Origin: Dictyostelium discoideum
Taxonomy: Eukaryota
Reading direction: 5' to 3'
Assembly (NCBI GenBank): GCA_000004695.1
Contig: CM000152.2
Span: 3,040,001 to 3,104,000, forward strand
Length of the DNA stretch: 64,000 bases
Under the pieces are notes generated by a model that saw only the letters and a list, made by a program, of their open reading frames with translations, did no database searches and was not told where the DNA came from. How positions within the stretch are numbered: position 1 is the first letter of the stretch; each line of letters opens with the position of its first letter. Made by a program: the position numbers and the translations under genes. Shown here piece after piece: positions 1-64,000 of this stretch.

Positions 1-1
1 A

Positions 2-1507
<1,506 letters not shown>

Positions 1508-1997
1508 AAAAATAAAAAAAAAACTACCAAAACAATAAAAATAGTTTTTTTAAAAAAAGAATTAAAAAAATTAAAAAAAAAAAAATAGAATTAAGAATAT
1601 TATTAAAATAATTTGTTCATCTAATTTTCTTTTATAATAGATTTTGTTTTTTTTTTTTATGGTTCAAATTAATTTAGAAAGATTTTTTCAAAAATTTTTT
1701 TTTTTGGCTTGAACCATTTTTTTTATTTTAAAGAATTCAACATTTTTTTTCTTTTTTTTTTTTCTTTTTTTTATTGATGGCTTTAAAATAAGAAAAGATT
1801 AGAAAAAGATGGTTTTTTTTAGAAATTTACAAAGAAATAGAGTATTGTAGAGTTTTTTGGGTTTTATTAATTTTGTTTTTTTTTGATTTTTTTGATTTTT
1901 TTTTTTTTTTGTTTAAAAAGGTTCTTTTTAAATTTTAAAATTCATTTTTATTCTTGTAGACTTTATTTTTATTGAAATAGTATTTAAAAAAAAAAAA

Positions 1998-4830
1998 ATG
2001 AAAGAAAAAATTAAATTAAGTTTATTAATTTTAACCTCAATTATTTTGGCTGTAGCCAATTCTCAAACACAACCAAGTAATTATCTTTAAAATTAATTTT
2101 ACATTTTAATTTAAATAAAAAAATATTAATATAAATAAAATTAATAATAATAATAGAAACTTTGGCAATGACAGCTACTGTTTATGACCAACATACATTT
2201 TACAACGACAATTTTGAGAACCAAGGACCGGCTTATTTAACGAAAAACATGGTTGTTAGTAAACTTGATAAAACTTTAAAGATTCCACAATTAGTGAGCT
2301 TAGATATTAATGTGGAAGGAAAAACTGGTGTAAATTATTTTGGAACAATGTATAATCCAAAACTCTTTAAATATTTTTTCTCAGAAAATACAAATGCTTC
2401 TCCAGATGATAAAAACTCTGGTAAAAACTTTCCATTATTGATGGATTTAATTCTTACATTAAATGAAACAAGTGGAGCTTATGAATTCTCTAAACAAGGT
2501 AATTTTTTAAAATTATTATTATTTCATTTTTTAAAAAAATAATAAAATGAAAAATAAAGTTATTTACCAACAGTAATATCCTATAAAATTAAAAAAAGAA
2601 TACTTTCCAATTAATGGTAAAGGATTTAATGATCCATCATACAAAGTACCACCAAAATATAAAGCAGATTCTCCAAATGTGGATTGGTTTAAAATGGCTG
2701 GCGGAGGATATTCTCAAAACAATTATAATTATTGTATTAAGGTAATTAATTAAATTAATAAACAATTAAAAAAATTTTAAATTATTAACTCTTGTTTTAT
2801 TTTGGGAAATGCATTAAAATAAAAAAATAAAAAAAATAAAAAAAAAAAGTTAAATTCCAAATTCACATATTTCAACAAAGGTGAAGTATTTAATTTTAGA
2901 GGTGATGATGATGTATGGGTATTTATAGATAATAGACTTGTTGTTGATTTAGGTGGTTTACATACAGCTGAAACCGCAAATATTAAATTGAAGGATATTA
3001 CAAATCCCCCATTACAAACTAATAAAATCTACGATTTAGATTTCTTTTATTGTGAAAGAAGAGCAACTGGATCATCAATTCAACTATCCACAACTCTCGA
3101 AATTTTCTGTGTAGATGATTATTGTGGTAAGTTTTTTTTTTAATTTTAGAATATTATAAATACATATATTAATTATATAATATAATGATGTGTATTTTAA
3201 CTTTTTTTTTTTAATATTTTTTTTTTTTTTTAAAAAAAATTATTTATTTAAGGTGTTTGTAATGGTGATGGTACAAGTTGTTGTACTTCATCAACTTGTG
3301 AAGATAATAATGCATGTACAATTGATAAGTAAGTGTTTTATAATAAATTGAAAACTTTAATTGGAAAAAATTATTAATATTTGATTATTATAAAGGTGTC
3401 CAAAACTTGGATCAGTTGCACCAGGAAAATTCACAAAGGATGACTGTGTATATTCAGAGGTCGTTTGCCCAATTGAATCTAACCAATGCTTAAGACCATA
3501 TTGTGATCCAAAAGAAGGTTGTAAAACTTCACCAGTTGAATGTGTAAATGGTAATATTGATAAATGTTTTGAACAATTCGGTAGTTGTGACTCTTCTCTA
3601 GGTTGTCAATATAATTATAAATGTAATGCCTATGGTAAATGTAATTTGGGATGTAGTGGTGGTCAATGTAAAGTTAAAACCTCAGAACAATGTTCAGAAG
3701 AATTTGGAAATGATCCATGTTACACTTACAGTTGTGACGTAGAACTTGGTTGTGTGAGAACTGAAAAATGTTCACAAGAAGATGCCAAACTATGTACCAT
3801 CAATACTTGCTTAAAAAATGTAACAAGAGAAGATGATAGATGCGAACTTGTAAGTATTCAAGAAGAATGTAATTGTTGCGCAGGTCATACAGTTGATCCT
3901 TGCCAATTGCCAGGTTGTGGTGAACCAGGTGAATGTAAACCAGTTGATAAAATCATTGATGATAATAATTTATGTACAATTGATAAATGTGAAAATGGTA
4001 CAATTACACATACTCCTGTAAAATGTGGTGGTTGTTCAATATGTGATTCGAAAACAGGTCAATGTGTTATAAATCCACCCATCTGTGATGATGATAATGT
4101 TTGCACAATTGATACATGTTCACTTGTTGAAAATCCAAATGGCTCCATCGATGGTGTATGTTCTAATAAAATTTTTGATTGTGCTTCAAATGATACTGAT
4201 TTATGTAATATTTGGACATGTGATGCAAATAATGGTGGTTGTCAATCGATAAAAAAGGTTTGTGATGATCCTTCTCCATGTCTTGTAAGTAAATGCGAAC
4301 CATCAACTGGTCAATGTGTGGACAGTCCAAGAACATGTGATCATGGTGGTGCTTTTTGTTTAATTTCAGAGTGTGATGAAAGACTTGGTTGTATCGTTTA
4401 CAATAGACAATGTGCATCTGATAATAGAAAATGTCAAGCTGGTGTTTGTGTTAATGGCACTAGCTCTGAGGAAGGTCATTGTACATCTGTAGACTATGAT
4501 CCATTACCATTTGGTTGTAATACGGCTGCTGTTGTTTCAACTGCTGTTATTGCTGGTGTTACTGTTGCTGCTGTTGTTGGTCTTGGTATTTTCCTTGTAA
4601 GTCTTTCACAAACTCTTTTATTTTATTTATTTATTTTTTTTTTTTTAAACATTGAATTGATTTTATACTAACATTAATTTATTATTTATCAACAGTATGG
4701 AGGTAAAAAAGGTTATGATTATTATCAAGATAATAAAAGTAAAGGAATGACTGGTGCAAATTCAAACCCATTATATAAGGAATCAGGTAATGCTGGGCAA
4801 AATCCATTATATAATGATAATAATTTATAA
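1998..4830 (+). CDS. Psi-like secreted/type-I membrane protein: signal peptide, PA14/fibro-slime domain, Dicty-CTDC Cys-rich repeats, one TM helix, short cytoplasmic tail. Seven exons: 1998-2076, 2157-2498, 2599-2741, 2851-3126, 3253-3328, 3396-4596, 4696-4830.
   Basis: Exon 1 (MKEKIKLSLLILTSIILAVANSQTQP) is a signal peptide. Exons 2-4 encode TVYDQH.FYN.NFE ... YFPINGKGFND ... GEVFNFRGDDDVWVFIDNRLVVDLGGLH ... DFFYCERR, the PA14/fibro-slime signature. Exons 5-6 encode many C..D.N.CT.D.C repeats and the TM helix AVVSTAVIAGVTVAAVVGLGIFL. The last exon encodes YGGKKGYDYYQDNKSKGMTGANSNPLYKESGNAGQNPLYNDNNL*. All junctions use GTAAGT/GTAATT donors and AG acceptors in consistent phase. The exon layout is identical to the paralog at 6316-9419. 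Confidence 0.8.
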
Positions 4831-5169
4831 AAAATAAATTCGGTTTTATATTAGTGATTAATAATTTATAAATTTTTATCATTATATAATGGATTTTATT
4901 TAGATTAAAATTTTCATATTAAAATTTTTTTTTTTGACATTTTGTTTTGGTTTGACACTTGGTTTGACAATTAGGTGTAATATGGATGTTTTTGGTTGTT
5001 TTAAAAAAAAAAAAAATGGCTTTTTTTGAAAAAAAAAAAAGTTTAAAAAAATAAAAAACTCTAAAAAAATGTTTTCAAAAGAAGAAAAAGGTGTAATAAT
5101 ATTTAAATTTATTAATTTATTTTTTTTTTTTTTTTTTTTAAGAAAACTATAAATTAACAATTTTTTGTG

Positions 5170-5293
5170 GAAATTATAATATTATTTTATGTATAATAAT
5201 TTTATCCAAAATTGTTTTGGCCAATGCACAATCTCCACCAAGTAATTATCTTTCAATAAATTTTTAAATATTAAATAAACTAAATAATATTAA

Positions 5294-5337
<44 letters not shown>

Positions 5338-5500
5338 TAATAGAAAATTTGAATATGAGGGTTACTGTTTATGACCAACATTTCTTTTATAATAACAATT
5401 TTGAAACAGTAGGAGTTGCTTATGTGACTAAGGGCTTAACAATAACGATGAATATAATAATATAATTGATATTGTTATATTACAAAATCCATTATATAAC
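5170..5500 (+). pseudogene. Degenerate fragment of a psi-like PA14 gene: signal-peptide-like exon without an ATG, plus the start of the PA14 exon, truncated by a stop
   Basis: The sequence ...IILCIIILSKIVLANAQSPPSNYL has no in-frame ATG. After an intron-like AT stretch it continues ENLNMRVTVYDQHFFYNNNFETVGVAYVTKGLTITMNIII* and then AT-rich sequence with no further exons. It lies between the two intact paralogs in the same orientation. Confidence 0.5.
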
Positions 5501-6315
5501 AATATCAAGGTATAAAATTATATTTCTTTTAAAAAAAAAAAATGAAAAAAAAAAATTTTAAAAAATATATAATTTTACATAAATTAATTTTTTATAAATA
5601 TTATTATTATCAATTATAATAATATTATAAAAATAAACTTTTTTAAAATAAAAAAAAAAAATAAAAAATTAAAAAAAAAATAAACAAATAAAAAAAAAAA
5701 TTTTATTTTTAAACTAATTATTATTTTATTTATAAAACTAACTAAAAAAAAAAAAAAAAAAAAATTTGGAAGATATAAAGAAAAAATAAAGAAATATAGA
5801 AAATAAAAAAAAATAATATTAAATAAAACTAAAATTTAAGCACTATTAAAAAATTATATTGGAAATAGTAATAAAATTGAGAAAAATATTGATTTTTAAA
5901 TTTTTTTTTTGTCCAACCCAATTTTTTTGATCATCATGATTATTTTAAAAATCATTGAAAAAAAAAAAATAAATAAAAATACATGAAGTTTCTGCCCCCT
6001 ATTTTTTTTTTTGTGTGTGTCACTAAGTTTAAACACAGTTTTTTTTTATTTTTCACTTTTTTTTGCGGATCTTTTGTTTTTCAAATAAATAAATCAAAAA
6101 AAAAAAGATATTTTTAATCTCAAAAAATTGTAACAAATTTCTCAAGAGTTAATTTTGAAAAAAAAAAAAAAAAAAAAAATTAACAAAGCGTAAAAAAAAA
6201 AAAAAAAACCATTACCATTATTTTACCACTCATCAAAAAACAACAAATAAAAAATAAGAAAGTCTAAAATATTAAAAGAATAAAAAAAATATATACAATA
6301 AAATAAAAAAACAAA

Positions 6316-6446
6316 ATGTTCATTCAAAGAACATTTTTAAAAGTTCTTACTCTTTTGAGTATAGTAACAGTTTTGGTCCATGGACAAACTCAACCAAAAG
6401 GTAAGCCATAAAAAAAAAATTAAATAAAAATAGAAAAATAAAAAAA

Positions 6447-6487
<41 letters not shown>

Positions 6488-6579
6488 AATAAATAAATAA
6501 ATTTAAATGAAGAAAATCTTTTAAATTTTTATATAAATAAATTTAATTTTTATAAATAATAAGAAATTAATAAAATTAA

Positions 6580-6616
<37 letters not shown>

Positions 6617-6956
6617 TAAAATTACATTGAAGGCCGTAATTTATGATCAACACAAGTTTTATAATCCAAATTTCCAACCAAAAAATGAGGGAGAATTTGT
6701 TTTAACTAAGGGAATTGTCAAATCAGATATTGATCAAGAAAAAAGAATTCCAGTTTTAAATAGTATGGATGCCAATGATTCTATAAATAAAAAGGCAAGA
6801 ATTAGTTGGCCAGATGGTTTTAAGTATTTTTTTGTAGATAACCAAGCTGGTGATTCAAAATCTGCCAAATCTGGTAAAAATCTTCCAATTCAAAGAGATA
6901 TCGAGTTAAATTGGAATGGAGAAGCATATGAATATAGTAATTCAAGTGAGTATTTG

Positions 6957-6996
<40 letters not shown>

Positions 6997-7046
6997 AAAT
7001 TTAATATTAAAATAGTTTCTAATTAAAAATTTTATTTTTATTTTTT

Positions 7047-7079
<33 letters not shown>

Positions 7080-7637
7080 ATTTGTGTAATTAAGATTACT
7101 TCCCAATTAACGGACAAGGTTTCAATGATGTAAGCTATCCAGTTCCAAGAGGTTATGTACCAATTTCTGGAGAATCCTGGACATCAATGTCAACTTCAAC
7201 TTCATTAAAGGGTAATAACTATAATTTTTGTTTAAAAGTAAGTTTTAGTTTTTATTTTATTTTATTTTTATAATTTTCCTCTCCACATATTAATATTTTT
7301 TATTATAATTATTTTTATTATTTTTAAAATAATTTCTTTTAAAATAGTTAAACTCTAAATTTACATACAACGGAAACGAAGTCTTTAAATTCACTGGTGA
7401 TGATGATGTATGGGTATATATTAATAATAAGTTGGTTGTTGATATTGGTGGTATCCATTCACAAGTAAGTGCTTCAGTAGATGTTACTAAACTTGGTCTC
7501 ACTGTAGGAACCATTTATAACTTTGATTTCTTTTATTGTGAAAGAAAAACAAGTGAGTCTAATATCAAAATTCAAACAACAATTGAAACTTATTGTGCCT
7601 ATGTTGATTACTGTGGTGGTAAGTTTTATTTTTATTT

Positions 7638-7687
<50 letters not shown>

Positions 7688-7867
7688 AAATTTATCATTT
7701 AAATTAACTTATTATTATTATTATCATTTGAAATTATTATAATTATTATATATAGTTTGTGAAGGAGATGGTTCAACATGTTGCAATCCAGCTACTACTT
7801 GTAATGATGGTAAAAGATGTACTAATGATTTGTAAGTATTTTATTTTTTTTTTTAAAAAAAAATTTC

Positions 7868-7903
<36 letters not shown>

Positions 7904-9419
7904 AATTTACCAATCAAATTTACTAATATTATAAAACTTAATAGTTGTCCAGATCCAAAATCCCCATTAGCTGGAAAAGATATTAGCAAATATTGTGACC
8001 ATATTCCAGTTAAAACTTGCTCAAGTAAAGATACATTATGTAAACAATATACTTGTAGTGATGATCTTAAAGGTGATATGTGTGTTATCAAAAATACTGT
8101 CACCTGCCCAGGCAATCAAACAAACTGTGAAGCCTCTGGTTATTGTGATGATAAATTTGGTTGTATTAATCCATCAAAATGTACAGATTACATTGGTCAA
8201 TGCTTTTCTGGTAAATGTGTAAATGGTGAATGTGCAAAGGTTACAGCAGACGATTGCGAAAAAATAATTGGAGGTGTATGTAGATCAGACTATGTTTGTG
8301 AACCAGGTCTCGGCTGCAAATCATCAGAGAGATGTAGACAAGGTAGTGATATTTGTGATCTTGTAACTTGTGATCCAAAAGCAACTGACGAATCAAAGAG
8401 ATGTATTACCACTGTTTTAACTGACGAAGAATGTAGATGTTGTGAATATGATACATTGAGATTCTGTGAACAAGCTGCATGTAGTAATAAAACCGGTCTT
8501 TGTCAACCAATTCCAAAGAATGTAGATGATGGTAATTTATGTACAATCGACGCCTGTAATGAAGATGAAAAAACCATCACCCACGTTCAAGTTACATGTG
8601 GTGGTTGTGAAACCTGTTCATACGCTACCGGTAAATGTGAACCAGATAGTTCACTTTGTAATGATAACAATATTTGTACCATTGATATTTGTGTCCATGA
8701 AGGTATTCTCGATGGTCTACCACAAGGTAATTGTTCAAATACTCCAGTTGATTGTGGTGCCAATGATGAAGATAAATGTAAAACTTGGTCTTGTGATCCA
8801 ACTAAAGGTGGCTGTCAATCAACCCCAGTCGTTTGTGAAGATAAAGGTAAATGTTTAGTTGGTACTTGTCAACCATCCACTGGTCAATGTGAATACTCTG
8901 ATAGAGTTTGTGATAATGGTGGTGCTTTCTGTGTTATTGGCCAATGTGATCAAAGACTTGGTTGTTTAGTTTTCGATAGAGTTTGTTCATCTGATAATAG
9001 TAGATGTGAAGAAGGTGTTTGTGTAAATGGTACTGAATCTGAAGAAGGTCATTGTAAATCTGTTAAATATGACCCATTACCATTCAATTGTAATACTGGT
9101 GCTGTTGTTTCAACTGCTGTTATTGCTGGTTCTACTGTCGCTGGTGCTGTTGCTCTTGGTATTTTCCTTGTAAGTTTTTTTTTTTTTTTTTTTTAATAAT
9201 AATTATACACACACACACAATTTGTATTAAAACTAATTTTTTTTTTTTTTCCAAAATTTATTTTATTCTTATAAATAGTATGGTGGTAAAAAAGGTTATG
9301 ACTATTGGAAAGACTCAAGAAATATTTCAATGGGCTCATCAAATAGTAATCCATTGTATGAAGAACAACAAACTGGAAGAGGTGTCAACCCAATGTATGA
9401 CGATCCAGCTGCTAATTAA
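6316..9419 (+). CDS. Second psi-like PA14 + CTDC-repeat + TM protein, tandem paralog of 1998-4830. Seven exons: 6316-6400, 6616-6945, 7095-7237, 7348-7618, 7756-7831, 7945-9169, 9279-9419.
   Basis: Signal peptide MFIQRTFLKVLTLLSIVTVLVHGQTQPK. PA14 motifs AVIYDQHKFYNPNF, YFPINGQGFND, GDDDVWVYINNKLVVDIGGIHSQ, DFFYCERK. Long C..D.N.CT.D.C repeat region. TM helix AVVSTAVIAGSTVAGAVALGIFL. Tail YGGKKGYDYWKDSRNISMGSSNSNPLYEEQQTGRGVNPMYDDPAAN*. Confidence 0.8.
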
Positions 9420-9431
9420 ACAAATTAAACA

Positions 9432-9467
<36 letters not shown>

Positions 9468-9931
9468 AATATTTGTATTATTTATTATCAATTTTTTTTT
9501 GGATTTTTTTTTTTCTTGTATATATATTAAAAAAAAAAAAACAATTATCTATTTATCTTTCCGCTCAATAAAATAAAATTAAATAATATTATTATATTCA
9601 TTTAAATTTAGATTTTTTTATTTTTATTTTTTTCAAAAATTAAAATTGTATATATATATCTATTTTTGGTGTAATTATTTCCAAAAAAAATTAATAATGA
9701 TTTTTTTTTTTTTTTGTTTTTTTGTTTTTTTTTTTTTTTTTTTTAAATGAAAATATATTCAAATCGAAAGATGTTCTAAAAAATTTTTATTAAAATTTGG
9801 AAATATTAATATTAAGATGACATAATTTTGATGGTGTTTCGTTTTATTTATTTTTTTTATTTTTTTTATTTTTTATTTTTGTTTTTTTTTATTTTTTAAA
9901 AAAAAAAAAAAATAAAAAAAAAAATAAAATT

Positions 9932-9973
<42 letters not shown>

Positions 9974-10098
9974 TGTACAATAATCGAACAATATTAGATA
10001 TTTTTTTTTATTTAATATAAAAAAAAGTATTTGTGTAAATAAATAAATAAATTATAAATCAATAAAACAAAAAAAAAACAATATATACAAAATAATAA

Positions 10099-10441
10099 AT
10101 GTCAATTTCAGGTGTCGTAAAATTGGGAAAGCCTTCAAAAAAGGCAATTTTTTCAATGGTAAGCGAATTCTTTGAAATTTTTTTAATTATTATAAAAAAA
10201 CAAAAAATAAAAAAATAAAAAAAAAGTATGAAATACTAATTTAAAAATTATAGACAGACTCTGCATTAAAAAGAGTGAAAGAGATTATGAATGATAAGAA
10301 AATAGATAATTGTATTGGTCTTAGATTAGGTATTAAAGAAAGAGGTTGCTCTGGTATGTCATACACCTTAGACTTTGCAACTCAAAAGAATAAATTTGAT
10401 GAAACTGTTGTTGCTGACAAAGGTAATTAACACAAAATAAA

Positions 10442-10528
<87 letters not shown>

Positions 10529-10794
10529 GTAATAATAGTAATATTAACAATATATTTATATTTATAATGATAATAATAAATAATAATAATAATATAATAA
10601 TAGATATCAATATTATAGTAGATTCAAAAGCATTATTATCAGTTATAGGTACAGAGATGGATTACATTGAAGAACCAATTAAAAAAGAATTTATATTTAT
10701 TAATCCAAATGCAACAAATACATGTGGTTGTGGAGAATCCTTTACCACTAAAGATTTTTCAATACCTGACTTAAAACTACCAAAAAAGAATTAA
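10099..10794 (+). CDS. Iron-sulfur cluster assembly A-type carrier (IscA/HesB family), probably mitochondrial. Three exons: 10099-10158, 10254-10422, 10604-10794.
   Basis: After splicing: MSISGVVKLGKPSKKAIFSM|TDSALKRVKEIMNDKKIDNCIGLRLGIKERGCSGMSYTLDFATQKNKFDETVVADKG|DINIIVDSKALLSVIGTEMDYIEEPIKKEFIFINPNATNTCGCGESF... This carries the HesB signature, including the conserved C-G-C-G-[ES]-F motif and the upstream GCSG Cys. Intron 2 carries an (AAT)n microsatellite at 10441-10537. Confidence 0.85.
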
Positions 10795-11193
10795 TATTAA
10801 AAGATAAATTAAACAAAATTTTATATATTTATAGTGTTATTTTTAAAAAACACTCGAAACAAAAAACAAAAAAAAAAACTATTACTGTGTCTCCTCTTCT
10901 TTTTTTTTTTTATATTTTTTTTTTATTTATTTATTATTTATTAAAGTTCGGCATTTGAAAATTTATCTGATGGTATATCAAATAATATTTTTAATAGTGT
11001 TTTTTGGGATGAACTTGATTCAGGAATTGTACCACTAGATCCCAATCCTCCTGATGAAGTTGTTGTTGCTGCTGCTTCTGCTGCGTTTGGACCACTTGTA
11101 TTATTGGTAGTGGTAGATTTTAAAGAAAATTCAACTACAATAGTAAACTAAAAATAAATAAAATAAAATTAATATTAATAAATGATTTTCAAA

Positions 11194-12942
11194 TTATATT
11201 ATTCTTTTTTTTTTTTTAAAAAAACTTACCTTAATTGAAGAGAATTTTGATTTAAATTTAGGTGGATCAACTTCATTATTATTAATACTATTTAAAGATA
11301 ATTGATCAGGTAAATGAATGATTAAATGAGTTACTTCATCTGTATTGTTATTATAATTTGAGAATAAAGCATCTTCAACACCAACTTTACCAATGAAACC
11401 TAAAGTGAGTTTATTACCATTTCTATAATTATTACTAGTACTTCCATTTGTGAAATATCTTTTATTTTGTTCTTCAAAAGTTTTTAATTGATCGATTATT
11501 GCTTCTTTTTCATTATCATCAATTTCATCCAATAGACCACTGATAAAGGTTTCATTAGTGTAAAGATCAACCAATTGAGAATTGTCTTCCAATGATACCA
11601 TTGAACCTTTAATTTCCATTGGAAAAGACATAAAGATATAAGAGTGTAATGGATTGGTGAATGTTAGAAACACTTGAAATAGATCTTGATCAATCCATTG
11701 AATCTTTGAGATTGTAACACGTGGAATATAAGAGTATGCGAAATGAGATCTCTTAAATTCTATCTTTCCTGGATTTATATCTGGTTTCACCAATAATCTA
11801 TCACATCTCTTACATCTCTTTGATCTACGAGTTAACAATTGTCTATGTTGTGGTATCAATCCTTTCAATTCTTTACATTGATTTGAAACTTGATGATATC
11901 TTTGCATTAAATTACTAATTTCATCACAATCTTTAATTTTATTAATTTCTTCTAAATCAATATCATCATCATATAATTCATCATCACCATCACCACCACC
12001 ATCACCATCATCATTTGTTTTTTTAAATACCCTTGAGTCAATTCTCTTTTGTTGCATATCTTCAATATCTTGTGTTGTAATTGGTTGTGATTGTATTGAT
12101 TTCTTTATCATTTGATTTGTTAATAATAATGTTGATGATGATGATGATGTTGTTGTTGATGCTAATGGTGAAGTTGGTATTAATTTATTGTCAGGTAATG
12201 GGTGTGGTGTACTTGATTGAATCCAACGTTGATTTTCATCAGGTTTTAAAAAGTTTTTTCTTTGATTATATTTTTGATGTTTTGATTGTTGACCAAGGAA
12301 TTGTTTCATTGCTTGTGCTATTTTAATTCTTGTTAATGTTTTCTTATCTTTTAATGATGTTAACTCTATTGATTCCTTATTAACAACTTCCAATACTTTA
12401 TTGAATTGTAATTGTGATTCAGAGGATTCTTTACTATTCTTTATACTATGTGAATCGAATCTAAACTCTTTTTCACCCGAATTTATTGAATTCCATTTAC
12501 AAAATGCACAATTTAAAAAAAAAGTTTCATTACCAGTCGTTGCATTGGTACTTGCTGAATATGTTAAAATATTAAAACAAATTGGACAATCAAAACATTT
12601 TTTACATCTTTTTAAAAAAATAAATAAAAAAAATAAAAAAAATAAAAAGTTAATTTATATTTGTATATATATGTGTGTATGTTGTATGTTGTTTATTATT
12701 ACATACCTATTACCATTTAAATTTGCTTCTACGGATGAAACATGTTCTAAACAATTTGGACAATAAAAACAATCAATTTCTTCTGTGATACAAAATTTGC
12801 AATTTGTTTTTAAGCAACCACTGCAATAATATAATTCTGATACGTGATATGCCTTACCACAATTACAACTATACTTGATTATATTGTTATTTAAAAGGTC
12901 TTTATTAAACTGAAATGAATTTTCAACTCTTTTAGAATACAT
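11194..12942 (-). CDS. Dynactin subunit 4 (p62). Two exons: 12942..12707 and 12607..11194, with a GTATGT donor and AG acceptor on the minus strand.
   Basis: The N-terminal Cys-rich region IKYSCNCGKAYHVSELYYCSGCLKTNCKFCITEEIDCFYCPNCLEHVSSVEANLNGNR|CKKCFDCPICFNILTYSA...FFLNCAFCKWNS aligns with human DCTN4 [53 protein letters not shown]. Further on, LIPQHRQLLTRRSKRCKRCDRLLVKPDINPGKIEFKRSHFAYSYIPRVTIS aligns with human [50 protein letters not shown]. Confidence 0.85.
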
Positions 12943-12987
12943 TTTAAAACTTTTTGAGAATCTTACAGTGGCGACACTCTCATAGAG

Positions 12988-13027
<40 letters not shown>

Positions 13028-13116
13028 AGTTCAAAACATTATTTTTATTTTTTTATTTTTTTTCAAATTTTAATTTTTTTTTTAATTTTTAATTTTTTTT
13101 AATTTTAATTTTTTTT

Positions 13117-13152
<36 letters not shown>

Positions 13153-13702
13153 CTTTTTTCATTTATTTATTCATTTACTTATTGTATATATTACAGATAA
13201 TAAAAATAAATATATATGAAATAAGTAAAAGGTAGAGGGATATAGAGATTGAGATTGAGAATTAGAGAATTAGAGAATTAGAGAATAAAAATAGAGATAA
13301 ATATAATTAAAAGAAATCTATAGATAGGTGTGGTAGAGAGAGAGAGAGATAGAGAAGAGAGGAAGATTCCCTCCCCCCTTTTTAAATTAAAGAGAGAGAG
13401 AAAAGAGGATCAAGGTAAATTAATAATTTTTTTTTTTTTTTTCTTTAAATTTCTTGGGGAAAAAAAAAAAAAAAAACATATATATTTATATGTGTATGCA
13501 TAAAAGTAAGTGATAACAATTTTTCTTTATATTTTATAACCAATCATTTTTTTATTTTTTTATTATCATTTAAAAATTCAACCCCACAATAAATAACTTG
13601 TTAGTTATCATCATATAAATAATTTTAGTTGTGGTGAATGGATATTATTAGTAATAATAACAAAATTAATTTTGTTTTTTTTTTTAACCACTCCTTGCTT
13701 TC

Positions 13703-13747
<45 letters not shown>

Positions 13748-14032
13748 TTTCAATTTTTTTTTTTTTTTTTTTTATTTTTATTTTTTTACTTTCTTTTTCA
13801 ATACAAATTAATACACATAAAACAATAATTCTAATTCTTAAATTTTTATTTTTTTTTATTCTCTAATTAGAGTAGAGAAAAAAAAAAAAAGAAAAAAAAA
13901 AACATTTATAGAAAATAAAAAGAGATAGTAGTTACCAAAAAAACAAGAAAAAAAAAAAAGAAATCAAGGTTTTAAGAGGAAAGAAAAAAAAGAGAAAAGA
14001 AAAAAAAAAGAAAAACAAAAGAAATCTATAGG

Positions 14033-14281
14033 ATGAAGGAAGATAAGAAAAGCACAAATGGTGAATATGTAGCAGGTACAAATTTTAGATATGGTCAGGT
14101 GGTTTATGGAAGAATGCCAGGATATCCTCAATGGCCAGCTAGAGTTCATGATCCAAGTAAATCAATTTCTTCTGCTGTTAGAAAAGCTCAACCAAAAAGT
14201 AGTCCTATTATATTGCTTCATTTCTTTTCGAGTAATGATTAGTAGGTATTTACTTTTATTATTTATTTTGTTTTTTCACTT

Positions 14282-14318
<37 letters not shown>

Positions 14319-17300
14319 AAAAAAAAAAACAAAAAAAACAAAAAAAAAAAACCAAAAACCAAAAAACAAATACTAACTTTTTTAAAATTTTTCTTTTTAA
14401 ATTTTATTATTGTTTTTAAGTGCATGGTTAACACCAGATTCAGTAACAGATTTTTTAGAAAACCACCCACATAAGAATCAACCAAAGAGTAAACAATGGC
14501 AAAAAGCATATAATGCAGCAATCAAATATTTAAAAAATTCAGAGAGTGAACCAGATAGTGATTCTGATGGAGATTATTCTGGTTCGGATGATTCAAATAT
14601 AGAGAGCGCATCCTCAAGTAGTGAGTCTGAGAGTGAAAAAGTTAAAACGTCGAAAAAATCAGAGAAATCAACCAGTGGTAGTAGTAGTATTATTAATAAT
14701 AGTAGTAGTAGTAGTAAATCATCAGATTCCAAAAAAAAATCATCATCATCATCATCGTCATCGTCATCATCATTATCATCAAACTTAAAATCAGAATCTA
14801 AAAAATCAACATCCTCATTAAAATCAAAATCTAATGGTAGCTCCAAAGTTAAAGCATCAAAACCAGATAAAACTCCAGAACCTATTAAAACAGAGTCTTC
14901 ATCCACAAAATCTGAAGGAAAAACGGAAAAGGCTAAATTGAAAAAAGAAACAGTATCACCAACATTGTCCTCGTCATCATCATCGTCATCAAAAAAGAAA
15001 TCAAGTACCAACAGTAGTAATGGAAAAAGAAAAATTAAAAGCATCAGTAGTGATAGTGAAAGTAGTGACAGTGATAGCGATAGTTTAAGTGATAGTGATA
15101 GTATGAGTGATTCAGATTTTAGCAGTAGTGAAGATGAGGAAAAACATAAAAAACATAAGAGGTTAAAGAAATTGGTAGATCAACCACCAAAGAAAAAAGA
15201 AAAACTTAGTAATGGTGGCAGTAAAAAAGAAATAGCAAGTAAATCTTCCAAAGTAACCACAGCCATTACTACAACAATTGCAGAGACGCCACAACAATCA
15301 ATAAAGAAATCATCCACATCATCATCATCGTCATCATCATCGTCATCACCACCCCTAAGGTCACCAATTACAACCACAACTACAACAACCACAACTACAT
15401 TAATGTCACCACCAACTCAACATCAATCCAATCAAAATTCACTCAGTAGTAGTAATAAACTTTTATCAAAATTAACAAATACAAAGATTCCAATTGTTTC
15501 ATCCTCTTCAACAACTACTACATCAAATGGAAATGGTTTGGGTAATGGTGGTTCTATAATAGGTGTCATTGGAAATAGTATAACCAACAATGGTAGTAGT
15601 GGTAATAGTAATAGTAGTAGTAATAGTATTAATAGCAGTAGCATCACCAATAGTAATAGTACAAATATCATTGATTTTTCAATAGATGATAAACCTTATT
15701 ATAAAGATCCACCCATTTATTCGACAGCAGCACCAACAAAAACAGGTAAATTAGGATCGAACCGAATTTCATCAGAACCTTCACCTTGGAGTATTGATAC
15801 CTCTGACATTAGACAGCAAAGTTCACCAACGATTCAAGCACACAACATGAGTGCTACAACCATTGGAGGAACCAGTATCAATGGAACAACTAGCAGTATT
15901 TATGACTCCTATACCAGTAAATATGGAATGGGTATCAATCCTGATCCATACACTAGTTACACAAGCAATAGCAGCGCAACTCGATATGTCGATGATTATT
16001 ATGCATCCTCATTATTTAAAGATCCATTACTTTCATCCAGTAGCACAACAACAACATCAACCACAACTACACCATTACCAAAAACCTATTACCAAACTTA
16101 CAGTGTAATAGATGTACAAAAATCACCTTACTCTTCATATAAACCAACTTCATCAATTTCATCTTCAACAACATCAACTCCCATTTCACTTTCAACTACT
16201 ACAACCACTTCTTCAACATCATCATCATCGTCATCATCAACACAACCACCACATAATCAATCATCAACCTCTTTGTATAGCCCACACAACCACCATCTAC
16301 ACCACCACAGCCATCATGATATTTTAGATAGCAGAATTTCACCTCCAAAACAGCATCCTATTGATCCTTACTATGAAGATGATTACAGAGATAGAAGGTA
16401 TAGCAGACCGCCATTACCACATCAACAACAACAACAACAGCAACAACAGCAACAACAACAGCAACAACAACAACCAATTTCACCATACTCAAATAGAAAT
16501 GATTTAGATAGAAGAGATCATTACCATGATTCATCACTTTCCCCATCACCCTATAAATCAAGAGATCAATCCCTCCCACCAAGAAGAAGGGACGATGGGT
16601 ATTTACCACCTCCATCACAAACTCAAACCAATTCTTCATCAACATTACCTCAAAACAGAGATTTAAGAATAAATGATTATAATGACAGAGATTTTAGAGA
16701 CAGCCATCCAAGAGATACCAGAACTCCAATTAGAGATTTGAGAGATCGTCCACCCCCACCTTCATCATCCTCATCATCACCTGCACCACTTGGTGGAGGC
16801 TCAAATTATAGAGATCCATATTATGATGGTAGAGGTAGAGGTTTGAGAGGAGGACCACCACCATACAGAGATAATCGTGATAACATTAGACCACCAGTAG
16901 ATAGATATAGAGATAACAACCGAGGTGGAGGTGGTGATTGGGATAGAGACCGTGATTGGGACAGAGACAGAGATAGAATTGATCATAGAGATCGTGATTG
17001 GGATAGATTGGATGACCGTGGTAGAGATAGGGATTTTAGAGATCGTGACATCAGAGACAGAGATTTCAGGGACCGTGATAGAGATTTTAGAGATATTCGT
17101 GATAGAGACCTCTGGGAGAGAGATAGATTATTGGATCGTGAAAGAGACCTCCGTGATAGAGACCTCTGGGAAAGAGATAGAATGTTGGACAGAGACAGAG
17201 AAAGAGATAGACTAGACAGACCAATCGATCATGTAAGGGATAGAGATAGACTTTTAGATGGTCGTGATGGTAGACTATCAATTGATAGTAGAGATAGAAT

Positions 17301-17688
17301 GTTGGATAGAAATGATAGAATTATTGATAATGGTAGAGATAGAGGTGATAGAATTATTGATAATGGTAGGGATAGAATATATTCATCTCAACAACAACAG
17401 CAGCAACAGCAACAACAACAACAACAACCACTTCTCCTACTTCAACATCATCAACCACAATCAAGCATTTTAACATCCTCATCCTCTTCATCTTCAACAA
17501 CTACAACCACTACAACAACAACTGTACCATCATCATCATCGTCATCCTCTTCATCTAATTTATTACCAACAACAACTTCAATAACAATAGCTTCAAACGA
17601 TATTTTATCATCGTCAAATCTTTTAAATGCTCCAATTACTCCAAGTAAAAGAGAAAGTAAATGGGATAAAGAATCAACTAATGGGTCC

Positions 17689-17719
<31 letters not shown>

Positions 17720-17739
17720 ATAATAATAATAATAATAAC

Positions 17740-17780
<41 letters not shown>

Positions 17781-17796
17781 TAATAATAATAATAAT

Positions 17797-17827
<31 letters not shown>

Positions 17828-17877
17828 GTACATCATCAGTTGGCACTACCTCAAAATCAATTACCCCAACAAAATAA
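14033..17877 (+). CDS. PWWP-domain protein, about 1200 aa. It is Ser-rich and low-complexity with an extended Arg-Asp (RD) dipeptide repeat. At least two exons: 14033..~14231 and ~14421 or 14438..17877.
   Basis: The N-terminus MKEDKKSTNGEYVAGTNFRYGQVVYGRMPGYPQWPARVHDPS...ILLHFFSSND is a PWWP motif in a PWWP-type beta-barrel context. An A-rich intron follows. The downstream frame AWLTPDSVTDFLENHPHK... runs to 17877. It contains poly-Ser, poly-Thr, poly-Gln and poly-Asn tracts and RDRDWDRDRDRIDHRDRDWDRLDDRGRDRDFRDRD... Confidence 0.7.
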
Positions 17878-18312
17878 AAAAAACGATTAAATTTTTTTTT
17901 TTTAATAAAAATAATATAATATATTTATATTTATAAATTTTGTACATAAATAGAAATTTTTTTTTTTTTTTTTTTTTATTTATTATTATTTATTTTATAA
18001 TTTTCATAAAAAAAACAATTCTTTATTTTTTCCAGGTTGTAATTTTCATAAAAATAAAAAAACAGTGTTTTATAAAAAAAAAAAAAATATCTTTCCAAAA
18101 TTTTATTAATTAAGATGTTTTTGAAAACACGTTTCAAAAAAAAAAATTAAAAAACACGTTTTAAAAAAAAAAAAAAAAAAATTAAAAAAAATTAAAAAAA
18201 AAAAAATTAAAGGAAATGAAAAAATAAATTATAAATAGTAATTAAAACACAAATAAAAAAAAAAATAATTTACCACAATAGAAAAAAATAAAATAAAAAA
18301 AAGAAATCAAAA

Positions 18313-18609
18313 ATGAATTGCCCAATATTTTTATGGAGAATTTATAAATATATAGTGCATTTATTTACAGGAAGATCAGAAATTGAAAGAATATGTTACA
18401 ATATTGAATTAAAATCATTAGATAGATTAGCGTTAATTGAAACTAGTGTAGACTATTCAAAACAACTTGTTCATATAAAAAAAGATATGAAATCAGAATT
18501 TGATCCAGGTGATGTTGCAATTAAAATAGTAGAAATTAAAGGTTTTAATCAAGAATTATTAGCATTTGATTCAATGTAAAATTAATTTCACATTTTATTT
18601 AAAAAAATA

Positions 18610-18651
<42 letters not shown>

Positions 18652-19360
18652 TTTATTTTAGAATTTTACCAAATTTAATATCAGCATTGGAACCAATTAG
18701 TTTATTCCAAGGATTAAAGAAATCAATAGAAAAAAAACAAAAGATACCATATGATAATAATAATCTTGAGCATGAGGCATCATTAGAGAGATTATGGGAG
18801 GCATTATTACCAGATGTTAGAAGATCTGCTAGATTATCTAAAGAATGGGGCACTTTAGGATTTCAAGGTATGGATCCAGCTACTGATTTTAGAGGTATGG
18901 GTATATTGGGTTTAGACAATTTAATTTATTTTTCTACTCAACATTCTGAAGATGCAAGAGAAATTTTAAAAAATTCAAATTCAAAATGTTGTTATCCATT
19001 TGCAATTACTGGTATCAATATTACTGCATTAGTTTTAAATTTAATTGATAAACCTCATTTTAAAATTTACTTTTTTAAAAATGGTTCCACTCTTACTCAA
19101 TTTAATGAACTTTATTGTAAGTTTTTATAAATTTATATAAATATAAATATAAATAAATAAATATATATATATTATTTATTTACTAATTCTTTTATTATTT
19201 TTTACCTTTTTTGAAATTATTAGCTCTAGTATTTATATCATTTGACAGATTTTACCAAAGTAAAAAACCAAAATCAATTATGGAGTTTAATACAATTAAA
19301 AAAGAATTTGAAACAAAAATTAGTCAAAATTCTGATCTTGTTCAACTATTACGTAATTAA
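18313..19360 (+). CDS. ELMO/CED-12 domain protein (ELMOD-like). Three exons: 18313-18575, 18662-19116, 19224-19360.
   Basis: LWRIYKYIVHLFTGRSEIERI ... LSKEWGTLGFQGMDPATDFRGMGILGLDNLIYF ... IMEFNTIKKEFE are ELMO-domain hallmarks (W..LGFQG..P.TDFRG.G.LGL). The two introns are in compatible phases (2, then 1). Confidence 0.8.
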
Positions 19361-19756
19361 AAAGAAAGATAGAAAAAAAAAAAAAAAAAAAAAAAAAGAA
19401 ATAAACTTATTTTGTAAATATTTAATTTTTAAAAACAACTAAAGTCATAATATGAATGAGGTAATCATTTTTTACCAATTTTCTTGAGTTTGAATTTGGT
19501 TTAATTAAATATTGATCAATACTGGGTATTTTGGAATAATTAAAATACTTTCGTTAAAGTTTATATTTTTTATTAAAATTATTTTATTTTAATTATAATG
19601 AACATATTTTGTATAAAACTTAGATATGAAATAATCAATATATTTTCCCCATTTCTTTTCTGATTATATTATTCTTTTTCAAAAATCTTTTGAAACCCAA
19701 TAGATATTTAAATTAATTCTATTTTATTTAAATCGGGATTTGCATAAAAAAAAAAT

Positions 19757-19798
19757 ATCAAAAATGCCTGGATGGCTCAGTGGGTAGAGCGAGCGGCT
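19757..19798 (+). repeat. Copy 1 of a 42-bp direct repeat: 9 bp of upstream flank plus the first 33 nt of tRNA-Asn (19766-19798), i.e. a tRNA 5'-half pseudo-fragment
   Basis: atcaaaaat + GCCTGGATGGCTCAGTGGGTAGAGCGAGCGGCT matches 20637-20678 with 2 mismatches. It ends exactly at nt 33 of the tRNA, just before the anticodon. No 3' half of the tRNA follows. Confidence 0.8.
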
Positions 19799-19960
19799 AT
19801 TAGTTATTTTTATCATTTAATTGAAAATATTTTAATGAAATATTTAAAAATGGACTTTTTTTTTAATGGAATAACGCAATTTTTAGTTGCTTCTTCTTGA
19901 GATATGACTCATTTTATTAATTTTATTTTTAGATATTACAGGTGCCTTTTGGGGTTGTAT

Positions 19961-20009
<49 letters not shown>

Positions 20010-20636
20010 TTGGGGGGTGTAGAGTGTGTTTAGTGACGTAATATATTTGTTGAGGTTTGATGGTAGTGCTACTGTGTGTAGTGGTGAGTTCCAGTGTTTG
20101 CTAAATCTTTCGAGTTGTAGGGAGATGATGTTTTTGAATTTTTTTATTTGTTCGTTGTTGGTTGCTTTTTTTTCTTGTCTGATTAGTTTGTATATGTTGT
20201 TTTTTGTTCTTTCCCAGGCTGCTGTTTGAGTTTTCTTTAGTTCGTGTACTAGTAGTTGTTTTCTTAAGTTTTTGAGTGTTATTCCTTCGTGGATTTTCTT
20301 GTTTCTTCTTCTCCAGATGTTTTCGCAAATAATGGCTATGGCGTTGGCTGTTAATGGAATGTCTAGTCTGTTGAAGATTTCTATTCCCCAATTGATTCTG
20401 GATCCTCCAGATTTTTCTTGAATGTAGTTGATGCACTCTTGAGTTTCTTTAATGTGTGATTTGCATTTGAAGAAGATGTGTTCTGAGGTTTCCTGTTCGT
20501 TACACCAGATGCAAGGGGCGTTGTGGATCTTTGGAAGAGCTTTAAGAGCTAATCTCCATAGGAGGTCTCTTCTTTTCAAGTTGACTATTTTCCTGATTTA
20601 TTTTAAAATGGACAGGAGCAAAAAAAACGAAGTTTC
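19799..20636 (-). mobile_element. 5'-truncated non-LTR (LINE-like, TRE-type) retrotransposon fragment. Contains the ORF2 C-terminus (20004-20579, minus strand) and a poly(A) tail of about 43 nt (plus 19963-20005), followed by 164 bp of unassigned sequence (19799-19962).
   Basis: The minus-strand ORF ...LALKALPKIHNAPCIWCNEQETSEHIFFKCKSHIKE... carries the classic LINE ORF2 C-terminal C-x2-C-x3-ET-x2-H-[IL]FF-x-C zinc-knuckle. Its TAA stop runs directly into a poly(A) tract of about 43 nt, seen as poly(T) on the plus strand. The element lies immediately upstream of tRNA-Asn with its 5' end facing the tRNA, as expected for dictyostelid tRNA-gene-targeted retroelements. The whole 838-bp block is flanked by the 42-bp direct repeat. 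Confidence 0.6.
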
Positions 20637-20678
20637 ATCAAAAATGCCTGGATGGCTCAGTAGGCAGAGCGAGCGGCT
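20637..20678 (+). repeat. Copy 2 of the 42-bp direct repeat. It continues into the intact tRNA-Asn gene.
   Basis: atcaaaaat + GCCTGGATGGCTCAGTAGGCAGAGCGAGCGGCT. See 19757-19798. Confidence 0.8.
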
Positions 20679-20718
20679 GTTAACCGCTAGGTCCATGGTT
20701 CGATCCCATGTCTAGGCG
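20646..20718 (+). tRNA. tRNA-Asn (anticodon GUU)
   Basis: The 73-nt cloverleaf folds by hand. Acceptor stem GCCTGGA / TCTAGGC, with one G-U pair. D arm GCTC-AGTAGGCA-GAGC with A-box TGGCTCAGTAGG. Anticodon stem AGCGG/CCGCT and loop CTGTTAA, giving anticodon GTT. T arm CATGG-TTCGATC-CCATG with B-box GGTTCGATCC. Discriminator G. Confidence 0.9.
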
Positions 20719-20750
20719 AAAATTTTGAAGCTCGAAAAAAATAAATCACA

Positions 20751-20761
20751 GGTTCAATTCC
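20751..20761 (+). promoter_or_regulatory. Candidate external B box (ex-B) about 32 bp downstream of tRNA-Asn
   Basis: GGTTCAATTCC matches the B-box consensus GGTTCRANTCC. Dictyostelid tRNA genes commonly carry a second B box 20-40 bp downstream. Confidence 0.4.
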
Positions 20762-21340
20762 CGAAAAAACAGAAAACTAGAAAAAATCTCATTCAAAACT
20801 TCCATACAAACAAAAAACAATTCTCTTTATTAGATAATTTTTTAAATAAAAAATAAAAAAATAACTTTTTTAAAATTTTTTTTAAATAATGAAATTGTTA
20901 AAATGAGGGTAAAAATATTTATTTTAATATTTCAAAAGATTAAATTATTTATTTTTTCTATTTTTTTTAATTTTTTTTTTTTTTTTTTTTTTTTTTTCAA
21001 TAAAAGGTATTTTATAACATCAAGGATTAGCCACCTTTCGATATTCTTTCAATTATGTCATGTTAGTAAATTAAAAGGTTAATTTTTTATTTTATTTTAA
21101 AATTTTTAAATTTCCCAAACCCATCAAAGTATTTCATGACGAAAGCATTTAATGAAAAGTTGAATTGCTTAAAAAATTAATAAATTGATTTTCATTATTT
21201 TTTCACATTAACTAATTTTCAAAGATTAATGTGATAAAAAAAAATTATTTTTTTAATTTCCCAAACCTTTAAAAGCATTTCATGATGAAAAGTCAAATCT
21301 AACCCACCAAAACACAAATTCTTTGAAAATATTTCAAGTG

Positions 21341-21378
<38 letters not shown>

Positions 21379-21637
21379 AATAAAAAAGATTTTTATTTTT
21401 CAAAAAAAAAAAAATAAAAAAAAAAAAAAAAAAAAAAATTGAAATCAACCAACTGTTTCATTTTTTTTATAAATAAACCAATCACCAAAAAAAAATAAAA
21501 AAAATTAAAAAAATTAAAAAAATTAAAAATAGCATACATTAAATTTTAAATAATTGAAAATAAATAAATAACAACCATTGTTGTTTTTAAACAAAAAAAA
21601 AAAAAATAATAATAATAAAAAACTAAACTAAAAAGAA

Positions 21638-23720
21638 ATGGAAGGACCATTAATTTTAGTTTTAGTAAAATTTTTTTTAAAGTTTATTGCTTATTTATTT
21701 TCTTTATTAGCCATACCTATTACACTTTATTCAATAGTTTTAAATGTATTGTATCATTTTTTTAATTTTTTTTTTTTTATCCTCACAAAAACCCCACAAA
21801 AACCACTAACTTTTTTTTTTTTTTTTTTTTTTTATTTTCAGAAAATATTAAAATATGATTGTAAAGATAGTCCAGGAGGGCATTTTTTAATATTTATACC
21901 AAGAATAATTTTGGTAATACCATTTTTCTTTTCATTCCCATTATTAGCATATTTATATGGATGGCTAGTTGATAAAGCAATTCAAGGTGCAGTTTATGTA
22001 CCATTTGTAATTGCAATTGGATTTTTATTTGCAATAGTAATTGGTTATTGGTTCACAAGATCAATGAGTTTATTTAAAGATTCAATTAGTAAAATGAAAA
22101 TAACGTAAATATATATTTATAAAGAAGAAAAAAAAAAAAAAAAAAAAAGAATAATTACTAACCCATTTCAAAAATAAAGTGGAGATGAAAGTTATTTTAA
22201 AGGACTTGGAGAAAGTCTTTTAGATATTGGTGCAGTATTTGCATTTTTTATATCAATTATTACAATAGTTAGAATTCCATTCATGTTAATGGCATTAGCA
22301 AAAAGAAGTACTTTTGAGTATGATAAAAAGTCAATTAGAAAGAATTTATTCATTCATATGTTTTTAATCATTTTTGATATTTTATCATTACCTTCACTAT
22401 TAATTGTTTTATTAACAATTTTAAGAGCTGGTTCATTATTTTCAAAAATTAAAAAAGTAAGTTTTTATATTATTTTTATTTATTTATCAATTGGTTCCAA
22501 AAAAATATTATTATTATTATTATTTTTTATTTTTTTTCTAATCATTTTTTTATTAATTATCAAAAAAAGGATTATTCAACACCATGGAGAATATGTTTTA
22601 ATTTAAATCTTAGATTAGAAATTTTAAAAAATGCAATAATTGTTTTCTTAGAATTTGGAGTAATGTTATTAAGTTTTGTTTTAATTTTAGCACCATGGAG
22701 AATTCCAACTGCAATTAAAGAATTTAAAAAAGGTAAATCTCAAGGTGAAAAATTTGGACAATACTTTGTTGAAGAATTAAATGCATTAGTAGATTTAGGT
22801 GTAATTTTAATATGTACACCATTACTTGTTACTCTTTATAGAATACCTGTATTAATTCATAAATTTCGTAGAAATGATGTTGTAAGTATTAATTATTCTT
22901 ATTATTATTATTATTATTATTAAAATTTACAATAGAATTAATTTATTAATTTAACTTTTTTTATACAAAAAGACAAATGCAAGAGAAAGAAGAATTGAAG
23001 CATTATTTCAAACATTATTTATTATAGTTGATTTCTTTATATTATTATTTTCAATATTTATATTGATTACAATTTATAGAGTACCAAGAACCATTAGAAA
23101 GATTTTAGATTCACCACATAGATATTATGAAAAGATTACAATTCAATTCTTAAAGATTTGGGCAGATGTACCATTCTTGTTTATGGGATTAATTGTAACT
23201 ATTTTATTATGGAGAGCACCATTTATGTATACTCAAATGTATAGAGCAACCACTAAAAGAGATAGAAGATCAATTATTAAACGTCATTTCCTTTGGTTAT
23301 GGATTGATATTTTAGATTTACCATTTGTTTTAAGTAGTTTCATTATCTTATTAACATTATGGAGATCCTATGCATTCGTTTGTGGTTTCATTACAATGGA
23401 TACTCGTAAAAAGCAAAGAATATTCGTTATTAAACAAATCTTTTATTGGTTTATGGATATACCAACTTTTATTGGTCTATTATTAATTACTATCACAATT
23501 TATAGATTACCAAAAACCATAAAATTATTAAGAAGTTATTTTAAATATACAAATTTTGATATGGATTTATCAAAAGTTAATTCCTCCTCTTCAAATACCT
23601 CAAATACTTCTAGAAGAGATGCATATACTTTTGAAGATTCACAAATACCACCAATACCATCAGAAGAAGAAAATGAAGATAATCCAACACCAGTAATTCA
23701 AAATAATCAATCAAAATCAA

Positions 23721-23755
<35 letters not shown>

Positions 23756-26512
23756 TTAGAAATTGAAGAAGAAAGATTTTCATCTTGGCGTAAAGTTGTA
23801 TTAAGTCAATTATTTTTATTATTAATTGATATACCATTCCCAATATTAATCTTAATGACAATGTGGAGATTACCAATTTTAATTAAGAGATTAAAAGAAA
23901 TTAATGATCCAATTAGAAAATATTCATTAAGAAGATTATTAATTTTAAGATATGTTTTATTGACATTTTTAGATTTGCTTTGTTTGGTACCAACATTATT
24001 TATATTGTTAACAGGTTGGAGAATACCATCATTCATATCAATGGTAAAGCAATACCAACGTGGTGACAATGAACATAGATTACTTGGTTTACTATTTTGG
24101 GATACTCTAGTCGATATACCATTTGTATTGATGGGTTTAATTACAATACCATTCCTTTGGAGAGGTCCATTTTTAATTAAAACCATTTTCATCAAACGTG
24201 AATGTAAAACCGATAAAGAAGCAAGAATAATGGCAGCAAAATATTTGGGTGTATGTTTATTGGATTTGGTAATATTCTTGGAATTAATTATAATCACTTG
24301 TACAATGTGGAGATTTAAAACTTTTATTAAAACATTTAAAGATGAATTAAAAAGAAGAGAAACTGATAGATCATCACATAAATTCTTTCAAACTATTTGT
24401 TTCTTTTATTCAACATCAATCACTTGTATTATCATTGTAGTTGATATTTGGAAATCTATTCAAATTTTAATCATTTGTTTATTCATTAAACAAATTGCAC
24501 CACTTTATAGAGCAATTAAAACCAAAATTGCAGAAACACCAGATTTCACATTGGCTGATACTTTGAAAATTATAGATTACTATTTCCTTCATACTCTTAT
24601 GGATGTACCACATGTTTTCTTAATACCAATTAAATTATTGGCTTTCCCATTCCTACCAATTCATTTATATTTAAAGTATAGAATTAAAGCAAAACAAAAT
24701 GAACAAAGAAAATTACAATTGGAAAAGCAACGTGAAGAAATTCAAATTCATATTCAAAGACAATATGATAATTTGGATAATGATTTACCAATTATACCAA
24801 TACCAAATAATCCAACATTGGTTAAAGATGAAGATTTAATTGAAACATCTACTACAATGTCATTTATTCATTATCCAATACTTTGGTTACATGATACTTC
24901 AAAAGAATTATTAAATTATTATGAATTGGATAAATTCTTTATAATTAATATGTTTGGATTAGGTTTAATAGTAATTAATGAACTTTCATTGATTGTTGTA
25001 TTGGTAAATTGTTTATACATGTTTTTGGTTACACTTGGTTCACCAGCATGGAGAGGTACAATGGAAAAATATGGTTGGGATGCATTGGGTAAAGCTTCAG
25101 GTCCAATGGTGATTTTCGAATATATTACAGTGGTATTACAAGCTTTATTATTCCCAATATTCATTTTAATTCAAATTGCAATCGTACTATTACCAACTCT
25201 ATTGGCACTTGGTTTTTATCCATCACCAAATCTCGATTTCGTTCAATATTGGAAAGGTTTCTTTAGTGAACGTTCTTTCTGGAGAGAGGCTTCCCAATTT
25301 TCAAGTGGAGTTTGGGTGGCTCAAGCATTTTGGTTCTTGGTTTGTGTTGTATCTTGGCATGTAACATTTAAAGTCGCTAAAAAACATATACCAATTTTCT
25401 CACCATGGAAATCATATTATTGGTTAGTAAAGAAAGTATTCCATGGTAGAATTTGGTTCTGCTATAGATGGTTATTGGTTCAAGGTACTAGAGTTTGTTA
25501 TAAATTAAGAAGAGCTTGTTTAATTGGTGAATTGTTAATGTTCCCATTATTCATCATTTGGACTTGTTGGTCATTCATTATACCAATTGTAACAAAGATT
25601 TATTATATTTTCATTGCTTCTGGTATCATTTCATTAGGTTTAATAGTTATTGCTTATAAAGTTGTAAAAGAGAATTGGAATGATAAAGCTGCCAATGGTG
25701 GTCAAGATGGTGGTGCTGATAAGAATCAATTATTAATGAATCTACAATCGGTAGAATGTGAATTGCCAGAAAGTGGTGGTATAGTATTTAAATTCCAAGC
25801 TAATAAATCATATGATCAATCGTTAATTCAAATTAAAGATGCACGTCTTTCAATTGAAGGTGAATCACTTTGGGAGGCAATCTATCAAATTGTTGGTAAA
25901 ACTAAAGTTAGAGCGGCATTAATGGTAGTTGGTTATCCAATCTCTTTGGTACCAATGTTTTTAGATGTTGATCAAGTTAATCAAACTACTCAAAATTTGG
26001 ATGATTCTGGTAGAACTCAAAGAACATGTTCTTTCCAATTAAAAATTGGTATTGAAGGTAGTAAATTCTTAATGAAAAAGAAATTAATTACAAGATTATT
26101 AAATCAAATTAGAGAAATTAATAATCAACCATTCGAAATTGTAATTGAATATGGTAAAAAGAATTTTGGTTGGGAAAAACATGGAAATATACTTAAATTT
26201 AAAACTTCTGTTACAACATTATTTGATAATACAATTAATTCAATTAATAATTATGAAAGTTATTTTGATAATAATAATAATATTCGTTTAAATGATATTG
26301 GTACACCATCTTATAATAATAATAATAATAATAATAGATTATCTCCAATAGCTCCAGCCAGAAATAATACCTCATCAAGTGTTAGAAATGCAAGAAATAG
26401 TGTTGAAATTCAAAGAAGTCATTATACCATAAATAATGATGAAATTGATCCTGAACAAATTGAAATTTTAAGACAAATCCAACTTGAGAATGAAAAAAGA
26501 AAACAACAACAA

Positions 26513-26548
<36 letters not shown>

Positions 26549-26824
26549 GAAGAAAATGAAAATAAACAAGAACAAGAACAAGAACAAGAACATCAACAAG
26601 AACAAGAACATGAACAAGAACAAGGACTTGAAGAGCAAGAGCAAGAACAAATTAGTCCAGTGGTTGAATCAACATCATCATCATCATCATCCCAATCACC
26701 AATTGAATCATCAATTCAACCAGTGGTTCAAGAACAATCAATTACTATGGATGATTATATTTTAGATGATGGTCAAGATACTGAAGAATTTTATAAAAGT
26801 TTAGATAAAAGTAATAATGTGTAA
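21638..26824 (+). CDS. Very large polytopic membrane protein of about 1600 aa. It is built from at least 13 tandem two-helix hairpin repeats, each ending in a [LMIFGP]-[WY]-R-x-P motif, with a hydrophilic Q/E-rich C-terminal domain. Five exons: 21638-21745, 21842-22104, 22180-22456, 22570-22881, 22973-26824.
   Basis: Repeats ...VRIPFMLM, PWRICF, PWRIPTAIKEF, LYRIPVLIHKF, IYRVPRTIRKI, LWRAPFMYTQM, LWRSYAFV, IYRLPKTIKLL, MWRLPILIKRL, GWRIPSFISMV, LWRGPFLIKTI, MWRFKTFIKTF and others are each preceded by hydrophobic helices (L..LD....L.....IL). The introns use canonical GT..AG sites in matching phases. The first intron (21746-21841) could alternatively be read through in frame. No similarity to a named family was recognised. 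Confidence 0.65.
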
Positions 26825-27275
26825 ATTAGTAAAAAAAAAAAAAAAAAAAAAGATAAAAAAATAATTCAAAATAACAATTTAGCTTTATATTTATTTATCT
26901 ATTTAATATATAACCATAAAAAAATAAATTATTAATACTGTTATATATTAATATTGAATTATTTTTTTTTTTTTTATAATTTTATTTTTTTAAAAACTTT
27001 TTTTTTTAGTTGATGAAGCAAATTCAAAAAAAAGAACTACATCTACAACAACAACACCTACAAAATTAAGAAAAAGAAATATGAAAAAATAACAACAATT
27101 GTTTTAAATACTCTTTATCTCTTTCTTCTGTATTTCTAAGTGTACTTAATTTTTTAAAAATTGTTTTTTTAATTTTTATTTGTTTCTTAAAAAAAAAAGA
27201 AAGAAAGAAATAAATTATATTATTTTATTGGTATATTATTATTATTTTTTTTATTTTTTTTATTTTTTTATTTTT

Positions 27276-28277
27276 TTATAAAATTGATTCAAATAATTTA
27301 ATTGCTTCTTTTGGAGCTGTTTTTTTAATTACAATTGAAAAATGACAATGATTATTAGTTTCATAACCGTTATTTGTTAAAATGATTGGCCAATTTTTTA
27401 ATTTTGATTCTAATAAAAGGTCATTTGGTGGAAGGAATCTAACTTGACCTTTAATGACTTCACAAAGGTCAAAACATTTATCAAATGATTTCATATTGAA
27501 TTTTTCGCACATAACTCTAATTATGGATTGGCAATTATCTGATGCAGTTACTTTAACAGATTTATAAGAATCATTTCTAAAATAAATTTTAATAACTTCA
27601 CTACCAGAACCGGTTAAACCTTTAATTGGACTTTCTACATATGGCGATGATTGCAATTGTACCATTTTTGAATTTGCATTTGGTTGTTGTGATATGAAAT
27701 ATTGATTGGAACTATTTTTTGATTCTTCATGGTGATGTTGTAAAATTGATTTTATAGCATGTTGATATTCTTCTTTTTTTTGATCTTGCTCTTTTTTAAC
27801 TTCTAATAGGGTAGCTTCGGAATTTGATATTCTTCCTTCTGCAACGTCAACCATTTCTTTTTGGAACCAAGATTGTGCTCTATCCAATGAAGTGAATCCA
27901 TTATTATCTTTTAAATTAATATTTGCACCTTGTCTAATTAACCAAAGTGCTAAAATATCGTATCTACCAGTTACCAATGAATGAAGTGGTGTCCAACCTC
28001 TATCGTCTTGAACATTAATATCACATCCTCTAGATACTAATAGTTCCAATACTTGTTTATGTCCTCTTGAGGATGCAATATGAATTGGACATGTACCTTT
28101 TTCATACTCTCTCATATTAATATCAACACCACAATCAATCATTTCTCTAACTTTTTTAACATCATTATTTGAAACTCCTTTAAATAAATCATAATCATAT
28201 TTTTCAATTCTATAATTACTTTTGATTTTATTAGTTGATGATGATGTCATTGGACTATAACTTGAATTACTAATCAT
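27276..28277 (-). CDS. Ankyrin-repeat protein with a C-terminal Ras-association/ubiquitin-like domain. Single exon, 333 aa.
   Basis: Three ANK repeats (GTCPIHIASSRGHKQVLELLVSRGCDINVQDDRGWTPLHSLV..., NLKDNNGFTSLDRA). The C-terminal block EVIKIYFRNDSYKSVKVTASDNCQSIIRVMCEKFNM...FDLCEV has RA/UBL-like character. Confidence 0.75.
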   Translation of the reverse strand: MISNSSYSPMTSSSTNKIKSNYRIEKYDYDLFKGVSNNDVKKVREMIDCGVDINMREYEKGTCPIHIASSRGHKQVLELLVSRGCDINVQDDRGWTPLHSLVTGRYDILALWLIRQGANINLKDNNGFTSLDRAQSWFQKEMVDVAEGRISNSEATLLEVKKEQDQKKEEYQHAIKSILQHHHEESKNSSNQYFISQQPNANSKMVQLQSSPYVESPIKGLTGSGSEVIKIYFRNDSYKSVKVTASDNCQSIIRVMCEKFNMKSFDKCFDLCEVIKGQVRFLPPNDLLLESKLKNWPIILTNNGYETNNHCHFSIVIKKTAPKEAIKLFESIL

Positions 28278-28791
28278 TTTATTATTATTTATTTTTTTTT
28301 TTATTTTTTTTTTTATAACAAAAGATATATTTAATTTTATTAAAAGAAAAAAAAAAATTATTTATTTTATTTTTATTATTTATTATTTACTATTTTTTTT
28401 TATTATTTATTATTATTTTTTTTTTTTTTAAATTATTATTTTTGTTTAAAAAAAAAAAAAAAAAATTATAGTGAAATTTAATACTATTGTGTTTATATGG
28501 ATTCAATTTGAAGAAGGTGATTTAAATTTTTAAATGGTTAATTTATTTTCTTCATTCAAATAGAAAAAAAATACAAAAAAAAAATATAAATAATAAATAA
28601 TTATTTTTAATTTATTTTTGTATTTTTTTTTTTTTTTAAACATTTTGTTAAAATTTGATTATCAAAGATAAGAATTGTAGATTGAAAAAAACAACTAAAT
28701 TTGGATTACATTCACACACTTTTCAAAAAATATATATAAAACAACACCAACACACAGTGATACAATAGAAACTATATGATTAATGTGTGGT

Positions 28792-28829
<38 letters not shown>

Positions 28830-28952
28830 ATTATTATTGTTATATTTACAACCCACTTCACAATTTTTTGACACAGTGGGTGTGTGTGTATGAAAGTGTG
28901 TATATATATGCTAATTGGTGTTCGGTTTAATTTTTCTTTTCTTTTTATTATA

Positions 28953-28993
<41 letters not shown>

Positions 28994-29483
28994 TTATTTG
29001 TTAAGATTATCGCCAACTGATGTTTTTACTTTATTCATTTTTCTTTAAAATGAAAAAAAAAAAATAATATTAATAATTAACTAATTTAATAATTAAACTG
29101 GGATATTTTTAGTATAATTTAATTGAATGGAGTTATTATTTTTTTTTTTTTAGCAAAGGTGACCAAAAAAAAAAAAACAAAATTAAAATCAAAACAAAGT
29201 ATGGCGTCACATTGTACATTTCACTAGATATTTTGAAAAACTGATTTTTTTTTTATTTTTTTATTTATTTTTGAATAAAAAAAAAAAAAAAAAAAGAAAA
29301 TTCATGATCAAAAAAAAAAAAAAAAAAAAAGAAAAAAGAAGAGGCACTGTTTCTTCATTCTTTTTTCTTTTATTGTTTTTATTTTAATAAAAAAAAAAAA
29401 AAGGTCAATTAATCATTTAATTTTATTAAACAATATTTACTTATATTAGAATTAAAAAAAAAAAAAAAAAAAAAATAATAAAA

Positions 29484-29854
29484 ATGAAATTTACAATTGA
29501 AATTGATGACAATTATATTAAAAATTTTATAACATTTAGTGGTTTAGCAATTGTCGCATATGCATACAAGAATTATAATAAAGAAGAATTAAATGAAAAA
29601 TTAAATAATGCAAAAACTAGTTTTTATAAGATAGCAAAAAGATATTTCCCATCAAAATTTAAATCAATTGAAAAAGAAATTAATGATGAAGTTACTGCAA
29701 TTATTGCTGAAAATTTCCCACCAATGGAAGGTGTTGAAAATCAATATGAAATTCCAAAAATTGGAAAAGATACAAAAACAATTTTAAATCATTTACAAAA
29801 AATTCATGATAAAGATATTAATCCTGGTATGTTTTTTTTTTATTTTTATTATTA

Positions 29855-29886
<32 letters not shown>

Positions 29887-31171
29887 AATAATTAAATTGA
29901 AAAAAAAAAAAAAAAAAGATGATGGTAAATTATTTGCATATTGTTATCCAACAAATAAAAAACATGAAGATGTTGTATTGAAATCATATGAGATGTTTGT
30001 GCATTTGAATGCATTAAATCCATTAGCATTTCAAAGTTTAAGAAGAATGGAAGTTGAAGTTGTACAAATGGCAATTAAAATGTTAAATGGTGGAAATGAA
30101 GCTAGAGGTACAATGACTACAGGTGGCACAGAGAGTATATTGATGGCAATGAAAGCCTATAGAGATAGAGGATATGAAGTCGATGGTATTAGAGAACCAG
30201 AGGTAGTTTTACCAATTTCAGCACATCCAGCATTTGAAAAGGCTGCAAAATATTTTGGAATTAAAACTAGATATGTTCAATCTGTGGATCCAGTGAGTGA
30301 TTTAGTGGATTTAAAAGAATATGAATCAAAAATCAATAGAAATACCATACTATTAGTTGCATCAGCTCCACAATATCCTCATGGATTAATGGATCCAATC
30401 GAGTCAATTGGTAAATTGGCAGAGAAATATAGAAAACCATTTCATGTTGATGCTTGTATTGGTGGTTTCTTTTTACCATGGTTAGAGAAATTAGGTTATC
30501 CAATTCCATGTAAATTTGATTTTCGTGTTCCATCAGTCACATCGATTAGTGCTGATATTCACAAATATGGCTATGCAACAAAGGGTTCATCAGTTTTGTT
30601 ATTCTCTTCTAATGAATATCGTAAATATCAATTCATTGCCTATACTCAATGGCCAGGTGGCTTATTCGTCTCTCCATCAATGTTGGGAACTCGTTCAGGT
30701 GGCAATATAGCAGCTGCTTGGTCATCTTTAGTCTCGATGGGTGAGAACGGATTCATGGAATATGTTGATAAAATTATGAAAACCTCAATTGCAATTCAAA
30801 AAGGTATCGTCTCATTACCATTGGGTAACGTTGAAATTATTGGTTCAAATCCTGTAATGTCAATCATTTCATTGAGATCTAAAGTTGTCAATATTCATGC
30901 GGTTGCAGACTCTATGGAAAAACATTTCTCTTGGAAACTTGAAAGACAACATAGACCAAATAGTATTCATATGACTTTAACACCATCTCATATTGGTATT
31001 GAAAAGGTTTTCTTGGAAAATTTGAAATTCTCAATTCAAGAAGTTATGGCTGATCCAAATTTAAGTAAAAAAGGTTCTGCTGCTATGTATAATGGTATCA
31101 ATAATATACCTTTAACTGCAATAGCTGATGATTTCTTAATTGAATTTTTATCAAAAACTTATTCAACTTAA
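29484..31171 (+). CDS. sglA: Sphingosine-1-phosphate lyase (PLP-dependent, fold type I, group II decarboxylase family). Two exons: 29484-29826 and 29919-31171.
   Basis: N-terminal membrane anchor FITFSGLAIVAYAY. SPL-family motifs GGNEARGTMTTGGTESILMAMKAYRD, HVDACIGGF, SADIHKYGYATKGSSVLL (the PLP lysine) and WPGGLFVSPSMLGTRSGG. A phase-1 intron joins ...DINPG|DDGKLFAYCYP. The symbol is the dictyostelid S1P-lyase name, assigned from memory. Confidence 0.8.
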
Positions 31172-31597
31172 AAATAAAAAATAAAAATAATTAAATCTAT
31201 ATTAATAAATCTTATTTTTTTTAAAAAAAAAAAATCATAAAAATATTCCCTTCTCTAACAATTTGGAAAAAATTATTAAATTCTAAAAATAAACTTTTTT
31301 ATTGAAAAAAAAAAAAAATAAAATAAAAAAAAAAAAAAAAACAGAATGGTGACATTCACTTTTATTATATTTTATATCATTTTGTATATTTTTGAGTGCT
31401 ATATTTATCTATATTAAATTCATATTAAAAGTAAATCATTATTATAAATGAAAAAAAAATGAAAATTTTTTAATGCCATATTTAATATTTTTTGTGAATA
31501 AAATTGGGTTATAAAGATTTTTTTTTTTTTATTTTTTATTTTTTTTTTTTTTTTTTTTTTTTTGATTTTTGGGGTCAAAATTTTTTTTTTTTTTTTT

Positions 31598-31631
<34 letters not shown>

Positions 31632-31709
31632 CATTTATTATATAATTTGTTTATTTATAGTTATACAAATACTCTATTTTTAGTTTATTTTCTTTCTTTG
31701 CTATCTCTT

Positions 31710-31747
<38 letters not shown>

Positions 31748-31896
31748 AGTACTTTTTTAGAAAATCAAGATTAAAAAAAGAGAAAAAAAAAAAAAAAAAA
31801 AAATATAAAAAAAAACATAAAACATAAAACAAAAAAGAAACCAATATAATGAATTGAAGAAAAAAAAAAAAAAAAAAAAAAGAGATAGATAATAAA

Positions 31897-34445
31897 ATGG
31901 AAGAAAAAACTACAGTTTCAATTATAAATGAAGAAGGTGGCAATATTGACGAAAAAGAAAAATGTATTAATAATAACACAAATGATAATAAAAATAAAAA
32001 TGAAAATGAAAATGAAAATGAAAATGAAAATGAAAATGAAAATGAAAATGAAAATAAAAATGAAAATGAAAATGAAAATGAAAATGAAAATGAAAATGAA
32101 GATGAAGAATTAGTCGAAATTGATGAAAAGGTTAATAATAATAATAATAATATAGTCAATAGTTTAGAGAATGTTCAATTAGATGATACAGATGTAACAA
32201 AAGTAGAACAAAGACAATCAATGTGGATTGGTTCACAACCTGCTAAAAAAGAAAGAGAAGCACCAAGAATTTCAACTTCATCAAATCTTAGACAATCTTC
32301 AAATGATTTAAATTCTTCAGGAGGTACTAATACTCCAAAAACACCAAGATCAACAACTCCACCACAAAATGAAAATTCATGTAATACTACTGCTACCACT
32401 ACTACCATTACTACTTCTGTAACAACAACACCAACACCAACAACAACACCAGCAACAACAACAACATCATCAAGTTTATCATCATGGTGGAATGGATTAA
32501 GTTTTAAATTAAGAACTCCACCAACAACACCATCAAATTCACAAATATTTACACCAACATTATTAAATGAACAACAGGATGAGGTTGAGGATCAAATATT
32601 TACACATTCAGCAATTGATTCAGCAACTAAAATCGTTAGAGAGGGTTATTTAAATAAGCAAGGTCATCTAAGAAAGAATTGGTTATGTAGATATTTCATA
32701 TTGACTGAAACCTCATTAGAGTATTATAAAGACAAAGGTAGAGAATTCTTAAATAGAATTCCATTGAGCGAATGTTCAATAACAATGGCAGAAATTGAAA
32801 TAAAGAAATCACTATGCTTCAAGATCACTCATAATCCTACGAAAAGACCATTTTATTTATTCTCCAATGAAAGAGCAAACACTAACGAATACGAACGTGA
32901 TAGTTATGAATGGATTGGGTCAGTTCAAGAGATTATCGATTTACAAATACTAAATCTTCAACAACAACAACAACAACAAAATCCTGATGGTTTAACAAAT
33001 TTAGATCCTTCAGCTTCAATCGTTACAGAATCTCATAAAAACTATGAATTGGTTCATTGTATGTCACATGCTTTACTCTTTTCTTTAGGTAAAATTTCTG
33101 CTGCTCAAATGACTGATATTTGTATGGAAGATTTCCAATCTTCTGAAACTTTTAATATAAATAAAGAAGTTACATCTTCAAACTCAACAACACCACTATC
33201 ATCTTCACCATCACCTGAAAGTTTAATAAATCAACAATCACAATCACAACAACCACAATTACAACCACAATCACAACAAAATATAAATACAAATAATAAT
33301 AATAATAATAATAATAATTTAATAAATAGTGGTAATAATATACCGAATATGACAAAATCACTATTTTCATATAAATTTACAGATTATTCACCAAAAGTTT
33401 TTAGGAAAATTAGAGAACTATCAAATGTAAATTCAGCGGATTATATGATATCATTAACTCAAAATACTTTAACTGAAGAACCAACTCAAGGAAAGAGTAA
33501 TTCACTATTCTATTTCACTTCTGATAAAAAATTACTTATTAAAACAATTACAACTACTGAATTTGAACAATTAAAATCAATTTTACCAAATTATTATTTT
33601 GTATGTTATTTATTATTATTATTATTATTATCTTCATACACTATATAATAACAATAATAATAACATTATTTTTTTATTTTTTTTTTTTAATAATATTTAG
33701 CATTTATCACAAAATCCAGATTCATTAATTGTAAAATTTTATGGTTTACATTATATTAGTCCATCAAAAATGAGAAATACATATTTTGTTGTAATGGAGA
33801 ATATATTTACAGATATTCATATGGATGAAATTTATGATTTAAAAGGTAGTACACTTCAAAGAAAAGCTCAAGAAGGTAAAAGAGTATTAATGGATTTAGA
33901 TTTTTGTACTAGAATTTTCATTTCTGATGAAATGAAATTTAAATTTTTTAAACAAATTGAAAGTGATTGTAATGTAAGTTTAATAATAAATAATAAATAA
34001 TAATATATATATATATATATATATATATTGAATCTAAATATATTTTTTTATTTATTTATTTATTTAGTTTTTAGAGAAGAATCAGTCAATGGACTATAGT
34101 TTATTATTAGGAATTCATTATTTAAAGGGTGGTAAGAAAATTGATGAAAAAGAAGTTACAGATAGTAAACAAGCATTATTTAAGAGAGAATTGGGTGGAG
34201 TGATTGCAAGAACTCATGATGGTGAACTTTATGATAAGGTTTACTATATTGGAATCATTGATATTTTAACAGTTTATAATATTAAAAAACAAATTGAACA
34301 TACTTATAAATCAGTGGCATATGATACAACAGATTCAATGTCTGCTGTAAATCCAAATACTTATACTAAACGTTTCCAAAAATTCATTCAAAAAATTACT
34401 GGTTGGAATAAAAATAATAATAATAATAATAAAATCAATGAATAA
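31897..34445 (+). CDS. Phosphatidylinositol-phosphate 5-kinase (PIPK family) with an N-terminal PH domain and an acidic (NE)n repeat. Three exons: 31897-33600, 33701-33973, 34068-34445.
   Basis: PH domain REGYLNKQGHLRKNWLCRYFILTETSLEYYKD...LCFKITHNP. PIPK core KSLFSYKFTDYSPKVFRKIRELSNV...SNSLFYFTSDKKLLIKTITTTEFEQLKSILPNYYF|HLSQNPDSLIVKFYGLHYI...YFVVMENIF...|FLEKNQSMDYSLLLGIHY...YYIGIIDILTVY. The Asn-Glu repeat is encoded by (AATGAA)n at about 31990-32100. Confidence 0.8.
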
Positions 34446-34532
34446 TAAAAAAAAAAAAAAAAAAAAGAAAAAGAAAAAGAAAAGCTATTTTTATAAAATT
34501 TATAAATAATTTTTTTATATGGTTTTGGACCT

Positions 34533-34578
<46 letters not shown>

Positions 34579-34703
34579 TTTATTTTATTTTATTTTATTT
34601 TATTTTATTTTTTTTTTTTTTTTTTTTTTTGGAATTTAATTTTTTTTTTTTTTTTTTGTTTTTTTTTTTAAAAAATTTTAAAAAAAAAAAAAAAGAAAGA
34701 GAT

Positions 34704-36362
34704 ATGACGACTATCAAAACAATTACATTACCACTCTATGTTCAAAAATTTATAATTAAATTATTATGTCGACATATAAATAATAATAATAAATTAATTG
34801 AACCATCAGATTTTTTTATTGATTATAGGGATAATGAAGATGAAATTAAGAGATTAATATTTTCAATAGCATTAGTATCAAAAGATTGGTTAAAATCATT
34901 ATCAAATTATTTAAATGTTGCAGTAGATTTCAATTTTTTAGAAAAAGAAAAAGATAATCAATTTACAATCTTTAAAGAAGAAAACATTAAAATTTTAAAA
35001 ATTCACTATGATCATGAAAAGAAATATTTTTATAAAATGATACCAAGAATAAAAAAGAATTTAGAAGAAATTGAAAATAATAATAGTAATAATAATAATA
35101 ATAATAGTGAAAATAATAATAATGAAAATAATATTAATAATATTTTAATTGATAATGAAGAAGAAAATAAAAAATATATTGAAAAAGAGATTAGTTTAAA
35201 ATTTGTTAATAAAAGGTTAGAAAATTTATCAAAGAATGGAATTTTTAAAAAATTAATATTTAGAAATATAAATACTCATCAAAATATTGATATTATTGAT
35301 CAACTTTTTGAATGTGAAGCAACTGAAGAAGGTTTACAAGTATTAGAATTTGAATTGAATGAAGATACAACAATGGAAAGAATTAATCATTATAAGAAAA
35401 AGATTAAAAAAGTTTTCTCTATTATAATTAATGAATGTTTAAATGAAGAATTAATAGTTGATGTTTTTAAAAATTGGTCAAAAGATTTAAATCAATTTTA
35501 TATAATTTCATGTAGCATTACACCATTTCCGATATTTCAAATTTTAGCTGGTATTGGTGAAATTACTTCATTCACTTCTGATTTTTTAAATGATAGTAGT
35601 AATTGTATAAATAATAACAATAATACCACTACTACTACTAATAATAATAATATTGATAATAATAAACCATATAAAACTGGTATAAATTATTTATCAAATA
35701 TTCAATTTTTTGAGATTTATGGTATGGAAATAACATTTGATGAATTGGAAGTATTGATTACACCAAAGATAACGCCTAAATTAAGATACTTATCAATTAA
35801 TATATGTTTTGATAAGTTGATGTATTTTTTAGCAACTGAACAGGAAAGAGTGAAATTAAACATTCCAAGATGTAATTGTTGTAGTCTTTTAAACGAACAA
35901 TTTGGTTATGACCCACAAGATCAAAAAGATTTCGATGCTCATTGGGCAACCATTTCAAATTTGTTAAAAAATAATAAAACTTTGAAAGCTTTGGATTTAG
36001 GTCACGAATGTACTGACGCTGGTGAACTTATGAATTGGGGAGACACTTTTCCAACTAGTTTTGTTGAAAGAGTTGGTGCTTTAGTATCCTCAATTCCAAA
36101 TTTAAGTAGATTCATCATGATGGGTGCTAATTGTCCACAAATATTTCACGAAATTGCAAAACAAAATAAATCAATCATTCATTTCGAATCTGGTATCCTA
36201 TCTGGTCTAACAGATCATTCAAATTATGCATTATCTTTGGAAACTCTAATTGAAAATAATCCACATATCGAATCTTTTAATTTCTCAAAATTTTGCTTTG
36301 CTTTAGAAAATGGTTCATATTCTTATAAAAAAATTTCAGTATTTAATTTTCCAAAAAAATAA
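34704..36362 (+). CDS. Hypothetical protein of about 552 aa, possibly with an F-box-like N-terminus and Leu/Cys-rich repeats. Single exon.
   Basis: Long ORF with normal codon composition. ITLPLYVQKFIIKLL has weak F-box character. LKALDLGHECTDAGELMNWG is an LRR-like segment. It contains N-rich tracts. No confident family assignment. Confidence 0.45.
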   Translation: MTTIKTITLPLYVQKFIIKLLCRHINNNNKLIEPSDFFIDYRDNEDEIKRLIFSIALVSKDWLKSLSNYLNVAVDFNFLEKEKDNQFTIFKEENIKILKIHYDHEKKYFYKMIPRIKKNLEEIENNNSNNNNNNSENNNNENNINNILIDNEEENKKYIEKEISLKFVNKRLENLSKNGIFKKLIFRNINTHQNIDIIDQLFECEATEEGLQVLEFELNEDTTMERINHYKKKIKKVFSIIINECLNEELIVDVFKNWSKDLNQFYIISCSITPFPIFQILAGIGEITSFTSDFLNDSSNCINNNNNTTTTTNNNNIDNNKPYKTGINYLSNIQFFEIYGMEITFDELEVLITPKITPKLRYLSINICFDKLMYFLATEQERVKLNIPRCNCCSLLNEQFGYDPQDQKDFDAHWATISNLLKNNKTLKALDLGHECTDAGELMNWGDTFPTSFVERVGALVSSIPNLSRFIMMGANCPQIFHEIAKQNKSIIHFESGILSGLTDHSNYALSLETLIENNPHIESFNFSKFCFALENGSYSYKKISVFNFPKK

Positions 36363-36447
36363 AATTTAAAATTAAATTAATTAATTAAATAAATAAATAA
36401 TAATAATAATAATAATAATAAAAATAATTGTTTTTTTATTTATTTAT

Positions 36448-37678
36448 TTATCTTTTTGAAAAATTACCATTAAAATAAAAAAATGAATCAGAATAAAATG
36501 ATAAATAGTTAAAGTAATTTGTAGATTGGAATGTATAAATAATGTTAAAATCATTTTGTAAATCAATGAATTTATAGGTAACTTGTGAATTATTGATGTC
36601 ATTACCACCATCCATAATCATTAAATAATTAAAATCTGGTGAAAAGAAATAAGGTGTAAATTCAAGTGAAATTCCTGTAGTATTGAATGTAATTAATGTT
36701 GTTACTTGACTATTTTCTAAATTAAATTGATGAATTGAATAACTATTTCCAGACTCGTCATTGGAAATATAATAAACAGTTCCTGAGATTACGAATAATT
36801 CACCGCCATATTTTGAATATGGAAGATTTGAAGTTGGAATTTTATAAGTTTCAATATTCGTTACTTTACCATTCACAATTGGTGTATCAATTGATGTTAA
36901 ATATGGTGTTGCATTATCACCATTACCATAATAAATGAAATACATTTTATTATTTATTGAATCGTAACTTGAAAATACTGTAACTGATGAATTATAATCT
37001 GGTAATTCAATTTGAATTAAGTTACTAATAAAAATAAAAAATTAATAAAAATAAATTAATAAAAAAATAACAACAATTTTTTAAAAAAAAAAAAATTATA
37101 ATTTTATATGTAATTACAGTAAATGAGAATTAAAATCCCAATTTGAAAGTGTAAGATCAGGTAATGAACTTGAATAATCAATAGTTGGAATATAGAAATC
37201 GTTCCCGATTTGAATATATTTTTGATCAGGATTTGAACTTGTTAGATCAACATCAACAACTGGTTTAGACATAGTTGAGAATTGATTACTTTGAAAATTA
37301 TAATCAACTGTTACAAAAAATGTTGGTCCTCCATCCTTTTGTTGATAACTTGATAAAGTTGTAAACTAATATTGAAAAAAAAAAAAATTATTAAATTGTT
37401 AATTTTTTAAAAAAAAAATTTTATTTGGAAATTATAATAATAATAATAATAATAATTACAGTTTGATCAACTAATGAAGAAATATATTTAACAGAAAGTT
37501 GTAAATTTTTTTTACCAGCTTGAATTAAGGGTAATGTATTATTAAAAACTAAATCACCAGTATTAATATCAATCATCATGAATGTATTATCATTAGTGAA
37601 AGTATATATGTATTGGCTTTGACTGTCTACAAAGAATGTGATTAATAAGATTTGCAAGATAATAAATAATATTTTCAT
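36448..37678 (-). CDS. Secreted hypothetical protein. Three exons on the minus strand: 37678-37460, 37365-37118, 37024-36448.
   Basis: Signal peptide MKILFIILQILLITFFVDSQSQ. GTAATT donors and AG acceptors in consistent phases (0, then 2). Ser/Asn/Tyr-rich and beta-rich mature sequence, with no recognised domain. Confidence 0.55.
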
Positions 37679-38455
37679 TTTTAGGTTATTTAATTAACAA
37701 AACGAAAAAAAAAAAAAAAAATAAAAAAAAAAAAATAAAAAAAATAATAAAAAAAAAATAAAACTTTTGGAAAAAAAAAAAAAAAAAATCTAACAAAAAC
37801 CATGGAATGACAACATTTCATAAATATCTTTTTATTTTTTATTTTTTTTTTTTTTTTCAAAAAATAATTGTCATAAATTTTAGTCCACAAATTATATTAT
37901 GCTGAAAAAAAAAGAATTCTTTTTTTTCCACTTGGATTATTATTCAATTATAACAATATTTATACATTTATATTTTTTTTTTTTTTTTTATTTTTTTTTT
38001 TTAACATTATTTTTAGAATTGTTGCATTTATTTTTTTTTTTTTTTATTTTTATTTTACATTTATTTTTTTTTTTTTATTTTTATTTTAATGGGTTGGGGG
38101 TTAATCAGTTATTTTAATTCATTAATCTCACACTGAAAATTAAAAAAAAAAAATAAAAAAATAAAAAATAAGTGTTGATTTTAATTATAAAAAAAATAAA
38201 AAATAAATGTTGATTTTAATTATAAAATTTTAAATGGAAATATCCTAATGTTTTTTTAATTTTTTTTTGGAAACAAAAAGAATTTTGAAATGTTTTCAGC
38301 AATTTCAATTGTTTTTTTTTATTTTTTTTTATTTTTTTTATTTTTTTTTATTTTTATTTTATTTTATTTTTTTTTTTATTTTTTTTTTTTCAGTTTTAAA
38401 AAAAAACTATTTTTCTTTTTTTTTTTTTTTTTTTACAATTTATTATTTTTGGAAA

Positions 38456-39770
38456 ATGTCAACCAAATCTATTGTTTTATTTGTTTTATTAGCAGTTGCA
38501 ATTGTCTCTGGTGCACATCAATCATGTGTTAAGAGAGTAAATGCACCAACCTCAATTATTAAATCACAACTCCCAAGTGAATATATCGATGAAGATACTT
38601 TACCAACTCAATATGAGTATGTTTTATTACTTAATGAATAATAAATGATTATTATATAAGGTTTTTACAAGTTTCTTTGATTATTCTAATGTTTTATAAT
38701 TTTTTTTTTTTTTTTTTTTTTACCCTAAAATAGTTGGAGAAATATTTCAGGTTCATCATACATCACTATTACCCGTAATCAACATGTAATTATCATCACA
38801 TATATATATATTTATATCCTTTTTCTTATTTTTACAAATTATTAACATACTTCTATAGTTACCACAATGTATGTAATAGGTTTTTTAGGTTTATTTTTAG
38901 GTTTATTATAGGATTTTTAGGATTTTTTATTTGTATTTTTTTAAAAGGATTTCAAGAAAAACAAACAATTAACATTAAAATTTTATTTAATTTTATTTAT
39001 TATTTTGAAAAATTCATTTAGATTGCGGTAGTTGTTGGGCTCATGTAGGTATTTTATTTTAATATTGTTTTAATTCATTTGATTTATAATGATATTAACT
39101 GTTTATTACTATTTATTATTATTGTTTTATTTTAGGGTACCACATCAGCTTTAGGTGATCGTATTAAAATCGGTCGTAAAGGTACTTTCCCAGAAGTTGT
39201 TCTTGCCCCACAAGTTTTATTAAACTGTGCTGGTCCAGATAATACCTGTGGTAAGTAATATGTTTTTTAAAAATAAATTTTATATTAGTAAATGATATCA
39301 TTTACTAATCATTATAAAAATAAAAAATAAAAAATAAAAAATAAAAAATAAAAAATAAAAAATAAAATAAAATAAAATAAAATAAAATAAAATAAAATAA
39401 AAATAAAAAAGATGGTGGTGATCCAACTGAAGCATACGCCTATATGGCCGCTAAAGGTATCACTGATGAAACTTGTGCTCCATATGAAGCAATTGATAAT
39501 GAATGTAATGCTGAAGGTATTTGCAAAAACTGTAACTTTGATTTATCAAACCCAACTGCTGATTGTTTCGCTCAACCAACTTATACTACTTATTTCGTTG
39601 AAGAACACGGTCAAGTTAATGGCTCAGTTGCTATGATGCAAGAAATTTTCGCTCGTGGTCCAATTGCCTGTGGTATGGAAGGTAAATATCAATTTATATT
39701 TTAAAAAATTACTATTATTATTTTATTATTATTTATTTTTCAAATCCAAGCAAAAAAAAATATTAATTAA

Positions 39771-39827
<57 letters not shown>

Positions 39828-40086
39828 TCAAAATTAAATAGTTACTGATGCATTCGAATCATACACAAGTGGTGTTTTCACCTCATCAGTTGGTTCAACT
39901 GGTGAAATTAATCACGAAATCTCAATCATTGGTTGGGGTACTGAAAATGGTGTTGACTATTGGATTGGTCGTAACTCATGGGGTACATATTTTGGTGAAT
40001 TAGGTTTCTTTAGAATTCAACGTGGTATTGATCTTTTATCAATTGAAAGTGCTTGCGATTGGGCTGTTCCAAAGAACTTAGAATAA
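38456..40086 (+). CDS. Cathepsin Z/X-like papain-family cysteine protease. Eight exons including a 10-nt micro-exon: 38456-38616, 38734-38785, 38859-38868, 39022-39045, 39136-39250, 39412-39681, 39842-40086.
   Basis: The spliced product ...[50 protein letters not shown]... aligns residue-for-residue with human cathepsin Z ([50 protein letters not shown]). Downstream motifs are GPIACGME, NHEISIIGWG and YWIGRNSWG, giving the catalytic Cys/His/Asn context. The signal peptide is in exon 1. Confidence 0.85.
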
Positions 40087-41324
40087 AAAAACATCTAAAA
40101 TAATAAAAAATAATAAAAAAAATAAAAAAAAATATTAGTGTGTTATTACAATAATTTTTAAAAATCATTTACCAATCTATTCTTTTTTTTTTTTTTTTTT
40201 TTTAATTTTTTTTTTTAAAAAAGGTCTTTTGTGTTTATTTTTTTACAAGTTCACAAAAATGGTTAAATTAGTAACTGAGATATATTTTTTATTTAATTGG
40301 TGGTTCTTTTTATTATTTTTTTTTTATTTGAATAAATTTAAAATTAAAAAAATTAAATTTTATTTTAACAAATATAACACGTAAATATAATATATGTTTT
40401 GTTTAAAAATTAAAAAAGAAATATGTTAATAGATTTTCAAATAATTTTTTTTAATATTCTCATTATATTTTTTTCTTTTTTATTAATATTTTGTCAAATT
40501 AAATTCAATTTTAAAATTAACCACTTCTTTTATTAGTATTTTTTTCAAAATATTAAAACTTTGGTTTATAACTGAAGTTAATTTTTTTTAAAAAATAATA
40601 AAAAAATACCCACAAAAAAGAACCAAAAATTTAAAAAAATATAATTAAAAATTAATTTCTAAATATATCAAACTAATTTTCATTTACAATTAAAATTTAA
40701 AATCCTTAAATAAAGATATATAAACGATTAGTTTCAATTTTATTAAATTTTTTTATTTTTGTTTTTTTAAATTTAATTATATTCAGTTTCTAAATTTGGA
40801 AACATATAAAATCTTAATTAAATGACATTATTAAATGACATTAAAACATCATAACTACAATATTCTTTTAATGATCACATAATTCTAGATTTTTTATTTT
40901 TTTTTTTTTTATATTATTTTTTTTTTTTTTTTAAATTTCACCACATAAATGGAAATTCTAATTCTAGAATTTATAAAAGTGATAAGGTTTTTAATAGTGA
41001 GTGGAAGTAAAAGTAGTGGGGGTGGTGGTGTAGAGTGGTTTTTTTTTCTTCTTATATAGTCATAATGGCATCAATTTTAATTTTTTTTTTTTTTTTTACT
41101 ATATCTGATATAACTAAATTTTTATTCAAATAATTTAAAATTAATTTTTTTTTAATTTTTTATTTTCCTATAAATATTTTTCATTAAAAAAAAAAAAAAA
41201 AAAAAAAAAATTTATAATTATATAAAAATAAAAAATATAAACAAATAATTTAATAAATAATAAAATAAATAATAGCAATAATTAAATAAATAATTAAATA
41301 AAAAAATAAAGAAGAAAATAAAAA

Positions 41325-42617
41325 ATGAATAAAAATATTAAAGATATGAAAATTGTAATTTGTGGAGGCGGAATGAGTGGCTTGGGATTGGCAAGAGTAC
41401 TTCAATTAAAAGGTTGTAAAAATGTTAAAGTTTATGAGAGATCAACTCATAAATATTCAAGATTACAAGGTTCGTCATTAGATTTACATGCAAAACTTGG
41501 TCAAAAATTAATTATAGCAGCAGGTTTACAAGAACAATTTGCAGCCTTTTCAAGACCAGATGGAGAATGTTTTTCATTTTGTGATAAAAGTGGAAATATT
41601 AATGTCAGAAAACCATATTTAAAGATTGCTAGTAAAAGACCAGAAATTGATAGAGGTGATTTACGTGATATCCTTATGGATTCATTGTTACCAGATACTA
41701 TCGAATGGGATTATCATTTCAAATCATTGAAACAAATCGAAAATGATCAAATTGAATTAACATTTACAAATAACGATGGTACAATTGTTAGAGATGCCGT
41801 CATTGCAGATTTGGTTATTGGATGTGATGGTGTTCATTCAAAAGTTAGAAAATATGTTACTCTTGATCAATTTAAACCAGAATATATGGGAATTACAATG
41901 ATTGAAGGTGAAATTACTGATGCAAAGAATTCATGTCCTGAAATTTATAATTTAGTTAATCAAGGTTTAATGTTTGTTATGGAAGATGGAATTGTAATGT
42001 TAGCTCAACAAAAAACAGATGGAAATATTGTATTTAGTTTTGCTCAAAAAGTTGAAAAAGATTGGATAAATAATCAAGGTTTTAATTTATCAGTTAATTC
42101 ATCATCATCTGATGATGATGTTAAAAACTACTTAAAAAATAAATTAATTCCATCATGGTCACCAATATTCCATAGATTAATTGATTCATCAATAACACCA
42201 TTCAAACCAAGAGTTTTATATCGTGCACCAATTAATCAAGAGTGGAAATCTCAATCAAATATTACAATAATCGGGGATGCAGCCCATTCAATTTCTCCAT
42301 TTGCTGGATTAGGTTGTAACATTGCATTATATGATTCTTTTGAATTGGCAAATATTTTAACAAAAGATATCGATTGTACAACTCAAAAACCATTATTGGA
42401 AAAAATTCAAATCTTTGAAAAAAGTATGTTAAATAGATGGAGAACTGCAGCAAAAGAAACAATGGAAAATGAAAATTCTGTTTTCTTACCAAATGGTATA
42501 GATGCTTTAAAAAAAAGAATTGGTGGAATTTATTATTATTTTAATTGTATTTTATCAGTAAGCAAAGTTGTGAATTATATTAATTATTTTACTGATTTAA
42601 TTTTATTAACTAAATAA
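41325..42617 (+). CDS. FAD-dependent aromatic-ring monooxygenase (salicylate/kynurenine hydroxylase-like). Single exon, 430 aa.
   Basis: N-terminal dinucleotide-binding motif KIVICGGGMSGLGLA, DG fingerprint CDGVHSKVR, and the C-terminal FAD motif GDAAHSISPFAGLGCNIALYDSFELA. Confidence 0.8.
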   Translation: MNKNIKDMKIVICGGGMSGLGLARVLQLKGCKNVKVYERSTHKYSRLQGSSLDLHAKLGQKLIIAAGLQEQFAAFSRPDGECFSFCDKSGNINVRKPYLKIASKRPEIDRGDLRDILMDSLLPDTIEWDYHFKSLKQIENDQIELTFTNNDGTIVRDAVIADLVIGCDGVHSKVRKYVTLDQFKPEYMGITMIEGEITDAKNSCPEIYNLVNQGLMFVMEDGIVMLAQQKTDGNIVFSFAQKVEKDWINNQGFNLSVNSSSSDDDVKNYLKNKLIPSWSPIFHRLIDSSITPFKPRVLYRAPINQEWKSQSNITIIGDAAHSISPFAGLGCNIALYDSFELANILTKDIDCTTQKPLLEKIQIFEKSMLNRWRTAAKETMENENSVFLPNGIDALKKRIGGIYYYFNCILSVSKVVNYINYFTDLILLTK

Positions 42618-42695
42618 ATAAATAAATAAATAAATAGAAATTTTAAATTATTATATATATATATATTTTTAAATTATTTATAATTTTTTTATTAT

Positions 42696-43842
42696 TTATA
42701 TTTTATATAAGTTTAAACAATTTGTTTTAAAAATTTTAAAAGCAAATTCTTTTGATTCTTTTAAAGTTATTTCATTATTTTTTAAAGATTTTGAAAGAAC
42801 TTTGAATATTATATTTCTTGCCCAAATTGAACCGAGATAGAATAATTCAGGTATATAATGACTATCAGAACTATAAATGATTTTATCAATTGGAGCTAAT
42901 TCTAACATTGATTGAATTGAATTTTTCATACCACTTATTGAGAGGAAAGGAATTGCTAAACCAATATCAACATATACATTTGGATAAACCCAACTTAAAA
43001 ATCCTGCTTCCCTAAAAAATGGATAAGAGCAATGTAATAATACAATTGGAACATTTGGATATGATTCAATTAATGGTTTCAATAATAATGGATTTGATAA
43101 TTCTAATGATAAATCTGAATCACCAAATCCAGTATGAATTTGAATTGGCATTGGTTTTGATAATGTTGATGAAACTCCCATTGCAATATGAATGAAAAAA
43201 TTAATCATTGTTTTATTTTCAATTCTATAATTAGTTTGATTGATTGTTGTTATAATATTACCACTACTATTATTAATATTATTATTATTATTATTATTAT
43301 TACTATTATTAATTTGAATTTCATTAATTACTTTTTCAAATTCTTCTAAAACTTTTTGAATTGATGGATTTTCAACACCTAAACCACATCTATACGCAAC
43401 AATACTTTTTAAACCAATTACTTTAATATCATCAATTGGATTATCAATTGTATCTCTAAATAGTTTTTCAACGTATGTTTTCCAAACAAAAAATGACATA
43501 CCATTGGTTTTTGCATCTATTAAACTTTTCTCTAATAATGTTTCCAATCTAATTACTTTGTAGACCTTTGTAAATTGTGAATGCCAACTATTTGATTTCA
43601 ATGGTAACTCTACAGAGTTTATTGAGAATTTTAATGAATCATCTAAAATTATTGCTTCAATATTTGATCTTGTAAAAACTCCTCTCATTATATTATCTGT
43701 ACCAATTTCATTTCTTTTCATATTTATTTCATGTTCAATTATATTTTCATCAATCTCTCCATTTTCTTCCTGTTCTTCTATAAAATCTTTACCATAATAA
43801 AATTTATAAATATCTTTTATACTTCTTTTAAATATCAATGTA

Positions 43843-43877
<35 letters not shown>

Positions 43878-44110
43878 AAATAAATTATAATTAGTTTATT
43901 TAATTGTTTACTTTAAAATAAAATAATTAAAATTACTTTTAGTTGATTTAAAAATAATGGATTATTTATTGAATCACCCTCTGATAAAACAAAAGCTAAC
44001 GGTAATTCAATATTTGGTTGTTTATCTATAACATTATGACAATGATGATCGATTATTGGTAAAGTTTTAATAAAACTTTCCAATTGATTAATTTTATCTT
44101 GCATATTCAT
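42696..44110 (-). CDS. Amidohydrolase_2 family (metal-dependent TIM-barrel hydrolase/decarboxylase, ACMSD-like). Two exons: 44110-~43936 and ~43850-42696.
   Basis: N-terminal HxH metal motif IDHHCHNV, with later metal ligands HTGFG and SDSHY. A minus-strand GTAATT donor and AG acceptor join ...FLNQLK|STLIFKRS... Confidence 0.65.
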
Positions 44111-44351
44111 GATTTTTAAACAATATATAAGATGATGTAAAAATTTTATTATATCTGGTGAAAAAAAAAAAAAAAAAAGTGTATCTAATAAAATGGTGAA
44201 AATTTTAAAAAAAAAAAAATAAAAATAAAATAAAAAAATAAAAAAAAAAATTGATTTAATAAATTGTTTATTAATGAAAACAATTTAATCTAAGATTTAA
44301 TTTTAAATTTCTGTTTTTTTTGTTTATTTAATAAATTTTGTAATCAGTTTG

Positions 44352-46922
<2,571 letters not shown>

Positions 46923-46961
46923 TTTCTTTTTTTTTTGAAAAATTTAGAAATATAAAATTAT

Positions 46962-46999
<38 letters not shown>

Positions 47000-47741
47000 T
47001 GTTTTTTTATTTTTTATTTTTTAAAATTTTAAAATTAAAAAATAAAAAAAATAAAAAAAAAGATGGTAATAATATTTGTGTGTTGTGTTTAGAATTATTT
47101 TGAAAATAAAATATAAAATAAAAAAATTAATTTTTGAACATAAATAGGTTATAAGGAAAAAAAAAACAAAAAAAATAAAAAAAATTAAAAAAATAAAAAA
47201 TAAAAATTAAATAAAATAAAAAAAAAATAAAATAAAATAAAATTAAAAATAAATAAAAAAATAACCTTTTTTTATTTTTTTTTAATTTTTTATTATTTTT
47301 AATTTTTTTTATTTTTTTTTTCTTTTTAAACACAATAAATCTATTATAACGATCCATTAAAAAATCAATAGAATATGAGGAAAATTAAAAAAAAATCTAC
47401 CCCCAACTGCGTGCATAGTGGAAAAATTTTTTATAAAAACTGAAATGGGAATTTAACCACAGATTTCAAATTTGGGATTTTTTGTTTTTTTTTTTTTTAT
47501 CTATTTCGGAATTGTGTGTATTTAGATCACCGGAAATAATAATAAATTATAATAATTATTTAGTAACGAAAAAAAATAACCTTTAATATTTATTTATTTA
47601 CTTATTTATTTTTTTGGTTTTTTACTTGGTTTTTTTTTTTTTTTTTTAATAATAATTTATTTATTTTTTTATTTTTTATTTTTTTTTTATTTTATTTTAT
47701 TTTATTTTGTTTTGTTTATTTTTTTTTTTTTTTTTTTTTTT

Positions 47742-48055
47742 TTAGTTATCGCTATTATTAATATTTTGAGGAGTTCCATTGTTATTTGAAGTTGATGGTG
47801 AATTTGGAGAATTTGAGGGTTTTGGTGAAATGATTAAAGGGGCTGAACGTTGAGCACCTGACATACTAATGTTGCTTGGATTATTACCTCTATTTACAGA
47901 ATTTGGTGAGAGTGGATATTGTGGGTTTGGTGGATTAGAATTTGTTTGTACATCATCCATGTCATCAGAAATAATTACAGAACTTTGTTGATTGGTTGGG
48001 TTTGATGTATTCATATTATTATTATTATTACTATTATTATTATTATTATTATTTA

Positions 48056-48107
<52 letters not shown>

Positions 48108-51100
48108 TGATAAAATTGGTGAAGATGTTGAAGAATTAAAATTTGTTGGTTGATTGTTATTACTATTATTATTATTATTATTACTATTATTATTGTTATT
48201 ATTATTATAATCATTATTATTGTTATTAATATTATTATTAGATTCACTATCACTAGTTGATAAAGTTGTTGTTGTACTAGTAGTTGTAGTTGTAGTTGTT
48301 ATTGAGGTATTTTCAATAGTTTGAGATTGTTGTGGAGATTGTTGTTGTTGTGCTTGTTGAGCTTGTTGTTGTTGTTGTTGAAGTTGTTTTTGTCTTTCTA
48401 ATTGTTTATTACTTAAAGAATTTGTAATATTATTATTAATATTATTCATATTATTATTAATAAAGTTAATTGTATTTAAATTATTTTTCTTTCCTCTTTT
48501 ATTTGGATTACTGATGAAATTATTGATATTGAATTTTGGAATTGCAGTTTCTTGAGTTTCACTGAAATGACCATAGGAAATATTAGCAAGATGAATTTCC
48601 TCATCGGTATCTTCGATGAGTGCTTTAAGATGAGAATTAACACAACGTTGTAATGAATTTGTTTTTTCGATACCATAACCACCTTCCAATACAGAGATGA
48701 TTCTACCTTTACAATATTTGAAAGCGACAGTTTTAATCATTTTAGTAATGACGAAATAATCCTCTTCATTTAATTTCAAACCATTGGTTGGATCATCTTT
48801 ATGGCCATCGAAACCAGCTGAAAGGAAGATTAATTGTGGTTTGTAAGCTTCAAGTCTTGGAATGATTTTATTCATCCATTGTTGAAGGAAAACTGCGGAA
48901 CCTGTATTACGTTTCAAGCCAATATTTAAAATGTTACCATCGAATTGACCCGACACCTCATCGATATCACCAACATCTTGACCGGTACCAGGATAAAAGT
49001 AACGTTTTTCATCACATACATGAATTGAAATGAAGAGGAAATTGTCATCACCACTTAGGATCTCTTGAGTTCCATTACCATGATGAACATCGAAATCCAC
49101 CACAGCAATTCTACTATAACCGGCGGTCAATGAAGCATACTTGGCACCAATGGCAACGTTATTGATTAAACAATAGCCTTGAGATGGCGCATCACTTGTT
49201 CTACCATAACGACCAGCATGATGACCAGGTGGACGAATGGCACAAAAAGCACGAGTATAACCAGAACGACTAACTGAATCAACGGCGGCACAAACTGAAC
49301 CACTTGCTCTCAATGCGGCTTTAATGGAACGATGTGAAACAAAGGTATCGTAAATGTTATCATCATCACCCTCGAAATCTTTATGAGAGGCAACAGTAAC
49401 CATAGCACCACTTTTATCACTCTCCAAATGAGTTTCAAACTCTGAATTCTCTGGTGGTAAACTAGTTTCCAACTTTTTAATATAGTTTGCATCGTGGACG
49501 GCCATAACATAACGCATATCGACCTCTGGTGGATTGTCAAAGATATCAACCAATGGATTGCTTGCAAACTCGTTTATACAACTGACAGCGACTTGAATAC
49601 GATCAGGTTTCTCCAAATGAAAGTTTGGAACTTTATGTTGCATGCAAATCTTGTGATAGATTGCAATGGTTTTAAATTTATTCTTTATATCAACTGTGGT
49701 TGGAACGATTACAGGTTGACCATCCTCGCCCATTACTGTGGTTGTAGTGTTTGGAATTGCATTATCCAAAGCATTTGGTGGATGTGGTATTTGTGTCTCC
49801 AATTTATTTTGAAGTTGTGATAGTTTATTATTGATTAACTTTTCACATTCACCAACTCTTGATTCATAAAAGTAATCATGGATCCAATAGATTGATTCAA
49901 CCATTGTAATCAATAACTTGAGAGCGTAAATCTCATTCTCTAGGGTGGCTTGTTGAGATTTTGTCTCCTTTTCTTTGTCAGAGATACCATTTTTAATTAA
50001 TAACATATCGACTTTTAGCTCACTTGATTTCTTTTGAAGAGTATCACGAATTGATTCGTGAGCTGCAATTGCACCACGTACTTTACTTAATGAATCTAAT
50101 AGCTCTACCTCTTGATATTTAAATTTATGAATTTCATCCAAGTTTGCTTTGATTTGATGTTCAATTTGTTCAATCTCTGTGCTAACTTTATTACTTCTAA
50201 GACTTTCCTCCATGAGATTATCCTCGAGATCATGTTGATAATCGGCGATAGCACGTAAAGCAACTTCAATTGAATAGATTAAAGCATTTCTGGTTGAACA
50301 ACATTCTTTACCAATTAAACCTGCAGTTTCATGATTTTCAAATACCATTGTGATTGCTCTTTCCAATGGTACATTACGAGCGTTGGTTGTCATATTTTCA
50401 AGGGCACCCTCTTCCAATGATTTCAACTCTGAATACATCTCAACCACTGATTGTGATGATAATAAATTTCTCTTTATTAAATTTGATAATTCTTCAATCA
50501 TTCTCCAAACTAAACCATAATCTGATGCCCAACGTACAGTTTTTATTCTCATCATTAAATCAACAAAGTTATCAATACGTTCTTTAATTTCATCTGGTGG
50601 ATTTTGAGATAATGTTGAAAAGAATTTAACTGCTGTAAAAGTTTGATCAACGAAATTATCAATTGGATTCAATGGTTCTCTATTTGGTGATAAAACTGAT
50701 TCAATTAAATTATTAAAATTACCATTATTTTGTTGTTGATGTTGATGTTGTTGTTGTAATGCTTTCAATTGTTGAAGTTGAGCTTGTTGTTGTGATAAAC
50801 GAGCTTGTTGATGAGTTTGTTGTAATTGTTGTTGTTGTTGTACCATTAATGTATTTGGTGATGGTGGTGTTGCTGAATAACCCTGTTGTTCAACCACAAC
50901 CGTTGTATTTTTAATAATACCTCCACCAGCAGCACCACTACTACCAACCATCACTGAATTACCAATAATTGATGTTGGTGATGGTGGTGCACTATCTTCA
51001 TCATTTCTCTTTTTAGTATACTTTCTAGTTTCATAAATATCTGATGATGCATTAATTTTCTTTCTTAATCTTTTTTGATTTTGTTGATTATTTGGTGAAC

Positions 51101-53065
51101 CTGATGGATCAAATCCACTATTATTATTATTATTATTTGAATTATTATTATTATTATTATTTGAATTATTTGAATTAAATTGTGATGATCTTTTTTCATT
51201 TGGTGAAGTTTGTTGTTGTTGTTGTTGTTGTAAAAATTGAGCTTGAGCCATATCAAGTTCTGGACCTCTACGGAATTTTCTACTAATTGAGGTTAAACCT
51301 GGATTTAATTGTTCTTTAACCCAACGAGTTCTTTCTTTTTCTTTTGCTTTTGTACGTACGAATTGACAAACCCAACAAATCCATTTATTACCATTTGGAT
51401 GATTATTATGTTTCATGGCTGCAATTTCAACACAATCATTACAAAAACCAAATGCACAACCATTGTTACCACAATGATGTAAATCTTTTTTATCACCACA
51501 AATGCCACAAACTTTATCTTTTACTCCACTCGATTCATCATTAACGAAATCACCTCTTCTTAATGCTTCTGAAATTCTCACTTCACTCTTTATTGCATGA
51601 GTTTTACATGTTGGAATTAAACATGGTCTTAATATTTTTAATGATCTATCTGCTTTAACACATCCAACAAACCAACATGGTCTAATCTATAAATTTTTAA
51701 AATTAAAAAAAATAATAAAAATAATAAATAATTAGTAAAAATTATTTATTTTTTTTATTTTTTTCATTTTTTTTTTTTTTTTTAAAAACTTACATCTAAA
51801 TGATTTGGTACACTTTTTTTACTTGTTTTATATTTTGTTTTCTTTTTTGGTTGACCCATGTCTTCTTCTTCTTCTTCAAATTCTTCACCAAATTCTTCTT
51901 CACCCAAAGAATTATTTTGATTATTTTGATTATTTTGGTTATTTTGATTATTTTGATTAATTTGATTAATTTGATTATTTTGATTATTTGGATCTGATGT
52001 TGTTGTTGATGAACCTTGAGTAGCCTGAATATATTGTTGTAATTGAATTCTTTTTCTTTCTTCTGATCTTGATCCATTTGTCTTTGGTCTACCTCTAGCT
52101 GGCCTATTATTATTATTGTTATTATCATTATTACTATTATTATTATTATTATTATTATTAATATTATTATTATTATTATTGTTATTATTGTTTTGATTTA
52201 AATTTTGATTATTATTATTACTATTGTTAGTGGTGGTAGTTGTAGTAGTGGTATTATTGTTATTATTGTTATTATTATTTTGATTTTGATTTGATTGGTT
52301 TTCATCTTGTGGTTTATCATTTGTAGACATTATTGAATCATCATCTTCACCAACACCACCATCACTTTCTTCAGATAACATTAGATCTTTTTCTTCATCT
52401 GATGTTAATCTTGGTCTTTTATTGGTTTTTAATGCTGATTGAGTGTTTGGTGTATTATTTGTTGATGTTGAAATACGTTTTGGTACTTTTCCATCCGGTG
52501 TAAATATAGTTGGTGACTCTGGTGTAGTTTGTGATAAATGTGTATTTGTTGATTGTTGAACTTTTGATGGTCTCTGTAATTTTTTAAAAGTTTATAAAAA
52601 AAATAAAAAAAATAATAAAAATTAAGAAATTAGTATTTACACATTAGAATTATTATTTAAAAAAGATGTACTTACACCTCTTCTTTTACCACCAGCTGAA
52701 TTAGGATTTTGATTTTGTCTTCCATCAGCATCCTCATCATCATCTTCCATTTCATCTTCATCTTCTTCGGCACTATCAGATAATTCATGTTCTTCAAAGT
52801 TTATATCATCTTCTGATCCACTATCTTCAAGTGTAACTTGTTGTTCTTCTGTAACTTGTGAGTTGTTGTTGTTGTTGTTTTTATTATTATTATTATCACT
52901 ATTGTTATCGTTATCATTGGTGTTATTATTGTTGGTAGGTGAGGTTGTATTTTCGGTATTATTTTTGTTGTCATCATTATTATTATTATTATTATCGGTA
53001 TTGCTTTCGTTTGTTATGGTGGTTTTGGTGTCTTCATCACCTTCTATTATGTTATTGGTTGACAT
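47742..53065 (-). CDS. Class II histone deacetylase of about 1700 aa with an N-terminal acidic/N-rich region, an AT-hook, a Cys-rich PHD-like finger and a C-terminal deacetylase domain. Three exons: 53065-52676, 52573-51794, 51686-47742.
   Basis: Deacetylase motifs GFCLINNVAIGAKYA, VVDFDVHHGNGTQE, FISIHV and VLEGGYG. AT-hook RPARGRPKTNG in exon 2. Cys-rich finger CGICGDKKDLHHCGNNGCAFGFCNDCV...WICWVCQ at the start of exon 3. Minus-strand donors GGT|GTAAGT and GAT|GTAAGT with matching AG acceptors. Confidence 0.8.
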
Positions 53066-53380
53066 TTTACAAAATGTATTATATATATAAAATAAATAAA
53101 ATTTTATTTATAAAAACAAAGAAAAAAAAAAAAAAAAAAAAAAAGGAAAAAAAAGTAGTTTGGCTAATTATTTTTTTCTTTTTTTTCTTTTTTAATTATT
53201 AATATTAATAAATAAATTGGATAAATAAATGGGAAGTTTACTAATATAGGTTGGAAATTTTGAAAAAATAAAATGAAATTAAAAAAAGAAAAAAAAAAAA
53301 AAAAAATTAAAAAAATAAATAAAAAAAAAAAAAAAAAAAATGGAAGTATTAGTATTGTTTTGGAAATGGAGGATTGGTAA

Positions 53381-53435
<55 letters not shown>

Positions 53436-54040
53436 GAAAAAAGAAAAAAAAAAAAAAAAAAAAAAAAAACTTCTTCCAATCTAATTTAGAAGAAACTTGA
53501 TCCACAAAATAGGAAATAAAGGTACGCATATATATCCAATTCAAAAAAGTAATATATATATATTTACATATGATATATTGATTGTTTTTTTTTTTTTAAT
53601 TTTCACTTTGCAATACAATTCCTTTTTTCTGTTTCTTTTTCTTTTTTTTTTTTTTTTTTTCTTTCTTTACTTTTTTTTTTTGATTTTTATAAAAAATATA
53701 ATGATAAAGTGGTGTATATGATTTATAATTTGGAAAAGTTTGGAAGATAAAAAGGTTTAATTATGGTTTTTTCCAGTTTTTAAAATAAATAAAAAAATAA
53801 AATAAAAAATAAAATTTTAAAAAAAAAAAAAAAAAATAAAAAAAATAAAAAAAATAAAAAAAATAAAAATAAAAAAAAAAAAATAAAAAAAAATAAAATT
53901 TTTTAATATGGGCTTCTTATTTTTGTTACAAAAAAAAAAAAAAAATTTTTACGACTGGAAAAGTTTATTTGACTAGTGACCCGTTGTTCCATTGGAATGA
54001 TGGGATGGTAAATCTATTTTTATTTGGTATTTTTTCCTTA

Positions 54041-54054
54041 TATTATTATTATTA

Positions 54055-54121
<67 letters not shown>
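54041..54121. repeat. (ATT)n microsatellite of about 25 units in an intergenic region
   Basis: Directly visible. Flanked by long A/T homopolymers. Confidence 0.9.
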
Positions 54122-54122
<1 letters not shown>

Positions 54123-54153
54123 ACTATTATTTATAACAATGGTTATGGAAGAG

Positions 54154-54186
<33 letters not shown>

Positions 54187-55672
54187 AAAAAAACCAAATA
54201 AAAATTTTTTATGGTGGGGGAAATTTTTTAAGATAAAATTTTGTATCTTTTTTTATGTGTTTTTAATGTCCAAAAAAAAAAAATATATGAATATACGATG
54301 ATATGGATATTATTGATTTTAAATTAACATAAAGAAAGAAAAAAAAAAGGAAGAAAAAAAAAAAAAAAAAAAAGATAATTAAAAAATTTGGAAAGTTCGT
54401 TTTTTTTTTTTTTTTCCACGATGGCAACATTTTTTTTTTTTTTTTTTTGGATTAAATATCCAAACATAAGGTTTGTATATATAAAAGTGTGAATTTATAA
54501 ATTATGTTTATTTGGTATGATTTGGGTGAATGGATTATTTTAAAATTGTAAAGAAAAAATAAAGATGGAAAAAAAAAAAAAAAAAAATCCAAAAAAAAAA
54601 AGTAGTTAAAAAAAAGGTTAAATGATATTAAAAAAGATGGTAGTACTTACAAATTGGATTAAATTAATCTTTTAAAACAAATAATATTGAAAAATAAATA
54701 AAATTCTAAAATTTTTTAAATAATAGTACTTTATTAATAAAAATCTTTGCTATTGTATAAATAATCCAATCTTAACTTTTTTTTGAATTGAAAAAATGAA
54801 AAAAAAATAAAAAAAATAAAAAAAAATAAAAAAAAAATTTAAAAAAAAAAAGTTTTTTTTTTTTTTTTGTGAAAGTTTAAAATAAAAAAAAAAAAAAATA
54901 AATAAAAAAAAAATAAATAAAAAAAAAAAAAGATTGGAAATTATAACCAAACTGGTAGATCAGTTGGAAATTAATAGATTTGTGGTTTTAGTATGGGTTT
55001 GGATTATTTACTATTGAACTCCATAAAAAATATATTTTTGGTAATTATAAAATATGGGTGGAACCAATTTCGTAAAAAAAAAAAAAAGGAATATATATAT
55101 TCGGAACGTTTACCATATAGGTTGTGTGTATTGATTAACATTTTTTTATTTTTATTTTTAGATTCAAAATAAATAAAAATTTAATAAATTTCACCAATAT
55201 GTAAAGTAAATTATTGGTTGGATTAAAAGTGGATGGTGTGGCAATAAGGAAAGGAAGAAAAAAAAAAAGAAAAAAAAAAGAATCAAATTTCCAAAAAGAA
55301 AGGGATTGGATAAATAACTTACATTAATTGTTTTAATTGTTTTATAACCAAATGGATTATTACTCCTATTAAAATATATGTAAGTAATTTTTTAAAAAAA
55401 AAAAAAAAAAAAAATATAGAGATGACGGGGTTTGGTTCCTATAAAAATTTAAAATGAAATCCACAAAAATTTTTTACTTTTTTTTTTAAAAACAAAAAAA
55501 AAAAAAAAAAAAAATAAAAAAAAAAAAAAAAAAAAAAAATAAAAAAAGATCACTTAAAAAAAAAAAAATCAAAAATTATAAAAAAAAAAATATTCGAAAC
55601 GATTTTAATTAATTTTTGGATTGTTTAATTAAGATTGGATTTTTATTTAAAAAAAAAAAAAAAAAAAAAAAA

Positions 55673-57226
55673 ATGAATTTAAAAAACTTAGAAACATGTA
55701 AAGGATTAATTAAAGGATCTTATATTGATCAAGCAATTCAAGGAACATCACAATTCAATAAACTTTTAGAAACATTATTAATACATGTAGGTTTTTTAAA
55801 TTCATTTTTTAAAAAAATATAAAATAAAAAAAAAAAAAAAAAAGTAAATCTAATTTTTTTTTATATACACACATATTAACATCCAAAAAAAAAAAAAAAG
55901 AAAAAATTACCAAATATAGGATATAATGATAAAATTATTGAATTAATTTTAAATGAAATATCATTGATGGATTCAAATAATTTTATAGAGAATATTGGAG
56001 TTGGTGAAAGAGAGGGAAGAATATATAGTGGGTTAGTTGAAAAAAGACATTATGGATTTGCACATGGTATTGGTAGAAGTGGTGATATTACAGAGCAACA
56101 ACCAAAAGCAGCAGGATCAAGTTTAATTCAAAAATTAACACATTCATTAGTATTGGATGCAATGAAATTGGCAGGACTAGAACAATCATCATTATCAAAT
56201 TGTTTACTATTACCAATGGCAACTGGCATGACATTAGCATTAACAATGTTAACATTAAAATCAATCAATGCAAATAATAAAAGATATGTACTATGGCCAA
56301 GAATTGATCAAAAGTCATGTTTAAAATCAATAATAACAGCAGGACTAATACCAATTGTTATACCAAATCAATTGGATGGTGATATGATTAGAACTGATTT
56401 AGTGGCTATTGAAGACAAAATTAAGGAATTAGGTGTGGATAATATATTATGTGTTTTTAGTACAACTAGTTGTTTCGCACCAAGAGTACCAGATAAGATT
56501 ATTGAAATTTCAGAAATTTGTAAAAGATATAACATTGGTCATATCATTAATAATGCATATGGTTTACAATGTTCAAAGATACTACATAACATATCGCAAG
56601 CTTGTAAATTGGGTAGAGTGGATGCATTCATTCAAAGTACTGATAAAAATTTTATGGTACCAGTTGGTGGAGCAATCATTAGTGGTCCAAATTCCGAATT
56701 TATAGATCAAATCTCTCGTAATTATCCAGGTAGAGCAAATTCTTCACCAATTTTAGATGTTTTCATAACACTCTTATCAATGGGTAAACAAGGTTGGTTA
56801 AATTTATTAAAAGAAAGAAAAGAATTATTAATTTATTTTAATGAACAACTTTCAAAATTTGCATTAGAAAATAATGAAAAACTTTTAAATACAATTAATG
56901 AAAATAAAATTAGTTTTGCTTTAACTTTATCATCAAACAATTTTAATAATAATGAAGAAATCATCTCTAATAATAATAATAATAATAATAATACTTTTTC
57001 AATGATTGGATCAAAATTATTTTCAAGATCTTGTTCAGGTTCTAGAGTAATTGATTTAAAATCAAACAAAAAACTTTTAATTGGTGGTTTAGAATTTAAT
57101 AATTATGGTTCACATATTGATAATTATTCAACATCTTATTTAACTGTTGCTTGTGCAATTGGTATCACAAAATTAGAAATTGATACATTTATACAAAGAT
57201 TATCAAAATTATTTAATAAAAAATAA
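55673..57226 (+). CDS. O-phosphoseryl-tRNA(Sec) selenium transferase (SepSecS, selenocysteine synthase; PLP-dependent). Two exons: 55673-55786 and 55901-57226.
   Basis: [64 protein letters not shown]...RIDQKSCLKSIITAG...STTSCFAPRVPD...NNAYGLQ...FIQSTDKNFMVPVGGAII...YPGRANSSP is near-collinear with human SEPSECS ([52 protein letters not shown]...). The phase-0 intron has a GTAGGT donor and an AG acceptor at 55899-55900. Confidence 0.85.
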
Positions 57227-57321
57227 AGAAAAAAAAAAGATTTTATTTTTAAAAGTTTATAAAGAAAAATGGATTAATTATTAATTATTGATGCTTTTTT
57301 TTTTATTTTTTTTTTTTAATT

Positions 57322-58826
57322 TTAATGATGGAATGATTGACCTTCATCTTTTGAAATACTTTGAACCATTGGATGTTTATCAAAATATTCAATACTACGA
57401 TTGAAATCTTCAATTAAGAGCATTGCCATATCATGACTGAAACCATGTCTAATTAATACTCTTTGAACTACAATATCTGGTAAGTTTGGTAGAGTATAGG
57501 ATGCAATTTGCCAACCTCTATTTCTCATTCTATCTGAAAGGTCAAAGAGATTGAATTTTACTTTTGCATCTTTTTTCAATTTCCAACATGCACCTGGAAG
57601 TGCACCAGTACCATCATAAACAATATCAAAAATACCGTGTTTTTTAACTTGCTTGGAAATGAAAATACCATGATCTAGACAAGCTTGATGAACTGCGGTA
57701 TATCCACTACGACCATGGCGCAAAAAGTTATAGTACTGGCATACTATTTGACCACCTGGACGTGAGAAATTCAATGAAAATGTTGGCATATTGCCACCAA
57801 GATAGTTGACATCGAATACCAAATCCTTGTGAATGTCATTTTTACCTCTCCATACGACCCAGCCAACTCCCAATGGAGATAGACCAAATTTATGACCAGA
57901 GCCATTAATTGATTTAACACGTGGTAGTCTAAAATCCCAAACAATTTCTGGTTGAAGAAAGGGTGCAACGAAACCACCACTTGCTGCATCGACATGAATT
58001 GGTATATCAAGTCCGGTTTCTTTTTCAAATTTATCCAAAGCTTCTGAAATTCCTTTAACATCTTCATATTGTAGTGTAAATGTTACACCCAATGTTGGAA
58101 TTACACCAATGGTATTTTCATCACAACGTTTTATGGCTTCCTCTGGTGTCATTATGTAACGGTCATGTTCCATTGGTACTTCTCTTAATTCAATATCAAA
58201 GTATAGTGCAAACTTATGCCAACAAATTTGAACTGGACCAGTTACAATGTTTGGTTTATCAAATGGTTTACCTTGTTTCTTTCTATTTTCTCTCCATCTC
58301 CATTTCAAAGCCATTCCACCCAACATTGCAGCTTCACTAGATCCAGTAGTTGAACAACCAATAGTTTCAGAACTTTCTGGTGAATTCCACAAATCCGCTA
58401 AAATATGAACACAACGACTTTCAATTTCAGCAGTTTGTGGATATTCATCCTTGTCAATCATATTCTTGTCAATACATTTATCCATTAATACATGAATCTC
58501 TTTATCAAGATCAGTTTGACAAAATGTGGCCAAGTTTTGTTTTGCATTACCATCTAATAATAATTCATCAATTATTAAATCTTTTTTTAAAAATTAAAAT
58601 TAAAATTAAAATTATTAATTAACATTTTTTAATTTTTTTAAAATTATTATTATTATTATTATATAATTTTATTAATTTTATTAATTTTTTATTTACCTCT
58701 AATAACTTCTGGTTTATTTGACTCTTCTTTTAAAGAATATTTTGAAATTTCTTTTGTTGCAGGTGGTGATGCATAAGAATCATAAAAACCTTTATATTTA
58801 TTTGTTTTGACATGATGAAGTGACAT
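57322..58826 (-). CDS. Glutamate decarboxylase (PLP-dependent, group II decarboxylase). Two exons: 58826-58697 and 58580-57322.
   Basis: [11 protein letters not shown]..., [45 protein letters not shown] (the PLP lysine) and HVDAASGGF are canonical GAD motifs. A phase-1 intron joins ...PEVIR|[11 protein letters not shown]. Confidence 0.85.
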
Positions 58827-58830
58827 TTTT

Positions 58831-58866
<36 letters not shown>

Positions 58867-58909
58867 CCAACCTTATATAAATATTAAATGAAAGAAATAT
58901 TTTTATTAA

Positions 58910-58952
<43 letters not shown>

Positions 58953-59614
58953 ATTATAATAATAAAAAATAATAATAAAAAAATAAAAAATAATAAAAAT
59001 AATAAATTAATTATTTGTAAAAATCCAAATAAATAATATTTATTTTTTTTTATTTTATTTTTTTTATTTTTTTTTATGTGAACATCTATGTAAAAAAAAA
59101 AAACAAAAAAGGGGTTACCAAATTTTATTAAAATATCAAAATTTTTATGAAAACACTAACTCCTTATTTTATTATTTTTTGTTTTTTTTTCAAAACAGTT
59201 GGACAATTCAATGTAAAACTAAATTATAAGGATTGTTTGGAAGAAAATAAATATTTATAATCATTTAAATGTTTTTTTGTTGTATTAAAAATTAAATATA
59301 TTTTTATAATAATAATCTGGCAAATAATTAATATCCAAAAAAAAAAAACTACTGAATCCATTCTTTATGATATCCATTCACAAAAAGAAATTTCAGCAAT
59401 TACCAAAAGGGGTAGATTTATAAAAAAAAAAAACAATAATTAAGATTAAAAAAAAAAGATAAATACAATAATATTATTTTTATATAATTGTATATTTTAA
59501 ATTATTAAAAATAGTTTTTATATTTTTATTTTAGTATAGAGTTATATGTTTAAAAAAAAAAAATTTTATTTTTGTGAATCTTTTTTTTTTGATCGAGAAA
59601 AAAAAAAAAATTAA

Positions 59615-60367
59615 TTAAAATGGTAAATTTCCAAGAACTTTTGGTAATTGGATTGGTGATGATTTTAATTTTAATTGTTTTGAATTTGGTTGATTTAAAC
59701 AAATACTTGGTAATTGAAAGTATGAAGAATCGGCTGATGGGCTGTAGTAGTAATAGTTTGTTAATGTATATCCACTTGGTGTATTGTTGATATTTTCAGT
59801 TGAGCCAGAGATTAAAGAACAATCTGATTTATCTACAAGGAGGCCAACATTTGAAGAGTTACCTAAATCACCTGGGTTTACAGAAAACATGTCACATTGG
59901 ACAGTACCGATTTCGAAATCACCAACATACTTTAAACCATCAAGTGGTGGAACAGAGTATGATAATGGTTGTTGGAAACAATAGTCAGTGTCATTTACAT
60001 TAACACTAACGTATTGAGTGCTATTACTACCGAAACCCCAGAGACTACCTTTTGTTTTAGTATTACCATTATCGAATAAAAAGTCAACATACAATTGTTC
60101 ACCAACCAAATCGATATTAATAAAACCAGATTCAAGGAAAGATGATTGTTGAATACCACTGGGAGTTGGATAATTTCCATTGAAACTTAACATAACATAT
60201 GAACTTGCATAACTAGATGGGAGTTGGTTACTTGAAGTAAAACATTGTTGTTGGCCTACTTGATTTTCAATTTTTGAGTAATCAATTTTATTTGTACCCA
60301 TACTAAATGACTTACAACAATTTAATGCAATTGTCATTACTAAAATTAATGATAATAATAATTTCAT
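59615..60367 (-). CDS. Secreted hypothetical protein, 250 aa, single exon
   Basis: Signal peptide MKLLLSLILVMTIALNCCKSFS. Ser/Asn/Gly-rich. No recognised domain. Flanked by A/T-rich intergenic DNA. Confidence 0.5.
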   Translation of the reverse strand: MKLLLSLILVMTIALNCCKSFSMGTNKIDYSKIENQVGQQQCFTSSNQLPSSYASSYVMLSFNGNYPTPSGIQQSSFLESGFINIDLVGEQLYVDFLFDNGNTKTKGSLWGFGSNSTQYVSVNVNDTDYCFQQPLSYSVPPLDGLKYVGDFEIGTVQCDMFSVNPGDLGNSSNVGLLVDKSDCSLISGSTENINNTPSGYTLTNYYYYSPSADSSYFQLPSICLNQPNSKQLKLKSSPIQLPKVLGNLPF

Positions 60368-61330
60368 ATTTTTATTTTTTTTTTTATTTTTTTTTATTTT
60401 TTTATTTATTTGTTTTATTTATTTTTAATTTTTAATTGAATAAAAAAAAAAAAAAAAATTATTATTTATACTATTTTTTTTTTTTTAGGTTTCCGACTAC
60501 ATTTTTAAAAATGAATTCAACCAATTTAATTATCCTGGATAATACATTTTTTTGCCTGGTTATGAACTTGCAAAAATTTGTTTATTTTGAATCTTCACAT
60601 TTATTTTGAAAAAATCCGATTCCATTTTTCCGAAAATTAAAATAAAAAATGTAAGGTATTTTTTTTTTATTATTAAAGGTATATTTTGGTAAAAAAGTTT
60701 ATAAAAGAATGTTAAAGAACCTATCTCAAAAAAATAATTTTTTTATTTGGATATTTTTTAAAAATAATATCTCAAAATAATTTTTTTAAAAAAAAAAACC
60801 CCAGGCCATTACATCATAATATCAACGAAAGATTTTTGACCTGGCAATAAATTTATTTTATTGTTTCTTTTTTTTAATAATAAAAAAAAAAAAAAAAAAA
60901 AAAAAAATGGAATTTTAAATGACTAATACTTTTTTTTAGTGACTTATTTGTAATTTGAGTTTTTTTAATAAGAAAAAAAAAAAAAAAAAAAAATTTATTT
61001 AAATGAAAATACTGAAAAAAAAATAAATAACAATAAAATAAAAGAAAGAAAGAAAAAACCAAAGATAAAAATTCTTTTTTTATTTAAACTAATATTAGAC
61101 TAAAAAAAAAAAAATATTGGGATTGGGAAAAAGATTTGTTTTTTTATTATATTTTTATTTTTTTTCTTTTTTTAAAATTTTTTTTTTTATAACCAGAATG
61201 CACAAAGAATTCTTGAACAATAAAATGATTATTTATAAAGATTCAATATTATTTTTATTTTTTTATTAATTTTAAAAAAAAAACAGAACAAAACAAAAAA
61301 AAACAAATATATTAACTAATATTAAATAAA

Positions 61331-62260
61331 ATGTCAAGTGTTTCAAGAAAAGTGGCAAACGTTGCCAAAGGTTATAAAACCAAAGATGGTGCAGGTGTAT
61401 CTCTTTTACGAGTTATAGGTGGACCTATCCATTCTTAATGTTGGATGCATTTAAATCAGAGAATCCAAATGATTATATTGCAGGTTTCCCATCACATCCT
61501 CATAGAGGTCAACAAACTTTAACCTATATGATTGATGGTATAATGGCACAAAGATAACAAAGGAAATAAAGGATTATTAAAACCTGGTATGGTTCAAGTT
61601 ATGAATGCTGCAAGAGGGTATGTTTTTAAATTATTATTAAAAAATAAAACAAAATACTGATAATAATTTAAAATTAAAAATATATAGCATTATTCACTCA
61701 GAAATGCCAAAACAAGTTGAAGGTAAAATGTTTGGATTTCAATTTTGGTTAAATTTAGCAGCAGTAGATAAAATGTCAGATCCATGGTATAAAGATCTTG
61801 AAAGCTAAAGAGATTCCAGAAGTTATTACAAATGATAAAAAAGTTAGAGTTGTAGCAGGTCATTATGAAGGTGTTGAAGGTATAGTTAAAGGTTTACCAG
61901 TTAATCCAATATTTTTAGATGTTAAATTATCACCAAACACTAAATTCTCTGTTGATATACCAGATTTGGATCATAATTCATTCGTTTATGTTTTTGAAGG
62001 TGAAGGTAAATTTGGTCCAGAAGGTTATGAAACAGTTGTTGGTGATCTACAAATTGGTGTTTTAGAGAATAAAGATAGTTACAATTAAAGATAATGAAAT
62101 TACTCCAAATAAATTAGATGCTGGTGAAAATGGTGTTAGATTCCTCTTTTTATCAGCAAAACCATTAAGTGAACCAATCGCCCAACATGGTCCATTCGTT
62201 ATGAATACACAAAAAGAAATTCAACAAGCTTTCTTTGATTACCAAATGGGTAGATTTAAT
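61331..62260 (+). pseudogene. Pirin-like (cupin) gene, apparently inactivated. There are 4 frame disruptions in about 900 bp plus one intron (about 61617-61686).
   Basis: Segments in three frames are each collinear with human pirin: MSSVSRKVANVAKGYKTKDGAGVSLLRVIGGP | PFLMLDAFKSENPNDYIAGFPSHPHRGQQTLTYMIDGIMA | HKDNKGNKGLLKPGMVQVMNAARG-(intron)-IIHSEMPKQVEGKMFGFQFWLNLAAVDKMSDPWYKDLES | KEIPEVITNDKKVRVVAGHYEGVEGIVKGLPVNPIFLDVKL...GVLENKDS | ...GVRFLFLSAKPLSEPIAQHGPFVMNTQKEIQQAFFDYQMG. The junctions are: a 3n+2 loss between IGGP and PFLML; a 1-nt deletion in GCACA(c)AAAGAT; a 1-nt T insertion in GAAAGC(t)AAAGAG; and a shift in AAAGATAGTTACAATTAAAGATAAT. Confidence 0.6.
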
Positions 62261-62842
62261 TAAAATCAATATTAAAAAAAAATAATAATAAAAAGATTAA
62301 AAAAAAAATTGTACTATAATTAATGTAAAGTGGTTATTAAATTATTAACCAAGCACCAATTAAACAGAAATTATGCTGTTGAATTAGAAAATTAAAAAAA
62401 AAATATATATAAATAAATAAAATCTTCTAAATTAAACTTATGATTGATATATTATTGTAGATATAATAAATTTTTTTTTTTTTTTATTTTTTTTTTGTTT
62501 GTTATATTACAAATCCATATCCATATCTGGTGTAATGTCAATGCTATTATGTTTTTTTTATATGAAAAATGTCTAAGAGGTCATAGTCTATGGCTTTGTA
62601 TTTTCAATGAAATCCCAAACCAATGTAGTCTATGTTAACTTCATGGTCTTTTTTCTTATTGGAAGGTATGATTGGTATGAATTTGTTTATTGATTTTAAT
62701 TCTTTTGTGTGACCAATTCGTGTTTCCGCATGTTTATTTGATGATGGGCCCTTAAAATTTGGAAGTATTAACATAGGATTTGGTTTGGAACAATGTTCCA
62801 AAAAATAAAATAAATTTCCAAATCAAACCTTGATTATCAATG

Positions 62843-62853
62843 ACATCGAACCA
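62843..62853 (-). promoter_or_regulatory. Candidate ex-B box about 30 bp downstream of tRNA-Arg on the minus strand
   Basis: Minus-strand GGTTCGATGTC (plus gacatcgaacc) resembles the B-box consensus. Confidence 0.3.
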
Positions 62854-62883
62854 GCGATCTTATTGTACAAGATATTAAAATTT

Positions 62884-62956
62884 CACCCATTGTGGGTCTC
62901 GATCCCACGACCTGCAGCTTAGAAGGCTGCCGCAATTCCAACTTTGCTAAACGGGC
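62884..62956 (-). tRNA. tRNA-Arg (anticodon UCU), possibly a variant or weakly functional copy
   Basis: Reverse complement GCCCGTTTAGCAAAGTTGGAATTGCGGCAGCCTTCTAAGCTGCAGGTCGTGGGATCGAGACCCACAATGGGTG folds as a cloverleaf. D arm GCAA/TTGC. Anticodon stem GCAGC/GCTGC with loop CTTCTAA, giving anticodon TCT. T arm GTGGG-ATCGAGA-CCCAC, with A at position 54. The acceptor stem has two G-U pairs, including 1-72. Confidence 0.7.
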
Positions 62957-63536
62957 TTTGTTGGAAAGTTATTTTTAATGCATCAAAAAATTAGGGTATT
63001 TTCCAATTAAAAAAAAAGTATTTTAATTAAAAAAGTGAACTATCAATTATTCAACCTATGGGAGGAGATCCGTTTAAAAGGTATTGATAATACTGGCAGT
63101 GGCTTGGACGCTATCAGGTTTTAAACGAAAAGCTTGAACCTTAATTTTGTCACAAACACTACAAGAGATTGCCATATATTTCTCAAATCAAATGGATAGA
63201 AGTTTACAGAAGTTTTCAATCCTCACCAATTTCAGTGGCTTTTGAATTTGGTAAATTTTTATTAATATTTGGATTTTTAAAAAAAAAAACGAAATTATCC
63301 AGATTTTAAAATTAAAAAAAAACAATAAAAAAATAAAGAAAAAAGGTAATAACTATTTAATTTAAATTTTTTGTTTTTTGTTCCCATTCGAATTCTTAAG
63401 TAAAGAAATTTCTTATTAATATTATTTAAAAAAAAAAAGTTAACTGAAAACAAGTTGGAGAATATTGTCAAAATCGAGTTTGCAGAGGTGTTGGTGAAAA
63501 CTTTCATTCAAGAACATTTTGTTCAAATTATTAAAT

Positions 63537-63618
63537 ATTCATTCATTCATTCATTCATTCATTCATTCATTCATTCATTCATTCATTCATTCATTCATTC
63601 ATTCATTCATTCATTCAT
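63537..63618. repeat. (CATT)n tetranucleotide microsatellite of about 20 units
   Basis: Directly visible perfect tandem repeat. Confidence 0.95.
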
Positions 63619-63911
63619 TATCTATTGATAACTAGATCTGATAAAAAAAAATCTTAATAAAATAATAGTTTTGATTAAAAACCTTTTTTATTTTATTTTT
63701 TTTTTTCTACATTGGACACTTAAATAAATTCGTATTTTTATTTTATTTTATATATAAAAATTAATTAATTTTGTAATAAAAAGAATTATTTAGTTTGAAG
63801 ATAATTTTTTTTTTTTTTTTTTTTTTTACCAAAATTTAATAAATAAACTAACTTTTTGTTTTTTTTTTTTTTTAAAAATTTTTTAATAAAGATTTTTTTT
63901 TTTTTTTTTTT

Positions 63912-64000
63912 TTATTGTTGAGCACAAGAAACACCTTGTGGATGACCACCATGTTGATCTTCATCATCGTCATCGTAAGCAGAGGATCTACTATGTGAAT
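63912..64000 (-). CDS. 3' end of a DnaJ/Hsp40 subfamily-A (Ydj1/DNAJA-like) gene with a C-terminal CaaX box. The gene continues beyond the window.
   Basis: The minus-strand frame ends ...SHSRSSAYDDDDEDQHGGHPQGVSCAQQ*, which resembles the DNAJA1 C-terminus ...AYEDDEHHPRGGVQCQTS, including the farnesylation motif C-a-a-X (CAQQ). Confidence 0.5.
   Translation of the reverse strand, partial: SHSRSSAYDDDDEDQHGGHPQGVSCAQQ

Follow-up and report, generated by a model that had tools for sequence, protein, structure and literature searches.

The psiO-psiP locus of Dictyostelium discoideum and the probable remains of a third tandem paralogue

In this study, we analysed a 64-kb window of D. discoideum DNA (the window being the whole stretch analysed) and found a locus that is best read as the annotated psiO-psiP pair with the remains of a third tandem paralogue between them. 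We give this reading, which covers both the history of the locus and a predicted lectin-like function of its products at the cell surface, a probability of roughly 0.8. The ancestral array ran psiO, middle gene, psiP, with the middle gene as the sister of psiO. In the AX4/AX2 lineage, the middle gene lost about 2.47 kb between codon 55 (exon 2) and a point 33 nt short of the stop codon's end, and the gap was sealed with 44 nt copied from the adjoining 3' sequence, partly inverted; the ATG was mutated too. One "cf. discoideum" isolate lost the same middle gene separately. Where both copies survive, conversion keeps them almost the same within a genome from exon 4 up to where the stalk ends, while exons 1-3, the outer half of the head, stay distinct.

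Identity and structure of psiO and psiP

The two outer genes are already named in databases and are therefore not new. Their models were built by enumerating GT-AG splice sites and choosing the canonical GTAAGT donor, which gave a single open model for each.

1998-4830, + strand: psiO gene, 750 aa (splice enumeration, translation, exact database match)
1998-2076, 2157-2498, 2599-2741, 2850-3126, 3253-3328, 3396-4596 and 4696-4830, + strand: psiO exons 1-7
6316-9419, + strand: psiP gene, 756 aa (splice enumeration, translation, exact database match)
6316-6400, 6616-6945, 7095-7237, 7348-7618, 7756-7831, 7945-9169 and 9279-9419, + strand: psiP exons 1-7

The models are right, since both translations match database proteins of D. 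discoideum AX4 residue for residue: the psiO product PSIO_DICDI (Q54VS4, XP_641281) and the psiP product PSIP_DICDI (Q54VS2, XP_641283). A first-pass annotation of this DNA had described two same-strand genes of 7 exons with identical intron phases, and this was borne out; the phases (1,1,0,1,2,0) are common to psiO and psiP and recur in all 17 genes that we modelled across 6 genomes. Exon 3 (143 nt) and exon 5 (76 nt) are of equal length in psiO and psiP, and the proteins are 46% identical. Membership in the PA14/psi family, for which a test had been named beforehand, also stands, as both genes are annotated members and psiA is a homologue of psiO (E = 2e-50, 37% identity, 50% query coverage). 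Beyond psiO, psiP and the middle remnant, no further pieces of the psi family were found in the 64-kb window.

Protein architecture

The type-I layout that had been proposed (signal peptide, PA14/fibro-slime domain, Cys-rich stalk, one TM helix, tail) holds for both proteins, with Dicty_CTDC scores of 25.7 (psiO) and 21.2 bits (psiP) that fall slightly under the Pfam cut-off of 27; the psiO match has E = 1e-5.

1998-2741, + strand: psiO exons 1-3, signal peptide and fast-evolving N-terminal half of the head, residues 1-188
2850-3126, + strand: psiO exon 4, conserved PA14/fibro-slime core with the invariant GDDDVWV motif
3253-4527, + strand: psiO exons 5-6 (3253-3328 and 3396-4527), Cys-rich CTDC-like stalk, with intron 5 (3329-3395) inside
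4528-4830, + strand: psiO TM helix, encoded across the boundary of exons 6 and 7 and with peak hydropathy at residues 680-709, and cytoplasmic tail (coordinates inferred from the exon model)
7348-7618, + strand: psiP exon 4, PA14/fibro-slime core (PA14 51.7 bits, TIGR02148 135.1 bits)
9098-9419, + strand: psiP TM helix and cytoplasmic tail (coordinates inferred from the exon model)

Both proteins are hydrophobic in two places, near the N-terminus and near the C-terminus, the former segment lying at residues 5-23 of psiO (signal peptide). Against the PA14 profile (Pfam cut-off 24), psiO scores 33.5 and psiP 51.7 bits, and against the fibro-slime profile TIGR02148 (cut-off 45) they score 115 and 135 bits. 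In the AF2 model, the segment encoded by psiO exons 1-3 is part of a single folded head domain. The psi GDDD lines up with the DD motif of PA14. Of the 269 residues in the head, only about 130 can be superposed on PA14 domains of solved structure, with marginal sequence similarity to any of them (E about 1). Set beside carbohydrate-binding PA14 adhesins (Flo5, Epa6 and Cea1A; the RTX-adhesin PA14 of Marinomonas/Lap; RsgI3), only about half of the head superposes and the remainder is an elaboration particular to the family; the sequences are 10-17% identical, binding of Ca2+ and sugar by psi is putative, and the psi anchor is a TM helix rather than a GPI/cell-wall or type I secretion anchor.

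The psiO and psiP stalks carry about 60 Cys each at near-equal spacing, with CTIDxC motifs. In psiO, residues 281-690 hold 60 Cys, units of about 24 aa and CTIDxC motifs recur, and 61 of the 64 Cys positions are at least 90% conserved among 40 relatives. The tails have NPLY at residues 730 and 742 (psiO), and NPLY at 734 and NPMY at 747 (psiP). The first-pass annotation had described a divergent ectodomain with a conserved Cys framework and tail, and this needs amending for the tail: between psiO and psiP, conservation is 97% for stalk Cys, 37% for other stalk residues and 86% for the TM segment, but the whole tail is only 45% identical, and it is the motif set GGKKGYDYW...NPxY...NPxY that is conserved. 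This motif set and the Cys framework are kept in every dictyostelid group sampled, and the psi tail module was found on 519 cluster representatives.

Predicted function

By its domains, each protein would be a type-I surface glycoprotein in which a disulphide-rich stalk of ~400 aa bears a PA14 lectin-like head of ~260 aa with the invariant GDDD motif and is followed by a Gly/Ala-rich TM helix and a short tail whose two NPxY motifs would suit a PTB/FERM-type adaptor or endocytic sorting. Glycan-dependent adhesion or recognition at the cell surface is the likeliest role, with the ectodomain possibly shed to act as a signal in the manner of the relatives PsiA and DicA1; binding of sugar, Ca2+ and talin, like the shedding, is predicted from resemblance. 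Neither psiO nor psiP is present in those supplements of the 2026 life-cycle proteome that our search covered, and our literature search found no paper on either.

The resemblance of the tail is to the integrin-beta-like adhesion receptors SibA-E, which have the same type-I topology, a TM segment rich in Gly and, in their short tail, likewise two NPxY motifs. In SibA, both NPxY motifs, including the membrane-proximal one, bind talin A (PMC9197732, PMC12686525). However, the ectodomains are unrelated (VWA and bacterial-type repeats in Sib, PA14 and Cys stalk in psi), and Sib-type proteins were not visibly recovered by a psi tail profile among the ten long matches examined, NPxY being a short motif. 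The psi and Sib tails are alike in motif, with homology not demonstrated, and talin binding by psi is putative.

Within the Dictyostelium psi family, which includes PsiA (prespore-inducing factor), PsiF/DicA1 (of the discoidin-inducing complex) and PsiN, psiO and psiP share the PA14/fibro-slime head and the Cys-rich CTDC-like region. Activity is established for PsiA and PsiF/DicA1, whereas that of psiO and psiP is predicted. Since PsiA and DicA1/PsiF, the relatives with known roles, act as secreted or exposed signals (PMC4931340, PMC3325183, PMC6830349), and since shedding of the ectodomain of a single-pass protein, DPF, is documented in Dictyostelium (PMC6889452), psiO and psiP might mainly be precursors of diffusible developmental signals of the psi-factor/DIC type, their anchor serving delivery before shedding rather than adhesion or recognition. 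We regard this as possible but unlikely. The TM helix and NPxY tail, which set psiO and psiP apart, are the most conserved part, both among orthologues (the lowest dN, 0.006-0.013) and across all dictyostelid groups, which argues for a cell-autonomous cytoplasmic function; moreover, psiA is shorter (557 aa) and matches only half of psiO, and no cleavage site was identified.

The middle gene in other genomes

In support of an array that once held three members, three intact tandem genes are present in the discoideum-clade assemblies L001, L006 and L003, and the intact middle gene product is 740-745 aa long in three such assemblies other than AX4 (correspondence of assemblies to strains was inferred from labels and PMC12745789). 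The gene lost by the laboratory strain thus survives in wild relatives, and AX2 shares the AX4 deletion. L002, an independent long-read assembly of the laboratory lineage, is 99.6% identical over 10.9 kb and has a psiO-psiP spacer of 1.48 kb, as in AX4, with no gene called there. The middle gene of L005 carries two lesions: a frameshift of 1 bp in exon 4, which might conceivably be an artefact of assembly, and a deletion of about 375 bp, which is not such an artefact and takes out the TM segment, exon 7 and the stop codon; its breakpoints differ from those in AX4. The middle gene has been inactivated twice, independently, in the AX4/AX2 lineage and in one "cf. discoideum" isolate (L005). The third paralogue has no name, and AX4 holds no functional copy of it.

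psiO and the middle gene arose by a duplication older than the discoideum-citrinum split. If the intact gene of CR116C/OT3A were a later insertion or duplication, its exons 1-3 would have to nest inside the psiO clade, and in per-segment trees they do not. Such an early duplication and two independent losses fit the birth-and-death evolution that had been suggested for this cluster.

Within a genome, stalk dS between psiO and the middle gene is 0.025 (FIZ), 0.09 (FIW) or 0.10 (citrinum), compared with about 0.24 between orthologues of different genomes, and dS in the N-terminal part is 0.44-0.96. Per-segment trees switch near residue 185 from grouping by orthology, as seen for exons 1-3, to grouping by genome. 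This pattern shows gene conversion that homogenises psiO and the middle gene from exon 4 to the end of the stalk, leaving exons 1-3 distinct. Conversion in the stalk had been missed in the first-pass annotation.

Selection on the head

That annotation had taken the divergence of the ectodomain as a sign of diversifying ligand recognition, which our data do not bear out. Nei-Gojobori dN/dS is below 1 in all segments and all pairs (0.36-0.73 in the N-terminal part, lower in the others), so diversifying selection is not demonstrated. We consider it improbable that the head is under diversifying selection as a determinant of self/non-self or ligand specificity, in the manner of TgrB1/C1 or Myxococcus TraA. 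Exons 1-3 do have the highest dN and omega of all segments and escape the conversion that homogenises the rest, and residues 53-97 form the sole 45-codon window with pN/pS of at least 1 (1.13, 1.76 and 1.24 in three comparisons), but these are raw values from just 45 codons, and omega exceeds 1 in no whole segment. At silent sites the locus has diverged to the same extent as the housekeeping genes around it (dS 0.10-0.18), which gives no hint of ancient balanced alleles. The repeated loss of the middle gene and its elevated tail omega (0.4-0.5) look more like relaxed constraint.

TraA, the polymorphic recognition receptor of M. xanthus, likewise a social, aggregating soil microbe, combines a PA14-like head with Cys-rich repeats and a C-terminal membrane anchor, and its authors note the resemblance to PsiA and DicA1 (PMC3325183). 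TraA, however, has a bacterial outer-membrane sorting tag where psi has a TM helix and cytoplasmic tail, and homotypic, allele-specific recognition by psi heads would be speculative, omega being below 1 overall.

The remnant in AX4

The element between psiO and psiP is an unprocessed, internally deleted pseudogene of the third sister gene.

5167-5515, + strand: pseudogene, orthologue of the intact middle gene in other discoideum-clade isolates (colinearity with L001, identity)
5167-5241, + strand: remnant exon 1, with ATG changed to GTG (5167-5169) and then two 1-bp insertions (L001 pairwise alignment, translation)
5242-5343, + strand: retained intron 1 (GTAATT...ATAG), aligned with the intron of the intact gene
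5344-5437, + strand: 94 nt from the start of exon 2 (..NLNMRVTVYDQHFFYNNNFETVGVAYVTKGL), up to the left deletion breakpoint
5438-5481, + strand: 44-nt junction filler, absent from intact loci, which puts a stop (5463-5465) in the exon 2 frame
5466-5508, no strand assigned: inverted repeat, arms 5466-5480 and 5494-5508, 13-nt loop, read as a mark of template-switch repair
5483-5515, + strand: last 10 codons and stop (QNPLYNNIKV*), including the second NPxY (alignment, translation)

Translation and alignment confirm the earlier view of a dead family member, start-less and stop-truncated. It had been described as a fragment of the first two exons, and that part is indeed present, but the last 10 codons and stop are kept too, in a frame different from that of the exon 2 part, and the gene is intact in other isolates; the remnant is therefore an internally deleted gene and not a two-exon copy. 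Nor is it a retrocopy, because intron 1 is kept. Its end compares with the C-terminus of P0004 (...QNPFYNNIKV), and over its 5' part it shares 94.5% identity with the middle genes FIW_M and FIR_M but only 75% with AX4 psiO. Colinearity of window 1-5437 with L001 680-6262, and of window 5482-10540 with L001 8735-13606, sets the breakpoints at 5437 and 5482.

Within the filler, 5466-5480 repeat 5494-5508 perfectly in inverted orientation. Positions 5437-5463 match their presumed template, 5497-5523, as a direct copy at only 78%, a level that chance could produce in AT-rich DNA. The resulting inverted repeat is the sole perfect short-loop one of at least 15 nt with non-trivial arms in the 64-kb window, and the intact loci of L001 and L006 have its downstream arm only. 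With its retained intron, colinear flanks and partly inverted filler copied from adjacent DNA, the element resembles internal-deletion pseudogenes with templated insertion (microhomology/template-switch repair).

The remnant lies some 800 bp before psiP on the same strand and preserves its upstream intergenic sequence, its exon 1 and its intron 1 with GT...AG ends. Its promoter and exon 1 could in principle live on by supplying psiP with an alternative 5' exon or an upstream transcript, or by producing a regulatory RNA. This is very improbable, given that the start codon is gone and the frame broken, that psiP starts from an ATG and signal peptide of its own and keeps its 7-exon structure in all genomes, with or without the middle gene, and that no protein model from the remnant is on record. 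We attach almost no weight to a partial duplication, in which only the 5' end of a psi gene (promoter, exon 1, intron 1, start of exon 2) was copied and then decayed, for although AX4 alone shows recognisable similarity mainly to exons 1 and 2, the retained 3' end of the parent, the colinearity of both flanks with an intact 2.8-kb gene in three other genomes, the closer identity to the middle gene than to psiO and the repair filler at the junction all speak against it.

Altogether, the psiO and psiP genes themselves being known, the details added by this study are modest: the deletion history of the middle paralogue, and mosaic evolution.

The array consists of psiO, psiP and a third, broken gene

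The region is very AT-rich, with a GC content of 10-20% in intergenic DNA and 25-37% in exons. Its introns are short and of the GT-AG type, as expected for a dictyostelid. For splice modelling, every GT donor and AG acceptor near the apparent exon borders was enumerated and an open frame required; under these conditions gene 1 has two possible models and gene 2 three. These differ solely in the exon 4 donor, a GT within the run ...TGTGGTAAGT..., and choosing the canonical GTAAGT donor defined the models adopted for both genes. The exons are listed here with the tRNA genes of the window.

Gene models from splice enumeration, and tRNA genes
1998-2076, 2157-2498, 2599-2741, 2850-3126, 3253-3328, 3396-4596, 4696-4830, + strand: psiO exons (gene 1), 750 aa
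6316-6400, 6616-6945, 7095-7237, 7348-7618, 7756-7831, 7945-9169, 9279-9419, + strand: psiP exons (gene 2), 756 aa
20645-20719, + strand: tRNA-Asn(GTT)
62884-62956, - strand: tRNA-Arg(TCT)

Both genes have intron phases 1,1,0,1,2,0, and their products are 46% identical. The coordinates, exon count and shared intron phases proposed by the first-pass annotation, which left the genes unnamed, are all confirmed by these models. The two translations match exactly the D. discoideum AX4 entries "Protein psiO" (PSIO_DICDI, Q54VS4, XP_641281) and "Protein psiP" (PSIP_DICDI, Q54VS2, XP_641283), and the named relatives of psiO include psiK (E = 4e-147) and psiA (E = 2e-50), so that the proposed membership of the dictyostelid psi (PsiA-like) family holds. 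Both are therefore genes already known and named, with names based on homology alone. A literature search, in which word queries with these names are blurred by water-potential symbols, found no study of psiO or psiP, and neither their names nor their accessions turned up in the supplementary data examined from a 2026 life-cycle proteome, in which PsiA, C, D, H, I, K, M and R were detected. Their GenBank accessions, EAL67310 (psiO) and EAL67312 (psiP), differ by two, implying that a protein model numbered EAL67311 formerly existed between the two or close by. Three of the six ATG-initiated open reading frames of at least 20 aa in the spacer (27, 36 and 44 aa) were looked up by exact sequence and returned no match.

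Several simple repeats accompany the cluster. Trinucleotide arrays lie on either side of it, a perfect (AAT)54 at 1208-1369 and a (TAA)~54 at 10443-10602, and the two cross-match in BLAST; the former falls within the 3' end of the ORF region (ORF 1046-1507) of the gene upstream and may encode a poly-Asn tract. Intron 1 of psiP holds an (ATAA)~24 microsatellite (6408-6502), and intron 6 a short (CA)6 run (9218-9229), unusual in such AT-rich DNA.

The middle element is an internally deleted psi gene

The best match to psiO outside AX4 comes from another D. discoideum assembly, in which the adjoining locus tag specifies P0004, a protein of 740 aa with 82% identity to psiO. This locus, L001, carries three intact tandem genes in the order psiO, middle gene, psiP. 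AX4 and L001 are colinear bar one gap, window 1-5437 corresponding to L001 680-6262 and window 5482-10540 to L001 8735-13606; thus, the middle gene of AX4 is short of about 2,472 bp. The parts that persist between psiO and psiP are as follows.

The middle element of AX4, by alignment with the intact middle gene
5167-5169, + strand: former start codon, now GTG, then two 1-bp insertions
5167-5241, + strand: remnant of exon 1
5242-5343, + strand: intron 1, retained
5344-5437, + strand: first 94 nt of exon 2
5438-5481, + strand: 44-nt filler at the deletion junction
5483-5515, + strand: last 10 codons and stop (QNPLYNNIKV*)

An assembly artefact is rejected by an independent long-read assembly that shows the identical junction, and a retrocopy by the retention of intron 1. 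A partial copy of psiO is rejected by the identity of the 5' part of the remnant, only 75% to AX4 psiO vs 94.5% to the middle genes at L001 and at L006, a further D. discoideum locus, which makes the element the orthologue of the middle gene. With intron 1 kept, colinear flanks, a start codon changed from ATG to GTG, a 2.47-kb deletion and an in-frame stop, the element is an unprocessed pseudogene. The earlier view of it as a stub of the first two exons is not borne out, since the deletion is internal and the 3' end is kept.

Within the junction, the sequence at 5494-5508 recurs in inverted orientation, without mismatch, at 5466-5480, and 5437-5463 repeats 5497-5523 in direct orientation at 78% identity. 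The inverted repeat is the sole perfect short-loop one of at least 15 nt with non-trivial arms in the 64-kb window, and intact loci carry its downstream arm only. From this arrangement we infer that the filler was probably made by template-switch repair at the moment of deletion.

The middle gene has been lost more than once

Homologous loci were compared across other assemblies. One study presents ten Nanopore plus Illumina assemblies, including the lab strain AX2-214 and three D. citrinum isolates (PMC12745789); there, CR116C and OT3A are provisionally assigned to D. discoideum and form macrocysts with AX2, M4B and S6B are regarded as possible cryptic sister species, and psi or PA14 genes are not mentioned.

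State of the middle gene at psi loci
AX4 (the window), D. discoideum: deleted
L002, D. discoideum, chromosome-scale, 99.6% identical to AX4 over 10.9 kb: AX4-type deletion
L001 and L006, D. discoideum: intact, 740 aa
L003, D. cf. discoideum: intact, 745 aa
L005, D. cf. discoideum: broken independently, by a 1-bp deletion in exon 4 and a ~375-bp deletion
L004, D. citrinum: two tandem copies; psiP elsewhere on the contig

Judged by its identity to AX4, L002 is presumably AX2-214. The ~375-bp deletion of L005 takes out the end of the Cys-rich stalk, the transmembrane (TM) segment, intron 6, exon 7 and the stop. The seven-exon structure with phases 1,1,0,1,2,0 is kept in all 17 genes modelled (17/17). 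In D. citrinum (GCA_054859325.1), two adjacent psiO-type paralogues lie at 3402-10131 of L004 and are followed by an ELMO_CED12 gene in the place of psiP, whose orthologue lies about 22 locus tags off (ACTFIV_010166 vs 010143/010144); the array is thus rearranged relative to the discoideum clade.

Flanking housekeeping exons of L001, L003, L005 and L006 have a dS of 0.10-0.18 against AX4, indicating that these isolates are deeply diverged from AX4 and that the psi locus is unexceptional in its silent-site divergence. An unusually high polymorphism of the locus is accordingly rejected, the flanking genes giving equal dS. Values of this size are far above the within-species expectation. They fit the discussion of cryptic species in PMC12745789.

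Domain architecture and the conserved tail

Both products pass the gathering cut-off of 24 bits for PA14 (Pfam PF07691; 33.5 bits in psiO, 51.7 in psiP), and both, as well as the intact middle gene, pass the curated cut-off of 45 for the fibro-slime domain (NCBIfam TIGR02148; 114.9, 135.1 and 115.9, respectively). Dicty_CTDC (Pfam PF00526) scores 25.7 bits in psiO (E = 1e-5) and 21.2 bits in psiP (E = 2.5e-4) at a gathering cut-off of 27, and precomputed annotations give it for the psi family marked as "faint". The stalk contains about 60 Cys, spaced almost alike in psiO and psiP, in units of about 24 aa with CTIDxC motifs. Kyte-Doolittle plots show just two peaks per protein (residues 5-23 and 680-709 of psiO, 2-21 and 687-712 of psiP), so that, on hydropathy alone, the suggested type-I single-pass layout, with a signal peptide and one C-terminal TM helix, stands.

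AlphaFold2, given 29 relatives, models psiO residues 22-290 confidently as a single folded domain (pLDDT 89.6, pTM 0.89). The sequence profile of this head finds only a marginal match among PDB sequences (RsgI3, E about 1), and its assignment therefore needed fold comparison, which supports the PA14 beta-sandwich predicted from sequence. Only about 130 of its 269 residues are superposable on PA14 domains; the remaining half or so is therefore a family-specific addition, much of it encoded by exons 1-3. All 30 aligned sequences have the GDDD motif unchanged, and it falls on the DD in the canonical PA14 signature. In Flo, Epa and MpIBP, this DD makes up the site for Ca2+ and sugar, and the Ca2+-dependent sugar binding of PA14 lectins of this type uses a second loop besides the DcisD motif. 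It is therefore plausible that psi proteins could bind sugar.

The 64 Cys positions of psiO were compared across 40 full-length relatives, which cover all dictyostelid groups; 61 of these positions are at least 90% conserved, and the C-terminal module reads ...C-x-TAAVVSTAVIAGV-x-VAGAVALG...GGKKGYDYWK...NPLY...NPLY. The two tail NPxY motifs (NPLY at 730 and 742 in psiO; NPLY at 734 and NPMY at 747 in psiP) are kept in 38/40 relatives. A profile of this module retrieved 519 cluster representatives at E <= 0.001, 144 of them at E <= 1e-10. Ten longer matches were scanned. PA14 occurs in seven of them, five of which also have CTDC above threshold; of the other three, one carries CTDC repeats alone and two lack any recognised domain. 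No VWA domain occurs among the ten. The 84-aa TM segment plus tail, a query too short for the size of the database, gave one uninformative match in a set of 5.8 billion proteins. In one cluster representative (P0151, 1506 aa), a PA14 head is followed by the TM/tail module (residues 648-703) and, beyond that, by an entire GH63 glycosidase; most likely, gene prediction has merged two adjacent genes here, rather than there being a genuine fusion.

Stalks evolve in concert while heads remain distinct

Nei-Gojobori estimates were made for each segment. Omega is 0.36-0.73 in exons 1-3 between orthologues (0.26-0.73 over all pairs), 0.07-0.42 in the PA14 core (exon 4) and 0.11-0.57 in the stalk. The TM segment and tail have the lowest dN of the segments among psiO and psiP orthologues (0.006-0.013), with an omega of 0.03-0.31 that rises to 0.66 in pairs with the middle gene or of psiO with psiP. 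No segment has omega above 1. Residues 53-97, a small window of 45 codons and the only one to reach a pN/pS of 1 or more, have nominal values of 1.13-1.76 in three comparisons. The diversifying ligand recognition put forward by the first-pass annotation is not shown by these data, given that per-segment dN/dS is below 1 throughout and dS equals that of flanking genes; nor does the locus display the omega above 1 or excess polymorphism of a polymorphic recognition receptor like TraA or Tgr.

The clearest signal in the sequences is concerted evolution of the stalk of psiO and the middle gene. Within a genome, stalk dS between the two is 0.025 (L003), 0.09 (L001) and 0.10 (D. citrinum), vs about 0.24 between orthologues of different genomes and 0.44-0.96 at the N-terminus of the same psiO/middle-gene pairs. 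Sliding windows and per-segment NJ trees show a change of grouping around residue 185, where exon 3 meets exon 4: orthologues cluster together in exons 1-3, and copies from one genome in exons 5-6. In exons 1-3, D. citrinum copy 2 falls inside the psiO clade, which indicates that the duplication predates that split. Tail omega of the middle gene is 0.4-0.5, above that of psiO, and this fits both relaxed constraint on the middle gene and its repeated loss.

Discussion

We consider it possible, at a probability of about 40%, that psiO and psiP act primarily as a surface receptor or adhesin, which would engage a glycan-type ligand and signal or be anchored through an NPxY-binding adaptor. This is suggested by the lectin-like PA14 head, the rigid disulphide stalk, the TM helix and the NPxY tail, as well as by how strongly the TM segment and tail are conserved. 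Like the tails of Sib proteins and integrin beta, those of psiO and psiP carry two NPxY motifs after a Gly-rich TM segment. Further precedents are PA14 adhesins, SibA, whose two NPxY motifs bind talin A (PMC9197732, PMC12686525), and TraA, the authors of which note its likeness to PsiA and DicA1 (PMC3325183). A live alternative or complement, rather unlikely as the primary role, is that a shed ectodomain serves as a signal. In support of this, PsiA and DicA1/PsiF have signal functions (PMC4931340), and shedding is documented for DPF (PMC6889452); signalling activity in the psi family is known only for PsiA, PsiF and PsiN (PMC4931340). Matrix or other roles would account for what is left.

An extension of the receptor or adhesin reading, and one that we regard as quite improbable, would make psiO and the middle gene a two-module system, in which a stalk, TM segment and tail kept in common by conversion carry a PA14 head whose outer half, encoded by exons 1-3, is shielded from conversion and diversifies, with residues 53-97 as a replacement hotspot. 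Lineages would then differ in glycan or partner specificity, paralogue gain and loss, as in the NC4 lab lineage, would alter the recognition repertoire, and the GGKKGYDYW-NPxY-NPxY tail would define a second, Sib-independent family of talin- or adaptor-coupled adhesion receptors in Amoebozoa.

The first-pass interpretation was largely right, apart from the stub origin, the diversifying selection and the lack of gene names. Both intact genes were catalogued already, and the sole gain in annotation is a functional third paralogue absent from the AX4 reference and from AX2. The new details, namely the paralogue missing from the lab lineage, its second independent loss, the probable template-switch scar and the mosaic of conversion and divergence, are modest, and they do not overturn current understanding. 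Still, use of AX4 as the catalogue of psi genes overlooks one member, which other discoideum-clade isolates possess. The locus offers a compact case of mosaic concerted evolution, in which the stalk is homogenised and the head stays distinct, of repeated independent loss of one copy, and of a deletion junction with a probable template-switch signature. The conserved NPxY tail raises the testable hypothesis that some of the ~20 psi/PA14 proteins may be adaptor-linked receptors for adhesion or uptake, and not secreted signals only.

Follow-up and report, generated by a model that had tools for sequence, protein, structure and literature searches.

psiO and psiP, which belong to the Psi (PA14) family of Dictyostelium, each encode in their last exon a short tail with two NPxY motifs, the common pattern being YGGKKGYDY[YW]-13 aa-NPLY-8/9 aa-NP[LM]Y, and, judged by sequence, the label integrin-β-like is objectively sound for the twin-NPxY segment of this tail, a comparison that rests on short motifs. 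Both genes lie on the forward strand of the 64,000-nucleotide stretch of D. discoideum DNA analyzed here (the window; contig CM000152.2, positions 3,040,001 to 3,104,000), and all coordinates given below refer to the window. The presence of two NPxY motifs in the tail of each paralog, put forward in a preliminary description of this DNA, was confirmed by translation of 4696–4830 and 9279–9419.

Gene models and membrane topology of PsiO and PsiP

The psiO gene (1998–4830, forward strand) was modeled as an open frame of 750 residues with GT..AG introns and exons at 1998–2076, 2157–2498, 2599–2741, 2850–3126, 3253–3328, 3396–4596 and 4696–4830 (stop included). The psiP gene (6316–9419, forward strand; 756 residues, GT..AG introns) has exons at 6316–6400, 6616–6945, 7095–7237, 7348–7618, 7756–7831, 7945–9169 and 9279–9419 (stop included). 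The two models are exact matches to UniProt entries Q54VS4 (PsiO) and Q54VS2 (PsiP) of D. discoideum AX4, respectively. Both proteins share a layout of signal peptide, PA14 domain, 64-cysteine stalk, one TM helix and a tail of 44–46 residues. Pfam assigns the PA14 domain with E=4e-8 in PsiO and E=1e-13 in PsiP and scores Dicty_CTDC below its cut-off of 27 bits in both (25.7 bits in PsiO and 21.2 bits in PsiP); a VWA domain was not found in either protein by Pfam.

The TM helix comprises AAVVSTAVIAGVTVAAVVGLGIFL in PsiO (residues 683–706; 4525–4596, forward strand) and GAVVSTAVIAGSTVAGAVALGIFL in PsiP (residues 687–710; 9098–9169, forward strand), and in both proteins it is the sole hydrophobic segment besides the signal peptide on the Kyte-Doolittle scale. 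Small residues make up half or more of each helix (12/24 in PsiO), including 3 Gly in PsiO and 4 Gly in PsiP. The exon preceding the tail ends with these sequences, which bears out the earlier claim of a small-residue-rich TM helix just ahead of the tail. Intron 6 of psiO (4597–4695, forward strand; phase 0) falls exactly at the boundary between the TM helix and the cytoplasmic part, and psiP and psiK have an intron at the same position. As the homologues inspected in D. purpureum and C. fasciculata lack this intron, the tail exon was ruled out as an ancient shuffling unit.

Exon 7, the last exon of psiO (4696–4830, forward strand; 44 residues plus stop), translates to YGGKKGYDYYQDNKSKGMTGANSNPLYKESGNAGQNPLYNDNNL and contains the membrane-proximal GGKKGYD (4699–4719), the proximal NPLY (residues 730–733; 4765–4776) and, 8 residues later, the distal NPLY (residues 742–745; 4801–4812). 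The corresponding exon 7 of psiP, likewise the last (9279–9419, forward strand; 46 residues plus stop), translates to YGGKKGYDYWKDSRNISMGSSNSNPLYEEQQTGRGVNPMYDDPAAN and contains GGKKGYD at 9282–9302, the proximal NPLY (residues 734–737; 9348–9359) and, 9 residues later, the distal NPMY (residues 747–750; 9387–9398). The proximal motifs were located by translation together with a six-frame NPxY scan. The spacers of 8 and 9 residues lie within the 8–10 residues given in the preliminary description, the upper value of which is not reached, whereas the gap between YGGKKGYDY and SNPLY, given there as about 20 residues, is in fact 13.

By every sequence criterion PsiO and PsiP are predicted to be type I membrane proteins with a cytoplasmic tail. 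This topology follows from the signal peptide, the cysteines and N-glycosylation sequons upstream of the helix (64 Cys and 5–7 sequons in each ectodomain), the single TM helix, the KK pair directly after it and a tail that has no Cys, and it speaks against an extracellular position of the tail.

Conservation of the TM helix and tail across the family

PsiO and PsiP are 62% identical over the TM helix and tail and 47.5% identical in the ectodomain. The cassette formed by these two elements has the tail consensus GGKKGYDx[WY], 13–14 variable residues, NP[LM]Y, an 8-residue spacer, NPx[YF] and a short C-terminus. Whether other family members carry the tail had been raised in the preliminary description; it is present in all recovered TM-anchored psi homologues, which come from Dictyostelium, Polysphondylium, Heterostelium, Acytostelium, Cavenderia, Tieghemostelium and Synstelium, and only TM-less secreted members such as PsiA are without it. 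Protostelium nocturnum and hundreds of environmental sequences also have the cassette. When a profile of the TM helix and tail was searched exhaustively with HMMER, it returned 718 proteins at E≤1e-3, 244 of them at E≤1e-10, when one representative is counted per 50%-identity cluster.

The geometry of the tail varies little among 220 family tails. The first NPxY sits 21–22 residues beyond the GGKK motif, the spacer between the two motifs is 8 residues in 188 of the 220 (range 7–9), and the Tyr of the first motif is kept in all but two (218/220). GGKKGYD is nearly invariant across the family, and the N and P of the proximal motif are invariant in 169 distinct tails, which include those of GC-richer species such as C. 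fasciculata. Whereas every recovered TM-anchored psi homologue retains the first NPxY, the second is kept by almost all of them and is relaxed in some, its aromatic position being occupied by Y in 157 of the 220 tails, F in 48, H in 10 and A in 5. Column by column, conservation is seen at N, P and Y, at the KK pair and GYD, at a hydrophobic residue at −9 and at a Gly at +7.

The cassette is an ancient amoebozoan module. It is evidently under purifying selection, given its presence across the dictyostelids and in Protostelium, its fixed geometry and an identity of the TM helix and tail that exceeds that of the ectodomain. Since receptors with VWA and Dicty_CTDC domains, from environmental sequences and Protostelium, carry the same TM helix and tail, the cassette is also modular, being found on both PA14 and VWA ectodomains.

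Similarity to integrin β tails

In a search of the PDB with the TM and tail profile the five best matches were integrin β-1 (twice), β-7, β-2 and β-1D, the top match having E=0.03, and five β-3 entries and a second β-7 peptide followed further down the same list. Tail-only integrin peptides were among these matches with E values of 0.03–0.6, and no NPxY tail of the LDLR, LRP or APP type appeared in the list. The profile alignment to β-1 runs without gaps from the membrane-proximal region through the C-terminus. With hhalign, the comparison to human β tails gave a probability of 84.7% (P=6.7e-6), with the integrin signal confined to about 22 columns that all lie within the twin-NPxY segment. 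Integrin_b_cyt (PF08725) was the top Pfam match in 9 of 16 tails with a best E value of 8e-5; its gathering score was missed, PsiO reaching 14.6 bits where 23.4 bits are required. Motif content alone can drive Integrin_b_cyt scores, because a peptide of NPLY repeats also matches; P0352, which Pfam annotates as Integrin_b_cyt, is only such a peptide of 56 residues and was discarded as independent support.

Tails of Psi proteins and of integrin β alike belong to type I proteins, are about 45 residues long and have their proximal NPxY 8 residues ahead of a distal motif of the form NPx[YF]/NxxY, the spacer of human β-1, β-2, β-3, β-6 and β-7 being 8 residues as in PsiO. Both also have the stricter of the two motifs in proximal position and a small-residue-rich TM helix, and the profile-level similarity runs in both directions. 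The proteins differ in that the Psi ectodomain contains PA14 and Dicty_CTDC and, according to Pfam, no β-I, hybrid or PSI domain, whereas integrin β has a β-I (VWA-like) domain with a MIDAS, hybrid and PSI domains and an EGF stalk. Psi tails furthermore lack the Trp at −8 and have a hydrophobic residue at −9 instead, and their membrane-proximal motif is GGKKGYD rather than HDR[RK]E, which in integrin β forms a salt bridge to the α subunit. We know of no α-subunit partner for Psi proteins. The integrin-β-like signature that the preliminary description ascribed to the tail is therefore retained for the twin-NPxY segment, on the strength of the PDB, Pfam and hhalign results and the spacer, and not for the membrane-proximal region.

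Relation to Sib proteins, VWA carriers and secreted psi factors

Each of the five proteins SibA to SibE contains two NPxY motifs and binds talin A via its cytosolic domain; in SibA, the proximal NPxY is essential for this binding (PMC9197732, PMC12686525). The Gly-rich TMD of SibA confers Phg1A-dependent targeting to the cell surface, and TMDs with 3–4 Gly are partly dependent (PMC4510845). Set against the published descriptions of Sib tails (PMC9197732, PMC12686525, PMC9453864), the Psi proteins are alike in that they are type I proteins of the same organism with a short conserved twin-NPxY tail and a TM helix that may likewise count as Gly-rich. They differ in the ectodomain, which consists of bacterial-type repeats plus VWA in Sib and contains PA14 in Psi, and in the number of Gly in the TMD, which is five in Sib (PMC4510845) against three in PsiO and four in PsiP. 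Sib proteins were not among the returns of word-indexed homologue searches with either the TM and tail profile or the tail-only profile. In the former, the 8000 candidates sharing most words were scored and 70 short environmental tail fragments were returned; this search also missed the query's own full-length psi proteins, and low-complexity TM words may have swamped the scoring. The tail-only search covered 62 candidates.

The VWA carriers P0251, P0275, P0297, P0309, P0312 and P0314 share with the Psi proteins the succession of GGKKGYD, NPLY, 8 residues and NPLY, and differ in that VWA replaces PA14 in the ectodomain. Their TM helix and tail match the psi tail profile with E values of 1e-14 to 1e-17 and are clearly homologous to it. 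These carriers were not accepted as true integrin β homologues, as their VWA domain matches those of collagen VI, the anthrax toxin receptor and integrin α-I, not β-I.

Among the secreted psi factors, PsiA is a soluble prespore-inducing factor and DicA1/PsiF a secreted signaling factor; both resemble PsiO and PsiP in having PA14 and cysteine-rich repeats, whereas PsiA has neither TM helix nor tail. The homology of these secreted factors to PsiO covers its N-terminal half (P0045, E=2e-50). The psi family members studied so far are secreted signaling factors, an observation that speaks against a role in adhesion.

Proposed function of the tail and alternative explanations

We infer that Psi tails may engage in talin, FERM or PTB binding and in endocytic sorting. 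With a confidence that is somewhat better than even, we propose that the cassette works like an integrin β or Sib tail. The PA14 (lectin-like) domain and, after it, the cysteine-rich Dicty_CTDC stalk form the receptor ectodomain; the near-invariant proximal NPxY would provide the docking turn for a domain of the FERM-F3/PTB type, most likely that of talin A or B, whereby the receptor would be linked to cortical actin. The relaxed distal NPx[YF] would determine surface residence by engaging a second adaptor, of the FERM or sorting kind, and the Gly/Ala/Ser-rich TM helix may make delivery to the surface partly dependent on TM9/Phg1, as for SibA. In the open literature we found no binding, localization or phenotype data on PsiO or PsiP and nothing relevant on the KKGYD motif, psiO, psiP or NPxY in psi proteins.

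NPxY is also a classical endocytic signal, and the tail could be mainly a trafficking signal, with NPxY and possibly GYDx[WY] (YxxΦ-like) read by AP-2 or by SNX17-like FERM adaptors for internalization and recycling with no link to actin. We regard this as unlikely, and it is compatible with talin docking. The near-invariance of GYD and the aromatic residue at +3 fit it. However, AP-2 signals of the YxxΦ type have a bulky aliphatic residue or Phe at +3 and a Tyr no closer than about 7 residues to the membrane; the conserved GYDx[W/Y/L/V] of the Psi tails has W or Y at Φ in most cases and places its Tyr some 6 residues beyond the TMD, features that would probably make it a poor ligand of AP-2 μ2. 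The FxNPxY signal of LDLR and APP has NPxY in common with the Psi tails but occurs singly and places an aromatic residue at −5 from the Tyr, two before the Asn, where Psi tails are polar (Q in 48, N in 41, S in 21 and A in 15 of 169 tails). The retrieval of integrin β tails rather than LDLR, LRP or APP from the PDB argues in the same direction, and the strict 8-residue spacing of two motifs is not known from simple endocytic signals. The psi family is tied to quorum and prespore signaling through PsiA and DicA1, and the conserved tyrosines could be phosphorylation-dependent docking sites for SH2 proteins such as STATs on signaling receptors for glycan or cell-density cues. Dictyostelium possesses 13 SH2-domain proteins (PMC2906285), and its Tyr phosphorylation is the work of tyrosine-kinase-like enzymes (PMC9197732). 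We nevertheless judge SH2 docking to be improbable: the second Tyr is freely exchanged for Phe (48/220), His or Ala, which an obligatory phosphotyrosine would not allow; N and P equal Y in their invariance, a pattern indicative of a PTB/FERM-type β-turn ligand rather than an SH2 site; and the cassette extends to Protostelium and many environmental sequences.

That PsiA homologues are TM-less and secreted would fit a TM helix and tail that merely anchor a precursor shed as a soluble Psi factor, with the tail kept only for processing or ER exit. An anchor needs no two invariant NPxY motifs at fixed spacing across Amoebozoa and on two ectodomain classes, however, and we consider this explanation very improbable. 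DPF (DDB_G0289949) is a shed single-pass protein whose TM/cytoplasmic part, as its authors suggest, helps it to act cell-autonomously in adhesion; the DPF tail, RRHRFSSVTMKLRTWNSKRRSKSKSYNLKNF, bears no relation to the cassette, which further disfavors shedding as the reason for the tail, and DPF was dismissed as a carrier of the cassette. There is next to no likelihood that the motifs arose by accident from the Asn-rich, AT-rich composition of the genome. The genome has a GC content of about 22% and abundant Asn codons, but the number of NPxY expected per tail from the composition of the protein itself is 0.007 for PsiO and 0.005 for PsiP, and these two tails hold four of the nine NPxY that a six-frame translation of the window (128,000 positions) contains, with no twin NPxY elsewhere in that translation. 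With the conservation in 220 homologous tails, these numbers exclude a chance origin, and the invariance of N and P in GC-richer C. fasciculata leads to the same result; the compositional explanation is refuted.

Returning to docking of talin by the tail, a broader proposal can be advanced only tentatively. The cassette might be an ancient amoebozoan tail for coupling to the cytoskeleton that shares ancestry with the integrin β tail and has moved between ectodomains of the VWA and PA14 classes, in which case the Psi proteins would be a second, larger talin-coupled family of lectin-type adhesion or phagocytic receptors that could recruit talin A in the adhesion spots of sibA-null cells.

Significance

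To our knowledge, Dictyostelium possesses talin, paxillin and vinculin-like proteins and has no integrins. In the reviews consulted, no receptors besides the Sib proteins are credited with an integrin-β-like talin-binding tail (PMC9197732, PMC9453864). Adhesion spots of sibA-null cells still accumulate talin A, though without tension (PMC12686525), so other receptors must recruit it. The TM-anchored psi members, which are many and occur in every dictyostelid group, are concrete candidates for this, and their 45-residue twin-NPxY tail offers a defined module for functional testing that bears on the origin of the link between integrin tails and talin before animals. If the proposal is correct, the psi family, so far known for nothing but secreted factors of differentiation and quorum signaling, would include possible lectin-type receptors for adhesion or uptake. 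Given the deep conservation of two NPxY motifs spaced as in integrin β tails, the large and little-studied psi family may attach to the cell skeleton in the manner of the known adhesion receptors of the amoeba.

Gene models and membrane topology of PsiO and PsiP

The psiO (1998-4830, + strand; seven exons, 750 aa) and psiP (6316-9419, + strand; seven exons, 756 aa) genes were rebuilt from their GT..AG introns, and an exact-sequence look-up identified the products as PsiO (Q54VS4) and PsiP (Q54VS2) of Dictyostelium discoideum AX4, both containing a PA14 domain and Dicty_CTDC cysteine repeats by Pfam. Translation of the tail-coding segments (psiO, 4696-4830, and psiP, 9279-9419, both + strand) exactly reproduced the peptides of the preliminary description. 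Its spacings required revision: the gap between YGGKKGYDY and SNPLY, put at about 20 aa, is 13 aa, and the NPxY-NPxY spacer, put at 8-10 aa, comes to 8 aa in PsiO and to 9 aa in PsiP. The two proteins are 62% identical over the transmembrane (TM) helix and tail and 47.5% identical over the ectodomain.

Each protein contains only two hydrophobic segments, a signal peptide at the N-terminus and one helix (residues 683-706 in PsiO, 687-710 in PsiP), in which there are 3 or 4 glycines and at least half of the residues are Gly, Ala, Ser or Thr. The approximately 660 residues between the two segments hold 64 cysteines and 5-7 N-glycosylation sequons, and downstream of the helix lie a KK pair and a cysteine-free tail of 44-46 aa. 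By these features PsiO and PsiP are type I proteins, a topology that places the tail in the cytoplasm, as had been proposed. A phase-0 intron separates helix and tail, one residue ahead of GGKK, in psiO (4597-4695, + strand) and psiP (9170-9278, + strand) and is shared by psiK, but is absent from the homologues examined from D. purpureum (P0010) or Cavenderia fasciculata (P0032); the separate tail exon is therefore lineage-specific. On this point too the preliminary description needs correcting: the tail exon is not universal.

The twin NPxY arrangement is not a product of chance. Given the composition of the protein itself, 0.007 NPxY motifs are expected per tail in PsiO and 0.005 in PsiP, and six-frame translation of the 64 kb window, with a GC content of about 22%, yielded nine, four of them inside these two tails. 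Neither a twin NPxY nor the motif G[KR][KR]G[YFW][DE] occurs elsewhere in that translation.

Other features of the window

Between psiO and psiP lies the stub of a third psi paralogue (5175-5438, + strand), comprising the signal peptide with the first part of exon 2 and 54.5% identical (E=2e-19) to residues 3-56 of P0004. The latter is ACTFIW_002521, a full-length 740-aa gene of another D. discoideum strain, numbered between the psiO and psiP orthologues of that strain (ACTFIW_002520 and ACTFIW_002522), so the copy number of the psi tandem array differs between strains.

Pfam scans of long ORFs located an Ank + RA domain protein (27276-28277, - strand), two PLP-dependent decarboxylase-like ORFs (29897-31171, + strand; 57322-58533, - strand), an FAD monooxygenase (41325-42617, + strand), a class II-type histone deacetylase (47742-51581, - strand), a SepSecS selenocysteine synthase (55964-57226, + strand) and an Ependymin_amoebozoa protein (59615-60367, - strand). 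The ORFs at 1046-1507 and 14410-17877 (+ strand), whose poly-Asn, poly-Ser or poly-Gln tracts are very long, are typical low-complexity coding sequence of the Dictyostelium kind; the 1155-aa one has an additional RD/RDR-rich repeat region. The window also contains tRNA-Arg(tct) (62884-62956, - strand) and tRNA-Asn(gtt) (20645-20719, + strand). A 191-aa ORF (20004-20579, - strand) starting about 65 bp upstream of the latter has a CxxC...H...C knuckle and no Pfam match, and resembles a remnant of a tRNA-gene-targeted TRE5-type retroelement.

Conservation and modularity of the tail

A homologue search with PsiO recovered family members from several Dictyostelium species, Polysphondylium violaceum, Heterostelium album, Acytostelium subglobosum, C. 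fasciculata and Tieghemostelium lacteum, as well as from transcriptome and environmental sequences. Other TM-anchored members do not lack NPxY, a point on which the preliminary description had called for a check: wherever a recovered homologue has a TM helix near its C-terminus, its sequence closes with ...GGKKGYDxW...NPLY...NPLY..., and those without the helix, such as PsiA (P0045), are without the tail entirely. When 1.84 billion cluster representatives were searched exhaustively by HMMER with a TM+tail profile, 718 proteins reached E<=1e-3 and 244 reached E<=1e-10. The named taxa carrying the cassette are exclusively Amoebozoa (seven dictyostelid genera and Protostelium). One C. fasciculata protein, P0231 (XP_004361653, 1506 aa, annotated 'glycoside hydrolase family 63'), has an internal psi-type TM+tail at residues 645-703 and is probably a psi-like gene and a glucosidase gene merged in one gene model.

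In 220 tails gathered from this search, the first NPxY begins 21-22 residues past the first G of GGKK, and the spacer between motifs is 8 residues in 188, 9 in 24 and 7 in 8. The first motif reads NP[LM]Y and keeps Tyr in 218 tails; the second is looser at its aromatic position (Y 157, F 48, H 10, A 5) and is usually followed by 1 to 8 residues. Across 169 distinct tails, N and P are invariant by column statistics, which also bring out the KK pair, GYD and, counted from the first Tyr, a hydrophobic residue at -9, Ala or Val at -6 and Gly at +7.

Many of the longer matches have a PA14 + Dicty_CTDC ectodomain. In a second group (P0251, P0272, P0275, P0280, P0297, P0309, P0312 and P0314) the same TM+tail is preceded by VWA + Dicty_CTDC, in ectodomains of about 730-790 aa. 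P0309 belongs to Protostelium nocturnum; most of the others are encoded on environmental contigs of about 2.3 kb that hold one ORF over their whole length and have the appearance of metatranscriptome contigs. The cassette is modular, occurring under both PA14 and VWA ectodomains. The VWA domain of these carriers resembles those of collagen VI, anthrax toxin receptor and integrin alpha-I and not integrin beta-I, and for this reason we rejected their designation as integrins; their architecture is Sib-like and occurs outside Dictyostelia.

Comparison with integrin beta and Sib tails

Three independent comparisons (PDB profile search, Pfam and hhalign) concur on a likeness to integrin beta, each of them weakly. 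The five best matches of the TM+tail profile among all PDB sequences were integrin beta-1 (twice), beta-7, a beta-2 tail peptide and a beta-1D tail peptide (E 0.034 to 0.18), followed lower down by beta-3 and a second beta-7 peptide; LDLR, LRP or APP tails were not among the matches listed. Beta-1 aligns with the profile all the way from the TM helix to the C-terminus, with one gap, within the helix. The top Pfam match of PsiO is Integrin_b_cyt (E=0.028; 14.6 bits, below the cut-off of 23.4), which matches 9 of 16 tails with a best E of 8e-5. With hhalign, 41 tails aligned to six human beta tails at 84.7% probability (P=6.7e-6) over 22 columns, comprising both NPxY motifs and the spacer. The 8-residue spacer also occurs in human beta-1, -2, -3, -6 and -7. 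The membrane-proximal motif of psi tails is GGKKGYD and not the HDR[RK]E of integrin beta. All of these scores are under family thresholds, with the signal confined to two short motifs, and short NPLY repeats can mimic integrin-tail matches: P0352, a 56-aa protein of a Longimicrobium MAG with four NPLY and one NPLD, matches the tail profile (E=2.4e-6) and carries a precomputed Integrin_b_cyt annotation. The resemblance in arrangement is nevertheless real, and the label 'integrin-beta-like' suits the twin NPxY; common ancestry with integrin beta would be no more than a possibility.

In the type I proteins SibA-E, the only Dictyostelium receptors called integrin-beta-like in the reviews consulted, a VWA domain is combined with a TM helix rich in glycine and a conserved cytosolic domain that carries two NPxY; talin A is bound by all five, and in SibA this binding requires the proximal NPxY (PMC9197732; PMC9453864). 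Tension across talin A requires SibA, and talin A still assembles in adhesion spots of sibA-null cells (PMC12686525). The Gly-rich SibA helix confers Phg1A-dependent surface delivery, helices with 3-4 Gly being partly dependent (PMC4510845), and a csA-SibA(TM+tail) chimera was seen on the surface as well as in early endosomes (PMC3279395). Compared with these published descriptions alone, psi tails match Sib at the motif level.

Possible functions of the tail

The tail cassette of the PA14 receptor family is conserved, cytoplasmic and modular, and its twin NPxY have an integrin-like geometry. We infer that the proximal, near-invariant NPxY is a putative ligand of a FERM-F3/PTB-type domain, most likely that of talin A or B, and that such binding would link the receptor to actin. 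A second adaptor or a sorting step would be served by the distal NPx[YF], which is the more relaxed of the two; in integrins, too, it is the distal motif that varies. Partial dependence on TM9/Phg1 may follow from the small-residue TM helix.

The chief alternative is that the tail is purely endocytic in role; against this stand the missing aromatic residue of FxNPxY (169 distinct tails), the specificity of the PDB matches for integrin tails and the strictly kept spacing between motifs; the endocytic and talin-coupling readings are not mutually exclusive. Docking of SH2 domains to phosphotyrosine is weakened as an explanation by how often Phe, His or Ala takes the place of the second Tyr (220 tails). 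Were the TM+tail a mere anchor for a shed factor, the motif conservation would be left unexplained, and DPF (DDB_G0289949), the one documented shed Dictyostelium factor checked, has an unrelated tail.

In the open-access literature we found no mention of psiO, psiP, the KKGYD motif or NPxY in psi proteins. Psi proteins are best filed with the amoebozoan receptors having integrin-beta/Sib-like tails. What is new is that the cassette is widespread and common to PA14 and VWA ectodomains; with the mechanism still a proposal, psi receptors provide specific candidates, cheap to test, for the recruitment of talin independently of Sib.

Follow-up and report, generated by a model that had tools for sequence, protein, structure and literature searches.

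The question raised by this locus is what kind of protein is encoded by DDB_G0280375 (UniProt Q54VR7), a gene of Dictyostelium discoideum annotated in the databases only as a 'hypothetical protein'. The gene lies at 21638-26824 on the + strand of the 64,000-nucleotide stretch of DNA analysed here, referred to below as the window. A single open reading frame of 1603 codons runs from the ATG at 21638 to the TAA at 26822-26824 and is assembled from five exons separated by four GT..AG introns of 75-113 nt, Table 1. A five-exon gene had been proposed from the sequence alone, and this was upheld: orthologues in eight dictyostelids are colinear over all of the exon junctions, with 39-98% identity, so the exons do not belong to separate genes. 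The AX4 protein is identical to the present model over 1578 aa, most of them encoded by exon 5; the identity starts at IPITLYSIV (exon 1) and extends as far as the C-terminal KSNNV. The interval is one real gene, coding for a 1603-aa integral membrane protein of an undescribed, eukaryote-wide family.

The ends of the gene vary between database models. The sequence of exon 1 is kept in the orthologues of D. citrinum, D. firmibasis, P. violaceum and Acytostelium. A different first exon, at ~20332, is given in the AX4 reference model. At the 3' end, some database models splice from 26811 to an acceptor at 27009, or from 26821 to an acceptor at 27034, and the C-termini of three relatives (P0001, P0002 and P0166) match the mini-exon so reached; the ending ...KSNNV is common to the D. 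firmibasis and D. purpureum models. Going by these alternative models, the mini-exon is a possible candidate for use in DDB_G0280375.

Table 1. Features of DDB_G0280375 by position in the window. HMM = hidden Markov model; half-model = HMM built from one block of units.
Feature	Position	Strand	Residues (aa)	Sequence, evidence or remark
Exon 1	21638..21745	+	1-36	MEGPLILVLVKFFLKFIAYLFSLLAIPITLYSIVLN; ATG; GT donor at 21746
Exon 2	21842..22104	+	37-124	AG acceptor, GT donor, frame preserved
Exon 3	22180..22456	+	124-216	junction colinear with orthologues
Exon 4	22570..22881	+	217-320	
Exon 5	22973..26824	+	321-1603	includes TAA stop, 26822-26824
N-terminal hydrophobic region	21638..22183	+	1-125	hydrophobic segments aa 3-36, 48-75, 82-108
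Unit 1	22193..22333	+	129-175	...SLLDIGAVFAFFISIITIVRIPFMLMAL...; HMM 49 bits
Unit 2	22340..22581	+	178-220	...IIFDILSLPSLLIVLLTILRAGS...; intron 3 inside; repeat HMM
Unit 3	22618..22755	+	233-278	...VFLEFGVMLLSFVLILAPWRIPTAIKEF; Glu in place of Asp; repeat HMM
Unit 4	22759..22990	+	280-326	...ALVDLGVILICTPLLVTLYRIPVLIHKF; intron 4 inside; repeat HMM
Unit 5	22994..23137	+	328-375	...IIVDFFILLFSIFILITIYRVPRTIRKI; repeat HMM
Unit 6	23135..23272	+	375-420	...IWADVPFLFMGLIVTILLWRAPFMYTQM; repeat HMM + half-model
Unit 7	23279..23419	+	423-469	...IDILDLPFVLSSFIILLTLWRSYAFV; repeat HMM + half-model
Unit 8	23420..23560	+	470-516	...WFMDIPTFIGLLLITITIYRLPKTIKLL; repeat HMM + half-model
Linker between blocks	23561..23782	+	517-590	low-complexity acidic/Ser/Asn
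Unit 9	23795..23935	+	595-641	...LLLIDIPFPILILMTMWRLPILIKRL; repeat HMM + half-model
Unit 10	23939..24076	+	643-688	...LTFLDLLCLVPTLFILLTGWRIPSFISMV; repeat HMM + half-model
Unit 11	24089..24220	+	693-736	...DTLVDIPFVLMGLITIPFLWRGPFLIKTI; repeat HMM + half-model
Unit 12	24227..24364	+	739-784	...VCLLDLVIFLELIIITCTMWRFKTFIKTF; repeat HMM + half-model
Unit 13	24410..24556	+	800-848	...IIVVDIWKSIQILIICLFIKQIAPLY; degenerate, Asp retained, W-R replaced
Unit 14 (last)	24566..24709	+	852-899	...TLMDVPHVFLIPIKLLAFPFLPIHLY; Asp retained, Arg lost; repeat HMM
Charged linker	24710..24853	+	900-947	KLQLEKQREEIQIHIQRQ...; probably helical
Polytopic domain (CTM)	24854..25672	+	948-1220	~270 aa; 5-7 hydrophobic segments
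Alpha/beta domain (SOL)	25724..26212	+	1238-1400	~165 aa; soluble; E-Y-G motif
Low-complexity tail	26213..26821	+	1401-1603	poly-N, poly-Q, (EQ)n, poly-S; ends ...FYKSLDKSNNV
Possible extra 3' mini-exon	27010 or 27035 to 27092	+		...TTSTTTTPTKLRKRNMKK, stop; in some database gene models

The body of the protein is an array of 14 tandem units of ~47 aa each (period 45-52 aa, residues 129-899), arranged as blocks of 8 + 6 units with a 74-aa low-complexity linker between them. The sequence-only reading had described a giant membrane protein of at least 13 tandem repeats ending in W-R-x-P, in agreement with this count, and the motifs that it picked out were found in units 1 (VRIPFMLM), 3 (PWRIPTAIKEF), 6 (LWRAPFMY), 9 (MWRLPILIKRL), 10 (GWRIPSFISMV) and 12 (MWRFKTFIKTF). 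An HMM built from units 1-8 detected units 9-12 at 11-20 bits and one built from units 9-14 detected units 6-8 at 17-24 bits, while the maximum in 200 shuffles was 7.3 bits; the repeat is therefore beyond chance. Unit 13, the weakest at 34.6 bits with a self-trained HMM, was missed by the half-model, and the N-terminal region (aa 1-125) contains no recognisable units, the repeat HMM scoring below 0 bits there. The linker between the blocks shows 23-30% identity with distant dictyostelids as against 38-60% in the repeats, and no secondary structure is predicted for it in the AlphaFold model.

Each unit consists of a basic amphipathic lead-in, an apolar stretch of ~22 residues, a [WY]-Arg pair, a basic amphipathic stretch and a short basic loop. 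The apolar stretch holds a near-invariant Asp at position 13, usually as D-[ILV]-P, and the [WY]-Arg at positions 28-29 is near-invariant and often R-x-P, placing the Arg exactly 16 residues past the Asp. Across 164 family proteins (1287-1877 units) the Asp is conserved at 97% and the Arg at 97-98%, and the exact spacing of 16 is kept in 1102 units; in the D. discoideum array Asp (or Glu) occurs in 14/14 units and Arg in 12/14. In 1092 anchored units charged residues make up ~1% or less at each of positions 14-28, Pro is frequent at positions 15 (44%) and 31 (41%), and the flanks are amphipathic (muH 0.30-0.45). The apolar stretch has further helix breakers at its centre, P18 (23%) and G20 (17%). 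The two hydrophobic helices per unit of the sequence-only reading were thus not established, there being one ~22-residue apolar stretch broken by D-x-P.

The array is followed by a charged linker, weakly conserved beyond close species, and then by a polytopic domain (CTM) which the earlier account of the region after the repeats had omitted. CTM is the best-conserved part of the protein among dictyostelids (52-70% identity), with the motifs N-E-L, TLGSPLW, LQxLLFP, F.P..AYxW and RRxC..GE.L..P.F..W..WP, and its hydrophobic segments contain conserved polar residues (N-E-L, Q, R-R, G-E). Its HMM matches 36 of the 164 family proteins, including those of Anaeramoeba, Balamuthia and Mastigamoeba. 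The next domain, SOL, has an invariant Trp and Pro and an HMM matching 66 of the 164; its secondary structure in the AlphaFold model is b-b-b-a-a-b-b-a-b-b, with a pLDDT mostly of 53-76 in the block and of 40-45 in one loop. In all 20 of the 20 family proteins with both modules CTM comes first and SOL second. A hydrophilic tail of ~400 aa had been described; its low-complexity, N/Q/E-rich part is confined to the final ~200 aa (14-41% identity with more distant dictyostelids), and SOL precedes it. Two relatives have an F-box immediately before CTM and another has a RanBP zinc finger immediately after it; judging by these neighbours, the regions flanking CTM are probably cytosolic.

The family was defined by at least three tandem ~47-aa units with D-x15-R in an apolar stretch and, as a second criterion, by a linked conserved alpha/beta and/or polytopic domain; the DDB_G0280375 protein, with 14 units and both CTM and SOL, belongs on both counts. 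Searching public data with the unit profile gave 671 protein clusters, of which 105 reach E<=1e-30; the unit is present in roughly 3-34 copies per protein. Members that are named belong to Amoebozoa, Metamonada, Discoba, CRuMs, dinoflagellates and a cnidarian. The amoebozoan proteins carry the conserved polytopic and alpha/beta domains after the array; CTM is absent from many members of the family. That repeat-built proteins of this size are rare, as had been suggested, is contradicted by these 671 clusters across several eukaryotic supergroups.

No named relative was found. In Pfam nothing scored above cut-off for the whole protein, 28 relatives, CTM or SOL, the best whole-protein match, PFF1_TM, reaching 16 bits where the cut-off is 32.3 and falling across the final part of unit 8 and the linker of low complexity. 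Profile searches of the PDB with the unit, CTM and SOL gave no relative, and in the literature no papers on DDB_G0280375 or its orthologues, and no family member of studied function, were found. The sequence-only reading had likewise matched the protein to no named family, and its term 'uncharacterised family' is supported. At the level of sequence and profile the family appears to be new, and a distant relationship of fold may exist. The unit profile touched one PDB sequence only, the designed transmembrane helical bundle TMH4C4 (6m6z; E = 0.006, 19 bits), which shares a Leu-rich membrane helix with the unit; homology was rejected because the match is compositional over 24 residues and no single stretch passes. 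A metagenomic relative, P0026, bears the automatic name 'TatA', and TatA/Hcf106 resembles the unit in having ~15 nearly charge-free residues, then a hinge that leads into a basic amphipathic helix. However, TatA is a bacterial/plastid protein of ~50-100 aa which oligomerises, whereas the family consists of covalent tandem units, is eukaryotic and carries another signature, and Pfam TatA matched neither the protein, the 28 relatives nor P0026.

How the units sit in the membrane is the central structural question. The reading which we prefer, tentatively and at a little short of an even chance, is that the array is a scaffold ribbon of single kinked antiparallel membrane helices clasped by Asp and Arg. 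Each unit would be one long kinked helix, since 22 apolar residues is the canonical length for a single spanning helix, and consecutive units would zig-zag through the membrane. In this register Arg29 of one unit would lie about one helical turn or less from Asp13 of the next, the two would neutralise each other as buried inter-helix clasps, and the fixed spacing of 16 residues would hold neighbouring helices in register. The two AlphaFold models are both poor (pLDDT 46 and 51); the AlphaFold secondary structure, of low confidence, gives one helix of ~37-47 residues in most of units 1-8. Couplings within the unit at i+3/4/7/10 continue across both Pro motifs, in favour of one helix. Between units, seven couplings lay above the maximum of all 30 shuffled-partner controls. 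Six of the seven (26-10', 36-6', 23-10', 28-10', 36-2' and 2-36') have position sums of 33-42, which argues for antiparallel neighbours, although the effective sequence pairs number only ~416, the shuffling of partners also takes phylogeny out of the control, and the end-to-end coupling 2-36' is barely above control (1.33 versus 1.31). The sum for Asp13 and Arg29 is 42; being nearly invariant, these residues give no covariation readout of their proposed contact. The array would then form a long ribbon, embedded in the membrane and able to expand, which would serve as a scaffold, either structural or deforming the membrane, of a logic akin to the Piezo blade. It would carry the conserved polytopic core and SOL, the latter presumed cytosolic, and any specific activity would probably reside in these two.

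The loops are the difficulty for a zig-zag. The 392 inter-unit loops have a mean of 5.6 K+R versus 2.6 D+E, 89% of them are net positive, and their charge does not alternate (lag-1 autocorrelation +0.47), so that a zig-zag would place equally basic loops on both membrane faces in violation of the positive-inside rule. Nor was a significant two-unit super-period, or a preference for even numbers of units in the blocks between long loops, observed, both of which are expected for an array of spanning helices. These uniformly basic loops (net +3) would by the positive-inside rule all be cytosolic if each unit were a short helix-turn-helix inserted from the cytosolic side with its turn at D-x-P, an arrangement which we regard as possible but on the unlikely side. 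Fourteen such wedges in succession, also unlikely at about the same level, would make a poly-reticulon or caveolin-type insert bending or marking curved membranes. The lack of two-unit periodicity and of any even/odd preference in block size suits hairpins, as do the helix breakers gathered about P15, P18 and G20 and an intra-unit coupling, 10-20, symmetric around position 15; the strong inter-unit couplings 26-10' and 36-6' fit as well as they do with a zig-zag. Against this, the arms would be only ~10 and 13 residues, too short to cross a bilayer, with polar positions 5, 6 and 9 in the first; the near-invariant Asp would be left unpaired at the deepest point, its co-conservation with Arg at a fixed spacing of 16 would go unexplained, and no antiparallel coupling series was found within units. 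Reticulon, REEP and caveolin proteins share with the family a helix breaker at the centre of an apolar stretch, and basic and aromatic flanks, a likeness which would accord with two cytosolic ends and with a possible role in membrane curvature. Their hairpins, however, have ~30-35 apolar residues, occur once or twice per protein and lack a buried invariant acid, whereas the family has ~22 apolar residues with Asp at 13, in tandem up to ~30 times; their Pfam profiles matched neither the protein nor the 28 relatives. The loop charge statistics favour the helical hairpin of the sequence-only reading; the length of the apolar stretch, the logic of the Asp and Arg pair and the AlphaFold secondary structure, at low confidence, favour a single spanning helix in each unit.

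A transporter or channel, in which the buried repeat Asp and/or the polar residues of CTM line a path for ions or solutes, is quite improbable. Such a path could draw on one buried acidic residue per helix, ~97% conserved, and on the conserved polar residues of the CTM segments, and the order of N-terminal repeats before a conserved C-terminal membrane core recalls Piezo. However, no sequence or profile similarity was found to any such family (MFS, ABC, RND/SSD, voltage-gated-like etc.) in Pfam or the PDB, and the earlier label 'transporter/channel-like' thus has no homology behind it. The copy number is unlike that of fixed-architecture transporters; its roughly tenfold variation among homologues, together with the frequent absence of CTM, argues for a scaffold and against a defined pore.

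Piezo is among the nearest analogues. It too is a giant polytopic protein with a long N-terminal array of membrane units before a conserved C-terminal membrane core and with amphipathic helices flanking the membrane helices, and its curved 'blade' scaffold offers a plausible analogy for the action of the array. The Piezo unit, however, is a four-helix bundle of ~200 aa, fixed at 9 per protomer, and the family unit has ~47 aa and one apolar stretch and varies in number (roughly 3-34); Piezo has a large extracellular cap between its last two helices, whereas no inter-segment loop of CTM exceeds ~45 aa, and the Asp/Arg signature is found in the family and not in Piezo. No Piezo match appeared in Pfam for the protein or 28+4 relatives, nor did Piezo chains in the PDB at E<=10 with the unit or C-terminal-domain profiles. 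A bolder extension, which we consider rather improbable, is a pan-eukaryotic and possibly ancestral superfamily of giant membrane proteins whose antiparallel single helices, zipped by one buried Asp-Arg pair per unit and with basic loops on both faces, form an expandable Piezo-like ribbon which would sense or impose membrane shape or tension and gate or position the C-terminal core. That the protein is an artefact, whether separate genes joined into a chimera or a hydrophobic low-complexity run arisen by chance in an AT-rich genome, can for practical purposes be discarded, for although the 5' and 3' ends differ between database models, the eight orthologues are colinear, the repeat was cross-validated against shuffles, the repeat of distant eukaryotes has the same invariant residues and within the window the repeat is restricted to DDB_G0280375.

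The family thus comprises several hundred or more giant membrane proteins, from Amoebozoa to a cnidarian, without a Pfam model, structure or paper. A single invariant acid and a single invariant base in each apolar helix, at fixed spacing and between uniformly basic loops, pose a puzzle for the rules of membrane proteins: either the protein violates the positive-inside rule many times in succession or an Asp sits at the tips of many short hairpins, and both would be instructive. As DDB_G0280375 is found in the genetically tractable Dictyostelium, its role is directly testable. If true, the zipped-ribbon superfamily would add a new structural principle to those of polytopic proteins, and would form a new class of machinery for membrane mechanics.

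The array in DDB_G0280375 comprises 14 units between aa 129 and 899, with a period of 45-52 aa, arranged as blocks of eight and six that are divided by a 74-aa low-complexity linker. All of the motifs quoted in the sequence-only reading were found in the protein. The repeat was examined in a non-circular manner using two half-models, each searched against the other half, with 200 shuffles of the region as a control. The half-model of units 1-8 recovered units 9-12 at 11-20 bits and that of units 9-14 recovered units 6-8 at 17-24 bits, the maximum reached in the shuffles being 7.3 bits. The tandem repeat is real. Within the 64-kb window the unit is confined to this gene.

The anatomy of the unit was obtained from 1092 units pooled from 164 family proteins and anchored on the Asp at position 13 and on the Arg (see table). 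Without anchoring, the Asp was present in 97% and the Arg in 97-98% of 1287-1877 units, the spacing between them was exactly 16 residues in 1102 units, and they formed the only near-invariant columns of a 98-unit alignment. No link was seen between the absence of Asp13 and that of Arg29, within a unit or between neighbours, the variation (~3% each) being too small for a link to show. The unit had been described as two hydrophobic helices followed by a basic loop. The helices are better replaced by a single ~22-residue apolar stretch broken by D-x-P; the loop is indeed basic but consists of a short amphipathic helix, itself basic, and a loop. Given that there are 14 such apolar stretches of L/I/V/F (up to ~30 elsewhere), it follows that this is a membrane protein.

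The window DNA is very AT-rich and eukaryotic. The five-exon gene has four introns of 75-113 nt, all GT..AG, and a reading frame of 1603 codons without interruption. Over 1578 residues, from IPITLYSIV to the C-terminal KSNNV, this model and the AX4 entry 'hypothetical protein DDB_G0280375' (UniProt Q54VR7) are identical. Orthologues with 39-98% identity were found in D. discoideum strains, D. citrinum, D. firmibasis, D. purpureum, Polysphondylium violaceum, Acytostelium and two more dictyostelid transcriptomes. Every exon junction is spanned colinearly in all of them, therefore the exons form one gene, as originally supposed, and not separate genes. The 5' exon of the AX4 reference (window 20332-20364, + strand, beginning MAMALAVNGMS) lies 1.3 kb upstream, within a minus-strand ORF at 20004-20579. 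The exon at 21638 (MEGPLILVLVKFF...) is conserved in orthologues of five species, and the reference 5' exon is probably a mis-annotation. The 3' end also varies among database gene models. Some stop at ...KSNNV (26824), as do the long ORF and the models of D. firmibasis and D. purpureum; in others a splice at 26811 or 26821 removes the stop and leads to a mini-exon (start 27010 or 27035, end 27092), the protein then ending ...RKRNMKK. The D. citrinum model has an equivalent of this mini-exon, which, judged by eye, seems less AT-rich than the flanking intergenic DNA. These differences at either end leave the repeat-family finding unaffected.

At 340-530 nt upstream of the start codon lie two similar sequences of ~45 nt ('atttcccaaac...aaag.atttcatga.gaaa', ~21108-21160 and ~21258-21300), which may represent either a promoter element present twice or a small dispersed repeat. 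An ORF of 1155 codons (14410-17877, + strand), the longest in the window after DDB_G0280375 and the histone deacetylase gene, gave no Pfam match at E<=1e-5 and represents another uncharacterised large protein adjacent. The neighbours listed in the table are ordinary unrelated eukaryotic genes, and this context gives no functional hint.

Features of DDB_G0280375, its protein, the pooled repeat unit and neighbouring genes (nt, window coordinates; aa, protein residues; unit, position within the unit)
Feature	Position	Strand	Remarks
Exon 1	nt 21638-21745	+	opens with ATG at 21638
Exon 2	nt 21842-22104	+	
Exon 3	nt 22180-22456	+	
Exon 4	nt 22570-22881	+	
Exon 5	nt 22973-26824	+	TAA stop at 26822-26824
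N-terminal part	aa 1-125		three hydrophobic segments, not recognisable as units
Charged linker	aa 900-947		
Polytopic domain	aa 948-1220		best-conserved part, 52-70% identity across dictyostelids
Alpha/beta domain	aa 1238-1400		conserved; predicted b-b-b-a-a-b-b-a-b-b; block pLDDT mostly 53-76, one loop 40-45
Tail	aa 1401-1603		low-complexity N/Q/E/S
Lys/Arg	unit 0		57%
Amphipathic stretch	unit 1-12		apolar 3, 4, 7, 8, 10, 11, 12; polar 5, 6, 9
Almost uncharged stretch	unit 14-28		charged residues <= about 1% at any position; mean Eisenberg hydrophobicity 0.80; hydrophobic moment 0.15
Pro	unit 15		44%
Thr/Ser	unit 26		~65%
Trp/Tyr	unit 28		~83%
Arg	unit 29		
Basic amphipathic stretch	unit 30-40		hydrophobic moment 0.42-0.45
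Pro	unit 31		41%
Dynactin p62	nt 11194-12393	-	
Ankyrin repeats + RA domain	nt 27276-28277	-	
PLP-dependent decarboxylase	nt 29897-31171	+	
PH domain + PIP5K	nt 31897-33648	+	
Histone deacetylase	nt 47742-51581	-	

The region following the array had been read as a hydrophilic low-complexity tail. This holds for the last part of the protein only; the polytopic and alpha/beta domains before it are conserved. Within the hydrophobic segments of the polytopic domain there are conserved polar residues, in N-E-L, TLGSPLW, LQ..LFP and RR.C..GE.L..P.F..W..WP.

A single-sequence search gave weak matches to proteins of 1600-2200 aa from a Symbiodinium, an alga-like EukProt entry and metagenomes, in each of which the Dictyostelium unit HMM found 3-9 units. 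An exhaustive HMMER search with a 48-position unit profile against 1.84 billion representative proteins found 671 proteins at E<=1e-3, of which 344 passed E<=1e-10 and 105 passed E<=1e-30, so that the family is not rare, contrary to what had been thought. Its members reach 3416 aa and up to 34 matched stretches per protein, with a median of 8 and a maximum of 28 units at a 10-bit threshold. Word-indexed homologue searches gained almost nothing: the 98-unit alignment gave 74 candidates, none significant, and a 28-protein family alignment gave four matches, three of them to proteins already in the set. All members with an organism name are eukaryotic, and none of the named members has a studied function. 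They comprise Amoebozoa (dictyostelids, Balamuthia, Mastigamoeba, Mastigella, Pelomyxa, Soliformovum), Metamonada (Anaeramoeba, Paratrimastix), the diplonemid Artemidia (Discoba), Diphylleia (CRuMs), the dinoflagellates Symbiodinium and Polykrikos, the orphan lineage 'Eukaryota sp. TZLM3-RCL' and, in Metazoa, the cnidarian Hydractinia, as a RefSeq protein on a 33-Mb scaffold. The automatic names 'homeobox protein', 'Polyprotein' and 'TatA' carried by some members have no supporting Pfam match. The Hydractinia symbiolongicarpus protein (P0167, XP_057314194.1) and the metagenomic proteins P0012, P0013, P0031, P0032 and P0042 form a cnidarian subfamily of ~1650-1800 aa, with 8-9 units at the extreme N-terminus and then a long distinct C-terminal region in which neither the alpha/beta nor the polytopic domain was detectable.

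No match above cut-off to Pfam-A was found for the whole protein. The best hit, PFF1_TM (16 bits, cut-off 32.3), covered the end of unit 8 but lay mostly within the low-complexity linker; it was rejected as compositional, as were PDB matches to eL19, Cns1 and MBP fusions on the poly-Q/N tail in the single-sequence search. Pfam-A gave nothing except the F-box and zinc finger for 28+4 relatives, and nothing consistent for 28 alpha/beta-domain and 13 polytopic-domain sequences even at E<=10. Against PDB sequences, a dictyostelid C-terminal profile and a broader polytopic-domain profile had no matches at E<=10, the alpha/beta-domain profile had nothing significant (best titin, E = 0.044) and the unit profile matched one entry, a designed Leu-rich membrane protein (E = 0.006, 19 bits). 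The AlphaFold2 models, built on alignments of eight sequences, had pLDDT of 46 for the repeats and 51 for the C-terminal part, too low for fold assignment or for informative fold searches. Literature searches with the gene and protein identifiers and the motif found no paper on the gene, its orthologues or the motif. The earlier view that this is an uncharacterised family, belonging to no named one, thus holds for Pfam-A and for PDB sequences and profiles; at the level of sequence and profile it is unrelated to anything described.

The arrangement tentatively preferred for the array is a zig-zag ribbon, in which each unit would be one spanning helix antiparallel to its neighbours and clasped to them by Asp-Arg pairs. 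The ~22-residue apolar length is canonical for one span, and the AlphaFold secondary structure (of low confidence) has one ~37-47-residue helix in most of units 1-8; among the later units, several are split into two or three helices. Couplings within the unit occur at helical spacings (3-10, 6-10, 10-20, 23-26, 23-33, 24-34, 27-34) and cross both Pro motifs. Coupling analyses first run on HMM-trimmed units suffered from a shortage of complete rows, and Asp13-Arg29, the top 'coupling' in anchored sets, was ignored as an artefact of anchoring. Between consecutive units, in data that are thin (about 416 effective pairs) and weakened further by a shuffle control that removes phylogeny, seven couplings exceeded the maximum (1.31) of 30 shuffled-partner controls. 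Six of the seven have position sums of 33-42: 26-10' (3.16), 36-6' (2.51), 23-10' (1.93), 28-10' (1.48), 36-2' (1.42) and 2-36' (1.33). Such sums are the signature of antiparallel packing, and the strongest couplings fit the zig-zag and a hairpin alike. In the antiparallel register, the Arg29 of a unit would come within about one turn of Asp13 in the unit that follows (sum 42), allowing both conserved charges to pair, and in the zig-zag their spacing would be fixed because both neighbours must stay in register.

The array of helix-turn-helix hairpins proposed in the sequence-only reading is considered somewhat less likely. The short loops between units (392 counted) are basic throughout (5.6 K+R vs 2.6 D+E, 89% net positive) and their charge does not alternate (lag-1 autocorrelation +0.47), so that by the positive-inside rule every loop would be cytosolic, as expected of hairpins and contrary to the zig-zag. 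The concentration of Pro/Gly at positions 15, 18 and 20 also points to hairpins, as does the lack of a significant two-unit period: offset-2 similarity was only slightly higher (p = 0.6) and the lag-2 spacing correlation was 0.20 (n = 85). Nor was an even preference seen in the size of unit blocks between long loops or in the count of hydrophobic segments preceding the alpha/beta domain, although noise in the segment calling keeps this from deciding the matter. However, the arms of such a hairpin would be only ~10 and ~13 residues long, the invariant Asp would be left without a partner at the tip and the Asp-Arg spacing would have no explanation. A beta-hairpin in which Asp13 would pair with Arg29 at the base of a unit was rejected, as the larger set contained no 14-28, 16-26, 18-24 coupling series.

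Both C-terminal modules accompany the repeat. The alpha/beta domain was found in 66 of the 164 family proteins and the polytopic domain in 36; 20 carry both, the polytopic domain being first in every case. In a second architecture, 3-17 detectable units (usually 5-9) are followed by the alpha/beta domain and then by 12-17 other hydrophobic segments. Because copy number varies ~tenfold and the conserved non-repetitive parts are the C-terminal modules, the array looks like a scaffold, whether in zig-zag or hairpin geometry. The array itself is therefore unlikely to act as a transporter or channel, and no evidence for the suggested transporter was found. For the polytopic domain such a role is conceivable, but nothing supports it.

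An F-box lies between the array and the polytopic domain in P0015 (Balamuthia, aa 1541-1586) and P0021 (Mastigella), and a RanBP2-type zinc finger lies right after the polytopic domain, at the extreme C-terminus, in the metagenomic protein P0026 (aa 3005-3030). F-boxes and RanBP2 fingers are cytosolic or nuclear modules. Since they flank the polytopic domain, we infer that the segments on either side of it, and hence the alpha/beta domain, face the cytosol. Their presence hints at ubiquitin-system or Ran/ubiquitin-binding links in those lineages.

As regards detectable sequence and profile relationships the family would be categorically new, the structure models being of low confidence. DDB_G0280375 has for long carried the annotation of a hypothetical ORF; the novelty lies in recognising the repeat, the invariant Asp/Arg signature that marks it, the associated modules and the wide distribution of the family.

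Follow-up and report, generated by a model that had tools for sequence, protein, structure and literature searches.

A 10-nucleotide coding micro-exon beside the catalytic cysteine in the annotated cathepsin X/Z-like gene DDB_G0280187 of Dictyostelium discoideum

Coding micro-exons of animals and plants, for which a limit of 27-30 nt is usually set and which can be as short as a few nucleotides, are often missed by aligners as well as by ab initio gene predictors. On the protein side, the best solved relatives of the gene product dealt with here are human procathepsin X (1DEU; 1.5e-65) and cathepsin X (1EF7; 9.6e-63). Cathepsin X is distinguished by a mini-loop of three residues, Ile24-Pro25-Gln26 (PMC9712828), which walls the S2' site and, together with His23, makes the enzyme a carboxypeptidase (PMC9712828, PMC13257197). 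In D. discoideum, the counterpart of this loop is encoded by an internal exon of 10 nt, exon 3 of DDB_G0280187 (UniProt Q54VR1), with a canonical AG acceptor and a canonical GT donor. Judged from genomic sequence, this exon would be a constitutive coding micro-exon of a seven-exon cathepsin X/Z-like gene and part of the deposited gene model, a reading to which a probability of about 0.93 is assigned. It resembles the coding micro-exons of animals and plants in being very short, internal, bordered by canonical AG and GT dinucleotides and kept among related species. Unlike these, it is presumably constitutive and belongs to a species whose introns are short; unlike neuronal micro-exons, its length is not a multiple of three, so that it offers no simple in-frame alternative cassette, and skipping of exon 3 alone leads to a frameshift and a stop codon.

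The gene is located at positions 38456-40086 on the plus strand of the window, that is, of the whole 64-kb stretch of DNA that was analysed (about 22% G+C, its non-coding DNA being extremely rich in A and T), and its seven exons, all on the plus strand, span 1631 nt. The ATG, the codons of the signal peptide and those of a short pro-region are on exon 1 (38456-38616, 161 nt), which stops in phase 2 within the Asp codon of YDWRN. Exon 2 (38734-38785, 52 nt) encodes WRNISGSSYITITRNQH, including His71 and Gln70, the latter being, by position, the predicted oxyanion-hole Gln. It is followed by intron 2 (38786-38858, 73 nt, 16% GC, GTAATT...TATAG), the micro-exon TTACCACAAT (38859-38868), which encodes Leu72-Pro73-Gln74 and the first base of Tyr75, and intron 3 (38869-39021, 153 nt, 15% GC, GTATGT...TTTAG). 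Exon 4 (39022-39044, 23 nt; AT + TGC GGT AGT TGT TGG GCT CAT), preceded by an acceptor AG at 39020-21 and followed by the donor GTAGGT at 39045, adds the last two bases of Tyr75 and the codons of CGSCWAH, in which Cys79 is catalytic; with its 23 nt, exon 4 is therefore also a micro-exon. Exon 5 (39136-39250, 115 nt), the translation of which ends in PDNTC, and exon 6 (39412-39681, 270 nt) precede exon 7 (39842-40086, 245 nt including the TAA stop at 40084-40086), on which the catalytic His (INHEIS) and Asn (RNSWG) are located. The six introns measure 73-161 nt at 6-16% G+C; all of them start with GTA, and five end in TAG and one in AAG. The spliced coding sequence is open throughout and specifies 291 amino acids plus stop.

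The 10-nt exon is supported by the reading frame. The 3' end of exon 2, ACC CGT AAT CAA CAT (ITRNQH) at 38785, directly ahead of the donor GTAATT, is in phase 0, as had been read in the first-pass annotation, and exon 4 needs one base ahead to form a Tyr codon, which is provided by the last T of TTACCACAAT. If exon 2 is joined directly to exon 4, the frame is lost and a stop codon soon follows. Among all AG-exon-GT candidates within 38786-39021 whose length is 1 mod 3 and whose two flanking introns reach 40 nt or more, an open frame was left by 38859-38868 alone; reading through intron 2 was rejected as a candidate, with a stop at 38856-58. The earlier claim that a 10-nt exon at 38859-38868, with an AG acceptor at 38857-38858 and a GTATGT donor at 38869-74, is required to link ITRNQH to CGSCWAH in frame is thus borne out in all these points: both splice sites are present, the exon is the sole frame-preserving insert, and it is contained in the sole exon chain matching the deposited protein. 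The exon of the catalytic Cys, which had been given as 39022-39045, starts as proposed and ends one base earlier, at 39044; its boundary must be 39044/39136 because 39045-46 is the GT of the donor and 39135-36 reads GG, not AG, and the Gly codon after the His of CGSCWAH begins at 39136. A further measure of specificity is obtained from the pattern AG-YTN-CCN-CAR-T-GT, which occurs once on both strands of the 64 kb, at 38857-38870, where shuffled sequences predict 0.01 occurrences, and this single occurrence falls inside the 236-nt interval needing it. The sequence speaks against a longer alternative exon as well as against direct joining of exon 2 and the Cys exon.

Comparison with the annotated gene model, which had been proposed as a check, revealed that the micro-exon is already included in EAL67320.1 / Q54VR1 / DDB_G0280187. 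The 291-amino acid translation matches EAL67320.1 / Q54VR1 ("peptidase C1A family protein [D. discoideum AX4]") exactly, and identical entries exist from three further D. discoideum assemblies. In the assembly GCA_054883475.1 (CM142509.1), which is 100% identical to the window over 4631 nt, the gene called spans the same 1631 nt. An exhaustive spliced-alignment search, restricted to GT...AG introns no shorter than 40 nt but with no limit on exon length, returned exactly one exon chain yielding the deposited protein, and this chain includes 38859-38868; since only one GT-AG chain encodes that protein and this chain has the 10-nt exon, the micro-exon is already contained in the public annotation. 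The deposited protein is the gene model itself, so that its agreement with the chain shows prior annotation and is no independent proof. Between the deposited model and the exon chain described here there is no difference, gene and 291-amino acid protein being the same. The implication of the first-pass annotation that the micro-exon might have escaped gene prediction does not apply here; it is found in the reference model as well as in assemblies of D. discoideum and related species from 2025. In other words, the micro-exon is a real, already known and annotated part of DDB_G0280187, and an existing model has been re-derived.

At the protein level, Q54VR1 is among the proteins detected by mass spectrometry in a bacteriolytic extract of D. 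discoideum, for which the supplement gives counts and no peptide sequences (PMC7886984); the detection is also cited in PMC11346726. Among the papers searched, DDB_G0280187 was named in the main text of none, and Dictyostelium was found together with "microexon" or "micro-exon" in incidental contexts only, for instance a TopHat option. The 32-nt spliced junction had no exact match among JGI metagenome and metatranscriptome contigs. The 20-nt junction core gave four matches in contigs of the same type, none of them from the D. discoideum group: one Polysphondylium-like transcript, two chance matches in unrelated ORFs and one cathepsin X of another AT-rich organism. A protein search with a 97-amino acid segment spanning the junctions yielded no fragment above 73% identity. 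The metagenome contig MDTG01227141.1 (2640-2716; 24% G+C) encodes a cathepsin X whose active-site segment is contiguous in the DNA, and it has a 20-nt exact match to the spliced D. discoideum junction.

The predicted protein contains the Peptidase_C1 domain (Pfam PF00112; E 5.1e-51) at residues 49-280. CGSCWAH with Cys79, INHEIS and RNSWG all have aligned counterparts in the human enzyme and are conserved in all dictyostelid orthologues. In the stretch Q70-H71-L72-P73-Q74-Y75-C76-G-S-C79, the alignment to human cathepsin X is free of gaps, and on this basis Leu72-Pro73-Gln74 corresponds to the human mini-loop. The residues around the junction had been said to match human cathepsin Z exactly; this does not hold, as the human enzyme has Ile24 where Leu72 is found here (1DEU alignment). 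DDB_G0280187 thus shares with human CTSZ (1EF7, 1DEU) the Peptidase_C1 fold family, the RNQH-[IL] motif with the mini-loop and the alignable regions of the catalytic Cys, His and Asn, while it differs in Leu72 and in aligned stretches that are clearly diverged outside the conserved motifs. Only about 28 residues, among them a conserved Cys in [HY]-x-S-C-V-x-R, separate the predicted signal peptide from the mature domain, and residue 38 is the first to be covered by the HMMER alignment to 1DEU. D. discoideum also has a paralogue, ctsZ (Q54R55). With Gln70 and His71 encoded by exon 2 and Cys79 by exon 4, the 10-nt exon sets apart the mini-loop almost exactly. This overlap is read as a coincidence and not as the origin of the loop, because the loop is found in every orthologue, irrespective of where the introns lie.

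Within the D. discoideum group, the micro-exon is strictly maintained. TTACCACAAT is invariant, as are the ATAG before it and GTATGTAA after it, in D. dimigraforme, D. citrinum, D. firmibasis and the four D. discoideum assemblies compared, to one of which the window is identical. The 161/52/10/23/115/... exon structure was recovered by the spliced-alignment search in two more D. discoideum assemblies and in the same three sister species. Relative to D. discoideum, the exons of the sister species are 89-96% identical (exon 4, 96-100%), and their introns 54-67%; intron 2 measures 66-87 nt there at 65-71% identity, and intron 3 measures 153-272 nt. Micro-exon and splice sites are hence conserved in related genomes amid diverged introns. 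Independently of the micro-exon, the deposited model of D. dimigraforme places intron 6 (1745/2012) 4 nt upstream of the position in D. discoideum (39681/39842), with edges GGTATG/gtaagt...tatag/GAAGTT versus GGTATGGAAG/gtaaat...aatag/TTACT and with the same protein sequence, CGMEVT. If that model is right, the offset would be an apparent intron slide between close relatives.

Recognition of an exon of this size would most likely depend on its flanking introns. An ATTAACA element at 38841-38847 (plus strand), located 10 nt upstream of the AG of the micro-exon, is a likely branch site, and all four group-4 species, D. discoideum, D. dimigraforme, D. citrinum and D. firmibasis, retain it ahead of this exon; TTAAC is also found in intron 3 (38969-38973) and ATTAAC in intron 4. 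Introns 2 (73 nt) and 3 (153 nt) both offer good donors (GTAATT and GTATGT, respectively), a TTAAC-like element and a TAG acceptor. Given the short AT-rich introns of Dictyostelium, each of the flanking introns would probably be recognised across itself, that is, by intron definition. Under such conditions the 10-nt exon would need no exon-definition contacts and would have almost no minimum size, and prior removal of one of the two introns would lessen crowding and steric clash of splicing factors on the 10 nt. Incorporation of the micro-exon would contribute the three mini-loop residues, Leu-Pro-Gln, which lie between the oxyanion-hole Gln and Cys79, together with the base that opens the Tyr codon, and would also restore the frame.

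Immediately 3' of the donor of the micro-exon, five TAGG motifs are clustered in 45 nt (38877-38921, plus strand). Among the 65 TAGG motifs on the plus strand of the 64-kb window, this is the only place where a stretch of 70 nt contains at least five of them. The cluster may be an intronic splicing element or simply a degenerate tandem repeat with a 9-12-nt unit. From its position, the idea could be derived that exons 3 and 4 (10 + 23 = 33 nt) form a regulated cassette under the control of the TAGG motifs, the joint skipping of which removes the catalytic Cys; this would be compatible with a micro-exon that is constitutive in the main isoform. Such skipping would be in frame, as exon 2 ends and exon 5 starts in phase 0, and the cluster, the densest of the window, is partly conserved. 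However, degenerate repeats of this kind are common in these introns, the corresponding region of D. dimigraforme, D. citrinum and D. firmibasis contains just two to three copies, and alternative splicing is not known to be frequent in Dictyostelium, so that a regulated cassette is considered very unlikely.

A gene product lacking the micro-exon would alternatively be obtained if a donor inside exon 2 (with the exon ending at 38750 or 38774) was joined to 39022, which would give a shorter in-frame protein. Two such joins, RNIS-D-CGSCW and ITIT-H-CGSCW, were indeed found by enumeration to be free of stops. Both would delete RNQHLPQY, i.e., the oxyanion-hole Gln and the mini-loop, which are kept by every orthologue, neither gives the deposited 291-amino acid protein, and the invariance of TTACCACAAT and its splice sites inside diverged introns would be left unexplained; use of these donors instead of the micro-exon appears highly improbable. 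A further alternative, that the gene is a pseudogene in decay, frameshifted between exon 2 and the Cys exon, with the 10-mer there by coincidence, is practically dismissed. Its sole support is that exons 2 and 4 are out of frame when directly joined. Against it, a pattern expected 0.01 times per 64 kb is found exactly where it is needed, the remaining coding sequence is open and 89-96% conserved versus 54-67% for the introns, and the protein has been detected by mass spectrometry, with a 32-kDa record indicating that exons 5-7 are in frame.

Other intron arrangements than in the D. discoideum group are found in more distant dictyostelids. All dictyostelid orthologues encode an active-site motif ending in [S/A]CW, and the intron position of exon 1 (phase 2, in D of DWRN) is common to six of the seven dictyostelid species. 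The 10-nt exon is not present in the orthologues of P. violaceum, T. lacteum, H. album, A. subglobosum and C. fasciculata; for a D. purpureum-like orthologue, the records include no contig that encodes it. Unlike the 10/23 arrangement of D. discoideum, P. violaceum has exons of 35 and 30 nt near the active site, and in T. lacteum, whose orthologue has a single intron, the whole segment is contained in one exon. The residues LPQ occur in all orthologues, including amoebozoan ones derived from transcripts, namely Trinity and Physarum transcripts (EukProt) and JGI contigs; JGI contigs of about 1.1 kb contain the entire 864-nt ORF without introns. Going by these sequence comparisons, the micro-exon is a feature of the D. 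discoideum group, and the residues encoded by it are ancient and obligatory.

Across the seven dictyostelid species, at least nine intron positions were counted within about 26 codons around the active-site Cys; they run T/I, H/L, L, Q, Y, C, H/G, A/T, T, all with good GTA donors and AG acceptors. The turnover or sliding of intron positions near the active site is unusually high. It is possibly of interest for intron evolution and for the recognition of micro-exons in organisms relying on intron definition. It is unlikely that the TAGG cluster is a dedicated element which secures recognition of the 10-nt exon or allows the joint skipping of exons 3 and 4 to give a catalytically dead protein. 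Separately, and within the same low-probability reading, the number of intron positions near the active site and the 4-nt offset between D. discoideum and D. dimigraforme could make the gene a compact natural case for the study of intron gain and sliding. Overall, the significance of the locus is small, the feature being real, ordinary and already known. What has been gained is the confirmation that the deposited DDB_G0280187 model is the only GT-AG model consistent with its own protein, and an example of a 10-nt exon that is recoverable from raw sequence, through homology, by a careful reader; the coincidence of the micro-exon with the mini-loop that defines cathepsin X is of minor value.

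Some minor observations concern the deposited models and the surroundings of the gene. The deposited models of H. album (region 501-2155) and C. fasciculata (region 501-1025) have N-terminal extensions of about 62 and about 27 residues, attached via introns of 1432 and 470 nt, respectively. These extensions are absent from every other orthologue, and an internal Met forms the start of the conserved signal peptide; by comparison of the orthologous sequences, they are probably annotation errors. Intron 5 of the D. discoideum gene (39251-39411) consists almost wholly of (AAAAAATA)n/(AAAATA)n at 6% G+C and measures 97-161 nt among the sister species, and intron 6 (39682-39841), likewise of 6% G+C, holds a long (ATT)n run and measures 132-266 nt among them. 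According to inferred coordinates, the upstream neighbour is a called gene at about 36956-37579 on the minus strand, with 314-345 amino acids and without a Pfam match, and the downstream neighbour is a called gene starting at about 41325 on the plus strand, the product of which, with about 430 amino acids, has a match to FAD_binding_3 and a faint one to squalene epoxidase.

Follow-up and report, generated by a model that had tools for sequence, protein, structure and literature searches.

The window analysed here, a stretch of 64,000 nt of Dictyostelium discoideum DNA, carries at 61331-62263 on the forward strand a sequence that reads as a pirin gene along its whole length but changes frame repeatedly. 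This raises the question of whether the gene is dead, is still expressed by some unusual route, or is intact in the organism and broken only in the assembly. We consider the locus to be very probably (at roughly 93 %) an unprocessed pirin-family pseudogene, derived from duplication at the DNA level, whose function was lost in the AX4-like lineage.

Pirin homology and gene structure

The open segments of 61331-62260 were stitched together into a conceptual protein of 286 residues. This translation matched the Pfam families Pirin (PF02678; E 4.8e-30, 104 bits, cut-off 26.1) and Pirin_C (PF05726; E 3.8e-21, 75.8 bits, cut-off 27). It was also collinear end to end with residues 5-273 of human pirin (PDB 1J1L, E 1.6e-48), which bears out an earlier claim that the sequence can be aligned to the human protein as far as HGPFVMNT. 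The motifs HPHRG, IIHSEMP and HGPFVMNT all fall inside this alignment, and a 6-residue gap lies exactly between IGGP and PFLML. The N-terminal metal-ligand motif (His, His ... His, Glu) can be followed in the conceptual translation only, where ‘fpshphrg’ and ‘giihsemp’ correspond to ‘fpdhphrg’ and ‘gilhaemp’ of human pirin. In a search of a collection of 5.8 billion proteins, the top matches of the conceptual protein were Dictyostelium pirins; no AX4 protein matching the window pirin locus was present in that collection, which fits with the locus not being annotated as coding in AX4. A literature search for ‘Dictyostelium’ and ‘pirin’ returned no work on this locus and only a microarray table, in which a ‘pirin-like protein’ appears among the entries down-regulated on Pseudomonas (PMC2474670).

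The remnant consists of two exons separated by one genuine intron, arranged as follows.

61331-61617, + strand: exon 1 remnant, beginning at the ATG and including the N-terminal cupin motif HPHRG
61618-61687, + strand: genuine intron of 70 nt, GTATGT...ATAG, 9 % G+C, at a position conserved in all intact copies
61688-62263, + strand: exon 2 remnant, with the IIHSEMP motif, the C-terminal Pirin_C domain and a shifted stop codon TAA at 62261-62263

The intron also shifts the frame and was absent from the earlier note. G+C makes up 23 % of the window as a whole, and its intergenic DNA contains long A/T runs. The first premature stop, a TAA at 61436-61438, closes a 35-aa ORF at 61331-61438 in the list of open reading frames; translation from the ATG thus ends after 35 codons and no pirin protein can be made. 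Where an intact family member would have a single uninterrupted bicupin coding sequence, the locus has this stop and four internal frameshifts. The bicupin architecture and the HxH...H.E motifs are common to the conceptual translation, human pirin (1J1L and others) and the bacterial quercetin 2,3-dioxygenase-type bicupins YhhW and YhaK; from the window copy itself, however, no bicupin can be translated. Since the sequence hallmarks of the family are found only in a conceptual translation and the intact coding sequence is wanting, we would class the pirin copy as a relic of the Pirin family and not as a functional member.

Intact syntenic orthologues in two divergent strains

Intact 295-aa pirins were found at the same syntenic position in two further assemblies labelled D. 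discoideum, namely ACTFIR_003132 (P0001; GCA_054859385.1, locus L002) and ACTFIW_002548 (P0131; GCA_054859355.1, locus L005). The flanking genes on both sides are the same as in the window: genes for SepSecS, a pyridoxal decarboxylase and an ependymin-like protein lie upstream, and genes for DnaJ and CLASP lie downstream. The restored window copy is 95-96 % identical to these orthologues at the amino acid level and about 95 % at the nucleotide level. Both orthologues are intact and under strong purifying selection, whereas the window copy is broken.

The two assemblies are unexpectedly distant from the window strain for members of one species. BLASTN comparison of the loci with the window, filtered against trinucleotide-repeat matches, gave about 4 % mismatches and many indels over 51371-64000, and dS in the ependymin-like gene between the ACTFIR/ACTFIW lineage and the window strain was about 0.16. 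Such divergence is far above what is usual within D. discoideum, and ACTFIR and ACTFIW may represent a cryptic lineage or species. A literature search returned no paper describing the new Dictyostelium assemblies.

The matches that the filter addressed stem from trinucleotide-type repeats, located in the window at ~1190-1380, ~10430-10610, ~17690-17830, ~39760-39830, ~45270-45530, ~48000-48105 and ~54030-54140. In BLASTN searches the long repeats of the window cross-match each other as well as repeats in other loci, and they are probably coding repeats of the poly-Asn/Gln type typical of Dictyostelium genes.

Six indels private to the window copy

Lesions were called by DNA alignment against the two syntenic orthologues, the intact paralogue L003A (described below) and copies labelled D. 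dimigraforme and D. cf. discoideum. Six indels proved private to the window copy, and at each of these sites the five intact sequences, which span three species labels, agree with one another.

61426-61430 (after 61426), + strand: lesion 1, a 19-bp deletion in which ATCCCATCAAAATCAGTGG was lost; codons 33-38 plus 1 nt are gone and the frame moves by -1
61545-61547, + strand: lesion 2, a 2-bp deletion, ATG[GA]GCAC; most of codon 79 (Glu) is gone
61797-61807, + strand: lesion 3, ATATTCCAGCTGAAGAG changed to ATCTTGAAAGCTAAAGAG, a net gain of 1 nt together with several substitutions
62076-62079, + strand: lesion 4, a 2-bp deletion, GATAG[AG]TT, in codon 233 (Arg)
62122-62123 (after 62122), + strand: lesion 5, an in-frame 6-bp deletion of GTCGCA, which removes Val-Ala (codons 249-250)
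62255-62263 (run at 62255-62257), + strand: lesion 6, loss of 1 bp from the terminal T run, with TTTTAA changed to TTTAATTAA

Four of the six indels shift the frame within the body of the gene. Lesion 1 is flanked by a 4-nt ATCC microhomology at 61427-61430. Lesion 3 creates a TAA at 61806-61808 that is in frame for a ribosome arriving in the incoming frame, and a further TAA in the incoming frame follows lesion 4 at 62086-62088. The effect of lesion 6 is confined to the end of the protein, where one Asn codon is gained and the stop is moved by one codon to 62261-62263.

The earlier note had counted four frame changes, and alignment to the intact orthologues bore out all four internal frameshifts; its descriptions of three of them (a 3n+2 loss, an indel at GCACA-AAAGAT and a duplication near KDSYN) were inaccurate, and it lacked the 6-bp deletion after 62122 and the terminal 1-bp deletion. 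The loss between IGGP and PFLML does amount to about six codons, as the 6-residue gap in the protein alignment confirms, but at 19 bp it is 3n+1 in length and not 3n+2. The supposed A-run indel at GCACA-AAAGAT is the 2-bp deletion of lesion 2, and the supposed duplication or shift near KDSYN is the 2-bp deletion of lesion 4; both lie outside homopolymers. For the indel placed at GAAAGCtAAAGAG, the single-nucleotide change stands, as a +1 insertion, although it is part of the substitution cluster of lesion 3. The further statement that the aligned frames hold no other stops was upheld, the restored frame being free of in-frame stops; a run of 286 stop-free codons would arise by chance at this base composition with P about 8e-13.

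The pirin remnant belongs to a duplicated cassette

The remnant lies head-to-head with an ependymin-like gene, and BLASTN of 57001-64000 against a locus at about 4.15 Mb (L003) showed that the two genes are copied together.

59615-60367, - strand: divergent neighbour of the Ependymin_amoebozoa family, intact, 250 aa, identical to AX4 DDB_G0280201 / XP_641301.1
59420-62436, both strands: duplicated cassette of about 3 kb, comprising the ependymin-like gene (-), the shared intergenic region and the pirin (+)

The identity of the neighbour to the AX4 gene assigns the window to chromosome 3 of D. discoideum, or of a virtually identical strain. This head-to-head pair is both dispersed and tandemly amplified at several sites on chromosome 3, including L003:7500-18500 and L009:1169-7030. 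The L009 site, at about 3.76 Mb, holds two tandem cassettes, one of which encodes the intact P0122 (AX4 XP_641148.1). At L003, four ependymin-like genes accompany three pirins: an intact one (P0141/P0002, which corresponds to AX4 XP_640827.1) and two from which ~340-380 bp have been deleted internally. The gene pair was also seen at loci L007 and L008, and D. citrinum likewise has a head-to-head ependymin-like/pirin pair. Because the remnant keeps the parental intron at its conserved position, and because the cassette homology extends across the intergenic region and into the neighbouring gene, it is not a retrocopy.

The earlier note had raised the matter of an intact pirin paralogue elsewhere in the genome, and two are present on the same chromosome, XP_641148 and XP_640827, at distances of 0.6 and 1 Mb. 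Both XP_641148.1 (Q54UY3, P0122) and XP_640827.1 (Q54UE9, P0002) have two exons with the intron at the same codon as the window copy, both stand head-to-head with an ependymin-like gene, and both share 90-95 % amino acid identity with the restored window copy. They differ from it in being intact over 295 codons and in lacking its six indels, its premature stops and its 11 private amino acid changes.

Other broken pirins were observed among the paralogues. The decayed copies at L003:10867-11442 and L003:13437-14075 (copies B and C) are annotated as proteins of 210 aa and 141 aa, and P0138 (ACTFIT_011504) is a 116-aa pirin fragment with a frameshifted C-terminus. All three stem from the same cassette amplification as the window copy and are likewise non-functional by sequence, but they owe their inactivation to large internal deletions or truncation, while the window copy is full-length and carries small indels only. 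The pirin family is evidently gaining and losing copies.

At the window locus itself, the pirin half of the cassette is intact in ACTFIR and ACTFIW and dead in the AX4-like lineage. The ependymin-like neighbour is under purifying selection, with an omega of 0.13 in comparison with strain ACTFIW. The consistent pairing of the two genes hints at co-regulation or a functional link. A bolder and rather doubtful extension of this idea would be that the pair forms a co-regulated two-gene module, repeatedly co-amplified on chromosome 3 of the D. discoideum group, with a copy number and intactness that depend on lineage; this would suggest functional coupling of a secreted ependymin-like protein with a pirin, and fluctuating selection on dosage.

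Rfam and tRNA scans of the window returned two tRNA genes only, and no RNA feature within the pirin pseudogene. The tRNA genes are tRNA-Asn(GTT) at 20645-20719 (+) and tRNA-Arg(TCT) at 62884-62956 (-), the latter about 620 bp downstream of the remnant. The strains align poorly over 62436-62840, the stretch that separates the cassette from the tRNA-Arg gene. Dictyostelium retroelements use tRNA genes as targets for insertion.

Relaxed constraint and the age of the decay

Substitutions were polarised by parsimony, with paralogues and sister-species copies as outgroups, and gave the following counts.

Window branch: 11 nonsynonymous, 10 synonymous, omega about 0.28
Sister ACTFIW branch: 1 nonsynonymous, 2 synonymous, omega 0.13
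Pairs of intact copies: omega 0.055-0.13

The 11:10 ratio of the window branch is significantly higher than that of pairs of intact copies (Fisher p = 0.017-0.027, with 0.017 for the comparison with 7:30), on small counts. It also lies above the constrained expectation (binomial p = 0.004) and below full neutrality (p = 0.006). Since the ratio falls between the constrained and the neutral expectation, constraint would have been lost only part-way along the branch: the simplest reading of the substitutions is that the window copy remained under constraint for the greater part of the period after the AX4-like and ACTFIR/ACTFIW lineages split, and that its release from constraint covers roughly the last fifth of the branch, an estimate based on small counts. 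A branch omega well under 1 likewise points to constraint along most of the branch. Gene conversion among paralogues could distort this reconstruction, the synonymous changes being unevenly split (10 for the window branch, 2 for its sister). The remnant has an indel:substitution ratio similar to that of its mostly non-coding flanks, where 164 gap openings accompany 291 mismatches, as expected for neutral decay in this genome.

These results bear on the two parts of the earlier proposal of recent pseudogenization. Pseudogenization is borne out by the intact syntenic orthologues and the intact paralogues in the same genome, set against six private indels and 11 private nonsynonymous changes in the window copy. 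‘Recent’ holds in a relative sense, in view of the 95-96 % identity to the orthologues, the absence of an in-frame stop from the restored frame and the intermediate nonsynonymous:synonymous ratio of 11:10.

Alternative readings of the locus

A dead coding sequence might still matter to the cell if it were a transcribed pseudogene with a regulatory RNA role, in antisense or small-RNA control of the pirin paralogues, or if the remnant were kept for a shared bidirectional promoter. The 5' intergenic region that it has in common with the constrained ependymin-like gene is retained, and transcription into the remnant is plausible. Its sequence conservation, however, is no greater than young age alone would give, and we regard a role of this kind as very unlikely. 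More loosely stated, the remnant may have an expressed non-coding role or yield a short product of 35 aa. Our reading is that it probably retains no residual function.

Slimmer still are the chances that the gene continues to work because its lesions are removed by splicing of four additional mini-introns, as in the GenBank gene model ACTFIT_010888 (KAM9949668.1, P0015, 234 aa). This model is annotated as protein-coding at L001:10001-10933, which corresponds to 61331-62263 of the window; when it was mapped onto the window, each lesion was found to be bridged by a proposed intron, and the four introns fell at 61397-61461, 61538-61571, 61764-61794 and 62038-62065. Every lesion does have a GT..AG pair around it, and the 234-aa product still matches Pirin and Pirin_C. 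The proposed introns nevertheless measure 65, 34, 31 and 28 nt and have an exon-like G+C content of 29-36 % (exons 32 %), against 70 nt and 9 % for the real intron. In each intact copy the sequence homologous to them is coding, and splicing them out would cost the product about 60 residues from the conserved cupin beta-strands. At about 30 nt, introns would also be far smaller than those normally spliced in Dictyostelium. The model is therefore probably an artefact of gene prediction.

Less probable again is an assembly or sequencing artefact, which would make the frame breaks errors, for instance in homopolymer runs, in a gene that the organism has intact. The genome is 77 % A+T and rich in long homopolymers, and the earlier note had offered poor sequence quality in such runs as an alternative to decay. 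An independent chromosome-level assembly, GCA_054883475.1 (CM142509.1, locus L001), spans 51286-64000 of the window and is identical to it across the pirin remnant, every lesion included; as this assembly may represent the same or a near-identical laboratory strain, the identity confirms the sequence and not the spread of the dead allele in the species. Over the 12.7 kb compared, the two assemblies do differ in homopolymer lengths in intergenic DNA, but the differences are confined to seven intergenic A/T runs of at least 12 nt and two single-nucleotide variants. The latter, at 58871 and 58900, fall in an A/T-rich intergenic stretch beside long homopolymers and may reflect genuine differences between strains or an error in one or the other assembly. 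In addition, five of the six lesions (the 19-bp, 6-bp and two 2-bp deletions and the multi-substitution cluster) are not homopolymer length changes, and the lesions are accompanied by 11 private amino acid changes. Because the lesions recur unchanged in an independent assembly and most of them lie outside homopolymers, we reject sequencing error as their source.

Recoding, whereby programmed ribosomal frameshifting or RNA editing would yield a full-length pirin, is the least probable of all, as it has nothing in its favour beyond the collinearity of the open segments, requires four shifts of differing sign and size, leaves missing the conserved residues lost in the 19-bp and 6-bp deletions, and is at odds both with the conventional encoding of the protein in orthologues and paralogues and with a nonsynonymous excess that points to lost constraint.

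A presumably tolerated loss in an amplified gene family

The homology, the reproducible anatomy of the lesions, the intact state of orthologues and paralogues and the relaxation of constraint were all observed, and together they point to an unprocessed pseudogene. Its history would begin with the copying of the ~3-kb ependymin-like/pirin cassette to several sites on chromosome 3 and its amplification in tandem. In the AX4-like lineage, the pirin copy at the window locus would then have lost its function, while its orthologue remained intact, with 295 codons, in the two divergent strains. The ependymin-like partner DDB_G0280201 has stayed intact and constrained, and only the pirin half of the cassette has died. 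The loss was presumably tolerated through the closely related intact paralogues, and decay would have followed in the form of six small indels and an excess of amino acid changes. We infer both the redundancy and the order of these events.

In sum, the locus presents as an ordinary, textbook unprocessed pseudogene in a bicupin family, and its relevance lies mostly in annotation: it should be labelled a pseudogene and ACTFIT_010888 should be corrected. It also offers a datable and well-polarised loss of a paralogue in a recently amplified gene family. As intact orthologues survive in sister lineages, the remnant may further serve as a neutral marker or, on a small scale, illustrate how indels drive decay in a genome of extreme A+T content.
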